IMG/VR virus record: IMGVR_UViG_3300017917_001123
Span: 124,001 to 188,000 of that record
DNA: 64,000 nt
Direction: 5' to 3' (one strand)
Shown here: piece after piece, positions 1-64,000 of the stretch
Layout: each line of letters opens with the position of its first letter
Position numbering within the stretch: the first letter of the stretch is position 1
Notes under the pieces: generated by a model
Told to the model about the DNA's origin: nothing
Seen by the model: only the letters and a program-made list of their open reading frames with translations
The model's database searches: none
Position numbers and translations under genes: made by a program

Positions 1-1
1 C

Positions 2-1222
2 CTTAAAACGCAAATGAAGGACACAAAAGATGCGATTACAGCAGAGTCTGCTCGCATTGAAGCTGTAAAAAATGCCAACGAAAACGTTCAAAAAAGCATT
101 GATAGCCTAAGTATCAAGAGTTCTGCTTGGGAAACTAAGAAAGAAGAAGAGCTAGAAAGGCTAGGCAAGGCAATTTTAGAATTAAGTTCTGTGGACATTG
201 ACGCAGAAATTAAACTACATGAAGAACTTAAGGCATGGTCTGACAAGAACAGTAAAGTTAAAGAGCTTACAAAACAAAAAGCGACTTTAGAGTCGGCGGT
301 CGGGCAAGCAGAAAAAGCAGTTAAGAAATACGAAAAAGAATTACTCCAACTTGCTGATAAAAAGTGCCCAGCATGTGAGCAAGAGCTTCACGATCATAAG
401 CATGAAGACATGCTGTCAAAGGCAACCAAGGACTTTGATGACGCAGTAATTTACTTTGACAAGGTTACCAAAGACTTTAAGAAAGTTGAATCCGAGTTCA
501 ACGAAGTAAACAATTTAGGCAAAAAGCCTATTACATTCTACGAAACACTTGAAGAAGCGTACAATCACAGAAACAACCTTGCTAACTTAGAGCAAAGCCT
601 AGAAGATACTATTAACAGAGCTAACCCTTACGTGGAACAAGTTAACGAGCTTAAGGCAACTGCTATTCAAGAAATTACTTGGGACGTAATTAACGAACTT
701 ACTAGAATTAAGGAACACCAAGAATTCTTACACAAACTGTTGACTAACAAAGATTCGTTCATCCGCAAGAAAATTATTGACCAAAACTTGAATTATCTAA
801 ACAAGCGTCTAAGCTATTACATTGACAAGATCGGACTGCCACATACTGTTGTGTTCCAGAACGACCTAAGTGTGTTGATTACTCAACTTGGACAAGAGCT
901 TGACTTTGATAATCTAAGTCGAGGAGAACGCAATCGATTAATTCTATCCCTGTCATGGGCATTCCGTGATGTTTGGGAGAACTTGTATCAACACGTTAAC
1001 TTACTATTCATCGACGAGCTTATTGACGCTGGTATGGATGCGGCAGGTGTTGAAGCAGGATTGGCTGTGCTTAAGAAGATGGCTCGTGAAAGAAACAAGA
1101 ACATATACTTGATTTCGCACAAAGACGAGTTAATTGGTCGTGTTAACAACGTGCTTCATGTTGTTAAAGAGAACGGATTTACCAGTTACTCAAATGATGT
1201 GGACTACGTTGAGTCGCAATGA
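2..1222 (+). CDS. gp46: Recombination endonuclease ATPase subunit (gp46/SbcC/Rad50-like), 5'-truncated by the window edge
   Basis: Coiled coil with zinc-hook CPAC, ABC signature LSRGE, Walker B LLFIDE and ISH motif. The frame is open from base 2 and Walker A is absent, so the gene starts upstream. Confidence 0.92.
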   Translation, partial: LKTQMKDTKDAITAESARIEAVKNANENVQKSIDSLSIKSSAWETKKEEELERLGKAILELSSVDIDAEIKLHEELKAWSDKNSKVKELTKQKATLESAVGQAEKAVKKYEKELLQLADKKCPACEQELHDHKHEDMLSKATKDFDDAVIYFDKVTKDFKKVESEFNEVNNLGKKPITFYETLEEAYNHRNNLANLEQSLEDTINRANPYVEQVNELKATAIQEITWDVINELTRIKEHQEFLHKLLTNKDSFIRKKIIDQNLNYLNKRLSYYIDKIGLPHTVVFQNDLSVLITQLGQELDFDNLSRGERNRLILSLSWAFRDVWENLYQHVNLLFIDELIDAGMDAAGVEAGLAVLKKMARERNKNIYLISHKDELIGRVNNVLHVVKENGFTSYSNDVDYVESQ

Positions 1223-1458
1223 TAAACAAGTACAAAGAACTTCACGAAAAACTAGTTGAAAAGTTTGTCGAATATCACAACGTTCATACTGCGTGGGTTC
1301 TTAGATTCTCGCAGGAGAAAACCATTACCCTGCGTCGAGTCTTAAGCGAGCTTCGCGTAATTGAAACTGAGTTACGAGCAGTAGCAAAAGAGATACAGCG
1401 TGAAGAAACAAAACGCAAACGTCAAAAATGGAATAGAGAAAAAGGAGACTCAGAATGA
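1219..1458 (+). CDS. Hypothetical helical protein, 79 aa; possible diverged paralogue of the downstream Hc1-like protein
   Basis: ATGA overlaps with both neighbouring genes; amphipathic helical pattern with a basic C-terminus. Confidence 0.7.
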   Translation: MINKYKELHEKLVEKFVEYHNVHTAWVLRFSQEKTITLRRVLSELRVIETELRAVAKEIQREETKRKRQKWNREKGDSE

Positions 1459-1649
1459 GCGCAACCATTGAAGCAATCAAACAAGCACTTTCCGCATGGG
1501 AAGCCGAGGATACTAAATTTGAAAAAGGCAACAATGCCGCAGGTACTCGTGCTCGTAAGGCATTAGCAGAAGTTAGCAAACTAATCAAGCAACGTCGAAA
1601 CGAAATCACAGAAACTAAGAATGCCCGCAAGGAAGCTAAAGCAGGGTAA
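1455..1649 (+). CDS. Small basic histone H1-like (Hc1-family-like) protein, 64 aa
   Basis: KGNNAAGTRARKAL closely resembles the GNKAAGTRARK core I recall for Hc1-family proteins; SD GGAG upstream. Confidence 0.7.
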   Translation: MSATIEAIKQALSAWEAEDTKFEKGNNAAGTRARKALAEVSKLIKQRRNEITETKNARKEAKAG

Positions 1650-2074
1650 TGACTTGGTTCTATCAAGGAACCGTTGTTAATGAGCTACCTGAAGATTGTG
1701 TTGGATTTGTCTACATTATTACGAACACAATCTCAGGTCGCAAATACATCGGAAAGAAATTAGCAAAGTTTTCAAAGACAACTTATAAAGTAGTCAAGCT
1801 AAAGAACGGTACAAAGAAGAAGAAAAAAATTCGTAGTAAAGTAGACAGTGACTGGCAAGAATATTACGGCTCATCCCCAAACCTCACAGAAGACATACAG
1901 AAACTAGGCAAAGAACACTTTCACAGAGAAATTTTACACTACTGCACATCAAAAGCACAAACATCATATCTCGAAGCCAAAGAACAATTTGAACGCAAAG
2001 TTTTAGAAACAGAAGATTACTATAACGGACACATACAAGTCCGTGTACATGGCTCACACATCCTAAAAAAATAA
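1649..2074 (+). CDS. Stand-alone GIY-YIG nuclease-family protein, 141 aa
   Basis: GFVYIITN...RKYIGKK motif, downstream YLEAKE (Glu) and YYNG (Asn); TAATG coupling with the upstream gene. Confidence 0.85.
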   Translation: MTWFYQGTVVNELPEDCVGFVYIITNTISGRKYIGKKLAKFSKTTYKVVKLKNGTKKKKKIRSKVDSDWQEYYGSSPNLTEDIQKLGKEHFHREILHYCTSKAQTSYLEAKEQFERKVLETEDYYNGHIQVRVHGSHILKK

Positions 2075-2542
2075 GGCACAGCAACAGTATAGGCTCGCAC
2101 CGGCTAACATCGGGTGCCTAGCGACAACCCACGTTTAAGGTGGGGGACGGAAGACTCTGCGCTGTACAGAGCACTCAGCAACTATCCTTAACCGGACGAC
2201 GATCGCAAATGCCGCGGTTTTGCTGTTTGAATAGAGTGAACATGAGCTAAAATGATGTGGAAACTAACAATAACCACACCTTATACTACTATGTTAGCGT
2301 ATAGCAGTATAAGCGCCGTTGTGATAAGACGGGGATGGAGGTACCGGACAACCGCCTCTGCTAAAGACCCTAACGCTAAGTGACTTGCCGTACTCGGATA
2401 ATGTCCTTTTCTTAGCCCTTAACGGGCTAAGTGTGACCATTAGTATCTGGATAATAGTTAAAACACTTCGTGTTAGTATCAAGTTAAAGAATAGTGCTTC
2501 TGAGCGTTAGCGAAAGAAGCAAACGAGCTTTAGCTCGTTTTT
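2075..2542 (+). ncRNA. Putative large structured non-coding RNA (~470 nt), family unassigned
   Basis: No credible ORF. At least 9 stem-loops, e.g. CCCAC/GTGGG 2128-2144, CTCTG/CAGAG 2155-2171, CTTATACT/AGTATAAG 2280-2312, CTTAGCCC/GGGCTAAG 2411-2431, GCTTC/GAAGC 2496-2520. Ends in a terminator-like hairpin. Strand inferred from the upstream operon and T-tract. Confidence 0.6.
2521..2542 (+). terminator. Intrinsic terminator
   Basis: AAACGAGC-TTTA-GCTCGTTT followed by TT. Confidence 0.7.
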
Positions 2543-2545
2543 CAA

Positions 2546-2553
2546 TATAAATA
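2546..2553 (+). promoter_or_regulatory. T4-type late promoter TATAAATA
   Basis: Exact T4 gp55 consensus 31 nt upstream of the ATG at 2585. Confidence 0.8.
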
Positions 2554-2584
2554 AAAACATTAACTCCACATAAGGATAAGTGTT

Positions 2585-3244
2585 ATGCGTATTCAAGATT
2601 TATTAGTAGAAACAAGTTTAAGCGAAACTCAATTAGATGAACTTAATGTTGCTCAAGGCATTGGGAAATTCGCGAGAGGCGCAGGAAAAGCCGTAGGTGG
2701 AGTTCAAGGGGCATGGAGCGGTGCTAAACAAGCATTTGGACAAGCACGTCAAACAACAGCTCAAAACGTACAACAAGCAGTATCGGGTCAGGCCGCTCCG
2801 CAACAAGCACCGGCACAACAGGCTCCTGCTCAAACACAACCAGGACAACCTGCCGCTCAAGTTGCTCCTGCTCAACAAGCACCAGTGGAACCTGCTCAAC
2901 AAGCGGCACCAGCAGATACTACTGCGGTTAATCCAGGTGTTCCAACTAGCGACGAACAAACACCACAGGCTAACCAAACTACAACAAATCCGGCGGCTGC
3001 TGGATCAAGAATTGGTGCTCCTGCTGGTAAACAAGCAGTTGATAACGCAATTAAGACTGTAAGTGCTGTCCGTACAGATCGCAGACAGGGTGTTATTGAT
3101 TATGCTCAACAGAAGCTAGATCAAGCAGAACAAGAATTGCTAGCACTTCGTAAGAACGCAGGTATTAAACAGCAACCACAGCTTCAAGTTCAGCAAGGTG
3201 GTAAAGCTCCTGCTCAAGCTCCGCAACAGCAAGCGGCAGTTTAA
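2585..3244 (+). CDS. Gln/Ala/Pro-rich low-complexity late protein, possibly an internal head protein, 219 aa
   Basis: Late promoter and SD AAGGA; APAQQ repeats; N-terminus MRIQDLLVE...LSE...LDE resembles Glu-specific prohead protease substrates. Confidence 0.7.
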   Translation: MRIQDLLVETSLSETQLDELNVAQGIGKFARGAGKAVGGVQGAWSGAKQAFGQARQTTAQNVQQAVSGQAAPQQAPAQQAPAQTQPGQPAAQVAPAQQAPVEPAQQAAPADTTAVNPGVPTSDEQTPQANQTTTNPAAAGSRIGAPAGKQAVDNAIKTVSAVRTDRRQGVIDYAQQKLDQAEQELLALRKNAGIKQQPQLQVQQGGKAPAQAPQQQAAV

Positions 3245-3417
3245 AAGAACGCAACTCCAGTTTCTTTAGCAGTTTCTAAATTACTTGCGATTATCTTTTG
3301 TATAATCTCAATGTCTTTGCGGTCAATAGATAGCAACTGTTCTATAGTTACACCACCCCGCATAAACCAACTACATCTATAAAGTTCTTCTTTTACGGCT
3401 TCTACTTCTTTTTCCAT
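3241..3417 (-). CDS. gp51-like baseplate/tail assembly protein, 58 aa (absent from the ORF track); probably the C-terminal part of a -1 frameshift fusion with the gp26-like gene
   Basis: Manual translation MEKEVEAVKEELYRCSWFMRGGVTIEQLLSIDRKDIEIIQKIIASNLETAKETGVAFF*; the same frame stays open back to the slippery site at 3471-3477. Confidence 0.75.
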   Translation of the reverse strand: MEKEVEAVKEELYRCSWFMRGGVTIEQLLSIDRKDIEIIQKIIASNLETAKETGVAFF

Positions 3418-3464
3418 CTCTGACGTTAGCTCTAAAATTTCTTCAAAGCTAAGTGGTAGAAGCC

Positions 3465-4331
3465 TTAGACGAAAAAATTTGCAGCGTCAAATACAAAAGG
3501 AACTTCAATTTCGGGCGGTGCGCCCTTTTCAAGCATCTCCGGTGTGCTTTGGAATTTCAATGGAGGCAACGCATTTCTGTCGTTCATTTCTCCGACATGC
3601 TTTTTAACTTTTTCAAAAATTTCTGCGTCACAGCCTCTCATGAATTCGCTGATAAATTCTGGGTTATCAGTTGTACCAGCAGACGATTCAATTTTATAAA
3701 CCGCTCGATTAACCAAATCTAAGGCTTTGGTTGAAATTTTGTCAAACGTTTGCTTAAATGCGTTGAGTTTTACATCTTCTTCAAGGTCTTGGTCACGAAG
3801 AATTGTCATCATCCGCTGTGTTTCAAATTCAGTGATCTGTGTTGTAGACTGTGTTCTGTAGTCAATTGGTTTAACATAGAGAACTAGATCAGGTCGAACT
3901 TCAACGCGGTCTTCCCAAGTAACTGTAGACTGAAGTCTATCAAGTATTTCACGAAGGTTAGCTTGGAAATCCATCGGCCCTTCCATAGTTTCGTGGTTAA
4001 CTTCTAATGTCAAATTCTCACCGTAGGTTGCCATTCTAATTGCTACAAGGATAACATCTAAGTCAATTTGCGGAGCTTCCCAAGCATCGATGATGTTGGG
4101 CATACAACTTTGAATAACATCAACAACACCTTGTCCATTGAGCAGAGCATCTGGAGTTTTAAGAATAATCTCATCTCTAGCAGTCATTGAATACACAGGA
4201 TATTCTCCGTTAATTGTGGGATTTAAACTGCCCTCGCGCCAGTATTTTCCGCCACTTGGTAAAGTGATGTAGACTTTAGGTTGTCTTAACATTGACAACA
4301 GAGGATTTGTTTTAGGTGTGTTTTCTGACAT
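3465..4331 (-). CDS. gp26: gp26-like baseplate hub / tail assembly chaperone, 288 aa
   Basis: LRQPKVYITLPSGG...MTARDEIILKTPDALLNG...DLDVILVAIRMATYGE matches the T4 gp26-like family pattern; adjacent to the tape measure gene; SD GGAG. Confidence 0.75.
   Translation of the reverse strand: MSENTPKTNPLLSMLRQPKVYITLPSGGKYWREGSLNPTINGEYPVYSMTARDEIILKTPDALLNGQGVVDVIQSCMPNIIDAWEAPQIDLDVILVAIRMATYGENLTLEVNHETMEGPMDFQANLREILDRLQSTVTWEDRVEVRPDLVLYVKPIDYRTQSTTQITEFETQRMMTILRDQDLEEDVKLNAFKQTFDKISTKALDLVNRAVYKIESSAGTTDNPEFISEFMRGCDAEIFEKVKKHVGEMNDRNALPPLKFQSTPEMLEKGAPPEIEVPFVFDAANFFV
3471..3477 (-). other. Candidate -1 programmed ribosomal frameshift slippery heptamer T TTT TTC
   Basis: Minus strand reads GCA AAT TTT TTC GTC TAA; the -1 frame (TTT TTT CGT CTA AGG ...) is open for 76 further codons into the gp51-like ORF. 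Confidence 0.7.
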
Positions 4332-4342
4332 TTTTTAACTCC

Positions 4343-4377
4343 GATAAATAGAATGTACGATGGTATGAATATTTATC
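4343..4377. promoter_or_regulatory. Pair of face-to-face late promoters (GATAAATA on each strand)
   Basis: GATAAATA at 4343-4350 (+, towards the tape measure gene) and TATTTATC at 4370-4377 (-, towards gp26-like). Confidence 0.65.
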
Positions 4378-4405
4378 TACCAACATAATCAGGGATTTTT
4401 ATCTA

Positions 4406-6850
4406 ATGGCTCAAGTCGTAAAAGGTTTCATAGCCGATCAACCGGTTGAATTAAACAATGCCGCAACAGAAGCAACGCTGACTGCGATGCTAGCTATTGC
4501 TAAGAAAGATAGCACAATTCTTGCGGCTATGGCTAGGAAAGCCGGTGTAGACGCAGAAGTAATCAAAAAAGCATCTAAAGCATTGGAACAGCAAGCGGCC
4601 GCTGGCACACAAGCAGGGCAAGGATTAGGCAATCTTGTTCCTAAGGCTAATATTTTAGGCGGCTTCTTAATGGACATGGGGCAGTCTGTAATGAAGACTG
4701 CTGGAAACTTAATTGATTTCGGTGATGAGTTATTAGAAGGTAAAGCTCGTGCTAGCGACTTGTTTAAAGCATTTAAAGACTTACCATTAGGTCTTGGTCT
4801 ACTTGCTACAATGTTCCAAAAAGCAATGCAGTATCAAGAACGAAATCTTGATGTTTACCGACAGATCAGCGATACCGGCGCAGGCCTTAATGGAAGTTTA
4901 AACAGTTTAAGAATACAAGCGTCGGGTATGTATCTAACCCTAGACGAGTTTGCTGATGTTATGAAAACTAACAGTGATGTTTTTAGACAGCTAGCAGGTA
5001 ATGCCGGTTCTGGAGCAAAAACATTTCAAGGTATTAGTCAAGCATTGATGAAAAGTCAACTGGGCGACGAACTGTTAGCACTTGGATTTAATTTTACTCA
5101 GGCAAATAATTTAATTGGGTCTTACATTAGAACTAGTGGTGATGGTGTGCGAGCAGGAAAAAATGTAGCAGAAGAACATGCTAGACTTGCTAAAGCATCA
5201 GCACAATACGGTAAAGATTTAGATTTCCTTGCTAGACTAACTGGCGAAAGTAGAGAAGCCGCACAGAAAAAGCTAGAAGAAGCACAAATGGAAACCAGCT
5301 GGCAAATGTTTGTTAACAGCATCACAGATCCTGTTAGAAAACAGAATATTCAGCAGGCATTAATACGAGCACAAGCAACAGGTGATAAAGGCGTTGTCGA
5401 TCTCTTTAAAGCTAGAATGATGAATTTTGCCGGCGGATTTTCTGATGAAGCGGCAACTGTTCAGTCAATGTTCCGCGGCGCATCTGAAATGGTTGAAGGA
5501 TTTGTTAGAATTGGTAACTCTAATATGAGTCGAGAAAAGGCACAAGCTGAGTTAGATAGACTACAGGCTAGAGGTACCGCAATGACAATCAAGGAGCTGG
5601 AAAGCTATAAAAACATTGTTATGGCAACGGGTCAAGGCGCCGAAGGAACAAATAAACAGCTAATGGCAATGCAGGATCTTGCTAACAAGTATAATCAAGC
5701 AGGAAAAAAGAACGAGGCTCAAATTTTACAAAGTATTATCGACGCAAGATCTAAAGGTGATGCTGACGCAAAAGCTGCCGCCGCAGCCGCCCAAAGCGAA
5801 AAACGCATGAAAGAATTAAGCCATCAGGTTAACATGGCTCTATTACCTGTATTAGAACTTTTAGTAGCCGCAGGAAATCGGTTAGTTAAAGCATTTTCGG
5901 AATTTGTCGGTGACAGCGGAATTTTGAAAAAATTATCAAGTGCAATCACTGCTGTGGCGAATTTTATCGACCTTGCGTTTAGAGATCCAGATGCCGCATG
6001 GAATAAAATTTCCTCTTGGTTTAAAGAATTATTAGGTAAGTTCTTTGACGCATTTAGTAAGAGTGCGCTAGGCAGAGCAATGTTTGGTAATCTAGCAGAA
6101 GGACTTCAGCGCGATGCTAAAATTGACGCTATGCGAGCTCTTGATCTAAAACGTTTAGAAGAGCTAGAAAAAAAGACAGAATTAAATCAGGAAGAAAAAG
6201 ACGAACTTCAAAAGATGAAAAAAACAATCGACGAAGGTCGAGTTGCTTTAGGGCAAAAGTTTAGAGAATCTGCTGATGAAGTTGTTGATAGATCTAAAGC
6301 AAGAAATGAAGCAATGGATGAAATTGCTAAGAAATACGGTGTAACTCGTCGAGAAGTTGATGTAGGTTATTCTGAAAGGTTGGGCGGAAATGTAAACCTA
6401 ACGAGAGAATATACAGATCTCATGAATAAAAAAATCGACGAACAAAAAGCTCTCGAAAAACGAATGAAAGATACAGCATCCGGACTCGAAGCTAACAGAT
6501 TTAGAGAGTGGAAACTACAGCAGATGGATCCGGCTAAGGCAAATAGCTTTGCCGGAGGAACCGCAAGTACAGGTAGTCTAATTCGAGATTTTGGAAAAGG
6601 AACTATTGCCGAGCTTCACGGAAAAGAGGCTGTGTTAACTGAAGACCAATTAAAAAATCTTGTGAAAAATTTGGAAAATTCTAAAGGTTTAATGCATGTT
6701 TCTACAGATCCTGAGCTTCAAAAACAGCTCACATCCGCCGTTATAGCCTTAAATAAACAACAAGAGAGAACTAATGTACTACTCGGTAGTATTGCCGATT
6801 ACACAAGAAGAACATCTGAAATGGGCTCTAATAAATTCGCAAGGGTATAA
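4406..6850 (+). CDS. Tape measure-like protein (gp29 analogue), 814 aa
   Basis: Long Ala/Leu/Gln-rich alpha-helical sequence, C-terminal GTIAELHGKEAVLT motif typical of tape-measure-like proteins, adjacent to the tail chaperone-like pair. Confidence 0.7.
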   Translation: MAQVVKGFIADQPVELNNAATEATLTAMLAIAKKDSTILAAMARKAGVDAEVIKKASKALEQQAAAGTQAGQGLGNLVPKANILGGFLMDMGQSVMKTAGNLIDFGDELLEGKARASDLFKAFKDLPLGLGLLATMFQKAMQYQERNLDVYRQISDTGAGLNGSLNSLRIQASGMYLTLDEFADVMKTNSDVFRQLAGNAGSGAKTFQGISQALMKSQLGDELLALGFNFTQANNLIGSYIRTSGDGVRAGKNVAEEHARLAKASAQYGKDLDFLARLTGESREAAQKKLEEAQMETSWQMFVNSITDPVRKQNIQQALIRAQATGDKGVVDLFKARMMNFAGGFSDEAATVQSMFRGASEMVEGFVRIGNSNMSREKAQAELDRLQARGTAMTIKELESYKNIVMATGQGAEGTNKQLMAMQDLANKYNQAGKKNEAQILQSIIDARSKGDADAKAAAAAAQSEKRMKELSHQVNMALLPVLELLVAAGNRLVKAFSEFVGDSGILKKLSSAITAVANFIDLAFRDPDAAWNKISSWFKELLGKFFDAFSKSALGRAMFGNLAEGLQRDAKIDAMRALDLKRLEELEKKTELNQEEKDELQKMKKTIDEGRVALGQKFRESADEVVDRSKARNEAMDEIAKKYGVTRREVDVGYSERLGGNVNLTREYTDLMNKKIDEQKALEKRMKDTASGLEANRFREWKLQQMDPAKANSFAGGTASTGSLIRDFGKGTIAELHGKEAVLTEDQLKNLVKNLENSKGLMHVSTDPELQKQLTSAVIALNKQQERTNVLLGSIADYTRRTSEMGSNKFARV

Positions 6851-6856
6851 TAACAA

Positions 6857-8590
6857 ATGAGTTGGAAAAAATATTTCACACCAGTAGCAACTAATGGACA
6901 GATGAGCCCTATCAGCGGAAGCAACAGTGGAGCAAGCCCAAGCCGTTCAAACTATAGCTCTTATCTTCCAGATGTTTATACCGGTCACCCTAATCGTTTA
7001 GAGCGTTACAGCCAGTACGATACAATGGACGGTGACTCGGAAGTTAATGCGGCCTTAGATATTCTTGCTGAATTCTGTTCTCAAATGAACGAAGAAAACG
7101 GGACACCGTTTGAATTAAACTTTAAAGAACAAGCAACTCCGACCGAAGTTAAGATTCTTAAAAAGTATCTACAACAATGGACAAAGTTAAATCAGTTCCA
7201 TAAGCGTATTTTTAAAGTAGTACGTAATGTATTCAAATACGGCGACAGTTTCTTTATTCGAGATCCAGAAACGCAAACTTGGATCTATGTTGATCCTGCT
7301 AAAGTAGATAAGATTATTGTCAATGAAAGTGATGGTAAAAAGCCAGAGCAGTATGTTATCCGTGATTTAAATCTTAATCTACAAACTCTAGTAGCAACGC
7401 AAATCAATCCAAGTAATCAAAACGCACTACCTGGCGGGCAAACTTACGTCACAGGTGGCGCACAACAACGCGGTATGGTTGGCGGCATTCCACAGCAAAA
7501 CGGAAGCCGCTTTAGCATGAATCAAAACCAATATCCGATTGACGCAAAACACGTCATTCATATTAGTTTGAGTGAAGGCTTAGACAACAATTTTCCGTTT
7601 GGTAACAGCTTATTAGAATCAATTTTTAAAGTCTACAAGCAGAAAGAATTGCTTGAAGACGCTATTATTATCTATCGTATCCAACGTGCTCCTGAGCGTC
7701 GTGTATTCTATATTGACGTAGGTAACATGCCTACGCACTTAGCTATGGGCTTTGTTGAGCGTGTTAAAAACGAAGTTAACCAACGTCGTATTCCTAGCTT
7801 AACTGGCGGTGGAACAAACTTAATCGATAGTAGCTACAATCCATTAAGCATTAACGAAGACTACTTCTTTCCGCAGACAGCAGAAGGTCGTGGATCTAAA
7901 GTTGATGTATTACCAGGCGGTACTAATCTAGGAGAAATTGATGATTTACGCTACTTCACTAATAAACTTTTCCGTGCTTTACGCATCCCTTCAAGCTATC
8001 TACCTACAGGTCCGGATGACGGAGGTAGCAACTTCAATGATGGCAGAGTTGGCACAGCATACATCCAAGAGTTAAGATTTAACAAGTACTGCGAAAGACT
8101 ACAAAGTCTAATGAACGGTGCTTTTGATTTAGAATTTAAGCAGTATCTTACAAACAAAGGTATTAATATAGATCCTAATTTGTTTGATCTAGAGTTTAAT
8201 CCTCCACAAAACTTTGCGGCATATCGTCAAACAGAGATGGACGGATTGCGTATTAATACGTTTGGTAGCATTGTACAAATTCCGTTTATCAGTAAACGCT
8301 TTGCTCTAAAACGATTCTTAGGCCTAAGTCAAGAAGAGATTGCTGAGAATCAAGAGCTATGGGCAGAAGAGAATTTAGACGCAACTGAGCCAGTTAGCGC
8401 AGGCGCAGAGTTACGTGGCGCAGGCATTACAGCAGGCGGCATGAGCAGTGACTTAGATTCATTAGGCGGAGCAGATACTGGTCCTGAAGAATTACAAGCA
8501 GACGGTGATGTTCCAGCCGGTGGAGCGGCAACTGCTCCAACTTCTGGCGCGGCTCCTAGTGCTCCTGCCGGCGGAGCACCGGCAGCATAA
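6857..8590 (+). CDS. gp20: Portal protein, 577 aa
   Basis: LLEDAIIIYRIQRAPERRVFYIDVGNMP, EDYFFP, LPGGTNLGEIDDLRYFTNKLFRALRIPSS are T4 gp20-family hallmarks. Confidence 0.97.
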   Translation: MSWKKYFTPVATNGQMSPISGSNSGASPSRSNYSSYLPDVYTGHPNRLERYSQYDTMDGDSEVNAALDILAEFCSQMNEENGTPFELNFKEQATPTEVKILKKYLQQWTKLNQFHKRIFKVVRNVFKYGDSFFIRDPETQTWIYVDPAKVDKIIVNESDGKKPEQYVIRDLNLNLQTLVATQINPSNQNALPGGQTYVTGGAQQRGMVGGIPQQNGSRFSMNQNQYPIDAKHVIHISLSEGLDNNFPFGNSLLESIFKVYKQKELLEDAIIIYRIQRAPERRVFYIDVGNMPTHLAMGFVERVKNEVNQRRIPSLTGGGTNLIDSSYNPLSINEDYFFPQTAEGRGSKVDVLPGGTNLGEIDDLRYFTNKLFRALRIPSSYLPTGPDDGGSNFNDGRVGTAYIQELRFNKYCERLQSLMNGAFDLEFKQYLTNKGINIDPNLFDLEFNPPQNFAAYRQTEMDGLRINTFGSIVQIPFISKRFALKRFLGLSQEEIAENQELWAEENLDATEPVSAGAELRGAGITAGGMSSDLDSLGGADTGPEELQADGDVPAGGAATAPTSGAAPSAPAGGAPAA

Positions 8591-8594
8591 TTGG

Positions 8595-8600
8595 TAAATA
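8595..8600 (+). promoter_or_regulatory. Late promoter TAAATA (near-leaderless transcript)
   Basis: 7 nt upstream of the ATG at 8608; no SD. Confidence 0.6.
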
Positions 8601-8607
8601 ATAGACT

Positions 8608-8850
8608 ATGTTGTTAAACGAATTCATTTATTTTTCAAAAGATCAAGAAGAAATGGAAGACAAGGGTCGTTATGATCCTATTAAAGACACGTCTGTAATT
8701 AAAGCAACTGATCTAAGAAAGACTCGTTTAACCTTACGTATGCTTAACGATCTACGTAAAGCTGGCGATGCTCGCGAAAGAGAAACGCAAGAAAATCTAG
8801 TTATTGTTAAGCAAATGTACGCAATGCCGACTGAAGAACCGGCGGCATAA
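8608..8850 (+). CDS. Small head-module protein, 80 aa
   Basis: Between portal and core genes; own late promoter; N-terminus MLLNEF. Confidence 0.75.
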   Translation: MLLNEFIYFSKDQEEMEDKGRYDPIKDTSVIKATDLRKTRLTLRMLNDLRKAGDARERETQENLVIVKQMYAMPTEEPAA

Positions 8851-8988
8851 TAACACATAGTTTAACTTGTTTTTTCTAAAGTTAAATATTTTAGACAAAA
8901 ACACTTCAAATCTGAACCAAACTGGTTCTGTCTCCTGCCAAAAATTGCGATTTTTGGCCTATTTCGTATAATTAAACAGTCGGTGCTG

Positions 8989-8994
8989 TAAATA
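8989..8994 (+). promoter_or_regulatory. Late promoter TAAATA for the core-protease-scaffold-capsid operon
   Basis: GTAAATAAAC upstream of SD AGGAG and the ATG at 9041. Confidence 0.7.
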
Positions 8995-9040
8995 AACGTG
9001 TATGTTTATTCCACCCTTGCCTTATAGGAGATAACCCACA

Positions 9041-9976
9041 ATGAATAAATTCGAACAATTACTTGACTACATTGTCAATGAAGAAAAAGAAAAGGCAGAA
9101 GAACTATTCCATGAAATTGTTGTTGAGAAATCACGCGATATCTACGAAAGTTTAATTGCTGAAGAAACCCAAGAAGACGTAGCAGAAGCATCTGAGGATG
9201 ACAAAGATGATGCTACAGAAGAAGCTGCACAATCTGACGAAGATGACGCAGTAGAAGAAGCTTTTGGTATGGACGACGAAGCTGGTGACGAAATGGGCGG
9301 TGACGCTACAGACGACCTAGCTGGTGATGTTGCTGCAGACGACGGCGCTGAAGATGAATTTGGCGGTGAAGAAGGCGGTGAAGAAGTTCCTGCTACAAAG
9401 GCTGATGTACAAGATTTAGAAGACGCACTTGACGAGTTAAAAGCTGAATTTGAACGTCTAATGGCTGGCGATGACGCTGGTTCAGAAGAAGGCGAAGAAG
9501 CTGGTGACGACATGGGCGGCGAAGAAGAAGCCGGTGAAGAAGACGAAGGCGGAGATGACGAAGAAGGTAAAAACCCATTCGAATCACGTCAAGTAACTCG
9601 CGAATACCGTGAAACAATTGGCAAGCCATATGGTTCAGGCAACGGCATTTCTAACAAGAATGAACAAGGTGACGGCAAAGCAGGTCCGATCAACGCAAAT
9701 CCAAAAGATCGTCCAAGCTCAGGTGCTACAGCTAAGAACATCGCTCAAGGTGGTCAAGGCGGAGAAGGCATTAAAGGCGGAGAAGGTTTAGTAGGTAACG
9801 TTAAGGGCGAATTTACTAAAGGTGTAGAAAAGAACATTGCTTCTAGCAGTAAAGCTGGTATGAAGAGTGGTTCAACACTAGACGGTAAAGGCAAAGCCTA
9901 CGGCGCAGGTGGTGCAGCAACAAGCGAAACCGGTGCTGGTAACACTAAGTCTGTTGTAGATCATAAGATTGGTTAA
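9041..9976 (+). CDS. Highly acidic prohead core-like protein (gp67/gp68 position), 311 aa
   Basis: D/E/G-rich middle, Gly/Lys-rich C-terminus, directly upstream of the prohead protease. Confidence 0.7.
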   Translation: MNKFEQLLDYIVNEEKEKAEELFHEIVVEKSRDIYESLIAEETQEDVAEASEDDKDDATEEAAQSDEDDAVEEAFGMDDEAGDEMGGDATDDLAGDVAADDGAEDEFGGEEGGEEVPATKADVQDLEDALDELKAEFERLMAGDDAGSEEGEEAGDDMGGEEEAGEEDEGGDDEEGKNPFESRQVTREYRETIGKPYGSGNGISNKNEQGDGKAGPINANPKDRPSSGATAKNIAQGGQGGEGIKGGEGLVGNVKGEFTKGVEKNIASSSKAGMKSGSTLDGKGKAYGAGGAATSETGAGNTKSVVDHKIG

Positions 9977-9992
9977 TCAGGAATCGACCTAG

Positions 9993-10619
9993 ATGCAATT
10001 TTTAAGAGAACACCTAAGTTTTGATCAAGCTCAAGCGATCGTCGAGAGCGATGACAAAGAAGGCAAGAACCTTTACCTAAAGGGCATTGCTATTCAGGGT
10101 GGAATACGCAATCAAAACCAACGGGTATATCCGGTAAGGGAAATTGAAACTGCTGTCAAAACCCTCAATGATCAAATTCAAAATGGTTATAGTGTTCTTG
10201 GCGAAGTCGATCACCCAGATGATCTAAAAGTAAACTTGGACCGTGTATCGCATATGATTACTCAAATGTGGATGGACGGTCCAAATGGTTATGGAAAGAT
10301 GAAAATCCTTCCTACGCCAATGGGACAATTAATTCGCACAATGTTAGAAAGCGGTGTAAAACTTGGCGTCAGCTCACGCGGTAGCGGAAACGTTAACGAA
10401 GGTAGCGGCGAAGTGTCTGACTTTGAAATCATTACTGTGGATATTGTTGCTCAACCTAGTGCGCCTGGCGCATACCCAACACCAGTTTATGAGCATCTCA
10501 TGAACCATCGTGGTGGTTATCGTGCTATGCAAATTAGTAGAGAAGTGCAAAACGATCCTAAGGCACAGAAGCATCTCCGCGAGGCGATGTTAAACATAAT
10601 CAGTGGCCTTAAAGCCTAA
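9993..10619 (+). CDS. gp21: Prohead protease, 208 aa
   Basis: NQNQRVYP, LGEVDHP (catalytic His), GVSSRGSG (catalytic Ser), DIVAQPSAPGA. Confidence 0.96.
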   Translation: MQFLREHLSFDQAQAIVESDDKEGKNLYLKGIAIQGGIRNQNQRVYPVREIETAVKTLNDQIQNGYSVLGEVDHPDDLKVNLDRVSHMITQMWMDGPNGYGKMKILPTPMGQLIRTMLESGVKLGVSSRGSGNVNEGSGEVSDFEIITVDIVAQPSAPGAYPTPVYEHLMNHRGGYRAMQISREVQNDPKAQKHLREAMLNIISGLKA

Positions 10620-10629
10620 GGAGAAATAA

Positions 10630-11730
10630 ATGGACGCATTCAAGCAATTGGTTGAAAGTGGTATTATTAGCGAAGACGTTAAGACTGAGCTAGAATCTGC
10701 TTTTAATCAAAAGATTCAAGAGAATCGCGACCAAGTAACCGCTGAACTACGTGAGGAGTTTGCTCAACGCTATGAACACGATAAAGGTGTTATGGTAGAA
10801 GCACTCGACAAACTAGTTGGCGAACGCTTAGCCGCAGAGCTAGGAGAGTTTGTGCAAGACCGCAAGGCATTAGCAGAAGCTAAAGCTGAGTACAAGCGCA
10901 AGATGACATCTGATTCTAAAACAATGGAATCATTTGTTATGACTCAACTAGCAAAAGAATTAGTTGAATTCCAGAACGATCGCAAGACTGTTTCTGAGAA
11001 TTTTGCTAAGTTAGAACAGTTCGTTGTAACTGCTCTAGCAAAAGAAATCGGTGAATTTGCTCAGGACAAGAAGGAAGTAGTTGAAACTAAAGTTAAACTA
11101 GTTCGTGAAGCTAAAGCAAAATTTGCTGAAGTTAAGAAAGAATTCATTAAACGTGCAGCCGCACAAGTTAGCGAGACAGTAGCTCGTCAATTGAAATCAG
11201 AAATGAGTCAATTGAAAGAGGACATTGAAAGTGCTCGTACTAACAACTTCGGTCGTCGTATTTTTGAAGCATTTGCACAGGAGTTTCAACATTCTTACCT
11301 AAACGAGAAATCAGAGACATCACGTCTATTGAAGATCGTTGACAAGAAAGAACAAGAAATCGCCGAAGCACAGGAAGCTCTTAACCAGACTAAAGCATTG
11401 GTAGAAAGCAAAGAACGTGAAATCCGTATTGCTGCCGACCGTGCCCAACGTTCACAGGTTATGGGCGAACTATTAGCACCTCTAAGTGCTGAGAAAAGAG
11501 CTGTCATGAGCGAATTGTTAGAGTCTGTACAAACAGCAAAACTAGCAACCGCATTTGACAAATACCTACCCGCAGTAATGGAAGGCGGTGTTCGTAAGAG
11601 CAAGCAAGTAATTGCTGAATCTAAAGAACAACAATCCGAAGTAACCGGAGACCGCGAGGTAAAAAATCAGCCTGAGGTAGGCTTTGACAACATTGTAGAC
11701 ATCCGCAAGTTAGCGGGTCTAGCAAAGTAA
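10630..11730 (+). CDS. gp22: Prohead core scaffold protein, 366 aa
   Basis: Glu/Lys coiled coil between protease and capsid genes; GRRIFEAF motif. Confidence 0.85.
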   Translation: MDAFKQLVESGIISEDVKTELESAFNQKIQENRDQVTAELREEFAQRYEHDKGVMVEALDKLVGERLAAELGEFVQDRKALAEAKAEYKRKMTSDSKTMESFVMTQLAKELVEFQNDRKTVSENFAKLEQFVVTALAKEIGEFAQDKKEVVETKVKLVREAKAKFAEVKKEFIKRAAAQVSETVARQLKSEMSQLKEDIESARTNNFGRRIFEAFAQEFQHSYLNEKSETSRLLKIVDKKEQEIAEAQEALNQTKALVESKEREIRIAADRAQRSQVMGELLAPLSAEKRAVMSELLESVQTAKLATAFDKYLPAVMEGGVRKSKQVIAESKEQQSEVTGDREVKNQPEVGFDNIVDIRKLAGLAK

Positions 11731-11744
11731 ATTTTTAGGAGAAA

Positions 11745-12926
11745 ATGATGTCACAACTTCTGAACGAAAGATGGTCAGAAACCAAAGAAACCCTACTAGA
11801 GGGTCTATCAGGTAACCGTCGTAGTTCCATGGCAACTTGCTTGGAAAATACACGTAAGTACCTATCTGAAAGTGCTACTGCTGGTGCAACATCAGCTGGT
11901 AACATTGCAACACTTAACCGCGTGATTCTTCCAGTAATCCGTCGTGTTATGCCTACAGTTATTGCTAACGAAATCGTTGGCGTACAACCAATGACAGGTC
12001 CAGTTGGTCAAATCCATACTTTACGTGTCCGTTACGCTGACAACAGCAACGAAGTAACTGCAGGCGAAGAGGCACTAAGCCCATTCAAGATCGCTCAAGC
12101 ATATTCTGGTAACGACAATGCTTCTACACCACGTGCTGACACAACAGCCAAGTTAGAAGGTCAACCAGGTAAGCGCATGAGCATTCAAATCTTGAAGGCA
12201 CCAGTTGAAGCTAAGAGCCGCAAGCTATCAGCTCGCTGGACATTTGAGGCCGCTCAAGATGCACAAGCACAACAAGGTATCGATATCGAAGCAGAAATCA
12301 TGGCTGCTCTAGCACAAGAAATCACTGCTGAAATCGACCAAGAAATCCTAGCAAGCCTACGTGCTTTAGCTAGCGTCGAAGAAACATATGACCAGTCATT
12401 AGTTTCTGGTACAGCTACATTCGTTGGTGACGAACATGCCGCATTGGCAATTCAAATCAACCGTGTTGCTAACAAGATTGCACAACGCACACGTCGTGGT
12501 GCTGGTAACTGGGCTGTTGTTTCTGCGCAAGCATTGACAATTCTTCAGTCTGCTACAACATCAGCTTTCGCTCGTACTACAGAAGGTACTTTCGAAGCTC
12601 CAACAAACACTAAGTTCGTTGGTACACTAAACAACGCAATGCGTGTTTATGTTGACGCATACCTACCAGACACTGGTGCTGATGCTAACCAAGTTCTTAT
12701 TGGTTATAAGGGTCCAAGCGAAGCTGATGCTGCCGCTTTCTATTGCCCATATATTCCTCTAATGAGCTCTGGTGTTGTTCTTGATCCAGCAACATTCGAA
12801 CCAGTAGTTGGCTTCTTAACACGCTACGGCTATGTTGAGTTGACAAATACTGCTTCTTCTCTAGGTAACGCCGCTGACTATCTAGGCAAAGTATCTATTA
12901 CTTCTGCTAACGTTAGCTTCAAGTAA
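11745..12926 (+). CDS. gp23: Major capsid protein, 393 aa (start may be 11748)
   Basis: PVIRRVMPTVIANEIVGVQPMTGPVGQI, RKLSARWTFEAAQD, EAEIMAALAQEITAEIDQEI, FYCPYIPL, TRYG. Confidence 0.98.
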   Translation: MMSQLLNERWSETKETLLEGLSGNRRSSMATCLENTRKYLSESATAGATSAGNIATLNRVILPVIRRVMPTVIANEIVGVQPMTGPVGQIHTLRVRYADNSNEVTAGEEALSPFKIAQAYSGNDNASTPRADTTAKLEGQPGKRMSIQILKAPVEAKSRKLSARWTFEAAQDAQAQQGIDIEAEIMAALAQEITAEIDQEILASLRALASVEETYDQSLVSGTATFVGDEHAALAIQINRVANKIAQRTRRGAGNWAVVSAQALTILQSATTSAFARTTEGTFEAPTNTKFVGTLNNAMRVYVDAYLPDTGADANQVLIGYKGPSEADAAAFYCPYIPLMSSGVVLDPATFEPVVGFLTRYGYVELTNTASSLGNAADYLGKVSITSANVSFK

Positions 12927-12950
12927 TCCTAAGAGGGATCGCAATAAACA

Positions 12951-12976
12951 AAAAAGCCCACTTCGGTGGGCTTTTT
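12951..12976 (+). terminator. Intrinsic terminator after the capsid gene
   Basis: AAAAAGCCCAC-TTCG-GTGGGCTTTTT with a cUUCGg tetraloop. Confidence 0.92.
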
Positions 12977-12988
12977 GTTTGACTGAAG

Positions 12989-13041
12989 TAAATAAACTTA
13001 CCATGCTAACCAAGAGGAGGTCCAACCGCTTGGCGCAGGTA
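12989..13041 (+). promoter_or_regulatory. Late promoter TAAATA plus 5' leader hairpin
   Basis: TAAATA 12989-12994, then nested arms TACC/GGTA, TGC/GCA, CCAAG/CTTGG (12999-13041), then SD AAGGAG. Confidence 0.6.
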
Positions 13042-13057
13042 TAACAAGGAGATTAAA

Positions 13058-13462
13058 ATGGGACGTCCATTAGAAAAAAGACAATTTGGTAATACATCAG
13101 GATCTGGCGAACAGATTCAAGTAACAGCATACATTCCAGCGGCTAACGGCGGTGTCGCAGCCAAAACTGGATACATCAACAGACAAAAGAACGATACACG
13201 TTTTAATGTTACAACAGCCGACGGTACAGGTGTTTGCTCACTAACTACTGGAACTGTGACAGCAGGTTTAATGAGTATTGGCGGAGTTGATTCTGCTGGT
13301 AACAGCTACTTAGTTTCAAAGATTAGCGGACGCACAGCAACCGTTCATCGTGTAGCTGGCGGTTCTAATTATAAATTTGCCGACGGTGAAAAAGCACCTT
13401 GGTTGATTGGTGGAGCAACTCTACCATCAGGTGGCGAATGTATTGATCTAGGAAGTGCTTAA
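13058..13462 (+). CDS. Hypothetical virion protein, 134 aa (candidate capsid decoration protein)
   Basis: Monocistronic late unit right after the capsid gene with strong SD and its own terminator; Gly/Thr-rich beta character. Confidence 0.7.
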   Translation: MGRPLEKRQFGNTSGSGEQIQVTAYIPAANGGVAAKTGYINRQKNDTRFNVTTADGTGVCSLTTGTVTAGLMSIGGVDSAGNSYLVSKISGRTATVHRVAGGSNYKFADGEKAPWLIGGATLPSGGECIDLGSA

Positions 13463-13464
13463 TT

Positions 13465-13492
13465 AAAGGGCTCTTAGGAGCCCTTTATTTTT
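13465..13492 (+). terminator. Intrinsic terminator
   Basis: AAAGGGCTC-TTAG-GAGCCCTTT-ATTTTT. Confidence 0.85.
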
Positions 13493-13759
13493 ATGAAGAT
13501 AGAAAATAGTTTAGATTGGCCTAAAGTAGAACAAGAGCTAATAAAGCTAGGAAATTTACTACCATCATTTAGGCATGATATAAAAAGAGTCTGCGATAAT
13601 GTTCGCGGAGAAATTACTACTCTAAGCAAATTAGAAGTAGAACACAGACGTTTACATAGCAATAGAACTGCTAAAGATTGTCAACAGCAAATAGATAAAA
13701 TCAACGAAATCCTAAAGACAGTTTCAAAATTTCACTTAATGGCCCTGCTAGCCCAGTAA
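13493..13759 (+). CDS. Hypothetical helical protein, 88 aa
   Basis: Fills the gap between the terminator and the next promoter; plausible helical sequence; no clear SD. Confidence 0.65.
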   Translation: MKIENSLDWPKVEQELIKLGNLLPSFRHDIKRVCDNVRGEITTLSKLEVEHRRLHSNRTAKDCQQQIDKINEILKTVSKFHLMALLAQ

Positions 13760-13761
13760 GG

Positions 13762-13767
13762 TAAATA
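13762..13767 (+). promoter_or_regulatory. Late promoter TAAATA (leaderless transcript)
   Basis: 5 nt upstream of the ATG at 13773; no SD. Confidence 0.6.
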
Positions 13768-13772
13768 CTGGC

Positions 13773-14435
13773 ATGCCGCAGATTTATTCCCCACGAACTA
13801 TTGTCCAATACGCCGAATATCCAGAAACAGATGTTAGCTGGTCAAACAATCAGTCTGATTCTACTATTATTACCACCCCTGATTATAACTTAGCCAATCC
13901 AAACACTGGCGCAGGCAATAAAAACATTATACAATCTTTAAGAAATCTAACACATATACCTAATCCAACTCGTGGGCCAAAGCTGGATAAAACGTATTAT
14001 TTGAAGTGTACAAATTTTAATATTCAAAATTTGCCAGCAACAATCACAGGAATATCTGTAACAATTAACGCACAGCGTTATGGAAGAATAGTTGACGAAA
14101 CAATTTGTCTAGTACATAACGATCAAGTTATTAGCAATAATAAAACAAATCTCCAGGCTCTAAGAGAAGGGCATTTACGTAATGACAACGATCAAACATA
14201 CGGCGGAGAGAATGATTTATGGGGAGCAGAATTAACTAAACAAATGCTTGAAGATGAGAGCTTTGGGCTTTTACTACGATTTTCTAGCAACCCACTGTAT
14301 CCTCACAGAGATACAATAGAGCTTTATAGGATTATTCTAACAGTCCATCCTAATAATATATTTGTATTTGATCAAGGATCGGATATTGAATTTATTACTG
14401 AAGAGGATCCTAGCGACTATTTTAGTGTAGAATAA
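13773..14435 (+). CDS. Hypothetical beta-rich protein, possibly jelly-roll/lectin-like, 220 aa
   Basis: Alternating beta-strand pattern; TYGGENDLWG motif; late promoter. Confidence 0.65.
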   Translation: MPQIYSPRTIVQYAEYPETDVSWSNNQSDSTIITTPDYNLANPNTGAGNKNIIQSLRNLTHIPNPTRGPKLDKTYYLKCTNFNIQNLPATITGISVTINAQRYGRIVDETICLVHNDQVISNNKTNLQALREGHLRNDNDQTYGGENDLWGAELTKQMLEDESFGLLLRFSSNPLYPHRDTIELYRIILTVHPNNIFVFDQGSDIEFITEEDPSDYFSVE

Positions 14436-14439
14436 CAAA

Positions 14440-14455
14440 TAAATAAAGCATAAAG
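14440..14455 (+). promoter_or_regulatory. Late promoter TAAATAAAGCATAAAG
   Basis: TAAATA upstream of SD AAGGA; the 16-mer is identical to 34753-34768. Confidence 0.7.
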
Positions 14456-14466
14456 GATTCTAAACT

Positions 14467-15492
14467 ATGTCTACTAATGTTGTTCGCGTACCAGGCGACT
14501 ATAAAATTGAAACAAAGCAGAACGGAAGAATTACCCTCGATACGGGTATAAACACTGGTACGGTTGTAATTACTGGTAGCTTAGACGTTCGCGGTACAAC
14601 AACAGTAGTTCAGGCAACAAACGCAAGTATTAAAGATAATACGCTAGTTCTTAACGCAGGTGAAACAAACAGCTACGTTACACTAGATACATCGGGTATT
14701 ATTATTGATCGCGGTAATAACGCAAGTTTGTCAAATGCGGCAAGCATCTTATATAACGATGCGGCAGGAGTTGACGGATTTACTTGGCGAACAACTGACA
14801 TTAGCCAACGTGGTATTTTTGAATTTAAAGTAGCAGGTAATACATCTGCTATTCGTGTTAACGCAATTCGTGTTGATGAAAACACAGCACCTCGAGTAGG
14901 CGGTTATCCTCGTTTAAACATTTTTGGTTCTGACAATCCGGCAACAGTTATTTCTGTAGCAGGTACGCTAAACTATGAAGATCGTGTTATTGATGACGAT
15001 GATATTCCAAACAAAGCATACGTTGATATCGCTGTTCAAACAGCCCAAACTACTGCTAACGTTCAAAAGATTGTTCAACAACAAACAAGTATTGGAGCTT
15101 ATGATAGTTCGCAGGGTGGATATCAAGGCAGTAACATTAGTGAAGTTGTAGTAGAATTCACTACAGGTATTCCGACTGTAAGATTTACTCCGGTATCTGT
15201 TAACTTTGGTGATAGCATCATTTTAACAGAAGGTACAATTACTCGTGCCGATCCAACAAGCGCCAACGCAAACTTGTTCTTAGAACCAAAAGGCAACGGC
15301 AGCGTTGTTGTTCGTAAAGCATTACAATTAACAGATCAAGCAATTCCTCCAACTCCACCAGCAAACGGAACAGCATTATATACAACCGGAGTCGTAGGCC
15401 CAGGTGGCACAGGAATTTATTACGTAAATAATCAAATACAAGGAGAATTTATTTCTCGTAAACGAGCAATCATTTACGGGCTAATATTTTAA
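14467..15492 (+). CDS. Virion structural / fibre-associated protein, 341 aa
   Basis: IKDNTLVLNAG...SGIIIDRG module related to modules in the giant fibres; DDDIPNKAYVD (xATKxYVD-like) motif. Confidence 0.7.
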   Translation: MSTNVVRVPGDYKIETKQNGRITLDTGINTGTVVITGSLDVRGTTTVVQATNASIKDNTLVLNAGETNSYVTLDTSGIIIDRGNNASLSNAASILYNDAAGVDGFTWRTTDISQRGIFEFKVAGNTSAIRVNAIRVDENTAPRVGGYPRLNIFGSDNPATVISVAGTLNYEDRVIDDDDIPNKAYVDIAVQTAQTTANVQKIVQQQTSIGAYDSSQGGYQGSNISEVVVEFTTGIPTVRFTPVSVNFGDSIILTEGTITRADPTSANANLFLEPKGNGSVVVRKALQLTDQAIPPTPPANGTALYTTGVVGPGGTGIYYVNNQIQGEFISRKRAIIYGLIF

Positions 15493-15501
15493 GGATAGGA
15501 T

Positions 15502-15831
15502 ATGGCAATCACAAGTTCACAAGTTACAACATCTGGTAACCCACCAGTTCAAGTTTACGAATCTCAAGGACAAAATGCTATTACAAGCATGATGTTCTGT
15601 AATACAACAACAAACCAAACTGTAAACATTGACATCTACGTTGTTAGCGATGCTAGCGGCTTTGCTCCTGGCCCGCAAACTCAAATTTTAAAAGCAATTC
15701 CTATTCCTCCTGAAGAAACTTTTGTCATGGATACTGAAAAGTTTATCCTTGAAGATCTTGATGGTGTTTATGTTCGAGCCGATGTGCCAAACGCAATTAC
15801 AGTAACAGTGAGCTCAGTGAGCACAGCATAA
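15502..15831 (+). CDS. Small beta-sandwich-like virion protein, 109 aa; paralogue of 27439-27825
   Basis: VYES...AITSMMFCN...IPPEETFVMD.EKFILE..D.V pattern shared with the 128-aa ORF. Confidence 0.7.
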   Translation: MAITSSQVTTSGNPPVQVYESQGQNAITSMMFCNTTTNQTVNIDIYVVSDASGFAPGPQTQILKAIPIPPEETFVMDTEKFILEDLDGVYVRADVPNAITVTVSSVSTA

Positions 15832-16544
15832 TGAGATACGTAAAACGTTTAAATTTAGATAGACAAAATCCTGTAGATTCTACTTGGGCAGTTGAAGCTG
15901 ACGGTAGAATTGTAACAGATAGCGTTGCTGAAATGCAATTACCTAAAGGTTCAACAGCTCAAAGAGTTGAGCCGTACAATAACGGTCAAATCCGTTACAA
16001 TACAGATGTCCATGAACTCGAAGCTTATATTAATGGACAATGGGAGTTGTTAAGAACTCGACGCCAGGGCAATATCACATTCCAAACTATCGCAACTGGA
16101 AACTATGTAAACTCAATCTTTGGTCCACTAAGCTATAGACAAGACCCAAATAAGCCACAGAATGTTTTTGTTTTTGTAGAAAACGTTTATCAAGTTCCAT
16201 CTATAAACTACAATTTAATAAATGATCCAACTGTTTCAAAATCAACTGTTGGTGTTACAAACCCAGGTGTTACAGTTTTAAACATTGACGACAAAGATGA
16301 TATTAATGTTGGACAAATTGTATCTGGAGACGTAAGTATTGCTCCGGGAACTTCTGTTGTATCTATTAGCACTACAACTAATGCTGTGACTTTAAGCGCG
16401 GCAACCTTAGGTACTATTCAAGCCGGCGTAACTGTTAACTTTGCTTTTAGTACTGGTACCTATGTTTCCTTTACCAGTGCTCCTCCCGAAAAACCAATCT
16501 ACGCATTGAACGGATTTGACGGCTACTTCCCTCCTTTTATCTAA
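15831..16544 (+). CDS. Virion structural / baseplate-associated protein, 237 aa
   Basis: LPKGSTAQR...GQIRYNTDVHELEAYINGQW motif common in myophage virion proteins; VFVFVENVYQVP. Confidence 0.7.
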   Translation: MRYVKRLNLDRQNPVDSTWAVEADGRIVTDSVAEMQLPKGSTAQRVEPYNNGQIRYNTDVHELEAYINGQWELLRTRRQGNITFQTIATGNYVNSIFGPLSYRQDPNKPQNVFVFVENVYQVPSINYNLINDPTVSKSTVGVTNPGVTVLNIDDKDDINVGQIVSGDVSIAPGTSVVSISTTTNAVTLSAATLGTIQAGVTVNFAFSTGTYVSFTSAPPEKPIYALNGFDGYFPPFI

Positions 16545-16550
16545 TATAGG

Positions 16551-16647
16551 TAAATAACTGTGATGCCGCGTTTCGGCAGAACATACTGTGGTAAACCCGC
16601 AATGTAAGGTGGTTATCCGTGAAACACGGTGGATATGAGGAGCTAGT
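16551..16647 (+). promoter_or_regulatory. Late promoter followed by an ~85-nt structured 5' leader (three hairpins) upstream of the 3591-aa gene
   Basis: TAAATA 16551-16556; TGCCG/CGGCA 16564-16578; ACAT..TGTGG/CCGCA.ATGT 16581-16605; CCGTG-AAA-CACGG 16617-16629; SD GAGGAG 16637-16642. Confidence 0.6.
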
Positions 16648-19600
16648 ATGGCCGTAGGTCGAATTACAGGTCCGCTCTTAGCAAGCAATTTGTTAAGAGA
16701 CGGAGTAAATTTATCAGTAGAAACTGATCTCTTATACTTAGATGTTCAAACAGGTCGTATTGGTATCAAGACGTCTAGTCCGCAGTATGATTTAGATGTT
16801 AACGGTACAGCAAACATTGATGTATTGCGTGTATCAAATACCTCAACGTTAGGTTTACTAACAGTTACCAAATCCGTCACAAGTGGTACAATTGGATCAA
16901 CACTAGGTCCTATCAACATTGACCCAGCAAATAACGAAAAGATTTATTTAAAAGCCAATACAGAAGTTATTGGTAACTTACATGCCACTGGCGAAATCAC
17001 AGCCGACGGTAACATTCGACTAGGTGATACAACATCAACTGATACACTTAAAGTTGGTGCTGAGATTATTTCTAACCTAATTCCTCAAACACCAAACACT
17101 TACGATATAGGTTCACAAAGCCAAAATTGGCGTGCCGCTTATTTCCAACAATTATTCACAGGCAATCTACATCAGTTTGGCAACACAATTACAAACGTTC
17201 TTCCTCAGAACATTGATATTATTCCTCAAGGCGGAACATTAAACATCTACGGTAATGTTCGCATTTGGGAAGGAACACCTTTAGGTACTGCCCCTCAAAC
17301 TAACAACGTTTTATATGTAACAGAAAATGGCAGTGACACAAACGACGGTTCGGCAATGGACGCCTCTCGTGCTTGCCGTACAATCAGTGGTGCTGTTCGT
17401 AGTCCATTATACAAGCCAGGTACAAGTATTAAAGTTGCTCCTGGCCATTATCTAGAACAAAACCCAATTGAATTAAAACCTTACACATCTGTTATTGGTT
17501 CTGACCTACGTACAACATTTATTGAACCAATCAACAAGACACAAGACGTATTCCATGTTCGTTCTGGTTGCTACATTGCCCAGATGAATATCTTTAACGG
17601 TCGTTCTGGACGTTTCCCAGGAACTGGTTATCTAGCAGATACAAACCGCGGAGCCTACGCAGTTGCGTTCCCACCAAACGGCGACAACGGAGTTCCAGTA
17701 GACGTATTCCAATCTCCATATATTCAAAACTGTACAAACCAATCAGGTCCTTGGTTATATGACGGTACTATGTTTGTACCTAACCAAACAGTTCAAGTTC
17801 CAGAAGGTGTTGGTATCTCGACATACGAAGCTGGTACACAAGAAATTGAAGTAACATTATCTGAAGGTGAAATCTATGTTGGACAGAGCATTAACGGTGC
17901 TCCGCCAAATCAAGGATTCTTCAATGCTCGTACATTGTTATTATCAAACAAGCCGTTTATTCAAGAGCAAGTTGTTGCCTATGTTGACCAACAGTATGGC
18001 GGCCCATTCCAATACAACGCAGTCAAGTGCGCTCGCGACACTGGTCTTATCATTGACGGCCTAGGGTTAGATCTAGTTTACAACTCAACAAGCCAATCAG
18101 TATTCTCTGGTTTACAATATTGGAGCCAAACATCTTCACCGACACAGATTGCTGGTGAAGAAACTACAACAACAAACGCATTTAACTATATTAATAGTAT
18201 TGCTCAATTAGTTGTTCGTGCTCAAGCAGTTTCAACACCATACCAGAATACACTAACACAAGTTACTGCTCTTCCAGCCGGAGCTATTGGCGATGCTAAC
18301 AGAGTATCTTCGTTGTTTACAACTGCTACAAACATTATTGTTGAAGGCACATCTGGTATTAGCGACAAGATTATTTCAAACGGCGCAGTTACTTCTAACA
18401 CAAGTACACAGGCCGCTTACAATCTTCTACAGGCAAACAAAGAATTCTTAAAGGCAGAAGCCATTGCTTGGATTTCTGCTAACTCTCCGACCTTTACTTA
18501 CGACCAAGCAAAGTGTAAGAGAGATGTTGGCTATCTAGTTGACTGTGTATCGTTTGACTTACTACACGGTGGTAACCGTCAAGTAATTCAAGCAGGTACA
18601 TATTACTACGGTTACAGTTCTGTTAACAGCGCAATTCCGGGAGAACAGGCTCAGACAATTCTAGCATACAATTACATGAAGAATGTAATCTCTGCCGTTG
18701 TTCAAAGTCAGAAGCTAACACGCTTCTATCAATCTGAGATTCCTCAAGTACTTGATAATAACAACGCAGGGTCAGCTGCCGCCGCAACGACTATTACTGG
18801 AAATATTGATTTAATTACAAGATTAGTTCGAGTCGGTCCAGAAGGCGCACCAGCATTAGAGCCAATTGGTTTAACACGTTCAGTTGATACTGGTGTGTTA
18901 AATGCCTATGCTCTGTTAACTGCTAACATGGACTTTATTAAGGCAGAAGTTATTGCCTATGTAAACACATTACCTAACTTTGTTTACAACAAAGAGAAGT
19001 GCTACAGAGACGTTGGAATTATTATTGAAAACGTTTCCTTTGATGCGTTAAATGGTGGAAATGAAAAAGCACTTGAAGCAGGCTTGTCTTATTACAACGG
19101 TGTAACAAGTGTAATTCAAGGTCAAGAAACACAAACAGTTGGCGCAATCGAATATATTAAATTCTTAGCAAGAAAAGTTATTCGTAATCAAACTTGCCCA
19201 GACCTATTAAGCGGCCGCGGCGCAGAAAGCCAGCAAATTAACTATGTTTTAACTGGCGGTGGTATCGCTCAACCGGCATTAGATAAAGGCTTTGATCTTA
19301 TCACTGGTATCATTACTAACGGCCCATCTTTTGCTCCTACTTCTTATCCAGGATGCGCTGTCGATCCATACTTGATGAGTGCTGAAGTTCTATTACAAGC
19401 TAATAGAAGTTTCATCCAAGAAGAAATTGTTGAGTTTGTTAATAAGTCTTTCTTAACATTCCCATTCAACACATCTAAATGCCGCCGTGATACTGGTTTA
19501 ATTGTTGACGCAATCGCAATGGATATGATGTATCCCACTGCGTCAGACAGTCAATCAACATTCGCAGGTATCCAATACTGGAAGAACGGAAGCTATACTG

Positions 19601-22600
19601 GCGACATTGAAAAAGAATTAACAACAACAACAAATGCTATTAGCTATCTAAGTAGCCTAGCACAAAAATTAATTCTAAACGATATTTCTGGTCCACGTTA
19701 TCAGACAGCAGTTACACAAAATACAAGCCTTGCGTCTGCTACAGTTTCTGAAGCAGACATAATTGGAACAGATTTAGATCTAGTTATTTCAATTCTAAAT
19801 GATGGAACCGAAGGCATAACTGACAAAGTTATTCCAAACGGTCAACCTCTAACTACCCCTGGTGTAATTAACGCTTACGAAATTTTACAAGCTAACAAAG
19901 CATACATCCAAGCAGAAGTTGTTGCCTACGTTGAAGCAACCAAGACTCCTGGATTTACATACAGCCAAGTAAGTTGCTCGAGAGATGTCGGTTACTTAGT
20001 TGACGCAGTTTCCTTTGACTTATTACATGGCGGTAACCGTCAAGCAATTCAAAGTGGTGTTTACTACTATTCATTTGACGGCCTTGTTAGTGCTATTCCA
20101 GGTGAAACAACTCAAACTGTTTCAGCATACAAACACTTAAAATCAATTCTTGCTAACATCATTACAGGAACAACTGTAACAGAGCGTTACCAAAATGTTA
20201 TTAATCAGAACGTATCTTTAAGTGCTGGAGGAAGTACTCAGGTAACAACCGCACAAGGTTTAGTTGATACAATTATTGATATTATTTTAGTAGGTCCAAG
20301 TGCCGCTCCAGCCGCACAACCATTGAGCCTAACAGAAAGTTCTACAGCATTAACAGTAAATGCGGCAAAGATCATCTCAGCAAACAGAGACTTTATCAAA
20401 GCCGAAATTATTGCTTATATTAATAAGACTTTCCCAAGCTTCAGATACAACAGCGAAAAATGTGCTCGCGATACCGGCTTGTTAGTTGATGCTATAGCAC
20501 AAGATTTATTATTTGAAGGCAATACACAATCAGTATTCTCTGGTGTTCAGTATTGGAAACAAACTGGTTACACTGGTACTATCGCAAATGAATTAACAAC
20601 TACAACTAGCGCAATTAGCTATGTAAGCGACCTTGCTCAAAAAATTGTTAAGAATGTCACAAGCGGACCACGTTATCAGTCAGCAGTTACACAAAACACA
20701 GTTTTACCAGCCGCTACTACAATTCAATCATATAAGATTAGTAAAGAGTTTGAATTAATCTTAGAATTAATCAATGATGGATTACTAGGAGTTACTGATA
20801 AGATTGAACCTAACAGTTTAGTAGCAAGCGGCGATTCAAATGTCATTGCCGCATTTGATTTACTACAAGCTAATAAAGCATACATCCAAGCAGAAGCTGT
20901 GGCTTTTGTTGAATCAACTAAGACACCTGGCTTTACTTACGACCAAGCCAAGTGTTCTCGAGATGTTGGCTACATGATTGATAGCGTATGTATTGACTTA
21001 CTATACGGCGGTAACCGTCAAGCAATTCAAAGTGGTGTTTACTATTGGGATGCTTCAACTGGCGTTACCGCAATTCCGGGCGAAATTACTGAAACCCTTG
21101 ATGCTTACAACTATCTAAAGACTATTGTTGAAAAAGTAATCTTAGGTATACCAGCACCAAGAAGCCAAAGCAACAAGATTGTTCAAGTAACAAACTTGCC
21201 AACAGCGTCTGACACAGAAGTAACCTTATTAAGCAACAAAATTAATAAGATTACAAACATTATTCAAAACGGACCATCTGTTGTAACAGTTAAAGAACCA
21301 ATTAGCTTAGTTCGTACATCCGACGCAAACAAGAAACGTGCTTACGATTTGCTAATGGCAAACAGAGAGTTTATTGCTAGCGAAATTGTTTCTTACATCA
21401 ACGAAAAGTACAATGGAATTTCTTATTCTTACAACAAGGTTAAGTGTTTCCGTGATACTGGGTTGATTGTTGATAGTATTGTTACTGACTTAGGTTGGGG
21501 AACAAACGGATTTACACAAAGCAACTTTGCCGGTTTACAGTACTGGAACCAAAACGGTTATACTGGAGACATCCAACGAGAGCTAACAACCACAACTAAC
21601 GCAATCAACTATCTAAGCACACTTGCTCAGAAAATTGTTCAAAATGATTTAACAGGTACTCGTTATCAGTTTACACTAACTCAAAACATAAGTCTACCAG
21701 CCGCAACACCAATTGAAGCATCGGCTATTGCTTTAGACTTTAGCACCGTTACAAACATCTTGTTAAACGGAACAACTGGTGTAACAGATATTATTGTTTC
21801 AAATGGTATTACTGCTCTAAGTTCAGACGCACAACACGCTTACGATTTATTACAGGCAAACAAGGCATACATGCAGGCCGAAGTTATTGCTTGGGTCGAA
21901 GCAAACAAAGGCACTGGATTTGTTTATGATAGTACTAAGTGTTCAAGAGACACTGGCCTAATTGTTGATGCTGTGGTACAAGACTTATTGTTTGGCGGAA
22001 CAAGTCAAACAACATTTGCTGGTATTCAATATTGGAACCAAAATGGTTACGTAGGAACCATCGCAAGTGAGTTAACAACTACAACTAACGCAATTTCTTA
22101 TGTAAGCAGTCTGGCACAAAAAGTAATTCAGAACGATACACTAGGAACAAGATATCAGTCAACTGTAACACAAGTTACAAATCTTGATCCAGGTACCGTT
22201 ACAGAAGCGACTCGCGTTGCCAGCGACTTTACTGTAATTTTAGATATTTTACAAAATGGTACTGCTGGGGTAAGCGATAAGATTATTCCAAACGGTATCG
22301 ACGCAGACATTAATACTAATGTTCAAAATGCCTTTGCTGTTCTTCAAGCAAACAAGGCATACATTCAAACAGAAGCAGTAGCATTTGTTGAATCAACTAA
22401 GACACCTGGCTTTGTATATGATCAAGCTAAGTGCTATAGAGATGTTGGTTACATGATTGATAGCATCTGTATCGACTTGCTATATGGCGGAAATCGTCAA
22501 GCAATTCAAAGCGGGGTTTACTATTATGGTTACAACGGAAGTTCAAGTGCAATTGCTGGAGAACAAACAGAAACTATCGCCGCATACAATCATATCAAGG

Positions 22601-25600
22601 CAATCATAACCTCGATTGTTACTGGCGTAGAAATTACTAATCCTTATCAGCTAGCTGTTCCGCAGGTAAGAACACTATCTGCCGGTACAAGCGCAGAAGT
22701 AACAACTTCTCAAGGATTAATTGATGTTATTACAAATATCATTCAGAACGGCCCAACCGTTGCGGCAGCTCCTGCCCCATTAGGATTAACAAAGAGCTCA
22801 AACGCAAACGTTCAAAACGCGGCCGCAATGTTACTTGCTAACAAAGATTTTATTGTAGCAGAAACAATCGCTTATATTGATTCTACATACGCAAAAGGTT
22901 TTGATTACGATCAGGCTAAGTGCTATCGAGACATGGGTTATCTAATTGATAGTATCAGTTACGATATTCTATACGGCGGCAACAGACAAGCAGTCAACAG
23001 TGGTGTTTACTACTACGGATTTGATGCTTCAGCAAGTGCTGTAGCAAACGAGCAAGTACAAACCGCCGCGGCCTATAACAGATTAAAAGAAATTATTCCT
23101 TTAATCATTACTAACCAGCCAGTAGCACCGACAGACGGTAATGTAACAGAACAACAGTTCAACACATTTGGTTCAAATGAAGAAGTTAGCCAATTAACTT
23201 CTCAGATGATTCAGTTAATGGTTGACATTATCCAAGACGGCCCAAGTGCGGCGATAGCAAAAACTCCAATCGGTCTAACAGAGAATACTGATGCTAATAT
23301 CCAAAAAGCAATGGTACTATTACGTTTAAACAGAGAGTTTATCCAAAACGAAATCATTGCTTGGGTTGACGCAACATACAAGAAGGGCTACTTTAATTAC
23401 AGCCAAGAGAAGTGCTACAGAGATGTCGGCCTAATCGTTGATGCTCTATCTGGCGACCTATTAATTGGCGGAAACTTAAAGACAATCGAAGCAGGTGTTA
23501 CTTATTGGCTTGGCGGCGTTAACGCAGTTGCTAACGAAATACCTCAACAAAATGCTTCTTTAGATTATCTAAAGACCGTTGTTGCTAAGGTTGTATCTAA
23601 TCAAGAATTAGCTTCTATTAGCGGAGCACGTCAGATTATTAATCCTTACTTTGCTGGCGGACAATACACAACAGAAAACTTAAACAGATTAATTGACATT
23701 CTTAAGACAGTTATTTCTAAAGGTCCTGCTTTTGCTCCACAAGGGTATCAAGGAAGTGGTGCTTTCGCAACAAGTAACTCGTCGGTTGATTACATCCAAC
23801 CAGCAAGTACAGTTCTTGAGGTAACTGATTTAGGCGGATATCGTTACAGAGTTTATCTAAGCAAGCCTATCCTAGGCCCAGGAAATAACGCAACATTGTT
23901 CTTTGGACAAACATCAGTTTATCCTTTACTAGATAAGAATGTTCCAGATCGTTGGAATCAACGACGCATTGACCCATACGGTTCTGTAGGCGGTGCCCTA
24001 ATTGACGGCGCAGTTGTTTCTAAGCGTTCTCCAATTCAGTCGTTTGTTTTTGACGCATATACTCAACTTAACCAAGGCGGTATTGGAATTAAGATTACAA
24101 ACAGCGGTTACGCACAGCTAGTATCGGTGTTCACAATCTTCTGCGGAACATCTGTTATTGTAGAGAACGGCGGTATTTGTTCTATTACCAACTCTAACGC
24201 GAACTTTGGTGACTTCTGTCTAGTTGCTAAGGGTTACAGTAAGCGCGAGTTCTTCGGTGAAGTTTATAACCCACCAGTTCTACCTTACTATCCAAATGGA
24301 TTCTTCCCGCAGACACAGATTGTTGAAGTGTTCTGTCCAGACCCAGAAAACAGACCGCACATTGGTCAGATTATGGAAGTTGTTCCTCCTGAGGGATATA
24401 CTAACGCACAAGGTCTACCAGGATTCTTATCTGCGGCAATCAACACAAGCACATTAACAACTGGATCAATTAGCATAAGTGGAATTGATACAGAAGGTGT
24501 TGTTATTGGTCAAAACATTTATGTTCGCGACCAGTACGGTTCATACACTGATATTAACGGAACACGTTATGTTCCAGAAGGTACTATTGTAACAGATGTA
24601 TCATTTAAGACAATTACACTAAGCGAAAGTATCACATCGGGCGGTGGAGAACTTGGAAATCCAAACTACTTTACAATGTATGTTGCTGGTAATGCTTATT
24701 ACACAGTTCGTTCAAGCGAACTTGCTCCGGATCCAATTCCTCCTGGAACTTTCCGATTAGGCCCAAGCGCAACAGAACAAGGTAACGATCAAGGCGATGA
24801 AGAAATTCAAGCACTTCAATACCTAAACAATCTAGCAAATAAAGTTGTTAGCAATCAGCTAATTAGTGCGGCTCAAACAACATCAACTCAAGTAACTAAC
24901 TTGACATTAAGCGGTGGTGACCAAGCAACCATTAGAATGGGTGAATTGTTTACAACTCTACAAAGCATTATTACAAATGGTCTAGATGCGGCACCTGCTA
25001 TTAAGAAAGAAGGTGTTGTTCCGCCTGGAGCAGATAGCGCAAGTTCTTTACTAACTGCGAATACTCCGTTCTTACAAGAAGAAATCATAAAATATATTAA
25101 CAGTCAATACTTTGTATATGATCATGATCTATGCCGTAGAGACTTAGGTTACATTTTAGATGGCTTTGGTTGGGACGTTTTATTCCAATCTAACTACCAA
25201 GCTATTAAGTGCGGTAATGCTTATCTAAGAAATGTACCTGGAAGCAAGTATGTTTTAGAAAATGAAAAAGCACAAACAGTCGATGCTATTGATAGAATCG
25301 CTGACTTAACAAACGGTCTAAGTGGTATTAATACTGTTACTGGCGCTATTTCTGTTATTAACTTAGACGGTATCTACATCCAAAATATTATCAACGGCGC
25401 AGGCGCACCAGCATATAGTATGCCTAACCCGGCAGGCCTTGATAACGGCATAGCAAGTGCTAAGAGTTTAATTTTAGACAACTTAGCTTACATTAAAGAA
25501 GAAGTTATTGGATGGATCGATGCTACATATCCAACATTCACTTACGATCAAATTAAATGTAAGAGAGACATTGGTTTAGTATTAGACGGTGTAAACTGGG

Positions 25601-27423
25601 ATATCCTTTTAGGAACCAACTACCGTAGTATTAAATCCGGTCAAGCATACTTCCGTGGAAACGCAGAAGCATTATTAGCAAATGAAAAAACTCAGACAAT
25701 TGCCGCGTTTGGTTTTGTAAAAGATTACTTGTTAAATCTTTCAGTTGTTCAAGCAAGCACAACTGCTACACAAACTGTGACAAATGACTTTAATAATATC
25801 ATTGCTATTCTAAACGGAGGCATTGCGGCAAGCCCAACAGTAACATATACAATTCCGCCAGGCACAGTAACAGGCTTCTCAAGTGCAAGCCAGTTGTTAC
25901 AAGCAAACCGCGCATTTATTATGGCTGAGGTAGAAAATTACATTCATGTAACTTATCCAAGTCATGTATATGATCGAGCTAAGTGCGAAAGAGATGTTGG
26001 TTTAATTTTAGATGCTTTAATCTATGATTTAACTTACGGCGGAAACTCAATGACTGTTGATGCGGCTCTTCAATACTTTGATAACGCAAATAACAATGTT
26101 CGTGTAAATCCTAACGAAGTACCTGAAACAGTTGCTGGTATTAATTACATTAACACTATTTGCCAACGTATTATTCAAAACTTGGCTCCTGTAGTAAGCT
26201 ATCAAGTAGCTGTAACTCAAACATTCAATCCAAGTTGGCCACAAGGTTCTGTAGCTGGACCTACTGTTGCTGATCTTGTAAGCGATATCGCAAACATTGT
26301 TCAGAACGGTCCGTCTGCTACTCCGTTGATTACTGAGCCATCATATGCTTGGGCAAGTCCAAGTCAGATTCTGGCAAGAACAGAAATTGATGATTCTAAG
26401 GAACTGATTGCTACTGAAACTATTGCGTTCATTAATGATGAATATACAGTATTCAGTTACGATAAAGCAACATGCCGTCGCGATATGGATTATGTAATTC
26501 ATAGCATGATCTATGATTTAATTTACGGCGGAAATTGGCAGACAGTTGATGCTGGTTTAAATTATTGGAAAGGAGCTACTAGCTTAATTCCGGGTGAACA
26601 AGATCAAACAGTTGGCGCATTTACCTACATGCTTCAGTTAATGAAACGTGTTTCTCTAAATCAAGCACCAACACAGAGCTATCAGAACATTTACACACAA
26701 TTCTTTAATCCGTTATTGCTTGATGGACAAAATGCTCATGGTAAGTTAGAGGCGTTAACTGTTATTCTAAATAACATTATTCAAAACGGAACAGGCGTTG
26801 CTCCAGCAATTGAGTATCCTGGCACAACAGGATATAGTTCAACATTATTAAATGTTAAGAACATTATCGAAACACAAAAGACAAACTTGGTCAACCAGGT
26901 AATTACGTATATTGATAACAAGTATAACGGTTTTGAATATAACCAAGCGTTGTGTAAGCGTGACGTAGGGTTTGTAGTAGAAGCAATTGCCGCAGACTTA
27001 GTAAGTGGTGGAAACTACAACACAGTCTTATGTGGTCAGAGCTACTACGCAAGAGAAGGTACACACCACTATGTGACTATCGAAGATAACGTAGCAGATG
27101 CTACACTATTCCCAGATAAGGCACATATTAATTTCTATCGTCGTTCTTACATGTCTGCTTCTGGTTACTTGTTTGAATATGTAGGTGCTGGTTCTAACTA
27201 CGGTGCTCTACCTTATGTAGGACGATTTGATCCTAACCAAGAAAGAGAAACTGTACAGTTGAATAACGGTAAGGTATTCTTTACAAGTACTGACCAAAAC
27301 GGTGACTTCCGAATTGGTCCAGGATTGGTAATTAGCCAGGCAACTGGTGTGTTATCAGGACGTACATTTACGAAGTCATTGTTTGCTAACTTGACACCGT
27401 TCATCTTAGCAATTGAAGGATAA
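16648..27423 (+). CDS. Giant virion/appendage protein, 3591 aa: fibre-type N-terminus, split beta-helix, 17 helical C-x-R-D (phycobiliprotein-like) repeats, C-terminal fibre-type domain
   Basis: Uninterrupted ORF with strong SD; LYVTENGSDTNDG...IKVAPGHYLE beta-helix start; repeat motif F-x-Y-x3-K-C-x-R-D-x-G-x3-D-x4-D-x3-GGN. Confidence 0.9.
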   Translation: MAVGRITGPLLASNLLRDGVNLSVETDLLYLDVQTGRIGIKTSSPQYDLDVNGTANIDVLRVSNTSTLGLLTVTKSVTSGTIGSTLGPINIDPANNEKIYLKANTEVIGNLHATGEITADGNIRLGDTTSTDTLKVGAEIISNLIPQTPNTYDIGSQSQNWRAAYFQQLFTGNLHQFGNTITNVLPQNIDIIPQGGTLNIYGNVRIWEGTPLGTAPQTNNVLYVTENGSDTNDGSAMDASRACRTISGAVRSPLYKPGTSIKVAPGHYLEQNPIELKPYTSVIGSDLRTTFIEPINKTQDVFHVRSGCYIAQMNIFNGRSGRFPGTGYLADTNRGAYAVAFPPNGDNGVPVDVFQSPYIQNCTNQSGPWLYDGTMFVPNQTVQVPEGVGISTYEAGTQEIEVTLSEGEIYVGQSINGAPPNQGFFNARTLLLSNKPFIQEQVVAYVDQQYGGPFQYNAVKCARDTGLIIDGLGLDLVYNSTSQSVFSGLQYWSQTSSPTQIAGEETTTTNAFNYINSIAQLVVRAQAVSTPYQNTLTQVTALPAGAIGDANRVSSLFTTATNIIVEGTSGISDKIISNGAVTSNTSTQAAYNLLQANKEFLKAEAIAWISANSPTFTYDQAKCKRDVGYLVDCVSFDLLHGGNRQVIQAGTYYYGYSSVNSAIPGEQAQTILAYNYMKNVISAVVQSQKLTRFYQSEIPQVLDNNNAGSAAAATTITGNIDLITRLVRVGPEGAPALEPIGLTRSVDTGVLNAYALLTANMDFIKAEVIAYVNTLPNFVYNKEKCYRDVGIIIENVSFDALNGGNEKALEAGLSYYNGVTSVIQGQETQTVGAIEYIKFLARKVIRNQTCPDLLSGRGAESQQINYVLTGGGIAQPALDKGFDLITGIITNGPSFAPTSYPGCAVDPYLMSAEVLLQANRSFIQEEIVEFVNKSFLTFPFNTSKCRRDTGLIVDAIAMDMMYPTASDSQSTFAGIQYWKNGSYTGDIEKELTTTTNAISYLSSLAQKLILNDISGPRYQTAVTQNTSLASATVSEADIIGTDLDLVISILNDGTEGITDKVIPNGQPLTTPGVINAYEILQANKAYIQAEVVAYVEATKTPGFTYSQVSCSRDVGYLVDAVSFDLLHGGNRQAIQSGVYYYSFDGLVSAIPGETTQTVSAYKHLKSILANIITGTTVTERYQNVINQNVSLSAGGSTQVTTAQGLVDTIIDIILVGPSAAPAAQPLSLTESSTALTVNAAKIISANRDFIKAEIIAYINKTFPSFRYNSEKCARDTGLLVDAIAQDLLFEGNTQSVFSGVQYWKQTGYTGTIANELTTTTSAISYVSDLAQKIVKNVTSGPRYQSAVTQNTVLPAATTIQSYKISKEFELILELINDGLLGVTDKIEPNSLVASGDSNVIAAFDLLQANKAYIQAEAVAFVESTKTPGFTYDQAKCSRDVGYMIDSVCIDLLYGGNRQAIQSGVYYWDASTGVTAIPGEITETLDAYNYLKTIVEKVILGIPAPRSQSNKIVQVTNLPTASDTEVTLLSNKINKITNIIQNGPSVVTVKEPISLVRTSDANKKRAYDLLMANREFIASEIVSYINEKYNGISYSYNKVKCFRDTGLIVDSIVTDLGWGTNGFTQSNFAGLQYWNQNGYTGDIQRELTTTTNAINYLSTLAQKIVQNDLTGTRYQFTLTQNISLPAATPIEASAIALDFSTVTNILLNGTTGVTDIIVSNGITALSSDAQHAYDLLQANKAYMQAEVIAWVEANKGTGFVYDSTKCSRDTGLIVDAVVQDLLFGGTSQTTFAGIQYWNQNGYVGTIASELTTTTNAISYVSSLAQKVIQNDTLGTRYQSTVTQVTNLDPGTVTEATRVASDFTVILDILQNGTAGVSDKIIPNGIDADINTNVQNAFAVLQANKAYIQTEAVAFVESTKTPGFVYDQAKCYRDVGYMIDSICIDLLYGGNRQAIQSGVYYYGYNGSSSAIAGEQTETIAAYNHIKAIITSIVTGVEITNPYQLAVPQVRTLSAGTSAEVTTSQGLIDVITNIIQNGPTVAAAPAPLGLTKSSNANVQNAAAMLLANKDFIVAETIAYIDSTYAKGFDYDQAKCYRDMGYLIDSISYDILYGGNRQAVNSGVYYYGFDASASAVANEQVQTAAAYNRLKEIIPLIITNQPVAPTDGNVTEQQFNTFGSNEEVSQLTSQMIQLMVDIIQDGPSAAIAKTPIGLTENTDANIQKAMVLLRLNREFIQNEIIAWVDATYKKGYFNYSQEKCYRDVGLIVDALSGDLLIGGNLKTIEAGVTYWLGGVNAVANEIPQQNASLDYLKTVVAKVVSNQELASISGARQIINPYFAGGQYTTENLNRLIDILKTVISKGPAFAPQGYQGSGAFATSNSSVDYIQPASTVLEVTDLGGYRYRVYLSKPILGPGNNATLFFGQTSVYPLLDKNVPDRWNQRRIDPYGSVGGALIDGAVVSKRSPIQSFVFDAYTQLNQGGIGIKITNSGYAQLVSVFTIFCGTSVIVENGGICSITNSNANFGDFCLVAKGYSKREFFGEVYNPPVLPYYPNGFFPQTQIVEVFCPDPENRPHIGQIMEVVPPEGYTNAQGLPGFLSAAINTSTLTTGSISISGIDTEGVVIGQNIYVRDQYGSYTDINGTRYVPEGTIVTDVSFKTITLSESITSGGGELGNPNYFTMYVAGNAYYTVRSSELAPDPIPPGTFRLGPSATEQGNDQGDEEIQALQYLNNLANKVVSNQLISAAQTTSTQVTNLTLSGGDQATIRMGELFTTLQSIITNGLDAAPAIKKEGVVPPGADSASSLLTANTPFLQEEIIKYINSQYFVYDHDLCRRDLGYILDGFGWDVLFQSNYQAIKCGNAYLRNVPGSKYVLENEKAQTVDAIDRIADLTNGLSGINTVTGAISVINLDGIYIQNIINGAGAPAYSMPNPAGLDNGIASAKSLILDNLAYIKEEVIGWIDATYPTFTYDQIKCKRDIGLVLDGVNWDILLGTNYRSIKSGQAYFRGNAEALLANEKTQTIAAFGFVKDYLLNLSVVQASTTATQTVTNDFNNIIAILNGGIAASPTVTYTIPPGTVTGFSSASQLLQANRAFIMAEVENYIHVTYPSHVYDRAKCERDVGLILDALIYDLTYGGNSMTVDAALQYFDNANNNVRVNPNEVPETVAGINYINTICQRIIQNLAPVVSYQVAVTQTFNPSWPQGSVAGPTVADLVSDIANIVQNGPSATPLITEPSYAWASPSQILARTEIDDSKELIATETIAFINDEYTVFSYDKATCRRDMDYVIHSMIYDLIYGGNWQTVDAGLNYWKGATSLIPGEQDQTVGAFTYMLQLMKRVSLNQAPTQSYQNIYTQFFNPLLLDGQNAHGKLEALTVILNNIIQNGTGVAPAIEYPGTTGYSSTLLNVKNIIETQKTNLVNQVITYIDNKYNGFEYNQALCKRDVGFVVEAIAADLVSGGNYNTVLCGQSYYAREGTHHYVTIEDNVADATLFPDKAHINFYRRSYMSASGYLFEYVGAGSNYGALPYVGRFDPNQERETVQLNNGKVFFTSTDQNGDFRIGPGLVISQATGVLSGRTFTKSLFANLTPFILAIEG
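17915..27060 (+). repeat. Protein-level tandem repeat array: 12 + 5 copies of a ~142-165-aa helical unit with invariant C-x-R-D
   Basis: Cys codons at 18028, 18514, 19000, 19480, 19975, 20461, 20953, 21445, 21940, 22432, 22921, 23413, then 25132, 25558, 25984, 26473, 26953. Confidence 0.93.
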
Positions 27424-27438
27424 TAAGGAAAATATAAA

Positions 27439-27825
27439 ATGGCACTAATTCCATTAAACACGTTTAAAACTAAAACATTTGTTTTAACAACTACAACTAA
27501 CGCAACGGTTTATACTGCTCCAGTAGGAGTAACTTCGATTGTTTTGATGGCCAACGTTGCGAACGTTAGTACAAATACAAATGCTAGCGTTACGTTTGCT
27601 CACCATAGAAATCTTCCAGTGCTAGCAGATGCTCAAGGAAACGGCGGCCAACCCGGCAACGTAACGACTGAGCTAGTTAAGAATTTTGAAATTCCTCCAA
27701 GCGATGCTGGAAACATGCTAGTAGGAAAAATGATTGTTGAAAGTCTAGACAGCATTAGAGCATACGCAACAGTTGAAGGCACACTAAAACTTACAATGAG
27801 CATTCTAGAAACAGCTAACCAATAA
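27439..27825 (+). CDS. Small beta-sandwich-like virion protein, 128 aa
   Basis: VYTAPVGVTSIVLMANVAN...IPPSDA...KMIVESLDSI; related to 15502-15831; SD AAGGA. Confidence 0.75.
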   Translation: MALIPLNTFKTKTFVLTTTTNATVYTAPVGVTSIVLMANVANVSTNTNASVTFAHHRNLPVLADAQGNGGQPGNVTTELVKNFEIPPSDAGNMLVGKMIVESLDSIRAYATVEGTLKLTMSILETANQ

Positions 27826-27837
27826 TAGGAAATAACA

Positions 27838-30800
27838 ATGCCAGGATTACTAAGCGGCCGTGTAAAAGTATCAGCAGGTACTAATTACACTATTAACAAT
27901 TATATTAGTCTAAACCAAGCGCAAGCAGGCTTAGGCGTTACACCTACATCTGGTACAGGATACACACTGGTTATTGGTCCAGACGGTGTAGCAACCTTTA
28001 CAAATACTTTAGGTAACATTGGATTTGAAAACGGTGTTATAACCTCGCAAAGTACAACTGGTGACTTAACATTAAATCCAAGTGGTACTGGTACTATTAC
28101 ACTTAATGGTCCTGTTAATATTCCTGATGGTATTATTGGTTCTGGTTTTAAGAAAGAAGTTGTTGTTGCGTCAACTAGTGATGTTCTTGTTAACACATCA
28201 ACAAGTTTGATTGTTGTTGATGGTTTCAAATTAAATTATTTAGATCGTGTTTTATTAAAAGCACAAGCAAATCCTGCGCAAAACGGTATCTATTATGTAA
28301 GTACAGCATCGTTAGTTAACGATGTATTCACTGCTTCGGCATACAGCACTTCGTCTAACTGGGACGGTACTGTAATTGCGTTTGATAATCCGACTCCATT
28401 TATGGCACAGTTGCTTGATAAAGTAACTGCCGGTACAACATTCTTTGTCTATGACTTAGACAACGTTGCTTATAACGTAACGCTATCATCAGAATTTACG
28501 CAAAGCAACGGAGCCTATACTGCCACCACAGTAATTGCTTCCCCTACATCGGTTGTTAGTACAATTAGTCAAGCAATTTTTATTGCTACTAGCGCAACAA
28601 ACGCAGTATTGACACGTACTACAGACGCTGACAGTACAAGAAAATTAAATCACGTAGCTGTTCCTGTCCTGTACGGAACTAGCGGCGGCCGTTTATTCTT
28701 TACTAATTTTACTTCGTTTGGAATAGTTGATGTAGATCCAGTTAACTGGTACGAAATTGTTGACTCAGTATCTGGACAAAATGTTGCTAACAAAATTTTA
28801 GATGCTTCGTCAATTGGTATAAACACTCCAGGCGTCGGTAGATTTACATATCTAGACGCAGTTACTCAATTAGCAGTTTCAGCATCTACTGATTCAACCG
28901 CAACTGACAATGGTGCTGTCACTGTAGCCGGCGGCGTTGGAATTACAAAGAACTTATGGGTCGGCGGAGCAACAAACATTGCTGGCAGCTTAAATGTTTT
29001 AAGTCAAGCAAATCTAAGTCCAACAGGAGCAACAGTCTTTATTCAACCAAGCGGTGCTGGTTCTGTTGTAATTAATCCAGCAACAAAAGGTACAATGGAC
29101 AATGTTGACATTGGAAACGTAATTCCTGCCAACGGTACCTTTAATATTTTAAATGCGACAACACAACTTCGTGTAACAACAAGTACAAATTCTACAAGTA
29201 CAACAACCGGTGCTCTTGTTGTTGATGGCGGTGTCGGTATTGCCGGCGATTTAGTACTAGGCGGACAGTTAATCTTTAGTGGTGCGGCTGACGAATTTAT
29301 TGTAAACAATTTCCGTGCTCTAGGACAAGTTCTGTTTACAACAAGTACTAATTCAACTTCAACAACCACAGGCGGCTTAGTTGTATCTGGCGGTGTTGGC
29401 ATTGCTCAAGACTTAGTATTAGGCGGTAGTTTAATATTTGACGGCGACGCCGGAGAAATTCGTGTACGTCAATTAAAAGTTACTAGCACTCTAAGTTCAA
29501 CTTCTACTACAACCGGTGCTATTGTTGTAACAGGTGGCCAAGGTATTGGTGAGAACTTAAACGTCGGTGGCGATGTTACCATTGGCGGTAATTTGATCTT
29601 TACTGGTGAATCGCCTGATCTACGTGCTCAACAGTTGCGTGTAAGCGGAACAGCAACTTCTACAAGCACAACAACTGGTGCTTTACAGGTTGTAGGCGGT
29701 GTAGGTATTGGTCAAGATCTATGGCTAGGCGGAAACTTAAACTTTGCTAGTGCTCAAGGACAAATTAATGCCTTCCAAGTCCGAGTAACTGGAACAGAAA
29801 CTTCTACAAGTACGCAAACAGGCGCACTTGTTGTTGACGGTGGTGTAGGTATTGGCAAAGATGTTGTAATCGGCGGAAACTTAGATTTAGGCGGTCAATT
29901 AACATTTAACAAATCATTTACAGCAACCTTTGTTGCCCTACACATAACAAGTACAGCAAGCAATGTAAGTGACTTTGAAGATAACGCAGTTTATGTCGAA
30001 GGCGGCCTATCGCTTAAGAAAGATCTAAGTGTTTACGGAAATACTGTTGTTAGCGGTAACTTAACAGTATTAGGAACACAGACTTTTGTTGACAGTACTC
30101 AAACATATATTATTGACCCTGTATTGGACATTGGTACAGGAATCGGTAATACAGCTTTAACAACCAACGACGGTTTAGATCGAGGAATTTTATTACATTA
30201 TAATACAGGTGCGTCAGAAGCAACAAACAATCACGCATTCCTTGGTAGAGATGCTTCTACAGGTGACTTGGTTTATAAGTTTAACGTATATCCTGGCCCA
30301 GGTGAAGACTTTGCTCCGGCGTTTGCTGGCACAGGAACATTTGGTACAGCAAGATTTGGAACCCAGCGACTAGTTGGCGGAGTTGCTTCAATTAGCACCA
30401 ACACAGGCGATCTTCAAGTACTTGGTGGTATAGGTGTAACTAAGACTTCTTATTTTGCTGATCGTGTAACTCTGGCAAGCACTTTAGCAAATTCAACACA
30501 AACTGCCAACCATGCGTTAGTGGTCCCAACAGGCGGCATTGGTGTAGCAGGCGATTCTTACTTTGGTGGTATTGTACGTTTTGGAAACGGAACAGCAACA
30601 ACAAGCCCAACAACCGGCGCAGTATTGTTTAACGGTGGCCTTGGAGTGGGCGGTGGTGCTCAGATTTCTGGTCCTGTCAAGATTTTAAACGGAACAGCCG
30701 CAACAAGTACAACAACTGGCGCTCTACAAGTTGTTGGTGGCGTAGGTATTCAAGGCGATCTGTATGTTAGAAACGTCTATACATTAGATGGCGAAAACAT

Positions 30801-33800
30801 TGAGCGTTTTAATGGCGGAACAATTACTGCTCCGTTGTTAGTTGACAATACCTCAAACGCATTTAGTACAACAACTGGTGCTGTCGTAGTAACAGGTGGT
30901 CAAGGCATTGGTAGAGATCTATGGGTCGGCGGAACAGGTTTCATGGGAGACTTGTTTGTTAACGGCGCAAGAGTATTAACTACAGCAACTCCAACCGGAT
31001 TTAACGGTGGTACAATTATCTATCCGTTACAGATTGGTTATACTACTTCAACACTAAACACAACAGGTCTAACTGTTAACTCAGACATTAACGCTGTAAG
31101 CACTGACACAGGTGCTATTGTAACAATAGGCGGTATTGGTTTAGGTAAAGACTTGTGGATTGGCGGAACAATTTATCGTAACAACGATGTTACTAAACCT
31201 ACTTGGGGCAACGACGGTATTGCTGTAAACTTAGGAAGTGCTACATTTACAGACAATCAAGGATCTGGTAATTTTACAAATACACAAATGGTCTATGTTG
31301 GTCAACCAACATTTAGAGGACAGTTTGGTATTAACTACGATCGTGCCCAAACAATCTTTATTGAAGGTGCTCCGAAAGAAGGACAAAACACAACGATTGC
31401 TGACTCTTACGCAATTTGGGTCAATGATGGTAGAGTTCATATTGCTTCTTCAGCAACATCAGCAACAAACTATCTAAACAACGCACTGAGTGTTGATGGT
31501 GGTATTGGTGTTAAGGGCGGTGTTCAAATCACTGGTGACATTAAAGCCCAAGCAGTCTTTGATAACGGTAATCGTGTAGTTAGTTTTGTTGACCTTCAAG
31601 CAGGCAACGACGGAATTTTAGTTGCTCAAAGCCCAGCAGGCGGCCCAACAGCAACAATTTTTGTAAGCAACGCAGGTGTTGTTGAGGCAAATGCCGGAAC
31701 TGGTATTAACTTAGATCAGAGCCGCGGCACAATTACAATTACAAACATAGGTGTTACAGATTTAACTCCGACACAAGGTATTGGAATCTCAACAAGTACT
31801 GGTTCCGTTTCAATCTTTAACCTAGGTGTTACAAGTTTAACAGCTGGCACAGATACTGCGGTTTCAAGCACAACAAGTAATGTTGTAATTTGGAATACAT
31901 CGACTCTAGAAACAGTAACAGGTCGTGGCGGTTCAACACCTAACCCGATTGAAATTACAAACACAACAAGCAACGCATTTACAGTTGCTGGTACAGCAAA
32001 CTTTAACAATGTAACAGTTGGCGGTACATTAAGTGCTGGTAGTTCAACATTCTTTGGAAGTACAGGTTCTTTCATTGACTTAACGGTTTCTGGAAGCACA
32101 TTACTAAATGGTAATGTTACTATCGCTGGTACAGCAACTTATGTAAACAGCCAACAATTAACTGTAGTTGACCCAGTTATTGATATCGGAACTAATGTTA
32201 ATAACTCTCCGTTATTAGCTAATGACGGTTATGACCGCGGTATGTTAATCCACTACAATAGTGGAGCTGACATTACAGGAGATGCTCACGCATTCTTAGG
32301 TCGTGTAAACAGTAGCGGCAAACTAACATATCGTACAAACATTTGGCCAGGCGGCATAACTGATGTTCCAAATCCTTTTGGTTCAACAGGCACACTAGGA
32401 TCAGCGTTATTTGCTGGACTAGAATTACAAGGCGGCCTAGCATCAAGTGGTCAAGGAACTGGCGACTTACAAGTTACCGGCGGAATCTACGCAGGCGGAA
32501 ATTCTTACTTAGACGGTAAACTTCGTTTAGCAGATACACAAAACGCTATTTCAACACTAACCGGCGCACTAACAGTTGCTGGTGGTATTGGTGTTGGTAA
32601 GAACGTTTATGTTGACGGAGACGTTATTGTTCGTGGCTACGTTTTAACAACAGCAACAGCGTATAACGGCGGCGAAGTTTATAATCCAGTTGTTATTACA
32701 AACGGAACACCGGCAACAAACACACTAACAGGTGCGTTAATTGTACACGACGGTGGCGCAGGTATTGGTGGCGATGTTTGGGTAGGCGGAAGTGTAAATG
32801 CTTCAGCATTCTTTATTGATGGTCGTCCAGTAACAACCGACATTCACTTAGTAACTGGCCCCGGTTTAATTGGTGATGTTACAACAGCTACAAACGGTGT
32901 TACAATTACTATGACCAACACAGGTGTATTAACACTTGAAGGCGGCCCTGGTATTAACATTTGGAACACAGGAACAAGCGGAGTTACTACTGTAACTAAC
33001 GTCGGTGTTGTAACGTTAGACACAAGTGGCCCTGGATTACGTGCTACAACAAGCACAGGTTCTGTAACATTAATTAACTTAGGTGTTACAAGTGCTATTG
33101 CTGGAGCAGGTATTGGTGTAAGTCAAAGCACTGGCTCAGTTATTATTAACAACTTAGGCGTTTACAGCATTGGTATTATCGGCGATGGCTTAACAGCAAC
33201 AACATCAACTGGTTCTGTATTCTTAATTAACTCAGGTGTTACAAGTTTAACAGCTGGAACAGATACAGCGATTACCCAAACTACTGGCGCTATCGAAATT
33301 TGGAATACCTCAACATTACAGACTGTTACAAATCGTGGTAACGAAACAACAAATCAACTTTATCTAAACAACACTACACAGGCTAACAATACATTTAGTG
33401 GCGCACTACAAGTATTAGGCGGTGTTGGTATTGGTAAGAACCTGTATGTTGCTGGTAAGATTGTTGGTCAAGGCGGATACGAAGGATTAAATCCACCGGC
33501 TATCTTTGTAAACACAAGCTCTGTAACTGTTTATGATTCTGGTACAGTTCGTCAAGTTGACGTTGTAATTGCTAACAATACAACAACGGTGTTTAACAAT
33601 ACTGGCATTAACGTTAAAACAAACGTCGAAGCAACATCGACTGGAACTGGAGCAATTACAGTACTAGGCGGTATCGGTGTAAGCGGCACAGTTTATGGTG
33701 CGGCATTTAACGGTCCAAACGATACTGTAAGTATTACAAGTGGAACAACTGTCGGAGCAAGCCTAACAGCGACAGGTAAGATTTACGCTATTGGTGGTTA

Positions 33801-34728
33801 CGAAGGTCTAAATCCGTTCAAATTGTTTACTGGAACAAGCAGTTTAACTGTTGTTGACACAGGAGTTGAACCTCGTTATGTTAATGTTAATGTTAGCGGA
33901 ACTAACGTAACCAACTTCTATCAGTCTAATGTTTATATTCCTGTAACATTAAACGCAGACGACGTTGTTTCTACAGGAACAATTACTCGTAGCGGAAATA
34001 TAACTCAGGGCGCTTGGGGAACAACTGGTGTAGGTATTAGCGTACCTTCAGCAACTTATACTGATTCTAACAGTAACGGTAGTGTAGCAAACGCACACAT
34101 TAGTGCGTTTGGAGCACCGACTATTGCTTCTTCAAATACAGTAAGTTTTACTAATGCTTCAACTGTTTATATTGGCGGAGCACCGACAAGTGGCGGCGCA
34201 AACACAACTCTAAACAATGCTTGGAGCTTGTATGTTGCTAACGGTAAAGTTAAGATTGCAGATACTACTTTAAGCAATTCTGCGTCTACCGGAGCATTAC
34301 AGGTAGAGGGCGGTGTAGGTGTTAAGGGCAACATTAACGTCGACGGTTACTTAGATGTAAACAGCGAAGTGATGTATGTTGGAAACAGCGAAATCCGTAC
34401 ATATACAAGTGCTGAAATTACAGCACAAACTACTGTAAACTTAGATACATTTGCTACAGGAACTTATCAATCAGCCAAGTACTTTATCCAGGTTGTTGAT
34501 AACACATCGGTTGGACAGCCAAACAGAATGTATGTAACTGAGCTAATTGTTTATCATGACAGTATTGGCGGAGTGTACATCCAAGAATACGGTATGAGCA
34601 GTAACTTTGGAGACCTAGGAGATTTTGAAGCTGTTCTAAATGGCTCAGATATCCAGCTAAGATTTACTCCAAATTACGACCCAACTAGCATGGTTGTTAA
34701 GGTACATAGAACTACTCTAAGTCGCTAA
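27838..34728 (+). CDS. Giant Thr/Gly-rich fibre-like protein, 2296 aa
   Basis: Many STSTTTGAL(V/Q)VxGGVGIG repeats; two DRG..H..HAFLGR modules; C-terminal LDTF..GTYQSAKYFIQV..EL..HD..EYG domain typical of large-phage fibres. Confidence 0.88.
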   Translation: MPGLLSGRVKVSAGTNYTINNYISLNQAQAGLGVTPTSGTGYTLVIGPDGVATFTNTLGNIGFENGVITSQSTTGDLTLNPSGTGTITLNGPVNIPDGIIGSGFKKEVVVASTSDVLVNTSTSLIVVDGFKLNYLDRVLLKAQANPAQNGIYYVSTASLVNDVFTASAYSTSSNWDGTVIAFDNPTPFMAQLLDKVTAGTTFFVYDLDNVAYNVTLSSEFTQSNGAYTATTVIASPTSVVSTISQAIFIATSATNAVLTRTTDADSTRKLNHVAVPVLYGTSGGRLFFTNFTSFGIVDVDPVNWYEIVDSVSGQNVANKILDASSIGINTPGVGRFTYLDAVTQLAVSASTDSTATDNGAVTVAGGVGITKNLWVGGATNIAGSLNVLSQANLSPTGATVFIQPSGAGSVVINPATKGTMDNVDIGNVIPANGTFNILNATTQLRVTTSTNSTSTTTGALVVDGGVGIAGDLVLGGQLIFSGAADEFIVNNFRALGQVLFTTSTNSTSTTTGGLVVSGGVGIAQDLVLGGSLIFDGDAGEIRVRQLKVTSTLSSTSTTTGAIVVTGGQGIGENLNVGGDVTIGGNLIFTGESPDLRAQQLRVSGTATSTSTTTGALQVVGGVGIGQDLWLGGNLNFASAQGQINAFQVRVTGTETSTSTQTGALVVDGGVGIGKDVVIGGNLDLGGQLTFNKSFTATFVALHITSTASNVSDFEDNAVYVEGGLSLKKDLSVYGNTVVSGNLTVLGTQTFVDSTQTYIIDPVLDIGTGIGNTALTTNDGLDRGILLHYNTGASEATNNHAFLGRDASTGDLVYKFNVYPGPGEDFAPAFAGTGTFGTARFGTQRLVGGVASISTNTGDLQVLGGIGVTKTSYFADRVTLASTLANSTQTANHALVVPTGGIGVAGDSYFGGIVRFGNGTATTSPTTGAVLFNGGLGVGGGAQISGPVKILNGTAATSTTTGALQVVGGVGIQGDLYVRNVYTLDGENIERFNGGTITAPLLVDNTSNAFSTTTGAVVVTGGQGIGRDLWVGGTGFMGDLFVNGARVLTTATPTGFNGGTIIYPLQIGYTTSTLNTTGLTVNSDINAVSTDTGAIVTIGGIGLGKDLWIGGTIYRNNDVTKPTWGNDGIAVNLGSATFTDNQGSGNFTNTQMVYVGQPTFRGQFGINYDRAQTIFIEGAPKEGQNTTIADSYAIWVNDGRVHIASSATSATNYLNNALSVDGGIGVKGGVQITGDIKAQAVFDNGNRVVSFVDLQAGNDGILVAQSPAGGPTATIFVSNAGVVEANAGTGINLDQSRGTITITNIGVTDLTPTQGIGISTSTGSVSIFNLGVTSLTAGTDTAVSSTTSNVVIWNTSTLETVTGRGGSTPNPIEITNTTSNAFTVAGTANFNNVTVGGTLSAGSSTFFGSTGSFIDLTVSGSTLLNGNVTIAGTATYVNSQQLTVVDPVIDIGTNVNNSPLLANDGYDRGMLIHYNSGADITGDAHAFLGRVNSSGKLTYRTNIWPGGITDVPNPFGSTGTLGSALFAGLELQGGLASSGQGTGDLQVTGGIYAGGNSYLDGKLRLADTQNAISTLTGALTVAGGIGVGKNVYVDGDVIVRGYVLTTATAYNGGEVYNPVVITNGTPATNTLTGALIVHDGGAGIGGDVWVGGSVNASAFFIDGRPVTTDIHLVTGPGLIGDVTTATNGVTITMTNTGVLTLEGGPGINIWNTGTSGVTTVTNVGVVTLDTSGPGLRATTSTGSVTLINLGVTSAIAGAGIGVSQSTGSVIINNLGVYSIGIIGDGLTATTSTGSVFLINSGVTSLTAGTDTAITQTTGAIEIWNTSTLQTVTNRGNETTNQLYLNNTTQANNTFSGALQVLGGVGIGKNLYVAGKIVGQGGYEGLNPPAIFVNTSSVTVYDSGTVRQVDVVIANNTTTVFNNTGINVKTNVEATSTGTGAITVLGGIGVSGTVYGAAFNGPNDTVSITSGTTVGASLTATGKIYAIGGYEGLNPFKLFTGTSSLTVVDTGVEPRYVNVNVSGTNVTNFYQSNVYIPVTLNADDVVSTGTITRSGNITQGAWGTTGVGISVPSATYTDSNSNGSVANAHISAFGAPTIASSNTVSFTNASTVYIGGAPTSGGANTTLNNAWSLYVANGKVKIADTTLSNSASTGALQVEGGVGVKGNINVDGYLDVNSEVMYVGNSEIRTYTSAEITAQTTVNLDTFATGTYQSAKYFIQVVDNTSVGQPNRMYVTELIVYHDSIGGVYIQEYGMSSNFGDLGDFEAVLNGSDIQLRFTPNYDPTSMVVKVHRTTLSR

Positions 34729-37700
34729 AAACCCGAGTTTCCCTCTCTTTGGTAAATAAAGCATAAAGCAATATTTTGCCATACGTGGAGAGGGAAACTA
34801 ATGGCTTCGTATAACGACGATTTTATAGTCAAGAACGGCCTCATTGTCAGGGCCAACAACTTATCAAATTACCAATCAACTAGCACAACAACCGGTGCGA
34901 TAGTAACACCCGGCGGAGTGGGCATTGGCGGTGATGTAAACATTGGAGGAAGACTCAATGTTGATACATCTGCTACGCTAGCTGAATTATCTGTCGAAGG
35001 CATTACGAAAATCCTTTCAACAGCAACAAATACCGCAACAATAACTCCCGATGGCAATGCTCTACAAGTGTTTGGCGGAATCTACGCCGAAAACATTAAT
35101 TTATCTGGCATTGGTTTAATCAAAGGTTCTCGAATCTTAACGGTTGCTGAAGGCTTCCAGGGCGGTATCATCGCCGAACCGTTAATTATTAACACAACAA
35201 CTAATTCTACAAGTACCACAACTGGTGCTTTAGTTACTCCTGGCGGTATTGGTGTTGGCAGTGATGTTCATATCGGTGGCAGCGTTTGGACTACCGGAAC
35301 ATCGTATGTAACTGGTAGTATTTTTGGCGGCGAAAAACATGTACTAAACACAGTACAGTTTAACGGTAACAGCTACGTTTCAGCAAAAGTAGTTCAAAAT
35401 GGTTATACTGCTACTGTAACCTTAACTAACACCGGTGTAACAAGCCTTGTTGCTGGAACAGGTATTAGTGTCAGTACATCTACAGGAACCGTAACAGTAG
35501 GTAATACTGGTGTTCTAAGTATTATTTCGGGCGGTGGCGAGCTTCAAGTTGACCAAGCAACCGGAAACGTAACATTAACTGTTGCTAGTACTCTACAAGA
35601 CGTTGTCCTACGTGGCAATCAAACTGACCAAACTATTGCGATTAACAACCCAACCGATGTTTTAACTACATCAGGAAACGCACTAGATGTATTAGGAAGT
35701 ATTGGCGCCTACAGAATTAACGTAGTAACAACTTCATACGTTGCTGGCGCACAAATTGTTACAACTGGAACTATTAACCAGTATATTGGCGGAACAATTA
35801 CTCAGCCGCTAAGAATTGCTAACACAACAAGTTCTATTAATACACAAACTGGCGCACTAGTAGTCGATGGCGGTGTCGGTATTGGTGAAAATTTAAATGT
35901 TGGCAAGAATTTTACACTAGGCGGAGACGCAGTAATTTACGGTGGATTGACTGTTGTCGGAAGTTACACAACTGTATTAGTTAACTCTACACAAACAGTT
36001 ATCAGCGATCCTGCTATTGATTTAGGCGCAGGATTTAACGGTGCTCCTCTCGAAATAAACGACGGTTTAGACAGAGGTCTTGTACTTCACTTTAACACTG
36101 GAACTTCTGTACTACACGAAGGTCACGCATTCTTAGGTCGGCAAGCAACTAGCGGTGAATTAGTCTTTTTAACAAATCTAACAACAGGAACATCACACTC
36201 AGTTCCGAATCCTTATTCTGGAGATTGGGGCAATGTAAGATTTGGCCAGCTACGCTTAACTAGTAGCGAAAACGCATCGAGTACAACAACTGGTGCTCTA
36301 GTAACTGTTGGTGGTATTGGTGTCGGCGGCGATGTATATGCCACAAGAGTGTTTGATGGCGGAGCAAGAGTTGTTAGTGTTGTTAATATTACAACAGGCT
36401 CTGGATTAGCAATCACAAGTTCTGTAAACACAGGACCTAATGTAAGTTACGCAATAACAAACACAGGTGTTCTTTCTGTAACAACTGGTAATGGTATTTT
36501 AATTACAGGCGATGCTCAAAATCCTGTAGTACAAAACATTGGTGTTGTTAATTTACAAGTATCAACAGATCCAACTGAAAACGATTTAAGCGTTTCTTCA
36601 AACGGAATTAGAACATTCTTTGTTGGAAACACAAGTACATTACAAACTGTAACTGCTCGCGGAAATGAAACTACTTCTGAAATTATTATTCTAAATCAGA
36701 CAACAAGTACCGAAGTAACTTCAACTAACGCATTACAGGTACTTGGCGGTATTAGTGCTAAGACATTATTAATTACAGACAAGGCATATTTAAATGGTGC
36801 TGAAGTTGTTACTTCTGCTACAATTAATGCTTTCTCTGGTGGTACAATTAACAACAGCTTAAAGATTAACTCAGGTGAAACATCAACAAGCACAAGTTCT
36901 GGTGCGTTAGTTGTTAACGGAGGTTTAGGTGTAACAGATAACATGAATATCTGGAACACAATTAAGCAATGGAACACAAATACAACTGGTATTGTTGCTT
37001 ACGGTACTTCTGAATTTCACAATACTCTTTTTGCTAACACACTATCTGCTCTTTCAACAAATCTAAACATTGTAAGTCAAGGAACTGGTTCAGTTTATAT
37101 CAACGGTGTTAATCTGTTAGCATATGATGCCAACGTGTGGTATGTATCTGAAGCAGGAAGTGACTCTAGCGATGGTCGAAGAATTGCCAGCGCATTCAAA
37201 ACTATTAAACACGCTCTAAGTGTTGCCCAGCCAAGTGATGTTGTCTTTATTGAAGCAGGCACATACGAGGAAGTATGGCCATTAACAGTCCCACAAGGTG
37301 TAACTGTTAAGGGTGCTGGTGTTCGTGCTACTATTGTTAAGCCGACTGTTGGTACAAATACACAGAACGGTTTCCAATTAAATGGCGAAACAACAGTCAG
37401 CGACCTTTGTGTTGAAGGTTTCTTCAAACCAGGTTACGCATTTACATTCGCTACTGGCGCAAAGATTACAACAAAGAGTCCATACGTTGAACGTGTAAGT
37501 GTTATTACACGCGGTAGCTCAACAAGCTCAACAGATCCTTATGGATTTGCGGCAGCTGATGCGGGTAACGGTGCTAAACTTGATGCTGGTGTATTAGATC
37601 CAACATCATTAGAACCAGCAATGTTATGGAACGAGGTAACATTCATTGTTCCAAACGCAACTGGTTGGTATATGACCAACGGTGCTCGTGCTGAAATTCT

Positions 37701-40700
37701 AAACGGCTTCTCATATTTTGCTGACAAGGCAATTCACGCAGTAGCAGGTACAACAGGTTACGGTGGTGTAGGTAAGACAAGACTTAAACTTGAAAATATC
37801 AACGGCGTGTTTAAGTCTGGTGAAACAATTACTTACGAAGATCCAAATAATAACATCCTTGCCCAAGGTACTATTTCAAGCACAGCAAGCGGATACATCT
37901 TTATCACTGGTCCAAGCTACGGCTTTGAAACAATCACTGATCGTGCTGGTAAGACTGTAACAACGTATGGCGACGCAGTACAAAGTACAATCCAGAAGAA
38001 GTTTGGTACAACTGCCGGTAAGTTTGACGGCAACGGTGATTACCTAGAAGTACTAAGCGACACAGACTTAGTGCTAAATGGTCAAGACTACACTATTGAA
38101 GCATGGGTGTATCTAAGCGGACTAGGAAAAACACAACGTATTGCTCGTAAAGGTGTTTCAACTCCGGCGGCATATGAGTTAGCAATTACAAGCTCGAACG
38201 TAGTTGCCGCGTACCATGGCGGAACAACTATTGTTGGTACTACAGCGTTAACAACAGGTCAATGGTACCATGTTGCTCTGTCTAGACAGAATTCGTCAAA
38301 TACAATTAAATTATATCTAAACGGTACATTAGAAGCTTCAAGTACAAGTGCTAGCGGTGGAGTATCAAATACAGATCCGTTAAGTATCGGTGGCTGGGCA
38401 TCAGTGGCAGCAGATTCCTTAAACGGTTACATGGATGACTTCCGCGTTAGTAACAACTATCGCTATCCAAGCAACTTTACTGCTCCAACAACAGAATTAA
38501 TTTCTGATGCCAATACAGTTCTGTTACTAAACATGAATGGTGGTAACGGTGTTACTGGGTTTATTGATACTGCTGAAGGTTCACAAGACATTTATTCAAG
38601 TGGCGGAGCAACTGCTACAAGAATTGCCCTAGCCGATTATCATCAGTTTGGTGCTGAATTACGTTGTATTGGTTCTGCGGCAGTATTTGGTAATAGCGGT
38701 GTTGTTGCTGACGGTACTGGTACTAACTTAAAGATCATTGCCTTCAACATGAGCCACATTGGTTCGGGCGGTGACTTGTCAGATGACGATAGTCTACACA
38801 ACCAAGCCAACGAAGTTATTATGGTTAACAATGGTAAGGTTTATTACCAGACTGTTGACCACTTAGGCGACTTCCGTGTAGGCGAGCAATTCATTGTTAA
38901 CCAACGTACAGGTAATGTAAGTTTTGGTAACGCACAAGTTAACTTGAGCGGATTAAATCAATTAACAATTACCGACGGTACAAATAACGCAACAATTCTT
39001 CCACAAAGTATTAGTGTTGGTAATTTATCTTTAGCAGGAAATACAATTTCCTCATTGAGCGGAAACCTAACACTTGATCCGGCAGGAACATTAACAACAG
39101 TTAACAGCGACCTAGCAGTCAATGGTTCATTCTCTGTTCAAACACTAGCAGTTCCTGGAGTTGATCAATCAACTTCAACATTAACTGGAGCAATGACTGT
39201 TGCAGGTGGAGCAGGCATTGGCGGCAACTTAAATGTTGGCGGAACATTTACAACTTATGTAACAGCAAGCTCTACATCAACAATTGCCAATAACGCAATC
39301 CAAGCAGTTAATGGTGGCGTTGGTGCGAAAACAATCTACATTGAAGAAGACGGTTGGATCGGAACTAACCGCATTGTTACAACAGCAACTATTGGAGCAA
39401 GTTTAGGTGGTATTGTTCCAAACGCAATTCATATTACAAATACCGACGCCAACTTTGGAAATACAACTTCCGGTGCTCTAATTGTTGACGGTGGTGCGGC
39501 TGTTGCTGGAAACTTAACAGTCGGTGGCGACTTAACATTATTAGGCGGCGGTTCTGTATTGACTAATGTTGCGGTAACTACTGATGCCTATATTGGGGCA
39601 AGCGTAGTTAAGGCAGGTACAACTGCTACAATTAACATTGTTAATTTGGGTGTTCAAAGCCTAACAGCAGGATCTGGTATTGCTGTGTCTGCTTCAACTG
39701 GCACAGTGACAATCGATTCGACAGATACCTTAGGGGACGTAACATCACGTGGTGCTACAACTGCTGACGCAATCTCATTAACAAGTACTGCTTTAAACAG
39801 TTCAACTATTGCTAACAACGCTCTTTCAGTTAGCGGCGGGATTGGTGCTGATAGTTTATACATTGCTCGCTTCGGTTGGTTAGCAGGTAGCGAAATTGTT
39901 ACAACTGCTACACTAGGACAGGCATTTAACAGCTCAACACAAGTTACTGGACAGTTTAACATTACCAACACATCAAGCAACGCCTTCTATGTTGCTGGTG
40001 GAGGTACAGTTGGCGGAAACTTTACAATTGGTGGAAACTTAACTGTAAACGGAACTGTAACTTCAGTAGACAGTAACTCAGTTAACATTGGTAACAAAGT
40101 TGTTTATCTATCAACACTAACTGGTAGTGCGGCTCTTTCTGCAGGTTCTGGTATTATTGTCGGTAAGGATGATAATAATCCAACAACTGACTGGGCAACA
40201 TGGATTTATGACGGCGGCGAGCCGGGCTTCTGGACAACTACAAACGGCATCAAGCCGATGCGTGATGATCTAGAATTTGGAACTGTCAACGGATATTGGT
40301 GGAAGACCGGCGCAATCAAAGACTTGTACTTTGATCAAGCAGTATCTACAAGCACATCATTTAACACAGCAACAGTAGCAGGAAATGCTCTTCGCCTACC
40401 AAACGGCGGTATTGGTGCTAAGACTCTACACTTAACAGATGAGGGTTGGATTGCTGGTGCTAAGATTGTTACTTCTGCTAACTTTAATCAGTTTGCTACA
40501 GACTTTGATGGCGGAACAATCAGCCAAGCTCTGGTTATTAATAACAATACTCCGGCAACAAATACAACAACTGGTGCGTTAGAAGTATTAGGTGGCGCCG
40601 GAATTGGACAAGCACTATATGTTGGCAAGAGTGTTTATATTAACGAAACATTAGACGTAACAGGAAGTGCTTTAATTCAAAGTGTAACAACATCGACAGC

Positions 40701-43700
40701 AATTAACAACGGCGCATTAGTTGTTAATGGCGGTGTTGGTATTGGTCAAAACTTGCGTGTTAACACTAGCGTTGACATCGGCGAAGCGTTACGTGTAACT
40801 GGAGATGTTTACGCAAATAGCGGAAAGATCTATCTGCCAAGTGGAACACAGTTTGCTGATGACGGAATTGGCAACGCAACAGTTTCTGGTTCTTCATTAA
40901 CATTAACAGCAAATACAAGCTCAGTTGTAATTAACAGCGTAACTGGAACAAAAGTTAACGGCGGATTTAGCGCAACTGGTGTTGTTCAAGTACTTGACGC
41001 AACTGTAGCATCAAGCACAACAACAGGTGCCCTACAGGTAGTAGGCGGCATCAGCACACAGGATGGAATATATTCTGCTAAAGATATTACTACTAACGAA
41101 AGCATAATTGCTGGCGGCGCCTATAAGAGCACTAGCTCAATTGCTGGTAATGTTATTACAGCTCCGAACGGCGGTATTGGCGCCCAGACGCTATATCTAA
41201 GCGAAAGCGGTTATATCAACGGCGCACAGATTATTACAAGTGCTACATTGAATAGCTTCACTGGTGGCGCAATTAACAACAGCTTATTTGTAAACAACGA
41301 CACACAATCAACAAGTACAGTAACAGGTGCTTTAGTTGTAACAGGCGGTGTTGGTATTGGTAAGAACTTGTTTGTTGGCGGAAACACCTACTTACAAGGA
41401 GACTTATTCATTGACGGCGCATCATTTATGCTGTCAAGCAACACTATTCAGACTGGTGATAAGTTAATCTACGTAAGTACAGGAGCTACAAGTTCTCTAC
41501 TAGCAACAAACTCTGGTATTGGAGTTGGTCCAGTAGGTTCAGCATACGCAACATGGTTGTTTGATAACGCATCTACTTCGTGGAAGTCAACTGTAAACAT
41601 CACAGGCGACGCATCACACAGCTTAGGTATTGCTCTAAATCCTTGGGGAACTGCTTACGTTAATACAGTTTATGTAAGAAGTAATATTACAGCTACAAAT
41701 ACAACAACTGGCTCTTTACAAGTACTAGGTGGTATTTCAGCAAGCGAGAATTTATTCTTAGCAAGCACACGTAGCAACACATTAACAAATACAGCAAATG
41801 CTCTAACAGCATTAGGCGGAGCATGGATTGGCGGCGAACTAAACGTAGCAGGCACAACTGGTTGGATCAATAATAGCCCAATCATTACTGCTAACAGTCC
41901 GTTTGATGTAATTTTAACAAGCACAACAGATGCTTCTGCTACCAACACCGGAGCACTACAAGTTGTAGGCGGCGTTGGCATTGGTAAGAACTTAGTTGTT
42001 GGAGAGAAGATTGTTGTACCTAACTTACTAGGTTCAACTTCGACTGCTAACGACAACGCTCTAGTAGTAAGTGGCGGTGGCTACTTTGACAGTCTAATGG
42101 TTAATACTGTAGCAACAGTAGCCGGCGGCATTGTAATTACAACAGCAACAATTGGCGACTACGCATTTAATGGCGGTACAATTAACAAGCCAATCGTTAT
42201 TAACTCTGCCACACAGTCTATTAGCACAACAACAGGTGCTTTACAGATTGTCAACGGCGGAGCAGGCGTTGGCGGAAACGTTTATGTCGGTCAAACATTA
42301 TATGTTGCTGGAACAAGCACATTCTTCCAGACTTCAACATTTAAGACAATCGTTGCTGGTACAGCAACATTTACAACAGCAACCGTAACAAGTGCTATTG
42401 CTAACACATCAACTGCGGCAGGCAATGCCTTCCAAGTAACAGGCGGTGGTAGCTTTGGATTCCTGCGTGTTGCTAACCAAGCATGGGTTAACGGTTCTCC
42501 AGTAATTACTGCGGCTAACATTAATCAGTTTAGCGGCGGAACTATTACTAATGACCTAACTATTGATAGCCCAACACAATCACTAAGCACAATAACTGGT
42601 GCGTTCCGTGTAATTAACGGTGGCGTTGGTATTGGCGGAAATGTATTTGCTGGCGGATCATTAAACACAATTGATCCGACTGGATCTGTTGACGGATTCT
42701 TTGGTCCAAACGATTTATTAACAGCATTAGAGATTGGTACAAACACTCTAAACAAACCTGTTGATATTATTGTTAACAATGTTCCTGTAGCAAGATTTAC
42801 AGATAGTCAAAACTTTGCGATTGGTGGAAATCATAACCCAATTTACGGTGTTGATGTTTATACACCAAGTGCTCCTACCTGGGCCGCAAACACAGTTTCT
42901 AACTTATTAAGTCTACGTTCAAGCCAGTGGGCAGATTTATATTCATCAAATGTTTCTAGATTTGCTATTGGAGCAATTTCAACAGACTTTGGTTCAACAT
43001 TTGAACACTGGATTACTTCGGGCGAACAAACAGCAGGTAACGCAGAACCATTAGTATTTGCTGGCGGCGCATGGGCAGACAGTAACGACGGTGCGACAAA
43101 CACAGTAACTGAATGGGCTCGCTTTACTGCTACTGGTAACTTTACTGCTAAGAACTACATTATTACAACTAATGCGGCAATCAACACAGCAACAATTAGT
43201 GGTAATGCTCTTCAAGTCACTGGCGGTATTGGCGCAAGTAGTTTATTAATCAACGGTAAGGCATGGGTAAGAAGCGGAGCAACAAGCTACGAAGTCATCC
43301 ACGCAGGTAACGTTAACCAGTTTGGTTTTAACGGCGGAACTATTACTCAACCGTTGTATGTAAACACAAATACTCAGGCAGTAAACGCAACAAGCGGTGC
43401 TATCAGAACTGCTGGCGGTATCTCAGCAGTTGGTAACATTTACGCAGGTGCTAACTTCTACGGTAACTTAATTGCTACAAACATCACAGCAACAAACATT
43501 AATGCTCGAGGCAATGAAATTACAATTGGCGGTCCAGCAATTTTCTCAACCGCAACAACAGCAACACAAACTGGTGGTGTTATTGGTGGAGCCGGTGTAC
43601 AGGTTACAGGCGGCCTAGCAGTAAATCAAAATGCAATCGTAGGCGGAAGTTCGTTCAGCTTAACATCAATTGAAGGCAACGCAGTCCAAGTACCAAACGG

Positions 43701-46700
43701 TGGACTAGGAACTGCTTACTTGTATGTTGCTAATGAGGGTTATATCAACGGAGCTCAGATTGTTACATCAGCAACAATTAACAGCTTCTCAGGCGGTGAA
43801 ATTGCTAACGCACTATACCTAAGCAATACAACTGATGCTACAAGCACATCAACAGGTGCTCTAAGAGTAGCAGGCGGTGTTGGCATTGGTAAGAACTTAT
43901 GGGTAGGTGCCGACGTTAACATTTTAGGTAACTTATATGTTGACGGAACCTCTTACACATTAAGCTCAACTAATATTGAAACTGGCAACAAGGTAATTTA
44001 CCTAAGTACAAGTTCACCAAATGCCGCAGGAGCAGTTAACGCAGGTATTGCTGTCGGTAACACAGTCGCTCCTTGGGCATCGTTCTTCTTTAACGGTATT
44101 AACTCTTGGAGCTCTCAAGGTAATATTATTCCAAGTACCGCAGGCGGATTTGGTCTAGGTGACTCAACAACACCGTGGAATACTGTACACTCACAAAACG
44201 GTAGATTCTATGCCACAACAGATGCTAGCTCAACACAAACTGGCGCATTACAAGTTGTAGGTGGCGTAGGAATTGGCAAAAAATTAGTTGTAGGAAGTTC
44301 AGCAACTGTTCTAAGTTCTGAATTTAACCTAACAACATCGACCTTCAATGCCCTAACAGTAGTTGGTGGTATTGGTGGTCGCTACTTAACAATTGACGTA
44401 GCAGGTTACATTAACGGAAGCCAGATTATTACTGCGGCTAACATCGGTGGCTATGCTTACAATGGCGGTATTGTTAATACTCCAATTGTACAAAACTCAA
44501 CACTTGATGCTACATCATTAAGCACCGGTTCTATTGTAACAGCAGGCGGTGCGGCAATTAACAAACAACTTCAAGTTGGTTACACAGCAACTATTGCAAG
44601 TTCTGCGTTTAGCACAAGTACTATTGCTAATAACGCACTAGCAGTAACTGGTGGTATCGGTGCTCGTTCGCTATACTTAACAACAGAAGGTTGGATCAAT
44701 GGTAGCCCAATTATTACTGCGGCTAACATCAACAGCTTCTCTGGCGGTACAATCAACAGCACACTGGCAATTAACAATGCTACACAGGCAATTAACACAA
44801 CCACTGGTGCTTTACAGGTTATCAACGGTGGCGTTGGTATTGGCGGCAACGTATGGGCGGGCGGCACAGGTAACTTTGGCGTTACAACAAATGCCGCAGG
44901 TACATTAGGAACAACTGCTTCTGGTTCGCTAACTGTTTTAGGTGGCGCAAGTGTAAGCGGTCTAATGAACGTAGGCGGTGCGGCATGGTTTGGTGGTAAC
45001 GTTGGTGTTCAAACAGCTACCCCTGGTGTTGCTCTTGAAGTTAACGGAAACTTTGTAGTAGGCGCTTATAACAGCTCACGTGTTCAGATTGTTAACGCAG
45101 GCGGAACAAACGCAATCTATGAAGTATCAACAACTGAATCTAACCCACGTTGGACAATTGGTCGTGACTTACTAGGCATTGGCGTAGCAGGTTTAGGCTT
45201 CATGAACGCTAACCAGGCATTAGGTACTGGTGGTGCGGCAGTTGGCGCAGTTTCTGCTTCAACAGGATTCTTAGGTCTATACACAACAAACGGAACTTCG
45301 CAGACATTACGAGCAGTAATCGACAGCGGCGCTTCTGGCGGTAACATGGGCTTAGGTATTACAAGTAGCTTACAAGGTAAGTTACACGTTCAAGGAGCTG
45401 CCGCAACAGGTTACGGCATCTATGCTCGTGGCGCACAAGATCACGTGTTCTTATCAAACAACGCGGCCAACTATTCAAATATTCAAATTTCGAGAACAAC
45501 AAGTGGTGTTGGCTCGGCCGCAGATATTAGAATTGGTGCCGCAGGCGGAGCAAGTAACTTCCTACCAACAGCCGTACAAGGCGATGCTGTAATTACATTC
45601 GGTCAGAAAGTACTATTTGGTCAACAAAGTGCGTTTGAAGTTGCTAGAATTGACGGAACAGGTATTGCTATTGCTACTGCTACTTCAGCAATTAGCGTTT
45701 CAAGCGGCGCATTGCGTGTAACAGGTGGTGCTGGAATTGGCGAAAACTTATATGTTGGTGGCTTATTCAGCGCAACAGGTACTGCGTTCGTTGGAAGCGC
45801 AATCGCAAGCACAAGTACTAAGGCAGGCAATGCTCTTGTTGTTACCGGTGGTATTGGTGCTGCAAGTTTATGGTTAGATAATAACGGTTGGATCAACGGT
45901 TATCAAATTGTTACAACTCAAAACATTGGCGCCCTAACTGGTGCGTTCAATGGTGGTACAATCACTAATCCATTGTATATTAACAATACAACTGACAGCG
46001 GTTCTACAAGCTCTGGAGCATTGTACACAACTGGTGGTATTGGTATTACTAAACAACTTTATGTTGGCGGTACTACAACTTTAGCAGGTGCTACTAATGC
46101 AAGCGGTATTGTAACAGTTATTAACGCAACAGCCGCAGTAAGCACAACAACTGGCGGCTTGAAAGTAACTAACGGTGGCTTAGGTGTAGGCGGTGCTGGT
46201 TACTTTGGAACATTTATTAACTTAGACAGTAACACTACAACACCTACGTTAATTGGTTCTGGTAATATTGGCCGTTCAGGCGGCGACCTAACTGTTCAGG
46301 CGGGTGCTACAACATTTAGTGCTTCTAGAGCTTACGCTCAGTTTATTAATGGCGGTGGCGTTACACTATACGGCGGCGGTGTCGGCACAACAGGTAACAT
46401 TACATTAGACGGTGGCGCAAGTGAAGTTGTTGTTTCTAAGATAACTAACGCAACTAACACAGCAACAGGTGCCTTACAGGTACGTGGTGGCGTAGCAGTC
46501 GGTAACGGATTAGTTGTAGGCGGACAAGCAACAGTTATTGGAGCAACAAGTCTTCAAGGAACAACTATTGCTGGCGTAACACAAATTACTAATATTACAT
46601 CAGCTACAAGCACATTAACTGGCGCTTTACAAGTGTTTGGTGGTGTCGGCGTTCAAGGCGATATCTATGCTCGTAACATCTACGCTAACGGTGTGCTAGT

Positions 46701-47760
46701 TGGCACAGGTGGCGGTGGCGGTGGCGGTGGATCGTCAACACTAACAGAATACATTTCTGTAACAAGCTCAACCGTAGCACTATCAACCACAACTGGCGCA
46801 GTTCGTGTAACAGGTGGTGTTGGTATTGGTAAGAACTTATTTGTTGCTGGTCCAATAACAGTTGGCGGATCTACATCGTTTATTGACACAAGTGCCCAAA
46901 TTCAAGCTAATGGCGGAATTCAAGCATCCGGTTCTGTTGTTGGTAAAGACATGTATGCTTCTGGTGGTAACCTACTAGTTCAAAGCTCAGACTTTACACA
47001 GGCTAACTGGGCTAAGTTTAACAGCACAGTACAAGCAGGTTCTACAATTAGCCCAGACGGTACACTAAATGGTACTAAGTTAATCGAAACTGCGGCAACT
47101 GGTGGTCACTACTTCCAGCAGACAATTAGTCAAACTGGTCCGATTACATTTAGCGCATTCTTAAAAGCAGGTGAACGTACATTTGCTATCTTGAACGCTA
47201 CTGTAGCAGGTCAACCACATGCGGCTTGGTTCAACTTAACAACAGGTGCTCCAGCAACTAAGCAGGAAAGCCTATACAAAGTTGATAGTCGTTGCGAACT
47301 TCTACCATACGGAGCAAGTTCAGGATGGTATCGTTGCTCAATCACTGTGTGGGCTCCAACAAGTGCTACAACAACTGCTGTAGGTATCTATACAGCATTG
47401 GGCAGTGAAAGTGTAATTACTGGTACATTAAGTTCTTATACAGGTACAGCTGGTAACGGTTTATATGTATATGGAGCACAAGCTGAGCCAGGTTACTATC
47501 CAGGTGACTATTTTGCTACTGCGGCATCAACAGTTGCTCCAACAGCTAATAGCTATGTAGGTGGAAGTCTATATGTTGCTAACACAGGTACAGTTGGTGG
47601 TTCACCGATTGTAACTTCAGCTAACCTAATGACATACTGGGGTGGCACAAGTGCTAACACCTTACAGATGACAAATACAACTAACGCAACAAGTACACAA
47701 ACTGGTGCGTTACAAGTTGTAGGTGGTGTTGGCATTGGCAAAGATGTTTGGATCGGCGGT
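28900..47760 (+). repeat. Dispersed protein-level fibre repeat (S/T)-x-T-T-G-A-L-x-V-x-G-G-x-G-I-G, dozens of copies across the 2296- and 4437-aa proteins
   Basis: Visible throughout both translations; a few copies also occur in the 818-aa fibre. Exact count not made. Confidence 0.85.
34736..34799 (+). promoter_or_regulatory. SD-sequestering 12-bp inverted repeat with a late promoter in its loop
   Basis: AGTTTCCCTCTC (34736-34747) is the exact reverse complement of GAGAGGGAAACT (34788-34799), which overlaps the SD-like GGAGAGGG; TAAATA at 34753-34758 lies between the arms. Confidence 0.8.
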
Positions 47761-48114
47761 ACATTATATGCTACTGCTAAGAGCTTCTTAATTGATCACC
47801 CAAGCAAACCTGGTTACAAGTTACAATACGGTTCGCTAGAAGGTCCAGAAAATGGTGTTTATGTACGTGGACGCTTAACAGGCAAAGATACAATCGAACT
47901 TCCATACTACTGGAAAGACCTAGTTGACGAATCAACAATTACTGTTGATCTAACACCTATTGGCAAACATCAGAAACTTTATGTTGAAGAAATTGTTGAT
48001 AACACCGTAGTAGTCGGCAACGACAACTTACTAGGTAAGGCAATCGACTGCTTCTACGTAGTTTGGGCAGAACGTAAAGATGTAAACAAATTAACAGTAG
48101 AACGCAAGGAATAA
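34801..48114 (+). CDS. Giant fibre/adhesin-like protein, 4437 aa: beta-helix with inserted LamG domain, long repeat shaft, CBM-like domain, C-terminal chaperone-like domain
   Basis: VWYVSEAGSDSSDG beta-helix start (~37130); LamG-like YTIEAWVY..WYHVALSR..KLYLNG..GYMDDFRVS (~38080-38460); NLLVQSSDF..GWYRCSIT CBM-like (~46970-47500); KSFLIDHP..LEGPENGVYVRG C-terminus. Confidence 0.88.
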   Translation: MASYNDDFIVKNGLIVRANNLSNYQSTSTTTGAIVTPGGVGIGGDVNIGGRLNVDTSATLAELSVEGITKILSTATNTATITPDGNALQVFGGIYAENINLSGIGLIKGSRILTVAEGFQGGIIAEPLIINTTTNSTSTTTGALVTPGGIGVGSDVHIGGSVWTTGTSYVTGSIFGGEKHVLNTVQFNGNSYVSAKVVQNGYTATVTLTNTGVTSLVAGTGISVSTSTGTVTVGNTGVLSIISGGGELQVDQATGNVTLTVASTLQDVVLRGNQTDQTIAINNPTDVLTTSGNALDVLGSIGAYRINVVTTSYVAGAQIVTTGTINQYIGGTITQPLRIANTTSSINTQTGALVVDGGVGIGENLNVGKNFTLGGDAVIYGGLTVVGSYTTVLVNSTQTVISDPAIDLGAGFNGAPLEINDGLDRGLVLHFNTGTSVLHEGHAFLGRQATSGELVFLTNLTTGTSHSVPNPYSGDWGNVRFGQLRLTSSENASSTTTGALVTVGGIGVGGDVYATRVFDGGARVVSVVNITTGSGLAITSSVNTGPNVSYAITNTGVLSVTTGNGILITGDAQNPVVQNIGVVNLQVSTDPTENDLSVSSNGIRTFFVGNTSTLQTVTARGNETTSEIIILNQTTSTEVTSTNALQVLGGISAKTLLITDKAYLNGAEVVTSATINAFSGGTINNSLKINSGETSTSTSSGALVVNGGLGVTDNMNIWNTIKQWNTNTTGIVAYGTSEFHNTLFANTLSALSTNLNIVSQGTGSVYINGVNLLAYDANVWYVSEAGSDSSDGRRIASAFKTIKHALSVAQPSDVVFIEAGTYEEVWPLTVPQGVTVKGAGVRATIVKPTVGTNTQNGFQLNGETTVSDLCVEGFFKPGYAFTFATGAKITTKSPYVERVSVITRGSSTSSTDPYGFAAADAGNGAKLDAGVLDPTSLEPAMLWNEVTFIVPNATGWYMTNGARAEILNGFSYFADKAIHAVAGTTGYGGVGKTRLKLENINGVFKSGETITYEDPNNNILAQGTISSTASGYIFITGPSYGFETITDRAGKTVTTYGDAVQSTIQKKFGTTAGKFDGNGDYLEVLSDTDLVLNGQDYTIEAWVYLSGLGKTQRIARKGVSTPAAYELAITSSNVVAAYHGGTTIVGTTALTTGQWYHVALSRQNSSNTIKLYLNGTLEASSTSASGGVSNTDPLSIGGWASVAADSLNGYMDDFRVSNNYRYPSNFTAPTTELISDANTVLLLNMNGGNGVTGFIDTAEGSQDIYSSGGATATRIALADYHQFGAELRCIGSAAVFGNSGVVADGTGTNLKIIAFNMSHIGSGGDLSDDDSLHNQANEVIMVNNGKVYYQTVDHLGDFRVGEQFIVNQRTGNVSFGNAQVNLSGLNQLTITDGTNNATILPQSISVGNLSLAGNTISSLSGNLTLDPAGTLTTVNSDLAVNGSFSVQTLAVPGVDQSTSTLTGAMTVAGGAGIGGNLNVGGTFTTYVTASSTSTIANNAIQAVNGGVGAKTIYIEEDGWIGTNRIVTTATIGASLGGIVPNAIHITNTDANFGNTTSGALIVDGGAAVAGNLTVGGDLTLLGGGSVLTNVAVTTDAYIGASVVKAGTTATINIVNLGVQSLTAGSGIAVSASTGTVTIDSTDTLGDVTSRGATTADAISLTSTALNSSTIANNALSVSGGIGADSLYIARFGWLAGSEIVTTATLGQAFNSSTQVTGQFNITNTSSNAFYVAGGGTVGGNFTIGGNLTVNGTVTSVDSNSVNIGNKVVYLSTLTGSAALSAGSGIIVGKDDNNPTTDWATWIYDGGEPGFWTTTNGIKPMRDDLEFGTVNGYWWKTGAIKDLYFDQAVSTSTSFNTATVAGNALRLPNGGIGAKTLHLTDEGWIAGAKIVTSANFNQFATDFDGGTISQALVINNNTPATNTTTGALEVLGGAGIGQALYVGKSVYINETLDVTGSALIQSVTTSTAINNGALVVNGGVGIGQNLRVNTSVDIGEALRVTGDVYANSGKIYLPSGTQFADDGIGNATVSGSSLTLTANTSSVVINSVTGTKVNGGFSATGVVQVLDATVASSTTTGALQVVGGISTQDGIYSAKDITTNESIIAGGAYKSTSSIAGNVITAPNGGIGAQTLYLSESGYINGAQIITSATLNSFTGGAINNSLFVNNDTQSTSTVTGALVVTGGVGIGKNLFVGGNTYLQGDLFIDGASFMLSSNTIQTGDKLIYVSTGATSSLLATNSGIGVGPVGSAYATWLFDNASTSWKSTVNITGDASHSLGIALNPWGTAYVNTVYVRSNITATNTTTGSLQVLGGISASENLFLASTRSNTLTNTANALTALGGAWIGGELNVAGTTGWINNSPIITANSPFDVILTSTTDASATNTGALQVVGGVGIGKNLVVGEKIVVPNLLGSTSTANDNALVVSGGGYFDSLMVNTVATVAGGIVITTATIGDYAFNGGTINKPIVINSATQSISTTTGALQIVNGGAGVGGNVYVGQTLYVAGTSTFFQTSTFKTIVAGTATFTTATVTSAIANTSTAAGNAFQVTGGGSFGFLRVANQAWVNGSPVITAANINQFSGGTITNDLTIDSPTQSLSTITGAFRVINGGVGIGGNVFAGGSLNTIDPTGSVDGFFGPNDLLTALEIGTNTLNKPVDIIVNNVPVARFTDSQNFAIGGNHNPIYGVDVYTPSAPTWAANTVSNLLSLRSSQWADLYSSNVSRFAIGAISTDFGSTFEHWITSGEQTAGNAEPLVFAGGAWADSNDGATNTVTEWARFTATGNFTAKNYIITTNAAINTATISGNALQVTGGIGASSLLINGKAWVRSGATSYEVIHAGNVNQFGFNGGTITQPLYVNTNTQAVNATSGAIRTAGGISAVGNIYAGANFYGNLIATNITATNINARGNEITIGGPAIFSTATTATQTGGVIGGAGVQVTGGLAVNQNAIVGGSSFSLTSIEGNAVQVPNGGLGTAYLYVANEGYINGAQIVTSATINSFSGGEIANALYLSNTTDATSTSTGALRVAGGVGIGKNLWVGADVNILGNLYVDGTSYTLSSTNIETGNKVIYLSTSSPNAAGAVNAGIAVGNTVAPWASFFFNGINSWSSQGNIIPSTAGGFGLGDSTTPWNTVHSQNGRFYATTDASSTQTGALQVVGGVGIGKKLVVGSSATVLSSEFNLTTSTFNALTVVGGIGGRYLTIDVAGYINGSQIITAANIGGYAYNGGIVNTPIVQNSTLDATSLSTGSIVTAGGAAINKQLQVGYTATIASSAFSTSTIANNALAVTGGIGARSLYLTTEGWINGSPIITAANINSFSGGTINSTLAINNATQAINTTTGALQVINGGVGIGGNVWAGGTGNFGVTTNAAGTLGTTASGSLTVLGGASVSGLMNVGGAAWFGGNVGVQTATPGVALEVNGNFVVGAYNSSRVQIVNAGGTNAIYEVSTTESNPRWTIGRDLLGIGVAGLGFMNANQALGTGGAAVGAVSASTGFLGLYTTNGTSQTLRAVIDSGASGGNMGLGITSSLQGKLHVQGAAATGYGIYARGAQDHVFLSNNAANYSNIQISRTTSGVGSAADIRIGAAGGASNFLPTAVQGDAVITFGQKVLFGQQSAFEVARIDGTGIAIATATSAISVSSGALRVTGGAGIGENLYVGGLFSATGTAFVGSAIASTSTKAGNALVVTGGIGAASLWLDNNGWINGYQIVTTQNIGALTGAFNGGTITNPLYINNTTDSGSTSSGALYTTGGIGITKQLYVGGTTTLAGATNASGIVTVINATAAVSTTTGGLKVTNGGLGVGGAGYFGTFINLDSNTTTPTLIGSGNIGRSGGDLTVQAGATTFSASRAYAQFINGGGVTLYGGGVGTTGNITLDGGASEVVVSKITNATNTATGALQVRGGVAVGNGLVVGGQATVIGATSLQGTTIAGVTQITNITSATSTLTGALQVFGGVGVQGDIYARNIYANGVLVGTGGGGGGGGSSTLTEYISVTSSTVALSTTTGAVRVTGGVGIGKNLFVAGPITVGGSTSFIDTSAQIQANGGIQASGSVVGKDMYASGGNLLVQSSDFTQANWAKFNSTVQAGSTISPDGTLNGTKLIETAATGGHYFQQTISQTGPITFSAFLKAGERTFAILNATVAGQPHAAWFNLTTGAPATKQESLYKVDSRCELLPYGASSGWYRCSITVWAPTSATTTAVGIYTALGSESVITGTLSSYTGTAGNGLYVYGAQAEPGYYPGDYFATAASTVAPTANSYVGGSLYVANTGTVGGSPIVTSANLMTYWGGTSANTLQMTNTTNATSTQTGALQVVGGVGIGKDVWIGGTLYATAKSFLIDHPSKPGYKLQYGSLEGPENGVYVRGRLTGKDTIELPYYWKDLVDESTITVDLTPIGKHQKLYVEEIVDNTVVVGNDNLLGKAIDCFYVVWAERKDVNKLTVERKE

Positions 48115-48117
48115 AAT

Positions 48118-48765
48118 ATGATTGTTAACGGACCATATGTACCACTTACTGGATTAGTTTTAATGGCTGATCCTAGAAATAGTAAATGCTATTCTGGAGC
48201 AGGTACTGCTGCCTTTAATCAAGTTGATAACGGATCACTAACTTTATCGTCTATTGGTTATAACAGCGGATATTGGACAAACGCGGCCGCAGGAGCAGTA
48301 GTATCGGGCACATATAACTTATCGTTAAGTTCGGGGTACACAGTTATTCAGTGGTTAAATTTAACCACAACCAGCGGAGGATTCTTTAGTTATACTTCGG
48401 GGTCCAACGCAATTAACTTATATGCTGGCGGCTCTACCCAAATGCGCTGGGAATCTTATCTAACAGGCGGTGACCTAAACAGTAACACTTTAATTCCTAC
48501 AGGAACCTGGGCAATGTGGGCAGGAAGTTTTAGCGGAACAGGATCTGCGGGTGGCTCAGGAACAAGTAAGATATACTACAACGGAAACGTGGATGCTACT
48601 GGAACCTTAGCTGGAACAGCATCAAATTCCGCTACATTCCAAATTGGAGTTCATAGCGGTCCGATGAACGGTAGTATTGGGCCTACGTTATTTTATAACA
48701 GAGCACTTTCTGATACAGAAGTTAGAAACGTATTCCAGGCTTACCGCAGAAGTTTTGGATTATAA
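48118..48765 (+). CDS. LamG/concanavalin A-like lectin domain protein, 215 aa
   Basis: GLVLMADPRNSKCYSG N-terminus; YTVIQW, KIYYNG, LFYNRALSDTEV..VF C-terminal LamG signature. Confidence 0.8.
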   Translation: MIVNGPYVPLTGLVLMADPRNSKCYSGAGTAAFNQVDNGSLTLSSIGYNSGYWTNAAAGAVVSGTYNLSLSSGYTVIQWLNLTTTSGGFFSYTSGSNAINLYAGGSTQMRWESYLTGGDLNSNTLIPTGTWAMWAGSFSGTGSAGGSGTSKIYYNGNVDATGTLAGTASNSATFQIGVHSGPMNGSIGPTLFYNRALSDTEVRNVFQAYRRSFGL

Positions 48766-48772
48766 TACTCAA

Positions 48773-48778
48773 TAAATA
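48773..48778 (+). promoter_or_regulatory. Late promoter TAAATA
   Basis: ATAAATA in the short gap upstream of the 818-aa fibre gene. Confidence 0.6.
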
Positions 48779-48799
48779 TAGAGACAATGGACTAACGAG

Positions 48800-51256
48800 A
48801 TGGCATTAACAGATCGCAACATATTAATTTCCCCAAGCAGAGGTGCTAGTAACGAACCTTTAATTTCGTTCACAGGCGGCACGGCATTAACATCTGCTAC
48901 AAATTATCTAAGAGTTTTAGACGACGGTACTATTTCGTTTGAGGGCTCCGCAGGTCAGCTGTGGAGTGTACAGAATACACTATCTGGTACAATTTACTCA
49001 ATTAACGACCGAAGCGGAATTCCAAGTTTAACAGTTGACGCAGACGGCGCGGTAAGAATAGCAAAATACCAAGGCATTGTTTACATCGGAAACAACACTC
49101 CATCAACAAATACGCAAACTGGCGCCCTACAAGTGTTGGGTGGTATTGGTGTATCAGGTAATTTAAACATCGGCGGCTCTTTTGCCATGAACGCTAACTT
49201 AGGTGTCGGCGGCGCTGGATCTACTTACGGTATTACTGTTTCTACAACAACTAATGTAGCTGGCTATTTTTATAATTCAGGCGATTCCGAAGGCATAGCG
49301 ATCCAAGTTGGAGCATCGGCTAATCCTTTAGGAATTGGGTTTAATAGTTATAATAACGTAGGAACAACCTACGTAATGGGAACAGGGCATCATGCTCAAG
49401 CTCAACTATCGGCAGGTTCTTTAAACTTCTTAATTTCTAGTGCTAGCCAATCGGCTGGTTCTATTGCTACACAAATACAAGGCCTTGGAATCTCCGCATC
49501 TGGTATCACAGTTCCGGTTTCTACTGCGGCGCCTACTAACGGTACAACCGGTACTGGTGCTATAATTACATATGGTGGTATTTCAGCAGGAGGAAATATT
49601 GCAGCAGGCGGTGATTTATGGGCCGCAGGTGTTAGAGTAGGTCGAGGTTCTGCCGCAATCGCAACAAATACAGTTATTGGTAATGCGGCAGGTGCTGGAT
49701 TATTAACAGGTGGTGGTAACTTATTAATTGGTTATCAAGCTGGTACTGCTCTAACAAGTGCGGCAAACAATACTGCTATTGGTTATCAAGCACTATTAGC
49801 ACAAACAGCAACAGGCGGAAACAACGTTGCTATTGGTTACCAAGCATTATATACCGCAAACAATGCTTCGATGACTAATAACACCGCAATTGGATACCGT
49901 GCTCTAGGATTAGGTAACGGCGCATTCTACGGTAATACCGCAGTCGGCTATCAAGGTCTAGCAAACGTAAGTTCAGGTTATTATAATACAGCAATTGGTT
50001 ATAACGCAGGTAACCAACTATCTACTGGTGCTCAGAACGTAACTATTGGTTATAACTCAGGAAACGCTCTTGGCGGACAAAACAACGTTGTTATTATCGG
50101 CGGAGCATCTGGATCGACTGTTGAGAACGGTCGTATTATCCTGTCAGACGGAGCAGGTAACATACGTATCGATTTTAACGGTACTTCAGGTGATGCTAGA
50201 ATTTATTCTACAACAGCGGCAAGTACAACAGCAGGCACAGGTGCTTTACGTGTCGACGGCGGCCTAAGTGTTGCTTCTGGAATGAACTTAGCAGGCGCAT
50301 TATATGCGGCTAACTCTGCTGGTACTAGCGGACAGTTCTTAAAATCAACAGGTACTGGCATTGCTTGGGACAACGCGGCTCAAACAGTTGTTGATGATAC
50401 AACAACTAACGCAACACGTTATATTCAGTTTACAAATTCTGTAAGCGGCACAATTACAACAACGTATGTAAGTTCTTCTAAGTTAACATATAATCCAAGT
50501 ACAGGTATTATTACAGGAGCATTTAGTGGACCACATAACGGTACTGTTGGTGCTACAACAGCGGCTTCTGGTAATTTTACAACATTAGCCTGTACGCAAT
50601 TTACAGCTACAAACGGTGGAACCACACACGCAATTACTGGTCCTGCCTCTAACGCATTAACAGTAAGTAACGGTGTTGGTAACGGATCAGGTGTTTGCTT
50701 AAACGTAGCAGGTTCGGGCGATATTCAAGTAACAGGTGGTGGTTCTCTAATGTTTGGAAACTACAACTACGCTGGATCTACGTACATCCGAGGTTACACT
50801 AACGGCGAGATGTACATCTACAGAGCAGGTGCTAACTTGTTCCAAACAGTCGCTGGAGGAATGCAGGTAAACGGGACGCTCTATGTAACAGGCGACGTTT
50901 ACACTAACTATTCAGATATCCGCTTAAAAGATGTTAAGGGTCCTATAACAAACGCTTTAGATAAAGTTATGCAGTTAGAAGGATTCTATTACACAGCTAA
51001 CGAAATTGCCCAAGGTTATGGATTTACAACAGAAACTAAAGTTGGTTTAAGTGCTCAAGCTGTATTAAAAGTTCAGCCAGAAGCAGTTACACCTGCGGCT
51101 TTTGACGTAACTGAAGACCGTAAAGGATCAAAATCGGGAGAAAACTACCTAGGTGTTGACTACGAACGCCTAGTTCCGTTGCTTGTTGAAGCAATTAAAG
51201 AGCAACAAGCGCAAATTGAAGGTTTAAAAGCCGAGCTAAAGGCTTTAAAACAATAA
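48800..51256 (+). CDS. Tail fibre protein with YadA-like head repeats and C-terminal intramolecular chaperone (Peptidase_S74-like), 818 aa
   Basis: Tandem N(T/V)AIGY(Q/N)A(L/G) repeats; YSDIRLK...NALDKVMQLEG...VDYERLVPLLVEAIKEQ. Confidence 0.88.
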   Translation: MALTDRNILISPSRGASNEPLISFTGGTALTSATNYLRVLDDGTISFEGSAGQLWSVQNTLSGTIYSINDRSGIPSLTVDADGAVRIAKYQGIVYIGNNTPSTNTQTGALQVLGGIGVSGNLNIGGSFAMNANLGVGGAGSTYGITVSTTTNVAGYFYNSGDSEGIAIQVGASANPLGIGFNSYNNVGTTYVMGTGHHAQAQLSAGSLNFLISSASQSAGSIATQIQGLGISASGITVPVSTAAPTNGTTGTGAIITYGGISAGGNIAAGGDLWAAGVRVGRGSAAIATNTVIGNAAGAGLLTGGGNLLIGYQAGTALTSAANNTAIGYQALLAQTATGGNNVAIGYQALYTANNASMTNNTAIGYRALGLGNGAFYGNTAVGYQGLANVSSGYYNTAIGYNAGNQLSTGAQNVTIGYNSGNALGGQNNVVIIGGASGSTVENGRIILSDGAGNIRIDFNGTSGDARIYSTTAASTTAGTGALRVDGGLSVASGMNLAGALYAANSAGTSGQFLKSTGTGIAWDNAAQTVVDDTTTNATRYIQFTNSVSGTITTTYVSSSKLTYNPSTGIITGAFSGPHNGTVGATTAASGNFTTLACTQFTATNGGTTHAITGPASNALTVSNGVGNGSGVCLNVAGSGDIQVTGGGSLMFGNYNYAGSTYIRGYTNGEMYIYRAGANLFQTVAGGMQVNGTLYVTGDVYTNYSDIRLKDVKGPITNALDKVMQLEGFYYTANEIAQGYGFTTETKVGLSAQAVLKVQPEAVTPAAFDVTEDRKGSKSGENYLGVDYERLVPLLVEAIKEQQAQIEGLKAELKALKQ

Positions 51257-51259
51257 ATA
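51254..51259 (+). promoter_or_regulatory. Late promoter TAAATA
   Basis: Overlaps the stop codon of the fibre gene; SD AGGA before the ATG at 51283. Confidence 0.55.
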
Positions 51260-51282
51260 TATGAAATTAATAGGATACTAAC

Positions 51283-52404
51283 ATGCCTTTATATATTGGT
51301 AATACAAACATTATTCCGGGGATTTATCCTCTACCTAGCGCAGACGTTTATAGTCGCGGTGCTACTCTTGTAACTGACGGAACTATTGCGTTCTGGACTT
51401 ATCCAGGTAGCCCATCAGGAAACCCACAAGCAGGTTATAGATACCGTAGTATTCTTACTCACGGTTTTAGCTGTGCTGGATATAAAGGTTCAAATGCTTG
51501 GCGTGCTCTAAACAAGACTTGGCATACTACAGACATTACATATTACTGCGGTGAACAGGTTGACCGTTCAGGTGACTACATGGACGGATTCTATTCAGAC
51601 TACAACGGATATGCGTTAGGAATGAACAACAGCTTTGGCGGTTCTAACAATCACACATCAAGCTTCAACTTATATACAGGTATTAGCCGTACTTGGGGCG
51701 GTGGCACATTCAGTCCATATTCATTCGGTTACACCGGCGATAATCCAAGAGACGTTATGGGCTACGGTACAGTAGGTGGTTGGGACATGTCAGTTGCTCG
51801 TCGTGTGTTTGGCGCAACAACTGCGGCAACATATCAATACGGTTACGCAACAGGTGGTGGATCTCAAGGCACTGAAAAGATGCACATGCCTACAGAAATT
51901 ATGTACACAACAAACGGTAACAACCGCGGCGGATCAAACGCTTGCGGCGGCGGTGGAGAAAACATTAGCTGGTGGTCAATTAACGGCGGTAACAGTGGTA
52001 TGTATCACTCAAACGACAGCTGGTTTGCTGGCCCAATTGGCGTTACACCGGACGGATTTATGAAGCACTTGACTTCTAAATACGGCTGGCACTACGTTGG
52101 TACAGGCAATAACGTACAACAAGGTCGTGTACAATTTAATGAAACAAGCGGTGCGGCAATTGCTTACTTCTCACAGTTATCAGCTTACGGTGAAGACGTT
52201 ATGATGGCAGGCCAAGACTGGGGTTACATGACTGGTCAATATGATGGTCAGCAAAACAACATGTGTGACAAGACAACTTATAATAACAACGCACAATCAC
52301 GTATGGGTCCAGCAACACGTAACAAAGGACACTACGGCGCAAGCTCGGGCTTTGCGGCAAGTGCGGCGGCAACAGTAGCGGCATCAGGACGTCCAGGAGT
52401 ATAA
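51283..52404 (+). CDS. Gly/Tyr/Trp/Asn-rich putative fibre tip or beta-propeller-like receptor-binding protein, 373 aa
   Basis: Short fibre-type N-terminus, then ~45-aa units with GY/YG..GG...W patterns; follows the tail fibre gene. Confidence 0.6.
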   Translation: MPLYIGNTNIIPGIYPLPSADVYSRGATLVTDGTIAFWTYPGSPSGNPQAGYRYRSILTHGFSCAGYKGSNAWRALNKTWHTTDITYYCGEQVDRSGDYMDGFYSDYNGYALGMNNSFGGSNNHTSSFNLYTGISRTWGGGTFSPYSFGYTGDNPRDVMGYGTVGGWDMSVARRVFGATTAATYQYGYATGGGSQGTEKMHMPTEIMYTTNGNNRGGSNACGGGGENISWWSINGGNSGMYHSNDSWFAGPIGVTPDGFMKHLTSKYGWHYVGTGNNVQQGRVQFNETSGAAIAYFSQLSAYGEDVMMAGQDWGYMTGQYDGQQNNMCDKTTYNNNAQSRMGPATRNKGHYGASSGFAASAAATVAASGRPGV

Positions 52405-52405
52405 T

Positions 52406-53341
52406 ATGGCAGAAGAACTACAATCACAGAGCGGTAACTTTTCAGTTGACTACTGGGACGTAACAGTCGTTCAAAACGTCGAGGCATTACCCCCAGCACT
52501 TTACCAAGGCCCGGTAGTTGGTGAAAATCCATTCATTAAGGCTGGCAAGGTCTATATGATTGTTGGTTGTAACACAATCGATCCTAAGTATTTTGATACA
52601 AGCACAGGAGATCCTGCTCTTTGGTGTCAAGAACTTTATCAGTTAATGGGCGTTACTTGCGTCTGTATGAGCGAACATCTTTACAATACGTTAAGCCCAT
52701 ATTGGCAACACGAAAAAGTTACATTAATTACAGAAGAAGTTGCGTTAAATGGTCGTCAATTTTTTGCTGACTTCCGTGCGGCAGCTAAAATTTGGGTTCC
52801 AAACACTCAAGCTACAGTAGACCCAAATGCTCCTAACTATGTTAAACGTGAAGTGGCATTAACAGACGATGTCATTTCTCAAGTTGTAGAGTTTATGTTT
52901 ATTTTTGCTCGTGAAATTATCAACGACGAATTTGAACGCCGTTTCTTACGTATGCGTCCAGGCGGTTATGTTGAACAAGTTTCTTGGGAAACACAAAAAC
53001 ACGAAGCACGTGAGTGGTTAGCAAATCTAGGACAAAACGGTAGTCGTACACCATTCTTAGATTACCTAGCCGCAGAACACGGAAAAGATAAAACCGAACT
53101 AGCAAATAAAATTTTAGAAAAAGCAGAAATTTACCAAGATGCCTTATCTGATCTTTTAGTACAAGAACAGAAAGTTATTAAGGAATTCAAGAACTGTGCC
53201 ACTGTGTGGGATATGAACGTTAAATACGAGCAGTATTTAGGCATGCCGATCCCTATCAAGCAAGCTCAAGCAATGGGATTAACTGAGGGACCGGAGTCTA
53301 ACATTAGAACAACCGAGGTACCTCATGGATTCCAATTCTAA
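52406..53341 (+). CDS. Putative tail fibre assembly chaperone, 311 aa
   Basis: SWETQKHEAREW...TPFLDYLAAEHGKDKTELANKILEKAE resembles tail fibre assembly proteins. Confidence 0.55.
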   Translation: MAEELQSQSGNFSVDYWDVTVVQNVEALPPALYQGPVVGENPFIKAGKVYMIVGCNTIDPKYFDTSTGDPALWCQELYQLMGVTCVCMSEHLYNTLSPYWQHEKVTLITEEVALNGRQFFADFRAAAKIWVPNTQATVDPNAPNYVKREVALTDDVISQVVEFMFIFAREIINDEFERRFLRMRPGGYVEQVSWETQKHEAREWLANLGQNGSRTPFLDYLAAEHGKDKTELANKILEKAEIYQDALSDLLVQEQKVIKEFKNCATVWDMNVKYEQYLGMPIPIKQAQAMGLTEGPESNIRTTEVPHGFQF

Positions 53342-54134
53342 AGAAAATTTAACAGTTTCAACACCAAAAGCAGATAGCGTAGACGCAGAATTCTTAAATC
53401 GATACGGTTTAGATAGTTTCGAAAAAGATATTATGTCCTACGCTATTCATAGCAATATGGGCATGACTGCCTATCAATGTGCTAACTTTGTAGCCCGCGG
53501 CCAACTAACACCGTGGAGACAAGTTCGTCAAGCATACATGGAACTTGAAGTACGTTACCATGCTTATCAAGAAATCAAAACAAGTCTACGCAAAGCAGAA
53601 CTAATTCGTAAGAAGTGGCTTCGCGATCAGGCCGAAGCAACAGATGAAATTGCTAAAGAAATGCTTCAAGTTGATATTGATAAAAACGATTACGATATTA
53701 CAATTTACAAACGTAAAATGCTTCAAGCAGAACGCGAAATTAATGCGTTCCTAGATGTTGTTAAGCATTTTGCTAAATCTGAAGAAGATCTTAAATTCTA
53801 CGCAGACGACAATCCAGAAGAAGAACGTAAGTATTGGATTGCTCGTATGGCAAAACAAGCGGCAATTGATGTAATTTCCTATGGCCGTGTAGGATCTGGT
53901 AATATGGACAGCATCGCAATGATGCCAGAAGAAGATCAAGTCGAAGCTCTAGCAATGGCCATGAAATATTCCGGTATGGTCCAAGCAGGCATACATAATA
54001 TATCACTGGGCGTACAAGGCCAGATTGACCAAATGTTAGAGAGCAAAGATGAAAAACTACCAGACATCTGCGAAGACGCAAAAAATATTCAGCTTACCGA
54101 TCAACCCAAAATTAACGGAACAACAATACTATAA
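53325..54134 (+). CDS. Coiled-coil hypothetical protein of the fibre-associated cassette, 269 aa
   Basis: QLTPWRQVRQAYMELE and YWIARMAKQAAIDVISYGRVGSGNMDSI blocks; helical composition. Confidence 0.75.
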   Translation: MDSNSKENLTVSTPKADSVDAEFLNRYGLDSFEKDIMSYAIHSNMGMTAYQCANFVARGQLTPWRQVRQAYMELEVRYHAYQEIKTSLRKAELIRKKWLRDQAEATDEIAKEMLQVDIDKNDYDITIYKRKMLQAEREINAFLDVVKHFAKSEEDLKFYADDNPEEERKYWIARMAKQAAIDVISYGRVGSGNMDSIAMMPEEDQVEALAMAMKYSGMVQAGIHNISLGVQGQIDQMLESKDEKLPDICEDAKNIQLTDQPKINGTTIL

Positions 54135-55746
54135 CTTTTTAGATTTTTGTAAAAAGTATAAGGAGTATATCTTTGATGTGTATTTTACATCAAGGATTGC
54201 TCCTTTTAATCAGGATGCAATGGGCGATGTTTTCTTAATGGAAACAGACTACATTTCAGCAATTGAAGCCGCCCTAAATATCCAACACGAAACAGGCATT
54301 ACTGTTTGTGCTACATTTAACAACATTCAAATTCCGCCAACACAGCAAAATTTAGATATTTGGCTAGATGCTTTCCAGCCACTGTACGATGCCGGTGTTC
54401 GTTCTGTTATTCTTCCTCACATCCATTGGATGGCAACTGGTCAAGTTAAGAAACGTTATCCTGATCTTTATGTTAAAAATACTATTCTTAGAAATGTAAC
54501 AACGCCGTCAGAACTAGTAGCTCATGCTAAAGCTGGTTTTGACTACATTTGTATTGATCGTGATTTAATGAGAGATCAAGAAGCTCTTCTAAGACTCAAA
54601 ACGGCCAAAGAGTGGGTTAAAGAAAACTTAGGTAAGGATATTGCTATTAGCCTATTAGCAAATGAAGGGTGTCTTGGTGCGTGTCCAATGATGGACGAAC
54701 ACTACGAGTTTAACAATACTCGAGATTTTAATCGTCCACAGTATTTTAACGATGCTATTAGTCGTGTAAGTTGTCCTAAGTGGGACCACGAAGATCCGTC
54801 AGTTCCATTAAAAACTGCTAACCTTCCTCCTTGGAGAGAAGATTGGTTAGAATTTTTAGACCTAGGTATTGATGTTTTTAAGATGCACGGCCGTGAAAGC
54901 ATTAATCGATTCCACGAAACTCTCGACATTGTTAGTAAGTATGTCGATGGCAAAGAAATCTTATTTGACGGATTTGAAGAGTTCATTGAAGATACAAACT
55001 TAGTAGAAAAGCCAATTAACGTCTGGCGTCAAAAAATTAAGACTTGTAAGTTTGATTGCTGGGAATGCCAATACTGCGATAAAATTGTAAGCAAGAAACA
55101 GCAACAAAAGATGAGCGAAAAAGTTCAGCAGGCTGTAACATCTGTGATTGAAAGCGCATACACAAACATTGGCGTTGATGTTCCTGGTTTAACTTCTGCT
55201 AAGATGGAAAGTTTAATCAACAAGATTGCTAGTCATTCAACCAAATACTTAGAAATTGGAAGCGCATTAGGAGCAACAGCGAGCGCGGCTCTAACAGGTA
55301 ATAATATTGAAGCAATCTGTATTGATACATGGCAAGACACATATCAGCCTGCTAACGGTATTTTTGAAATGCCGCCTAATAACAAAGAAGATTTTATTAA
55401 GAACGTTAAACGATTTAAGGGCGATAACAAGGTCGTTGTCTACGAGTGCGATATGTTTGATGTAAACCGTGATGAAATTCGTGATGTTGACTTTTTCTTC
55501 TACGACGGTCCGCATGATATTGGAAGCACAATTAAAGCAATCAAATACTTTACTCCGTGCCTGGCAGATGAAGCATTTATTCTTGTAGATGATGCTAACT
55601 GGGAAGGTGTTGTTGCTGGAACGGACGAAGCAATTAGAGCCGCAGGTTTAGATGTTCTATATTCTAAGGTTGTGCTAAATGCTCAGGAAGATTTAAAGGC
55701 GTGGTGGAACGGTTTCTACTTGCTAGTAGTTAAAAAATCACGCTAA
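54049..55746 (+). CDS. Peptidase U32-like (Fe-S hydroxylase family) domain fused to a class I SAM methyltransferase, 565 aa
   Basis: GFDYICIDRDL, LLANEGCLGACPMMDEH, VSCP, KMHGRE, CKFDCWECQYC; C-terminal KYLEIGSALG, FFFYDGPHD, ILVDD (Methyltransf_24-like). Confidence 0.75.
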   Translation: MKNYQTSAKTQKIFSLPINPKLTEQQYYNFLDFCKKYKEYIFDVYFTSRIAPFNQDAMGDVFLMETDYISAIEAALNIQHETGITVCATFNNIQIPPTQQNLDIWLDAFQPLYDAGVRSVILPHIHWMATGQVKKRYPDLYVKNTILRNVTTPSELVAHAKAGFDYICIDRDLMRDQEALLRLKTAKEWVKENLGKDIAISLLANEGCLGACPMMDEHYEFNNTRDFNRPQYFNDAISRVSCPKWDHEDPSVPLKTANLPPWREDWLEFLDLGIDVFKMHGRESINRFHETLDIVSKYVDGKEILFDGFEEFIEDTNLVEKPINVWRQKIKTCKFDCWECQYCDKIVSKKQQQKMSEKVQQAVTSVIESAYTNIGVDVPGLTSAKMESLINKIASHSTKYLEIGSALGATASAALTGNNIEAICIDTWQDTYQPANGIFEMPPNNKEDFIKNVKRFKGDNKVVVYECDMFDVNRDEIRDVDFFFYDGPHDIGSTIKAIKYFTPCLADEAFILVDDANWEGVVAGTDEAIRAAGLDVLYSKVVLNAQEDLKAWWNGFYLLVVKKSR

Positions 55747-56166
55747 GATATCAAGAACGGTATCGATCTTTGCTTTAATAATCTTGTTACTCAAAGTCAC
55801 TCTAACACCGTTATGTAGTGGCTTTGGCCAACGATCTAAGTCACACCAACAATAGCCGCTATGTTCTTCGTTGAGTTTAGGAATAAACTCTTCTTTTACA
55901 ATTAGCAAGTATGTGTGATAAAAGAATTGGTCGTCCTTTGATGTGTACCATTCAAGTGGGATGAACTTTTCAATATCCGGTACAAAACCAATTTCTTCAG
56001 TTAGTTCTCGTCTAAGTGTGTCAATGGGGGCAGAATCACCCGGCTCATTTTTGCCACCAACAATGCCCCAAGTTCCTGCGGTCTTACCTTGTGTTCGTTG
56101 TAAGAATAAAAATCTTTTTGTATCTTTTGCTAGGAACAAACCACCACTACAAACTATATTACTCAT
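55738..56166 (-). CDS. NUDIX hydrolase, ~142 aa (start moved from 56181 to the ATGA overlap at 56166)
   Basis: WGIVGGKNEPGDSAPIDTLRRELTEEIG Nudix box; LNEEHSGYCW. Confidence 0.9.
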   Translation of the reverse strand: MSNIVCSGGLFLAKDTKRFLFLQRTQGKTAGTWGIVGGKNEPGDSAPIDTLRRELTEEIGFVPDIEKFIPLEWYTSKDDQFFYHTYLLIVKEEFIPKLNEEHSGYCWCDLDRWPKPLHNGVRVTLSNKIIKAKIDTVLDILA

Positions 56167-57593
56167 AGAATTAATCGCCAATCCTGTGGAAGATATTCGC
56201 CCTCAAAGCTCTTACTCCACATATCACCATCCCAAACGTATTGAATTCCGGTGCGTAAATTAGTTATATAAGTCAAATCTGTTACACTTGATGAATTGAA
56301 GATAACTTCCCAAGCAGTTCCGTTCCATGTTATTATATCGTTAGCACGGGCAACAAGATATGAGTTGTCTTGATTTTGCCATGCCTTTGCCGCAGTACCA
56401 TCTTGTAATGCTATACTCAAAGAAGGATCTGTGTTAATGTCTTCTAAAATTAAGTATCTAATTCCTGCGGCAGGATTAGATGGCGCAAAAGTTGTAGGAT
56501 CTACAATAGCATCAACATACGTTTTTCCACTTCCTGCCGGAACTTCTGTGTTAGCAGGAATTGTATCTGCGTCAATGTCTAAATGCATTACACTTTCGTC
56601 TGTTGGGTCTAAACTAATACGAGCTGAGATTTCTTGTCCCGATGGCTTTTTAATTTTTAGTTGACTTAGCCCGGCAACAAACTTTCCTGGGTATAAATCT
56701 AAAATTCTTAACCAGCTAATGTTAACACCAAACTTAACAGGGACATCTTCTGTTCCTAAGTGTTCTCCGATATCTACTAGTTTAGCAGTATTGTTGAGAA
56801 CAAGTAATCTATAGTTACCAATAGTTGTTCCCTTAACGCTGGCTGCTTCTCGTCCATCAAAATAGTCAACGCTGTCGGTGTGAGCATAGTCACCTGCTTC
56901 AATAGCACCGGGCGGCTCAACAAAGATACTTGTAATAATACTGGTAACAATTCCCATCTGTTTTACCTTAGCAGGAGTTGTTAACCAAATAGGTGTTGTA
57001 AACTGTAATGTTGCAATGTCTATGTCTTGTTCAACTCCTGCCGGAACTTGTCTCGAGGTCCAAGTTAAATCAGTTAGTTCAAGAGTGCTTAAACTTGTCC
57101 AGTCTAAGTAATTGTCTGTTGTTTGTAATTCTAAACTTGGTCTAAACAATACTAACAACTGTTCTAAAATTTGTAACTTTTGATCAGTGTTTGTTGACCA
57201 AACATCTGCTTGAAATGTTAGATTGTATGGAACAGGCATTAGGCGTTCAACTGTATAATTTTCGCCCATTGTATTAATGTATTCTTCTTGGCCTGTAGTA
57301 GGATTAATCCAAGTGTCGCGTTCTTTAATATGAACTTTGCTTACGTGAGTTGGCTCTTGTAATCTATCTCTAGCTATTTGAAGATTCTTAATATAGCAGG
57401 CAATCATAGGGGCACTAGCAACAGTATTCTCGCTGTTCTTGCGCTGAATCTGTGCTACTTGTCGATTCATATCGCCATAGCGAACAGGAATCTGTACAAG
57501 TTTGCCTTTAGAATCTTTGTAGCAGAAGCTACTCATTAATCTCATAAACTGAGTTAAGTATCTTCTAATTTGAGCATCGTAAAAATGTTGCAT
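56163..57593 (-). CDS. gp15: Tail terminator / sheath stabiliser (gp15-like) with C-terminal extension, 476 aa
   Basis: FYDAQIRRYLTQF, IPVRYG, MPVPYNLTFQADVW...QILEQLLVLFRP pattern; next to the neck genes. Confidence 0.72.
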   Translation of the reverse strand: MQHFYDAQIRRYLTQFMRLMSSFCYKDSKGKLVQIPVRYGDMNRQVAQIQRKNSENTVASAPMIACYIKNLQIARDRLQEPTHVSKVHIKERDTWINPTTGQEEYINTMGENYTVERLMPVPYNLTFQADVWSTNTDQKLQILEQLLVLFRPSLELQTTDNYLDWTSLSTLELTDLTWTSRQVPAGVEQDIDIATLQFTTPIWLTTPAKVKQMGIVTSIITSIFVEPPGAIEAGDYAHTDSVDYFDGREAASVKGTTIGNYRLLVLNNTAKLVDIGEHLGTEDVPVKFGVNISWLRILDLYPGKFVAGLSQLKIKKPSGQEISARISLDPTDESVMHLDIDADTIPANTEVPAGSGKTYVDAIVDPTTFAPSNPAAGIRYLILEDINTDPSLSIALQDGTAAKAWQNQDNSYLVARANDIITWNGTAWEVIFNSSSVTDLTYITNLRTGIQYVWDGDMWSKSFEGEYLPQDWRLIL

Positions 57594-58804
57594 TAATTAT
57601 CCGCCTTTGGTCTTAGCACCTTTGATAGAGCCTGGCGCTGAACCACAACCTTGTTAGCAATAGTTGCAGTTGATGTATTGTTAATAAATCCAGAAACTTG
57701 TGTTTGTCTTGTTTCACTCTTAGGATGAGTGTCAGTTCCATCAACTGGCTTATTAGTTATATCCATTCTAACGTTGTCTTCAAACTTAATCCAATGTACT
57801 CCGTTAAATCTAAACATTCTATTTGGAAAAAAGTCTGTACGTAAGTGGAATTGTCCAAGAACTGGATTTGTTGGCCACTCAATGCCAAAACTATACGGAG
57901 CACCATTTGGCGGTGTACCGTCTTCGGTTAAGTAACCTACGTAAAATTCTTTGTCAGGAGTTCGAAGTACAACTGATGCGTCAATTGCTCCTTCGTGTGT
58001 AATATCAACATCAGTATCACTAGCATCTTCAATGTCAACTTTGCCTTCTTCATTTAATGGAACAACAAAGAAAGGAGTCGTATCGTATCCGCTACGTGGA
58101 GAATCTGCTTCTGCTTGAGCAATTACAGCTTCGTTAACAGCAATAGCATTATTAACAGTTGATAGTAGATCTCTAATTGTATCGTTAGTTTCTTCGCCTG
58201 TGCTTTCGTCAACAACTTTCTTGTCAAAAATTTCAGCAAACTCTTGACTGTCGATCATCGGAGCACACTTTAATCTAAGCAAGTGCGGATACCATGTTGG
58301 ACTAAAACCTGCCGCAGGGCGAGTTACGTCTTGAACAACATAGAAACGCTTTAGAGCTACCATAGCATTGTCTAGGGCATATTCGTCTTTTAGGTGTGGC
58401 AATTCTAAAACGTCTCCAGCCATAATCTTGCGTCCTAAAAGTTCAACGCTAGATCTTAGGTGTACGTGAATGAAGATGTTGTCGTTTTGTAAAAAGATAC
58501 CAAACTGACTTAGGTTAAAGTCGATGTCCTGCATTTGATAGATAGCACGGCAGATGTAAACATCGGGGCTGTAATGTCTATCGCGGTTTTCCATAAACAA
58601 CAAATCTTGAATTCCTAGCTCAGGAATAGGATTTGTGTTTGTAGGTAGCGACGGACTAGACTCTCCGTCTTCGGGAGCCACAGGACCCATATATTTGTGG
58701 ATGTAGATATCAGTTCCGCCCACTTGAAACTGCTCGTTAATTACACGATCTAGAAACTTAAAATCTGGGCCTTTTTCTGGCTTGTACAGGGAAAGTCTTG
58801 GCAT
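57593..58804 (-). CDS. gp14: Neck protein (gp14-like), 403 aa
   Basis: LSQFGIFLQND, GRKIMAGDVLELPH, WYPHLLRLKC pattern; divergent from the gp13-like gene. Confidence 0.65.
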   Translation of the reverse strand: MPRLSLYKPEKGPDFKFLDRVINEQFQVGGTDIYIHKYMGPVAPEDGESSPSLPTNTNPIPELGIQDLLFMENRDRHYSPDVYICRAIYQMQDIDFNLSQFGIFLQNDNIFIHVHLRSSVELLGRKIMAGDVLELPHLKDEYALDNAMVALKRFYVVQDVTRPAAGFSPTWYPHLLRLKCAPMIDSQEFAEIFDKKVVDESTGEETNDTIRDLLSTVNNAIAVNEAVIAQAEADSPRSGYDTTPFFVVPLNEEGKVDIEDASDTDVDITHEGAIDASVVLRTPDKEFYVGYLTEDGTPPNGAPYSFGIEWPTNPVLGQFHLRTDFFPNRMFRFNGVHWIKFEDNVRMDITNKPVDGTDTHPKSETRQTQVSGFINNTSTATIANKVVVQRQALSKVLRPKADN

Positions 58805-58811
58805 AGTGATG

Positions 58812-58827
58812 TATTTATAGGTAAATA
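58812..58827. promoter_or_regulatory. Back-to-back divergent late promoters TATTTA-TAGG-TAAATA (both leaderless or near-leaderless)
   Basis: 28-bp intergenic gap; 7 nt to the minus-strand ATG (58804) and 5 nt to the plus-strand ATG (58833); no SD on either side. Confidence 0.72.
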
Positions 58828-58832
58828 ATCGT

Positions 58833-59591
58833 ATGAGTGATATTCAAACTGCCCGCACGGAAATAACCGAATACTGTAAATCTATGCTAGGATCTGGCAT
58901 GGTAGATGTTGAATTGGACCCAATTCACTACAAAACAGCTATTGATCGTGCCCTATCAAAATTCCGTCAGCGTAGTTCTAATTCTGTAGAAGAGAGTTAC
59001 TGTTTCCTAACTACAGATCAGGATGTAAACGAATACACGCTAGCACCGGAAGTTATGAGTGTTCGAGAGATTTTCCGTCGCAGTATTGGTAGTAGAACAG
59101 GCGGCGGAGATACAGGTACATTATTTGAGCCGTTCAACCTAGCTTATACAAACACTTATTTGTTAAGTTCTAGCAACATGGGCGGTCTTGCTACCTACGA
59201 ATTATTTGCTGGCTATCAAAAACTTGTTGGTAAAATGTTTGGTAGCTATATTATGTTTAACTTCAACCCGGTTACAAAGAAGTTAACAATTCAACAGCGT
59301 CCGAGAGGACAAGAAACATTATTGCTTTGGGTTACTAACTACCGCCCAGAGTTTCAGTTAATTAAAGATCCATACGCAGAACTGTGGATTAAAGACTACG
59401 CTTTAGCAAACTGTAAGGTTATGCTAGGCGAAGCTCGTGAAAAGTTTGGAACTATTGCTGGCCCACAAGGCGGTACAACTTTAAACGGTGCTCAACTAAA
59501 AGCAGAAGGTCAAGCGGCAATAGAAAAATTAGAACAAGACATCATGAACTATGTAAGTGGTGAAACACCTATGTGGTTTGTAAGAGGTTAA
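58833..59591 (+). CDS. gp13: Neck / head-tail adaptor protein (gp13-like), 252 aa
   Basis: LGSGMVDVELD, WIKDYALANCKVMLGEAREKF...GGTTLNGAQLKAEG match the gp13-family pattern. Confidence 0.82.
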   Translation: MSDIQTARTEITEYCKSMLGSGMVDVELDPIHYKTAIDRALSKFRQRSSNSVEESYCFLTTDQDVNEYTLAPEVMSVREIFRRSIGSRTGGGDTGTLFEPFNLAYTNTYLLSSSNMGGLATYELFAGYQKLVGKMFGSYIMFNFNPVTKKLTIQQRPRGQETLLLWVTNYRPEFQLIKDPYAELWIKDYALANCKVMLGEAREKFGTIAGPQGGTTLNGAQLKAEGQAAIEKLEQDIMNYVSGETPMWFVRG

Positions 59592-59592
59592 T

Positions 59593-59979
59593 ATGCGAGC
59601 AAAAGAATTCATCAATGAAGCAAGCCGAGGCAAAATGACTAAGCGTCAGCAACAAGCAACACGAGGTGTTCACAAGTTTTCTGACGCAGAACATTGGAAC
59701 GGTGACTATAAAATGTATCGCATGGGCCTTGCTCTAGCCTGTACCGACGGCGAATCGATGCCAGATGTAGATTTTGAAAGTTTTGTTGGCCGCTGGAAAA
59801 TGGCCTATCCCTATTCTGATTTAGAAGTAGACATGTTAAAACGTGCCTATGAAGCAACAAAATCAGCGTATGTGGATTTAAACAACGGCGATCTTAAGAG
59901 TCAAGAACTTCCATCTACAAACACACAAAGTCCAGTATCAAACTGGAATCCGCGAAACAATCCCAAGAAAGCCAAATAA
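59593..59979 (+). CDS. Hypothetical late protein, 128 aa (possible internal head protein)
   Basis: N-terminus MRAKEFINEA; directly follows gp13-like. Confidence 0.7.
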   Translation: MRAKEFINEASRGKMTKRQQQATRGVHKFSDAEHWNGDYKMYRMGLALACTDGESMPDVDFESFVGRWKMAYPYSDLEVDMLKRAYEATKSAYVDLNNGDLKSQELPSTNTQSPVSNWNPRNNPKKAK

Positions 59980-59981
59980 GG

Positions 59982-60010
59982 TTGACCTTGTAACACGTTT
60001 GTAATAAAAT
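59982..60010 (+). promoter_or_regulatory. Sigma70-type early promoter TTGACC-N17-TAAAAT
   Basis: -35 at 59982-59987, -10 at 60005-60010, 17-nt spacer, SD GGGAG downstream. Confidence 0.72.
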
Positions 60011-60032
60011 ATAGCATCACTCGGGAGATGTT

Positions 60033-60689
60033 ATGATTATAGGTGTGTGCGGTTTTATCGGGTCAGGCAAAGATACTATTGCTGACTATCTTGTAAATTT
60101 TCACGGTTTTAGAAGAGAGAGCTTTGCTAACAGCCTTAAAGATGCTGTGGCTCATGTATTTGGGTGGGACAGGACTATGCTAGAAGGGCGCACAAAGCAA
60201 GCCCGCGAATGGCGTGAACAAGTAGATCCTTGGTGGGCAGAACGCCTAAACATGCCTAACTTAACTCCTAGATTAATGCTCCAGCTATGGGGCACAGAAG
60301 TATGCCGCAAGGGCTTCCATGACGATATTTGGATTGCTTCTCTAGAAAATAAACTCCGTAACTCAACTGACGATATTGTTATTTCAGATTGCCGATTTCC
60401 TAACGAAATTAAATCAATTCGTGATGCTGGTGGAATTATTGTGTGGGTTAAGCGCGGAGAATTGCCACATTGGTACGATTGGGCATTGAGCGTAAACAAG
60501 GGCGAAGTTCAAAATTTTAGTTGGGCTACAAGTAAAGCTAAACTAGAGCAGGCAGGAATTCACGCTAGTGAAACAGCATGGGTAGGAACAGAATTTGATG
60601 CCGTTTTAGGTAATGACGGTAGTATTGATGATCTGTTTGAAAAAGTTAAAGGTCTGGTCGAAGATCACCCCGTTTCCAAGGCAGCTTGA
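60033..60689 (+). CDS. Deoxynucleoside monophosphate kinase (T4 gp1-like), 218 aa
   Basis: IIGVCGFIGSGKDT P-loop, TPRLMLQLWGTE, VISDCRFPNE, HASE. Confidence 0.92.
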   Translation: MIIGVCGFIGSGKDTIADYLVNFHGFRRESFANSLKDAVAHVFGWDRTMLEGRTKQAREWREQVDPWWAERLNMPNLTPRLMLQLWGTEVCRKGFHDDIWIASLENKLRNSTDDIVISDCRFPNEIKSIRDAGGIIVWVKRGELPHWYDWALSVNKGEVQNFSWATSKAKLEQAGIHASETAWVGTEFDAVLGNDGSIDDLFEKVKGLVEDHPVSKAA

Positions 60690-60984
60690 GTTTGTGTAAG
60701 ATTCGCTGACAGTTAGCACACACCGTTTTTAAGTTTGCGAATCTACAATTATTCGGATCGCCGTCGACGTAATAGACGTTAAACTGTTCGGGATACTTGC
60801 TGGTGTAAGAGCACCTATCGCAAGTATCCTTTTTCTTATACCCGGCTAATTGCCACTTAGGCTTACCGGGTTGTCTATTTCTAGCACAATGATCGCACAT
60901 CGATCGATAAAAAGTCTTACCTTCTTTACGGTAATTTACAGCAACCGGTCTTTCACCGCAATTTTTACATAAATTCCTAATCAT
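60646..60984 (-). CDS. Zinc-binding HNH-like protein with degenerate catalytic motif, 112 aa (start 60984 rather than 61104)
   Basis: CKNC, CDHC, CDRC, FNVYYVDGDPNNCRFANLKTVCANC; the longer start would overlap the sheath gene and its promoter. Confidence 0.72.
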   Translation of the reverse strand: MIRNLCKNCGERPVAVNYRKEGKTFYRSMCDHCARNRQPGKPKWQLAGYKKKDTCDRCSYTSKYPEQFNVYYVDGDPNNCRFANLKTVCANCQRILHKLKLPWKRGDLRPDL

Positions 60985-61013
60985 ACCCGCCCTTTTTGTG
61001 CCCTTTTCATAGG

Positions 61014-61050
61014 TATTTAACACGCAGAAATCTGGTACATCCACTAAATA
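61014..61050. promoter_or_regulatory. Divergent late promoters (TATTTA 61014-61019, TAAATA 61045-61050)
   Basis: One motif per strand between the HNH-like and sheath genes. Confidence 0.6.
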
Positions 61051-61085
61051 CTGATACGAAAACCATTGTATGGGAGATGGAAAGA

Positions 61086-64000
61086 ATGGCCACATTAAAT
61101 TCACCAGGCGTATCAGTTAGCATTATCAACGAGAGTTTTTATACTCCAGCGGCACCGGGAACTGTGCCTCTACTTGTTGTAGCAACCGGCGCCAACAAAG
61201 CTAATGCTTCAGGTACAGGTACAGCGCCTGGTACAACAAGTGCTTACAAAGGCAAGGTATGGACAATTACTAGTCAGCGAGATTTAACTGACACCTTTGG
61301 AACACCTAAGTTTTATAGAGATTCTAACAATAATCCAATTCACGCAGGTGAATTAAACGAATACGGCTTACAAGCCGCTTACTCATTGTTAGGAGTAAGT
61401 TCAAAGGCATTTGTCCTACGTGCTGATGTTGATCTAAATCAACTAGTAGCACAAACAGATGCTCCAGCAGGTCCTCCAGCAAGCGCAAGTTACTGGTTAG
61501 ACAGCTCAAATACAAAGTTTGGTGTATTTGAATGGAACAAGACTTCAGGAACATTTACTAATAAAGTTCCTACAGTAGTTGATGGTTCTAACGCAAGTTT
61601 ATATACAACAAACGGTGACGGTGTAACCCTAAAGGGCAGTTTTGGTGCTGTAGGCTCTTACGCTATTACAACAGACAAAGGCAACACAAATGCTGTTCAT
61701 TACAAAAACAGCGACGGCAACTGGGTTAAGGTTGGTTCAGCAGGCGAAACAAGTTTTGCGTTATTAACTAATACTTCAACTTTCGTTTCTACAACATGGC
61801 AAACAAGTCACCCTGTAGTAACTGGTACTGCCGCAAATCCATCATTTGTTTCAGCCGCAGGTAGTTTAAGTGTTAACGGTCAACCTGTTCCAGTATCAAC
61901 TGGTTCAACTGTTCTTTCTATCGCAGGTGACATTAACGCAGGATTAAACAATCTAGGTGTTGGTGCTAAAGCAAATAGTCAAGGTAAACTAGAAATTTAC
62001 GCAGACGCAAATCCAGGTTTAGTAACAATTACAGGTACTGCCGCAACATTAAGTGCTCTAGGTATTACAGCAGGAACATATCAGAACGCAGAATTAACTA
62101 TTGCTCCTCACACACAATATCCAGACTACACAGGATTCCCAACAGGTTCTGTTTATGTTAAGACAACAAGTCCTAACAATGGCGCAAGCTGGGTAGTAAA
62201 ACAATATAGTGGTACTGCTCAAGCATTTAATCAAGTTTCAAGCCCAATCTACACAGATTCAGCATCAGCAATTTACGCAATCGACAGAACAGGCGGTACA
62301 GCAATTCCTGTAGGAACAATTTATGTTGAAGGTAACTTCAACGGCGGAACATCTGCTTCTACATCAAGCGGTCTTGTTTCATTAGCTGAATTCCGTGTTC
62401 AGCGTCGTGCCGCAGTTGCTCCAACAACAATTACAAGCACAGCAGGTCAAAGCGCACCAGTTCTACCAAACGGTGCTCAACTAACTGTTAAAGAATCTTT
62501 AGCTGGTTCAGCAACGTTATCAGCTGCCAAGACAATCGTTCTAAACGGAACAACTGTTGAAGCTCTTGTAACACAAATTAACTCAGCAGGATTTACAAAC
62601 GTTTCTGCCGCAGTTAATGGCAATGGCACAATTAGCATTAGCCACAGACTAGGTGGTGAGATTCTATTCAAAGATCCAGGCAACATTATGGGTGCCGCAG
62701 GATTTACTGCTTATGCCTATAACTCAAACACTGATGTTTGGGCAGGAACAGAAAATCTATATACAGCAGGTTCAAACATTGCTGACGGCTACACTCATAG
62801 AGCAAGTAACTGGCAACCACTAGTTTACACAGCTTCAGCTAGAGCACCAGAAACTGATCCAGTTGACGGAACACTATGGTACAGCTCTGTAATTAACGAA
62901 GTTGATATTATGTATCACAACGGTACTACTTGGGTAGGTTACGCAAATGCGTTCCCTCAAACAGATCCAAATGGTCCAATCGTTACAGCAAGCGAGCCAA
63001 CAGCACAAAGCGACGGCACACCTCTAGTAAACGGCGACATCTGGGTCAAGACAGGAAATACTGATCGCTATGGTCAAGATTTCTATGTATTCAACGGTAC
63101 AACATTACGTTGGGAACAACAAGATCCAACAGACCAAACATCACCGAACGGTTGGGTGTTTGACGATGCTCGCTGGGCAACAAGCGGTTCTTCTACAGAG
63201 CCATCAACAATCGTTGCTCTACGTAGTTCAAACTATGTAGATCCAGATTGTCCAGATCCAGCAAACTATCCACGTGGCACACGCCTATGGAACCTACGTC
63301 GTAGTGGTTTCAACGTTAAGAAGTTTGTTAAGAATCATATCGACATTTATAGCAACAACGGACAGAACATTCGTTTCAACAACGAACCAATGGACGGTTC
63401 TAACGCAACTGTTCCATACAGTCCAGATCGTTGGGTTTCTGTAAGTCCAAACAACGCAGACGGTTCAGGCACATTTGGTCGTCACGCACAACGTTCGTTT
63501 GTTGTATCAGCTCTAAAATCAGAATTTGATACAAACCAAGAAATTCGTGATACAGATACATTGATCTTTAACTTAATTGCTTGCCCAGGTTATCCTGAAG
63601 TAATTTCAAATATGGTAAACCTAAATAACGATCGCGCACAAACAGCGTTTGTTATCGGTGATACACCATTCCGCTTACAGCCTACAGGCTCTGAGTTAGC
63701 GGCGTGGGGTGGAAATACAGCAAGAGCAACAGACAACGGCGACAAGGGCGCAGTTACATATAACGAATATATGGCAATGTTCTATCCAAGTGGTTATACA
63801 AATGACAACTTAGGAAACTACATCGTTGTTCCTCCAAGCCACATGATGTTACGTACATTTGTAACAAGTGACCAGAAGAGCTACCAATGGTTTGCTCCAG
63901 CAGGCGCACGTCGTGGTATTGTTGACAACGCAACTGCAGTTGGCTACGTTAACGCAAGCGGCGAGTTTACTCCTGCGGCGCTACCACAAGGCTTGCGCGA
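61086..64000 (+). CDS. gp18: Tail sheath protein, >=971 aa, 3'-truncated by the window edge (absent from the ORF track)
   Basis: Manual translation: MATLNSPGVSVSIINESFY at the start; FNLIACPGYPE, FVIGDTP, WFAPAGARRG near the end, in the same frame (checked at 63567). SD GGGAG at 61072-61076. Confidence 0.93.
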   Translation, partial: MATLNSPGVSVSIINESFYTPAAPGTVPLLVVATGANKANASGTGTAPGTTSAYKGKVWTITSQRDLTDTFGTPKFYRDSNNNPIHAGELNEYGLQAAYSLLGVSSKAFVLRADVDLNQLVAQTDAPAGPPASASYWLDSSNTKFGVFEWNKTSGTFTNKVPTVVDGSNASLYTTNGDGVTLKGSFGAVGSYAITTDKGNTNAVHYKNSDGNWVKVGSAGETSFALLTNTSTFVSTTWQTSHPVVTGTAANPSFVSAAGSLSVNGQPVPVSTGSTVLSIAGDINAGLNNLGVGAKANSQGKLEIYADANPGLVTITGTAATLSALGITAGTYQNAELTIAPHTQYPDYTGFPTGSVYVKTTSPNNGASWVVKQYSGTAQAFNQVSSPIYTDSASAIYAIDRTGGTAIPVGTIYVEGNFNGGTSASTSSGLVSLAEFRVQRRAAVAPTTITSTAGQSAPVLPNGAQLTVKESLAGSATLSAAKTIVLNGTTVEALVTQINSAGFTNVSAAVNGNGTISISHRLGGEILFKDPGNIMGAAGFTAYAYNSNTDVWAGTENLYTAGSNIADGYTHRASNWQPLVYTASARAPETDPVDGTLWYSSVINEVDIMYHNGTTWVGYANAFPQTDPNGPIVTASEPTAQSDGTPLVNGDIWVKTGNTDRYGQDFYVFNGTTLRWEQQDPTDQTSPNGWVFDDARWATSGSSTEPSTIVALRSSNYVDPDCPDPANYPRGTRLWNLRRSGFNVKKFVKNHIDIYSNNGQNIRFNNEPMDGSNATVPYSPDRWVSVSPNNADGSGTFGRHAQRSFVVSALKSEFDTNQEIRDTDTLIFNLIACPGYPEVISNMVNLNNDRAQTAFVIGDTPFRLQPTGSELAAWGGNTARATDNGDKGAVTYNEYMAMFYPSGYTNDNLGNYIVVPPSHMMLRTFVTSDQKSYQWFAPAGARRGIVDNATAVGYVNASGEFTPAALPQGLR

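What the first reader, a model, noticed from the sequence alone, without database searches (positions are those of the whole stretch)
34736..34803. Perfect 12-bp hairpin hides the ribosome-binding site of the 4437-aa gene unless transcription starts at the promoter in its loop
Seen: AGTTTCCCTCTC pairs exactly with GAGAGGGAAACT, covering most of the SD region up to 1 nt before the ATG, and TAAATA lies between the arms. Known: T4 uses this arrangement (e.g. genes e, soc, 49, I-TevI) to silence translation from read-through transcripts. Inference: read-through mRNA from the 3591/2296-aa operon cannot translate the largest protein, so its timing and stoichiometry are set independently.
Basis: partly seen in the sequence, partly recalled or inferred. 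Interest (0 to 1): 0.6.

Follow-up and report, generated by a model that had tools for sequence, protein, structure and literature searches.

The report
Hairpin hides ribosome site; promoter inside
In an uncultured 332-kb pond phage, the ribosome-binding site of a giant 4437-aa baseplate gene is locked in a conserved RNA hairpin, and only transcripts that start at a T4-type late promoter inside the hairpin should escape it; this is the classic phage T4 device, found here in a distant jumbo-phage lineage.

Summary
Arms 34736-34747 and 34788-34799 pair perfectly (12 bp, plus a U·G and an inner 7-bp helix; -26.7 kcal/mol). The 3' arm holds the Shine-Dalgarno sequence and ends 1 nt before the ATG at 34801. 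TAAATA (34753-34758) lies between the arms.

A 12-bp inverted repeat alone is not beyond chance in 64 kb. Other evidence makes it real:
- In 10 related metagenomic phages, the 5' arm varies only C<->U opposite G and never opposite A.
- A second clade pairs a different arm with the same site (G-C, G-U, A-U series).
- TAAATA is the core of the genome's late-promoter motif. It is depleted genome-wide, half its copies are intergenic, and a gp55-like sigma factor is encoded. It sits about 40 nt upstream of this gene in most of 41 orthologous leaders.
- Orthologues without the arm often carry an intrinsic terminator at the same place.
- Five late promoters in this genome share the design, against 0.26 expected.

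No RNA data exist, so the transcription start and the translational block are inferred. Verdict: a new member of the T4 e/soc/49/I-TevI kind, here separating late units.

Side findings: about 29 predicted leaderless late genes, and a conserved structured leader RNA on the 3591-aa gene that has no Rfam match.

The parts
27838..34728 (+). Upstream 2296-aa structural gene, the last gene of the predicted unit 3591 aa / 128 aa / 2296 aa. Its stop codon TAA is at 34726-34728, 7 nt before the stem.
   Evidence: phrog_697 structural protein, E 6.8e-23
34736..34748 (+). 5' arm (anti-SD arm): 12 Watson-Crick pairs plus T34748·G34787. It is present only in RNA that starts upstream of the loop promoter.
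34750..34756 (+). 5' half of the inner 7-bp helix (TGGTAAA). It overlaps the first four bases of the promoter core.
34753..34758 (+). TAAATA, core of the T4-type (gp55-type) late promoter, in the context GGTAAATAA. This is a variant 18-fold enriched upstream of ORFs in this genome.
34763..34765 (+). Predicted transcription start, about 6 nt after the motif (inferred, not mapped).
   Evidence: Spacing rule from the TAAATA-N5-ATG class and from the T4 late promoter sitting at the -10 position (PMC2988020).
34775..34781 (+). 3' half of the inner helix (TTTGCCA).
34787..34799 (+). 3' arm, containing the Shine-Dalgarno sequence (GGAG/GAGG, 34787-34794). It ends 1 nt before the ATG.
34801..48114 (+). 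4437-aa gene: a giant baseplate-wedge-like structural protein.
   Evidence: (phrog_13163 baseplate wedge subunit, E 6.5e-177)

Best explanation
This is a T4-type promoter-in-hairpin translational insulator.

RNA polymerase that transcribes the upstream late unit (3591 aa / 128 aa / 2296 aa) meets no terminator and runs into the 4437-aa gene. In that long RNA the pyrimidine-rich 5' arm (34736-34748) pairs with the SD-containing 3' arm (34787-34799), and an inner 7-bp helix stacks on top. 30S subunits therefore cannot bind. The ribosome terminating at 34726-34728 stops just short of the stem and does not open it.

A gp55-type late promoter (TAAATA, 34753-34758) lies in the loop. RNA started there, at about 34764, lacks both 5' strands. 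It has an essentially unstructured 37-nt leader and is translated. Output of the giant baseplate protein is therefore set by its own promoter alone.

Shown: the anatomy, RNA-level conservation of the helix, the reality and conserved position of the promoter motif, recurrence of the design, and replacement by terminators in orthologues.

Inferred: the start site, the read-through, and the translational block.
For: 1. Structure. The hairpin alone folds at -26.7 kcal/mol. The ensemble cost of opening 34786-34803 is 19.1-19.4 kcal/mol in read-through RNA and 3.9-4.2 kcal/mol in RNA from 34764. The leader from 34764 is unstructured (z = +0.6).

2. Rank. This is the strongest upstream-versus-SD duplex among 349 ORFs of the genome.

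3. Conservation.
- Ten distinct relatives keep the outer helix in 99.2% of cells.
- Five of the six columns opposite G vary, C<->U only. None of the seven columns opposite A, U or C vary (Fisher p = 0.0047).
- The flank and loop are full of transversions.
- RNAalifold finds the same structure on its own.
- With a second clade added, one pair runs C-G:5, U-G:4, U-A:4.
- G·U pairs only work in + strand RNA.

4. Promoter.
- TAAATA occurs only 146 times on both strands.
- Half of the copies lie in the 7.3% of the genome that is intergenic, and 89 lie within 120 nt upstream of a same-strand start.
- GGTAAATA is 18-fold enriched upstream of ORFs.
- A gp55-like late sigma factor is encoded (phrog_12791, E 1.9e-86).
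- The motif sits 35-44 nt before the ATG in 36 of 41 orthologous leaders.
- The related cultured phages CBB and GAP32 have a predicted ATAAATA late motif and a gp55-like factor (PMC5259590).

5. Same niche, other device. Among 41 orthologous junctions, 13 have a strong anti-SD arm and no terminator. Fourteen of the other 28 have a canonical terminator just upstream of TAAATA.

6. Recurrence. Five of 58 leader-bearing TAAATA promoters pair their upstream 30 nt with their own SD at -16 kcal/mol or better, against 0.26 expected. Relatives of two of these keep an anti-SD arm.

7. No terminator-like site lies between the genes.
Against: - There are no transcript data of any kind. The only run holding the sequence is a pond DNA metagenome.
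- The 3' arm was part of the search pattern that retrieved most relatives, so its invariance is partly by construction. L001 and L007 were found by protein search and carry the same arm.
- Within the window's clade no pair changes on both sides. The single compensated pair comes from adding a second clade.
- The hairpin clade is one lineage. Arm and terminator states are phylogenetically clustered, with about 2-4 arm origins on a quick tree, so the exclusivity p-value is inflated.
- The upstream unit appears to be late too, so the T4 rationale (silencing early transcripts) does not obviously apply.
- Five orthologues have no TAAATA, and others have neither arm nor terminator, so insulation is not obligatory.
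- The arm upstream of the 3591-aa gene's promoter is not conserved in relatives.
Confidence: 0.65

Rival explanations
1. The long interrupted duplex (13 + 7 bp) is an RNase III-type processing or stability element. It would cut the polycistronic late RNA between the two giant genes, either protecting the 3' end of the upstream message or, as in the lambda N leader, freeing the downstream SD.
For: About 20 bp of stacked helix with an internal loop is conserved in 10 relatives. The location is exactly intercistronic.
Against: This does not explain why the 3' strand must be the SD. It does not explain why the arm always lies just upstream of a late promoter at five loci with unrelated arm sequences. 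It does not explain why orthologues substitute a terminator. Some other sites have helices too short for RNase III (10 bp). The host and its RNases are unknown.
Confidence: 0.12
2. The hairpin is a translational-coupling device. It keeps the 4437-aa gene silent on polycistronic RNA unless a ribosome finishing the 2296-aa gene melts it, which would fix a ratio between the two proteins.
For: The stop codon lies only 7 nt before the stem in 7 of 10 relatives. Similar logic is established for RNA-phage and operon coupling (established knowledge).
Against: With UAA in the A site, the ribosome's unwinding point (about +11 to +13 from the P site, established knowledge) reaches about 34734-34736, the first pair at most. 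The SD pairs with the distal half of the arm, and the inner helix adds stability. A conserved promoter in the loop would be superfluous. Orthologues with a terminator cannot couple at all.
Confidence: 0.08
3. The hairpin is a non-canonical transcription terminator or pause site that ends the upstream unit.
For: It occupies the position that true terminators occupy in orthologues. It is a stable GC-containing stem.
Against: No U-run follows the stem, the loop is 40 nt, and the terminator scan did not report it. A terminator need not be complementary to the SD.
Confidence: 0.05
4. The repeat is a chance match, or a DNA-level element such as a protein operator or an upstream pyrimidine tract of the promoter, with no RNA role.
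For: A 12-bp inverted repeat is expected about 0.5 times per window by chance. Several late promoters have T-rich upstream DNA.
Against: The C<->U-only variation opposite G breaks DNA symmetry but keeps RNA pairing. The spacing from arm to promoter varies (0-8 nt) among loci while complementarity to each gene's own SD is kept. Recurrence is 5 observed against 0.26 expected.
Confidence: 0.05

Closest known systems
Phage T4 genes e, soc, 49, I-TevI (also I-TevII/III and segB; mobE of Aeromonas phage Aeh1): an RBS-sequestering hairpin with a late promoter placed so that late transcripts lack the 5' strand (PMC3014915, PMC2988022)
   Same: The late promoter is gp55-type (TATAAATA-like). The SD and start region form the 3' strand of a stable helix. 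The promoter lies at or after the 5' strand. The gene sits on longer co-directional transcripts. The predicted effect is that translation occurs only from the gene's own late transcript.
   Different: The host phage is a distant, uncultured 332-kb myovirus whose major capsid protein is about 70% identical to GAP32, CBB and Phosso. The gene is a 13-kb baseplate gene, not a small lysis, decoration or endonuclease gene. The upstream transcript is itself predicted to be late, so the role is insulation between late units rather than early/late timing. The promoter sits in a 40-nt loop that is itself partly helical. Nothing is experimentally shown.
Terminator-plus-late-promoter modules at gene junctions, for example after the major capsid gene in this window (12955-12985, then TAAATA at 12989) and at the orthologous junction in 14 related contigs
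   Same: The position is the same, immediately upstream of TAAATA. The consequence for the downstream gene is the same: expression only from its own promoter.
   Different: A terminator stops the polymerase. The hairpin lets it pass and blocks only ribosome entry.
Predicted ATAAATA late promoters of the jumbo phages CBB and GAP32 (PMC5259590)
   Same: The core motif is the same, it lies upstream of structural genes, and a gp55-like sigma factor is encoded.
   Different: No SD-occluding hairpins are mentioned in the transcription passages I retrieved from that paper. Here the minimal conserved core is TAAATA with variable bases before it.

Membership tests
T4-type late-promoter-in-hairpin translational control | The phage encodes a gp55-type late sigma factor. 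| tested here: met
   Genome 121432-122397: 44% identity to the CBB late sigma factor (E 1.2e-54); phrog_12791 E 1.9e-86 and phrog_234 E 6e-27.
T4-type late-promoter-in-hairpin translational control | A late-promoter motif is placed so that the late transcript lacks the 5' strand of the helix. | tested here: met
   TAAATA at 34753-34758 lies 5 nt after the 5' arm. The motif is validated genome-wide and its position is conserved in orthologues. The start site itself is not mapped.
T4-type late-promoter-in-hairpin translational control | The SD and/or AUG is sequestered in a stable helix that is under selection as RNA. | tested here: met
   -26.7 kcal/mol and a 15 kcal/mol difference in opening cost. 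99.2% of cells are paired, with C<->U-only variation opposite G. A C-G / U-G / U-A series appears at one pair.
T4-type late-promoter-in-hairpin translational control | The gene is also carried on longer transcripts initiated upstream. | not testable with these tools
   There is no terminator-like site between the genes and the spacer is 72 nt, but no RNA run holds this sequence.
T4-type late-promoter-in-hairpin translational control | The longer transcripts are early or middle, giving a temporal switch. | tested here: inconclusive
   The upstream unit consists of structural genes behind a TAAATA promoter at 16551, so it is predicted to be late. Early read-through from further upstream cannot be excluded.
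T4-type late-promoter-in-hairpin translational control | Translation from long transcripts is repressed and is relieved by removing the 5' strand. | not testable with these tools
   This needs reporter, toeprint or ribosome-profiling experiments.
Intrinsic (Rho-independent) terminator | A short GC-rich stem-loop followed directly by a U-run. | tested here: not met
   The loop is 40 nt, and the bases after the stem are AAUGGCUUCG. The scan did not report it.
Any Rfam family | A match to a curated covariance model. | tested here: not met
   No hit at E <= 1 in 34400-35100.

The most novel reading that the evidence does not exclude
The hairpin may be one face of a genome-wide rule in this phage lineage: a late cistron is translatable only on RNA that begins at its own promoter. 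Three interchangeable devices would enforce the rule.
- Anti-SD arms placed just upstream of the promoter: 5 loci here, and at least 2 arm lineages at this junction.
- Terminators at the same spot.
- About 29 promoters placed so that transcription starts on the AUG itself. Such leaderless genes have no SD, so they are untranslatable when internal to a read-through RNA.

Together these cover more than half of the 63 intergenic late promoters.
Probability: 0.3. Interest if true: 0.65.

Novelty: new member of a known kind. Interest (0 to 1): 0.45.

Why it matters
It extends a textbook T4 post-transcriptional device to an uncultured freshwater jumbo-phage lineage. There the device controls a 13-kb structural gene and appears to separate late units from one another rather than early from late.

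The orthologous junctions form a natural experiment: anti-SD arm, terminator, bare promoter, or no promoter. This bears on how phages set the dosage of very large virion proteins on long polycistronic RNAs.

The locus is also a compact, portable part for synthetic biology (promoter-dependent translation). It flags two further features worth study: massive use of predicted leaderless late mRNAs, and an unclassified structured leader RNA.

Tried and rejected
- **Cultured relatives.** Megablast of 33000-37000, tblastn of the first 500 aa, and blastn of the junction against 50,697 phage records gave nothing. No cultured system carries this locus.
- **Expression data.** The run search found only one pond DNA metagenome and two sister runs, with no RNA. 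I therefore did not use read laying, because contigs of DNA runs cannot show 5' ends.
- **Rfam.** No family matched.
- **Sigma-70 promoter or terminator in the spacer.** None was reported.
- **The inverted repeat as evidence on its own.** Rejected, because the chance expectation is about 0.5 per window.
- **The arm upstream of the 3591-aa gene's promoter** (-16.6 kcal/mol here). Relatives give only -5 to -15 kcal/mol, so I do not count it as a robust instance.
- **RNAalifold on three orthologues of the 147-aa gene leader.** It did not recover the anti-SD helix, because the arms are not alignable column by column. The claim for that site rests on single-sequence folds.
- **Arm-versus-terminator exclusivity** (Fisher p = 0.0013). 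A quick tree shows the states are clustered in clades, so I treat the value as descriptive only.
- **Leaderless spacing in cultured phage CBB.** It is absent from a 26-kb structural stretch. It is inconclusive in the fetched metagenomic loci.
- **Not needed.** I ran no protein fold, complex prediction or large protein search.

Full report
**Context.** The window is bases 124001-188000 of a single 331,570-bp contig with 40.9% G+C, classed as a virus record about 93% complete. It is a myovirus with T4-like head genes: portal phrog_213, major head protein phrog_138 and a tail sheath. Its major capsid protein is about 70% identical to those of the jumbo phages Phosso, Vibrio 2.275.O, GAP32 and CBB. 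The only sequencing run that holds the stretch is a pond DNA metagenome. There is no close cultured relative.

The genes around the finding are giant virion genes:
- a 3591-aa tail-fibre-like protein;
- a 2296-aa structural protein;
- after a 72-nt spacer, a 4437-aa protein with a baseplate-wedge-like region.

**The observation.** It is correct to the base.
- The arms are 34736-34747 and 34788-34799: 12 perfect pairs with 40 nt between them.
- The ATG is at 34801 and the SD at 34787-34794, inside the 3' arm.
- TAAATA is at 34753-34758.
- The upstream stop codon is at 34726-34728.
- Folding adds a U·G pair (34748·34787) and an inner 7-bp helix, 34750-34756 with 34775-34781.
- The hairpin alone is -26.7 kcal/mol. 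The 115-nt context has z = -3.8.

As a bare inverted repeat it is not significant. Markov-simulated windows contain 0.52 such repeats on average.

**Is the loop motif a promoter?** TAAATA occurs only 146 times on both strands of the genome. Half of these copies lie in the 7.3% of the genome that is intergenic, and 89 lie within 120 nt upstream of a same-strand ORF start. The most enriched 8-mers upstream of ORFs are all TAAATA variants. GGTAAATA, the variant found here, occurs 8 times against 0.44 expected.

The genome encodes a late sigma factor of the gp55 kind. For the related phages CBB and GAP32, an ATAAATA motif before structural genes and a gp55-like factor have been reported (PMC5259590).

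A sharp class of TAAATA-N5-ATG sites exists: 20 copies, against 1-3 for spacings N0-N4. This class shows that initiation can be no further than 6 nt past the motif. That agrees with the T4 late box sitting at the -10 position (PMC2988020). The start is thus predicted at 34763-34765, 15 nt beyond the 5' arm. This is an inference.

**Is the helix selected?** A protein-based search found two relatives, L001 and L007. A pattern search for the 21-nt translation-initiation region found 52 IMG/VR contigs, giving 43 distinct leaders.

Ten distinct sequences form the window's clade (alignment A3).
- The outer helix is paired in 99.2% of cells.
- RNAalifold predicts the same two-tier structure independently, at -23.2 kcal/mol.
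- The 5' arm varies at five of the six positions that face a G, always C<->U. It varies at none of the seven positions that face A, U or C (Fisher p = 0.0047).
- By contrast, 15 of 16 columns in the 5' flank and 12 of 18 in the loop carry transversions.
- G·U pairs exist only in + strand RNA, so this pattern argues against a DNA-level palindrome.

A second clade (L026, L028, L050, L063) and the singleton L054 carry different arms just upstream of TAAATA. These arms pair with the same SD region. Aligned together, one pair runs C-G:5, U-G:4, U-A:4, and 94.5% of cells pair, against 50-70% when partners are slid.

Caveat: the 3' arm was part of the bait, so its invariance is partly by construction.

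**Energetics.** The ensemble cost of exposing 34786-34803 is 19.1-19.4 kcal/mol in RNA that starts upstream, and 3.9-4.2 kcal/mol in RNA from 34764. The latter leader is no more structured than shuffles.

**Context supports insulation.** No terminator-like site lies between the 2296-aa gene and the ATG. Among 41 full-length orthologous junctions:
- TAAATA lies 35-44 nt before the ATG in 36;
- 13 have an arm-SD duplex of -16 kcal/mol or better, and none of those has a terminator;
- 14 of the remaining 28 have a canonical stem-loop plus T-run immediately upstream of TAAATA.

A quick tree of the N-terminal 250 aa shows that these states are clustered. The hairpin clade is one lineage. The most parsimonious reading gives about four arm origins, but well-supported branches force only one. 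The exclusivity is therefore descriptive rather than a clean statistic. Some orthologues have neither device, or no promoter at all. Insulation is common at this junction but not obligatory.

**Recurrence in this genome.** The 4437-aa gene has the strongest upstream-to-SD duplex of all 349 ORFs, and three of the top four have TAAATA between the arms. Restricting the test to the 58 TAAATA sites with an 18-110 nt leader, five pair their upstream 30 nt with their own SD at -16 kcal/mol or better. Permuting partners predicts 0.26.
- For the 301-aa tail-fibre-like gene, the relative L081 keeps 8 of 10 pairs.
- For a 147-aa gene, L082 and L083 keep an anti-SD arm with altered, mutually complementary sequence.
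- The candidate at the 3591-aa gene's promoter is not conserved, and I discount it.

**Mechanism and rivals.** The best explanation is the T4 device described for e, soc, 49, I-TevI and others (PMC3014915, PMC2988022). Long RNA is untranslatable at this cistron, and RNA from the internal late promoter is translatable.

The terminating ribosome of the upstream gene should reach only about 34734-34738 (established footprint and helicase geometry). That leaves the stem closed, which argues against translational coupling.

An RNase III site, a U-less terminator and a DNA operator are not excluded by experiment. Each of them fails to explain why the 3' strand is always the gene's own SD and why the 5' strand always sits just upstream of a late promoter.

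The difference from T4 is that the upstream unit looks late itself: structural genes behind TAAATA at 16551. The likely purpose is to make the dosage of the giant baseplate protein depend only on its own promoter. It is plausible but untested.

**Novelty.** This is a new member of a known kind. I retrieved no description of it for jumbo phages or for this lineage.

**By-products.**
1. About 29 ORFs have TAAATA ending 5-9 nt before the ATG and no room for an SD. They are predicted to be leaderless or near-leaderless late mRNAs.
2. The roughly 90-nt leader of the 3591-aa gene (16557-16647) is a conserved three-hairpin RNA.
   - It is found in 45 loci, 31 of them distinct.
   - 8 of 15 pairs show compensatory change.
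   - 0 of 500 shuffles reach the observed covariation.
   - Slid controls pair in 30-51% of cells, against 91.8% for the structure.
   - The alignment was fitted to the model, which inflates these counts.
   - It occurs once in the genome and has no Rfam match.
3. Leaderless starts, anti-SD arms and terminators would all tie translation to the gene's own promoter. That unifying reading is offered as the novel case, not as a conclusion.

Noticed in passing
window 13762-13775; 58822-58835 (+); 58804-58817 (-); 8595-8610; genome-wide (G000): Predicted leaderless late genes. TAAATA-N5-ATG occurs 20 times in the genome (1-3 times for N0-N4), and N7 occurs 9 times. 29 ORFs of 66-735 aa have the late-promoter core ending 5-9 nt before the ATG, with no SD. 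Several are divergent back-to-back pairs, for example 58812 (-) and 58822 (+). The pattern is absent from a 26-kb structural stretch of cultured phage CBB.
   Followed up: partly
window 16557-16647 (+), with its promoter TAAATA at 16551-16556: The 5' leader of the 3591-aa tail-fibre-like gene is conserved and structured. It has three hairpins plus a nearly invariant ACTGTGGTAAACC...GCAATGTAAGG core. Covariance model R1 finds it in 45 related loci (31 distinct). 8 of 15 pairs show compensatory changes, and 0 of 500 shuffles reach the observed covariation. It is single-copy in the genome, with no Rfam match and no cultured-phage match. It is a candidate new cis-regulatory RNA, either riboswitch-like or a protein operator.
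   Followed up: partly
loci L013-L075 (orthologues of the 4437-aa gene leader); window 34778-34806: The 21-nt translation-initiation region GTGGARAGGGAARCTAATGGC is exact in 52 IMG/VR contigs, although the codons after ATGGC diverge. In most orthologues outside the window's clade, GCCGTTA at -24 pairs with TAATGGC. That puts the start codon in a 7-bp stem and the SD in a 15-17-nt loop. The window keeps only GCCAT/ATGGC.
   Followed up: partly
G000 25234-25287; 305120-305184; 55353-55380 (loci L078, L079, L080): Three more late promoters in the same genome have an anti-SD arm just upstream of TAAATA. They precede a 301-aa tail-fibre-like gene, a 147-aa gene and another 147-aa gene. Relatives of the first two keep the arrangement.
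   Followed up: partly
window 27439-27825 (+): A 128-aa ORF (phrog_1276, function unknown) sits tightly between the 3591-aa and 2296-aa genes, and each junction has its own SD. The upstream unit therefore has three cistrons, not two.
   Followed up: partly
window 14440-14455 and 34753-34768: The same 16-mer (TAAATA plus the next 10 bases, AAGCATAAAG) follows two late promoters, those of the 341-aa gene at 14467 and of the 4437-aa gene. This suggests a preferred initial transcribed sequence.
   Followed up: no
window 12955-12994: A strong intrinsic terminator after the major head gene is followed within 4 nt by a TAAATA promoter. This is the terminator-plus-promoter module seen at the orthologous junction of the 4437-aa gene in other phages. 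There are 5 such modules genome-wide.
   Followed up: partly

What the first reader, a model, noticed from the sequence alone, without database searches (positions are those of the whole stretch)
54049..55746. U32-family Fe-S hydroxylase fused to a methyltransferase within the tail fibre operon
Seen: N-terminal U32-like barrel with Cys motifs (EGCLGAC..H, SCP, CKFDCWECQYC) and a C-terminal SAM methyltransferase, at the end of a run of fibre genes. Known: U32 proteins (UbiU/UbiV, TrhP, RlhA) are O2-independent hydroxylases, and their products are often O-methylated next (ubiquinone pathway; ho5U to mo5U in tRNA). Inference: a two-step hydroxylate-then-methylate enzyme acting on an unknown substrate such as a fibre protein or glycan, host tRNA/rRNA or a small molecule.
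Basis: partly seen in the sequence, partly recalled or inferred. Interest (0 to 1): 0.65.

Follow-up and report, generated by a model that had tools for sequence, protein, structure and literature searches.

The report
Phage U32-like Fe-S barrel fused to O-methyltransferase
A late-expressed gene at the end of a cyanophage tail-fibre module encodes a very divergent relative of the oxygen-independent "U32" iron-sulfur hydroxylases fused to an O-methyltransferase; it always travels with two small partner genes, and its target is still unknown.

Summary
Seven Cys are invariant and H218 nearly so across 59 diverse homologues.

The fusion occurs in about 120 cyanomyophage genomes. A 269-aa gene precedes it in 71 of 71 loci. 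A Ralstonia jumbo phage and a Leptospirales bacterium carry the barrel without the methyltransferase but with the partner gene(s). The P-HM2 orthologue is transcribed late with the fibre genes.

"Hydroxylate, then O-methylate" is the most economical chemistry but is untested. Context favours a fibre- or surface-associated target over tRNA.

The parts
54049..55746 (+). 565-aa fusion gene (PHROG 1458; orthologue of cyanophage T4-GC354 / P-HM2 PHM2_101)
54049..55143 (+). N-terminal domain (residues 1-365): divergent U32-superfamily (beta/alpha)8 barrel
54664..54684 (+). E206-G-C208-x3-C212, a loop after a barrel strand; candidate Fe-S ligands and catalytic Glu
   Evidence: C208 and C212 invariant, E206 >=90% conserved. 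Falls on the U32 Cys-ligand segment in the relaxed hhalign alignment. The equivalent E/C/C residues are essential in TrhP (PMC6599085).
54700..54702 (+). H218, nearly invariant; possible fourth ligand
54769..54777 (+). S241-C242-P243; C242 invariant
54877..54897 (+). F-K278-M-H280-G281-R282-E strand motif, counterpart of the U32 'KIEGR' motif
   Evidence: K278, G281 and R282 are >=90% conserved. Aligned to K-I-E-G-R of TrhP/RlhA/UbiU in the relaxed hhalign alignment.
55045..55077 (+). C333-x3-C337-x2-C340-x2-C343: invariant four-Cys motif at the end of the barrel domain (second metal or Fe-S site; radical-SAM-like spacing)
   Evidence: only trivial NCBIfam rSAM hits on this motif
55126..55743 (+). 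C-terminal domain (residues 360-565): Methyltransf_24, cation-dependent COMT/CCoAOMT/TylF-type O-methyltransferase fold. Key motifs: SAM motif I LEIGSALG (nt 55246-55278), D426, YDGPH 485-489, DDAN 514-517
53325..54134 (+). 269-aa helical protein (PHROG 1409; T4-GC353): obligate neighbour and candidate partner; overlaps the fusion's start by 86 nt
   Evidence: Present upstream in 71/71 viral loci. Homologues lie next to the stand-alone barrel in Ralstonia phage RP31 and the Leptospirales MAG. No family or Atlas annotation.
52406..53341 (+). 311-aa protein (PHROG 1604; T4-GC352): second small cassette protein
   Evidence: Its profile hits the 229-aa protein between partner and barrel in the Leptospirales locus, E 4.7e-8. 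Atlas lead to HI1402_helical.
51283..52404 (+). 373-aa Gly/Tyr/Ser/Asn-rich protein (PHROG 1417; T4-GC351 'sericin-like'): first gene of the cassette and candidate substrate
   Evidence: G 16.6%, Y 8.0%, W 2.7%. Present in 57/61 loci..
48800..51256 (+). 818-aa tail fibre protein with C-terminal S74 intramolecular chaperone domain
   Evidence: Pfam PF13884 plus many PHROG tail-fibre families
48118..48765 (+). 215-aa Laminin_G_3 (ConA-like lectin) protein
34801..48114 (+). 4437-aa giant ORF upstream (presumed fibre or virion protein; only a sub-threshold Laminin_G_2 hit)
   Evidence: the P-HM2 counterpart is annotated 'tail fiber protein'

Best explanation
The gene encodes a bifunctional, late-expressed phage enzyme.

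N-terminal domain. It is a strongly diverged member of the U32 superfamily of Fe-S TIM-barrel proteins. The known members of that superfamily (TrhP, RlhA, UbiU/UbiV) are oxygen-independent, prephenate-dependent hydroxylases of aromatic rings. Inferred: C208, C212 and C242 (plus H218 or a Cys of the terminal motif) hold a [4Fe-4S] cluster at the mouth of the barrel. Inferred: the invariant C333-x3-C-x2-C-x2-C343 motif holds a second cluster or metal. That would supply in cis what the two-subunit U32 systems (UbiU+UbiV, TrhP1+TrhP2) supply with a paralogue.

C-terminal domain. It is a SAM- and probably Mg2+-dependent O-methyltransferase.

Chemistry. The fusion implies that both domains act on one substrate. 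The most economical reading is hydroxylation of an electron-rich position followed by O-methylation of the new hydroxyl.

Partners and target. The enzyme works together with two co-inherited small helical proteins (269 aa and 311 aa). It is made at the time of virion assembly. Its target is most likely a component of the tail-fibre module: the adjacent Gly/Tyr-rich 373-aa protein, the fibre itself, or a glycan on them.

Shown: ORF, conservation, folds, remote homology, synteny, and late transcription of an orthologue.
Inferred: metal binding, hydroxylase activity, order of reactions, and target.

For: Profile-to-profile: Prob 72% against 4 E. coli paralogues, rising to 89%, E 2.4e-6, over 131 co-linear columns against 34 U32 sequences. 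The 21 reversed or shuffled controls reach a score of at most 29, against 53 for the real comparison.

Other U32 links: 'KMHGR' lies over the U32 'KIEGR' and EGC..C over the U32 Cys segment. ESM Atlas sister clusters (TM about 0.9) carry PF01136 in 20% of members or are auto-named Peptidase U32. In BFVD the next match after the family's own members is a phage 'Peptidase'.

Metal ligands: seven invariant Cys and one near-invariant His.

O-methyltransferase.

Precedent for U32 plus COMT-like O-methyltransferase acting in sequence: the B. subtilis yrrM(trmR)-yrrN-yrrO operon makes ho5U and then mo5U (PMC6599085).

Fusion and cassette conservation.

Partners outside cyanophages.

Repeated adjacency to fibre or giant surface proteins in independent lineages: window, L090 (S74 fibre, Gly_rich_2, Trp halogenase), L094 (1511-aa Laminin_G_3 protein), L099 (protein of more than 2650 aa).

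Late expression: PHM2_099-101 are 'Late (D)' and PHM2_096-098 'Late (E)' (PMC5082946, supplementary file 3).
Against: No Pfam U32 hit for the protein, and only 1 of 59 relatives touches PF01136, at E 0.033.

The U32 signature E-x-F-x2-G-x-L-C-x6-C seen in TrhP, RlhA and UbiU is not conserved; here it is E-G-C-x3-C.

Nothing here shows Fe-S binding. I could not inspect model coordinates, so the Cys geometry is unverified.

Even for canonical U32 proteins, direct hydroxylase activity has not been reconstituted (PMC10990095).

The methyltransferase belongs to Methyltransf_24, with weak TylF affinities, and not to Methyltransf_3, the family I recall TrmR/CCoAOMT belonging to. TylF-type enzymes methylate sugar hydroxyls that need no prior hydroxylation (my knowledge of that family).

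Stand-alone relatives lack any methyltransferase and are followed by a DUF401/CitMHS membrane protein, or sit in sugar and radical-SAM clusters. So methylation is an add-on of the cyanophage branch.

No direct evidence links the enzyme to the fibre proteins beyond gene order and timing.
Confidence: 0.5

Rival explanations
1. Glycan or sugar tailoring. The barrel performs some redox step on a sugar or nucleotide-sugar (not an aromatic hydroxylation), and the TylF/Methyltransf_24-type domain O-methylates a sugar hydroxyl. The product would be a methylated glycan on the fibre or virion, or a modified host surface polysaccharide.
For: All 39 C-domains are Methyltransf_24 and 4 touch TylF. The sugar O-methyltransferases MeT1, MycF and SpnH are among the tied top folds. 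A stand-alone homologue sits in a cluster with a GT2, epimerases/dehydratases, PIG-L, UDP-glucose dehydrogenase, a split transketolase and four radical-SAM genes. Another lies near a Maf/MptE-like gene.
Against: No glycosyltransferase or sugar-nucleotide gene was detected in the cyanophage cassette. Known U32 chemistry concerns aromatic rings. The fold search cannot separate sugar O-methyltransferases from catechol-type ones.
Confidence: 0.2
2. RNA modification. This would be a phage version of the TrhP + TrmR pathway that converts wobble U34 (or an rRNA pyrimidine) to ho5U and then mo5U, tuning decoding toward the AT-richer phage codon usage.
Against: TrmR is not better than a dozen other O-methyltransferases by fold. 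No member hits Methyltransf_3. The protein lacks the Peptidase_U32_C domain that TrhP carries. Gene order and late timing tie it to virion genes, not to early or middle host-takeover genes. Independent homologues also sit beside fibre or giant surface proteins.
Confidence: 0.12
3. Small-molecule tailoring (quinone, aromatic metabolite or cofactor) analogous to UbiU/UbiV + UbiG. On this reading the position in the fibre module is an accident of an accessory-gene island.
For: UbiU/UbiV are U32 proteins acting on a small aromatic lipid followed by O-methylation. Neighbours of homologues include a transporter-like DUF401 protein, Rieske, NIR_SIR/BFD and a Trp halogenase. The cassette is accessory, present in a subset of cyanomyophages.
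Against: Strict synteny with the Gly/Tyr-rich protein and two non-enzymatic-looking helical proteins. Late co-expression with fibre genes. No other pathway enzymes in the cassette.
Confidence: 0.1
4. Radical-SAM-type enzyme. The C-terminal C-x3-C-x2-C motif binds the SAM-cleaving cluster, donated to the barrel from the C-terminal end, and the barrel does radical chemistry rather than U32-type hydroxylation.
For: Canonical CX3CX2C spacing at residues 333-340, invariant. An ESM Atlas radical-SAM cluster matches at TM 0.73 over 310 residues. Homologues often neighbour radical-SAM genes.
Against: A fourth invariant Cys (C343) would leave no open iron. PF04055 does not appear among the 25 families listed for the 59 members at E<=1 (39 families matched, 25 shown), and the protein itself has no Pfam hit. 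No radical-SAM structure is among the top 50 of 48,161 PDB representatives, whereas U32 stands out. The NCBIfam rSAM hits are 12-15 bits, on the Cys motif only.
Confidence: 0.06
5. A true peptidase (the historical 'U32 collagenase' label) that processes Gly-rich fibre proteins.
For: Fold relation to U32. Gly-rich neighbours.
Against: The characterised U32 members read here are hydroxylation factors, not proteases. The fusion to an O-methyltransferase makes no sense for a protease. The 818-aa fibre already carries its own S74 self-cleaving chaperone.
Confidence: 0.02

Closest known systems
U32 Fe-S hydroxylation factors TrhP (YegQ), RlhA (YdcP), UbiU/UbiV; solved U32 barrel Mk0906 (PDB 5d88)
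   Different: It fails the Pfam PF01136 model. The Cys spacing is compressed (E-G-C-x3-C instead of E-x7-C-x6-C). There is an extra invariant C-x3-C-x2-C-x2-C motif. It has no Peptidase_U32_C domain. It is viral, encoded in a structural module, and fused to a methyltransferase. The genome has no canonical U32 paralogue to act as a second subunit.
B. subtilis yrrM(trmR)-yrrN-yrrO operon (ho5U to mo5U in tRNA)
   Same: It combines U32-type protein(s) with a COMT-fold SAM O-methyltransferase for hydroxylation followed by O-methylation. TrmR is the best PDB sequence hit of the C-domain profile.
   Different: There the genes are separate and two U32 paralogues are needed; here it is one fused polypeptide. 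The C-domain is Methyltransf_24, not the family I recall TrmR belonging to. The context is virion genes, not translation.
Cation-dependent O-methyltransferases: COMT/CCoAOMT class (TomG, SafC, Rv0187) and TylF class (MycF, SpnH), MeT1
   Different: Identity is below 20%, no match stands out, and the substrate class cannot be read from the fold. Here it is a domain of a larger protein.
Stand-alone relatives: Ralstonia jumbo phage RP31 ORF137-ORF136-ORF135 and a Leptospirales MAG locus
   Same: The same barrel at 34-38% identity, with the same 269-aa-type partner (and, in the bacterium, the 311-aa type too).
   Different: No methyltransferase. The next gene is a DUF401/CitMHS-like membrane protein, 36% identical between the two.

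Membership tests
Peptidase_U32 (PF01136) family | Matches the Pfam PF01136 model above its gathering score | tested here: not met
   No hit for the whole protein or for residues 1-365 even at E<=10. Only 1 of 59 relatives hits, at E 0.033. No PF01136 hit in the whole 331-kb genome.
Peptidase_U32 (PF01136) family | Signature E-x-F-x2-G-[SA]-L-C-x6-C, as seen in TrhP, RlhA and UbiU; E162, C170 and C177 are essential in TrhP | tested here: not met
   The E. coli paralogues show the motif (PMC6599085). This family has N-E206-G-C208-x3-C212 instead. The residue types are present, but the spacing is different.
U32 superfamily (fold level) | (beta/alpha)8 barrel most similar to the solved U32 domain Mk0906 | tested here: met
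U32 superfamily (fold level) | Detectable profile-to-profile homology to canonical U32 proteins | tested here: met
   hhalign Prob 89%, E 2.4e-6, 131 columns. The 21 null controls score at most 29, against 53. The alignment covers only the first two-thirds of the barrel.
U32 superfamily (fold level) | K-I-E-G-R strand motif near the end of the barrel | tested here: inconclusive
   F-K278-M-H-G281-R282-E is >=90% conserved and lies over KIEGR, but only in a relaxed, low-confidence alignment.
U32 superfamily (fold level) | Four Cys ligating one [4Fe-4S] cluster (as I recall being reported for UbiU/UbiV) | tested here: inconclusive
   Three invariant Cys plus a near-invariant His lie in the corresponding region, and four more invariant Cys lie at residues 333-343. 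No biochemistry.
U32 superfamily (fold level) | Prephenate-dependent, O2-independent hydroxylation | not testable with these tools
   Needs genetics or labelling as in PMC10990095.
Radical SAM superfamily | CX3CX2C motif with three Cys and an open iron, in the loop after barrel strand 1; PF04055 match | tested here: not met
   The motif spacing is present, but at the C-terminal end of the domain and with a fourth invariant Cys. The protein has no Pfam hit, and PF04055 is not among the 25 families listed for the 59 relatives. No rSAM structure is in the top 50 PDB matches. One Atlas rSAM cluster reaches TM 0.73, which keeps a distant fold similarity open.
Methyltransf_24 (PF13578), class I SAM methyltransferases | Pfam model above cut-off; Rossmann fold; glycine-rich SAM motif I; acidic residue after strand 2 | tested here: met
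Cation-dependent O-methyltransferases (COMT/CCoAOMT/TylF type) | Fold of this class plus an Asp/Asp/Asn metal triad after strands 4 and 5 | tested here: inconclusive
   The top 20 or so fold matches are all of this class. Conserved D486 and D514-D515-x-N517 align with the 'DAAK' and 'DN' segments of TrmR in the HMMER alignment. Metal binding is not shown.
TrmR (YrrM) ho5U methyltransferase | Specific sequence or fold similarity above other O-methyltransferases | tested here: not met

The most novel reading that the evidence does not exclude
The enzyme is the first U32-type, oxygen-independent hydroxylase that acts on a protein. It would hydroxylate aromatic side chains (Tyr or Trp) of the adjacent Gly/Tyr-rich fibre-associated protein, and its fused catechol-type O-methyltransferase would cap the new hydroxyl. 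That would give a phage tail fibre with DOPA- or methoxy-tyrosine-like chemistry. The Trp halogenase found at the same position in another T4-like lineage would be a parallel way of decorating aromatic residues of Gly-rich fibre proteins.
Probability: 0.12. Interest if true: 0.85.

Novelty: new variant of a known kind. Interest (0 to 1): 0.55.

Why it matters
U32 proteins are a large and mostly uncharacterised family. Their newly recognised chemistry, hydroxylation with prephenate as oxygen donor, has never been reconstituted in vitro.

This finding adds three things. First, it is a compact viral branch with seven invariant Cys and one near-invariant His, enough ligands for two clusters in one chain, whereas the studied cellular systems use two paralogous proteins. 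Second, it is a natural fusion to an O-methyltransferase, which is independent "Rosetta-stone" support for the hydroxylate-then-methylate logic. Third, it is a tractable system: cultured hosts and phages exist (P-HM2/MED4, S-RIM2/WH7803, Syn19).

For phage biology, it points to an unrecognised enzymatic maturation step tied to tail-fibre genes in abundant marine cyanophages, and so possibly to adsorption and host range. The cassette has been "hypothetical" since at least 2010.

Tried and rejected
- Sequence searches for the N-domain against Pfam and NCBIfam and against the PDB, as a single sequence and as a profile: nothing usable.
- hhalign of the family profile against the single sequences UbiU and UbiV: insignificant. 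It only became informative with multi-sequence U32 profiles.
- Pfam on 20 distant representatives: no domains.
- Complex prediction of the barrel with the 269-aa partner: no verdict (score 0.00). This counts neither for nor against binding.
- ESM Atlas look-ups for the 269-aa protein gave nothing, and for the 311-aa protein only a weak HI1402_helical lead.
- The search for related loci with alignments A1 and A3 in genome contigs failed for lack of a conserved stretch. The genome search could not reach the metagenome loci. The single-protein scan found only the Leptospirales MAG itself. So the cellular distribution of the family remains poorly sampled.
- Isoelectric point as an RNA-binding indicator: not discriminating (fusion 5.07, TrhP 5.80).
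- Literature: no paper combines 'cyanophage' with 'peptidase U32'. The Methyltransf_24 literature was uninformative. The virion proteomes in Sullivan 2010 were from S-SM1, S-PM2 and Syn9, which are not among the carriers I identified.
Full report
**Observation.** The window is the structural module of a T4-like cyanomyophage. Its genome record is 331,570 bp, with the window at 124001-188000. The module holds a portal gene, a major head protein gene, a gp15 tail sheath stabiliser and a head-tail adaptor. The nearest isolates are Synechococcus and Prochlorococcus phages. The ORF at 54049-55746 (+) is intact, 565 aa, ATG-started, and has a GAGAG element upstream.

**Conservation.** tblastn finds the full-length protein in 121 of 126 matching phage records at about 40-43% identity, nearly all of them cyanophages. 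Every one of 80 IMG/VR loci has the same two-domain ORF. An exhaustive HMMER scan of 1.84 billion cluster representatives with the N-terminal 365 aa finds only 284 at E<=1e-3, many of them stand-alone proteins of 330-450 aa. In an alignment of 59 of these (21-62% identity), C208, C212, C242, C333, C337, C340 and C343 are invariant. H218, E206, K278, G281, R282 and several other charged residues are at least 90% conserved.

**N-terminal domain.** No Pfam family matches it even at E<=10. None of 20 distant relatives has a Pfam domain. Only 1 of 59 touches PF01136, at E 0.033. PDB sequence searches find nothing.
- Fold: the AlphaFold2 model is confident (pLDDT 93.7, pTM 0.91) and is a beta/alpha barrel followed by a Cys-rich loop and a long helix.
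- Predicted-structure libraries: the ESM Atlas gives viral sister clusters at TM about 0.9. One has PF01136 in 20% of members and one is auto-named 'Peptidase U32'. A radical-SAM cluster matches at TM 0.73. In BFVD the first match outside the family is a phage 'Peptidase'.
- Profile comparison: I built a U32 profile from the four E. coli paralogues and from 30 further canonical U32 genes. hhalign against the family profile rises from Prob 72%, E 3.4e-5 to Prob 89%, E 2.4e-6 over 131 co-linear columns. Twenty-one reversed or block-shuffled controls reach at most score 29 (E>=0.0045), against 53 for the real comparison.
- Motifs: in a relaxed alignment, the family's F-K-M-H-G-R-E lies on the U32 K-I-E-G-R strand and E-G-C208...C212 lies on the U32 Cys segment. 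The canonical spacing E-x7-C-x6-C, visible in TrhP, RlhA and UbiU and essential in TrhP (PMC6599085), is not kept.
- Conclusion: this is a new, strongly diverged branch of the U32 superfamily and not a member of the Pfam family. Seven Cys plus one His are enough ligands for two metal centres. That they are Fe-S clusters is an inference from the U32 precedent.

**Context.**
- Cassette: the fusion ends a conserved run of genes. The order is a Gly/Tyr-rich 373-aa protein (16.6% G, 8.0% Y), then a 311-aa protein, then a 269-aa protein, then the fusion. These equal T4-GC351-354 of P-HM2. Sullivan et al. 2010 list them as hypothetical and present in a subset of their cyanomyophage genomes (PMC3037559).
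- Synteny: the 269-aa gene is upstream in 71 of 71 loci with enough flank, and the 373-aa gene in 57 of 61.
- Beyond cyanophages: Ralstonia jumbo phage RP31 has a 269-type gene, the barrel alone, and then a DUF401/CitMHS-like membrane protein. A Leptospirales MAG has a 1511-aa Laminin_G_3 protein, then 269-type, 311-type, barrel, and the same membrane protein, 36% identical to RP31's.
- Other stand-alone homologues: one follows an S74 fibre, two Gly_rich_2 proteins and a Trp halogenase in another T4-like phage. One sits in a sugar, GT2 and radical-SAM cluster. One is beside a radical-SAM gene and a protein of more than 2650 aa. One is beside Rieske and NIR_SIR/BFD proteins. One is near a Maf/MptE-like gene.
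- Expression: in the P-HM2 infection transcriptome the orthologue PHM2_101 and PHM2_099-100 are 'Late (D)', and the fibre gene PHM2_096 and PHM2_097-098 are 'Late (E)' (PMC5082946, supplementary file 3).

**Mechanism.** U32 proteins known so far (TrhP, RlhA, UbiU/UbiV) are Fe-S proteins needed for O2-independent hydroxylation of aromatic rings, with prephenate as the oxygen donor. Direct activity has not been shown in vitro (PMC6599085, PMC10990095). In B. subtilis two U32 genes share an operon with the COMT-like TrmR, which methylates the ho5U they make. A fusion of a U32-like barrel with an O-methyltransferase is therefore most simply read as hydroxylation followed by O-methylation of one substrate. 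I put this at about 0.5.

**Target.** The target is open.
- Favouring a fibre- or surface-associated target (protein side chains or a glycan): strict synteny with fibre-module genes, late timing, recurrence next to fibre or giant surface proteins in independent lineages, and the absence of the TrhP C-terminal domain.
- Keeping a pure glycan-tailoring rival alive (0.2): the TylF-side affinity of the methyltransferase and the sugar-cluster context of one homologue.
- The tRNA (mo5U) analogy is attractive but gets only about 0.12.
- Small-molecule tailoring, radical-SAM-type chemistry through the terminal CX3CX2C, and true peptidase activity are less likely.

**Novelty.** No paper in the library links cyanophages with U32. 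The gene has been annotated as hypothetical or 'methyltransferase'. I rate it a new variant of a known kind: a viral, two-metal-site, methyltransferase-fused branch of the U32 superfamily with dedicated small partners.

**Limits.**
- I could not read model coordinates, so the Cys geometry is untested.
- The complex prediction gave no verdict.
- Cellular distribution is under-sampled.
- Statements about the PROSITE-style U32 signature beyond what the E. coli sequences show, about the UbiU/UbiV ligand numbering, about which Pfam family TrmR belongs to, and about TylF-class substrates rest on my own knowledge.

Noticed in passing
L082 (Prochlorococcus phage P-SSM3, NC_021559) 5992-7712: The orthologue of the fusion is unannotated between PRAG_00160 and PRAG_00162. 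It appears split into two overlapping ORFs (447 aa and 132 aa). That suggests a frameshift, a pseudogene or a sequencing error separating the barrel from most of the methyltransferase.
   Followed up: partly
L081 7016-8056 (RP31 ORF135) and L094 7071-8180: A DUF401/CitMHS-like integral membrane protein immediately follows the stand-alone U32-like gene in both a Ralstonia jumbo phage and a Leptospirales bacterium (36% identity, E 7e-59). A transporter-like protein in this module is unexplained. It might import a substrate or co-substrate.
   Followed up: partly
L090-L093 3794-5437: A 547-aa Trp_halogenase-family enzyme (E 1e-104) sits between Gly_rich_2 proteins and the U32-like gene, downstream of an 1802-aa S74 tail fibre, in another T4-like phage lineage. 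A ferritin gene lies a few genes further on.
   Followed up: partly
L097 (109-kb metagenomic contig) 3214-15035: A U32-like homologue is embedded in a dense cluster of four radical-SAM genes, a split transketolase, GT2, two epimerases/dehydratases, PIG-L, UDP-glucose dehydrogenase and a polysaccharide deacetylase. It looks like an elaborate sugar-modification pathway. The contig also carries DHFR and a 'Volactin' gene.
   Followed up: no
window 16648-27423, 27838-34728, 34801-48114 (+): Three consecutive giant ORFs of 3591, 2296 and 4437 aa. The two that I scanned gave almost no Pfam signal (one sub-threshold Laminin_G_2 hit). Together they take up about 31 kb of the structural module.
   Followed up: partly
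whole genome G000 (331,570 bp); window = 124001-188000: The genome is very large for a T4-like cyanophage. It is only distantly related to isolates: megablast finds just a 55-nt stretch in a 6-kb query, and this protein is about 43% identical to its relatives in isolates.
   Followed up: no
G000 329801-329875 and 320035-320428 (outside the window): ARAGORN calls a tRNA with a CUA anticodon (labelled Pyl, i.e. a potential amber suppressor) and a permuted tmRNA-like gene. It also calls tRNAs Gly-UCC, Asn-GUU, Thr-GGU, Thr-UGU, Met-CAU and an odd 101-nt Pro-GGG.
   Followed up: no
G000 283682-284698 (outside the window; L131/L132): The phage carries its own Trp_halogenase-like ORF (423 aa, E 3.6e-20), about 105 kb from the cassette.
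   Followed up: no
window 55738-56181 (-): A NUDIX hydrolase gene converges on the fusion gene and overlaps its last 9 nt. It accompanies the fusion in only 26 of 80 related loci.
   Followed up: partly
window 53325-54134 / 54049: The 269-aa gene and the fusion gene overlap by 86 nt in different frames. That is unusually long, and it suggests translational coupling or a shorter true end or start.
   Followed up: no
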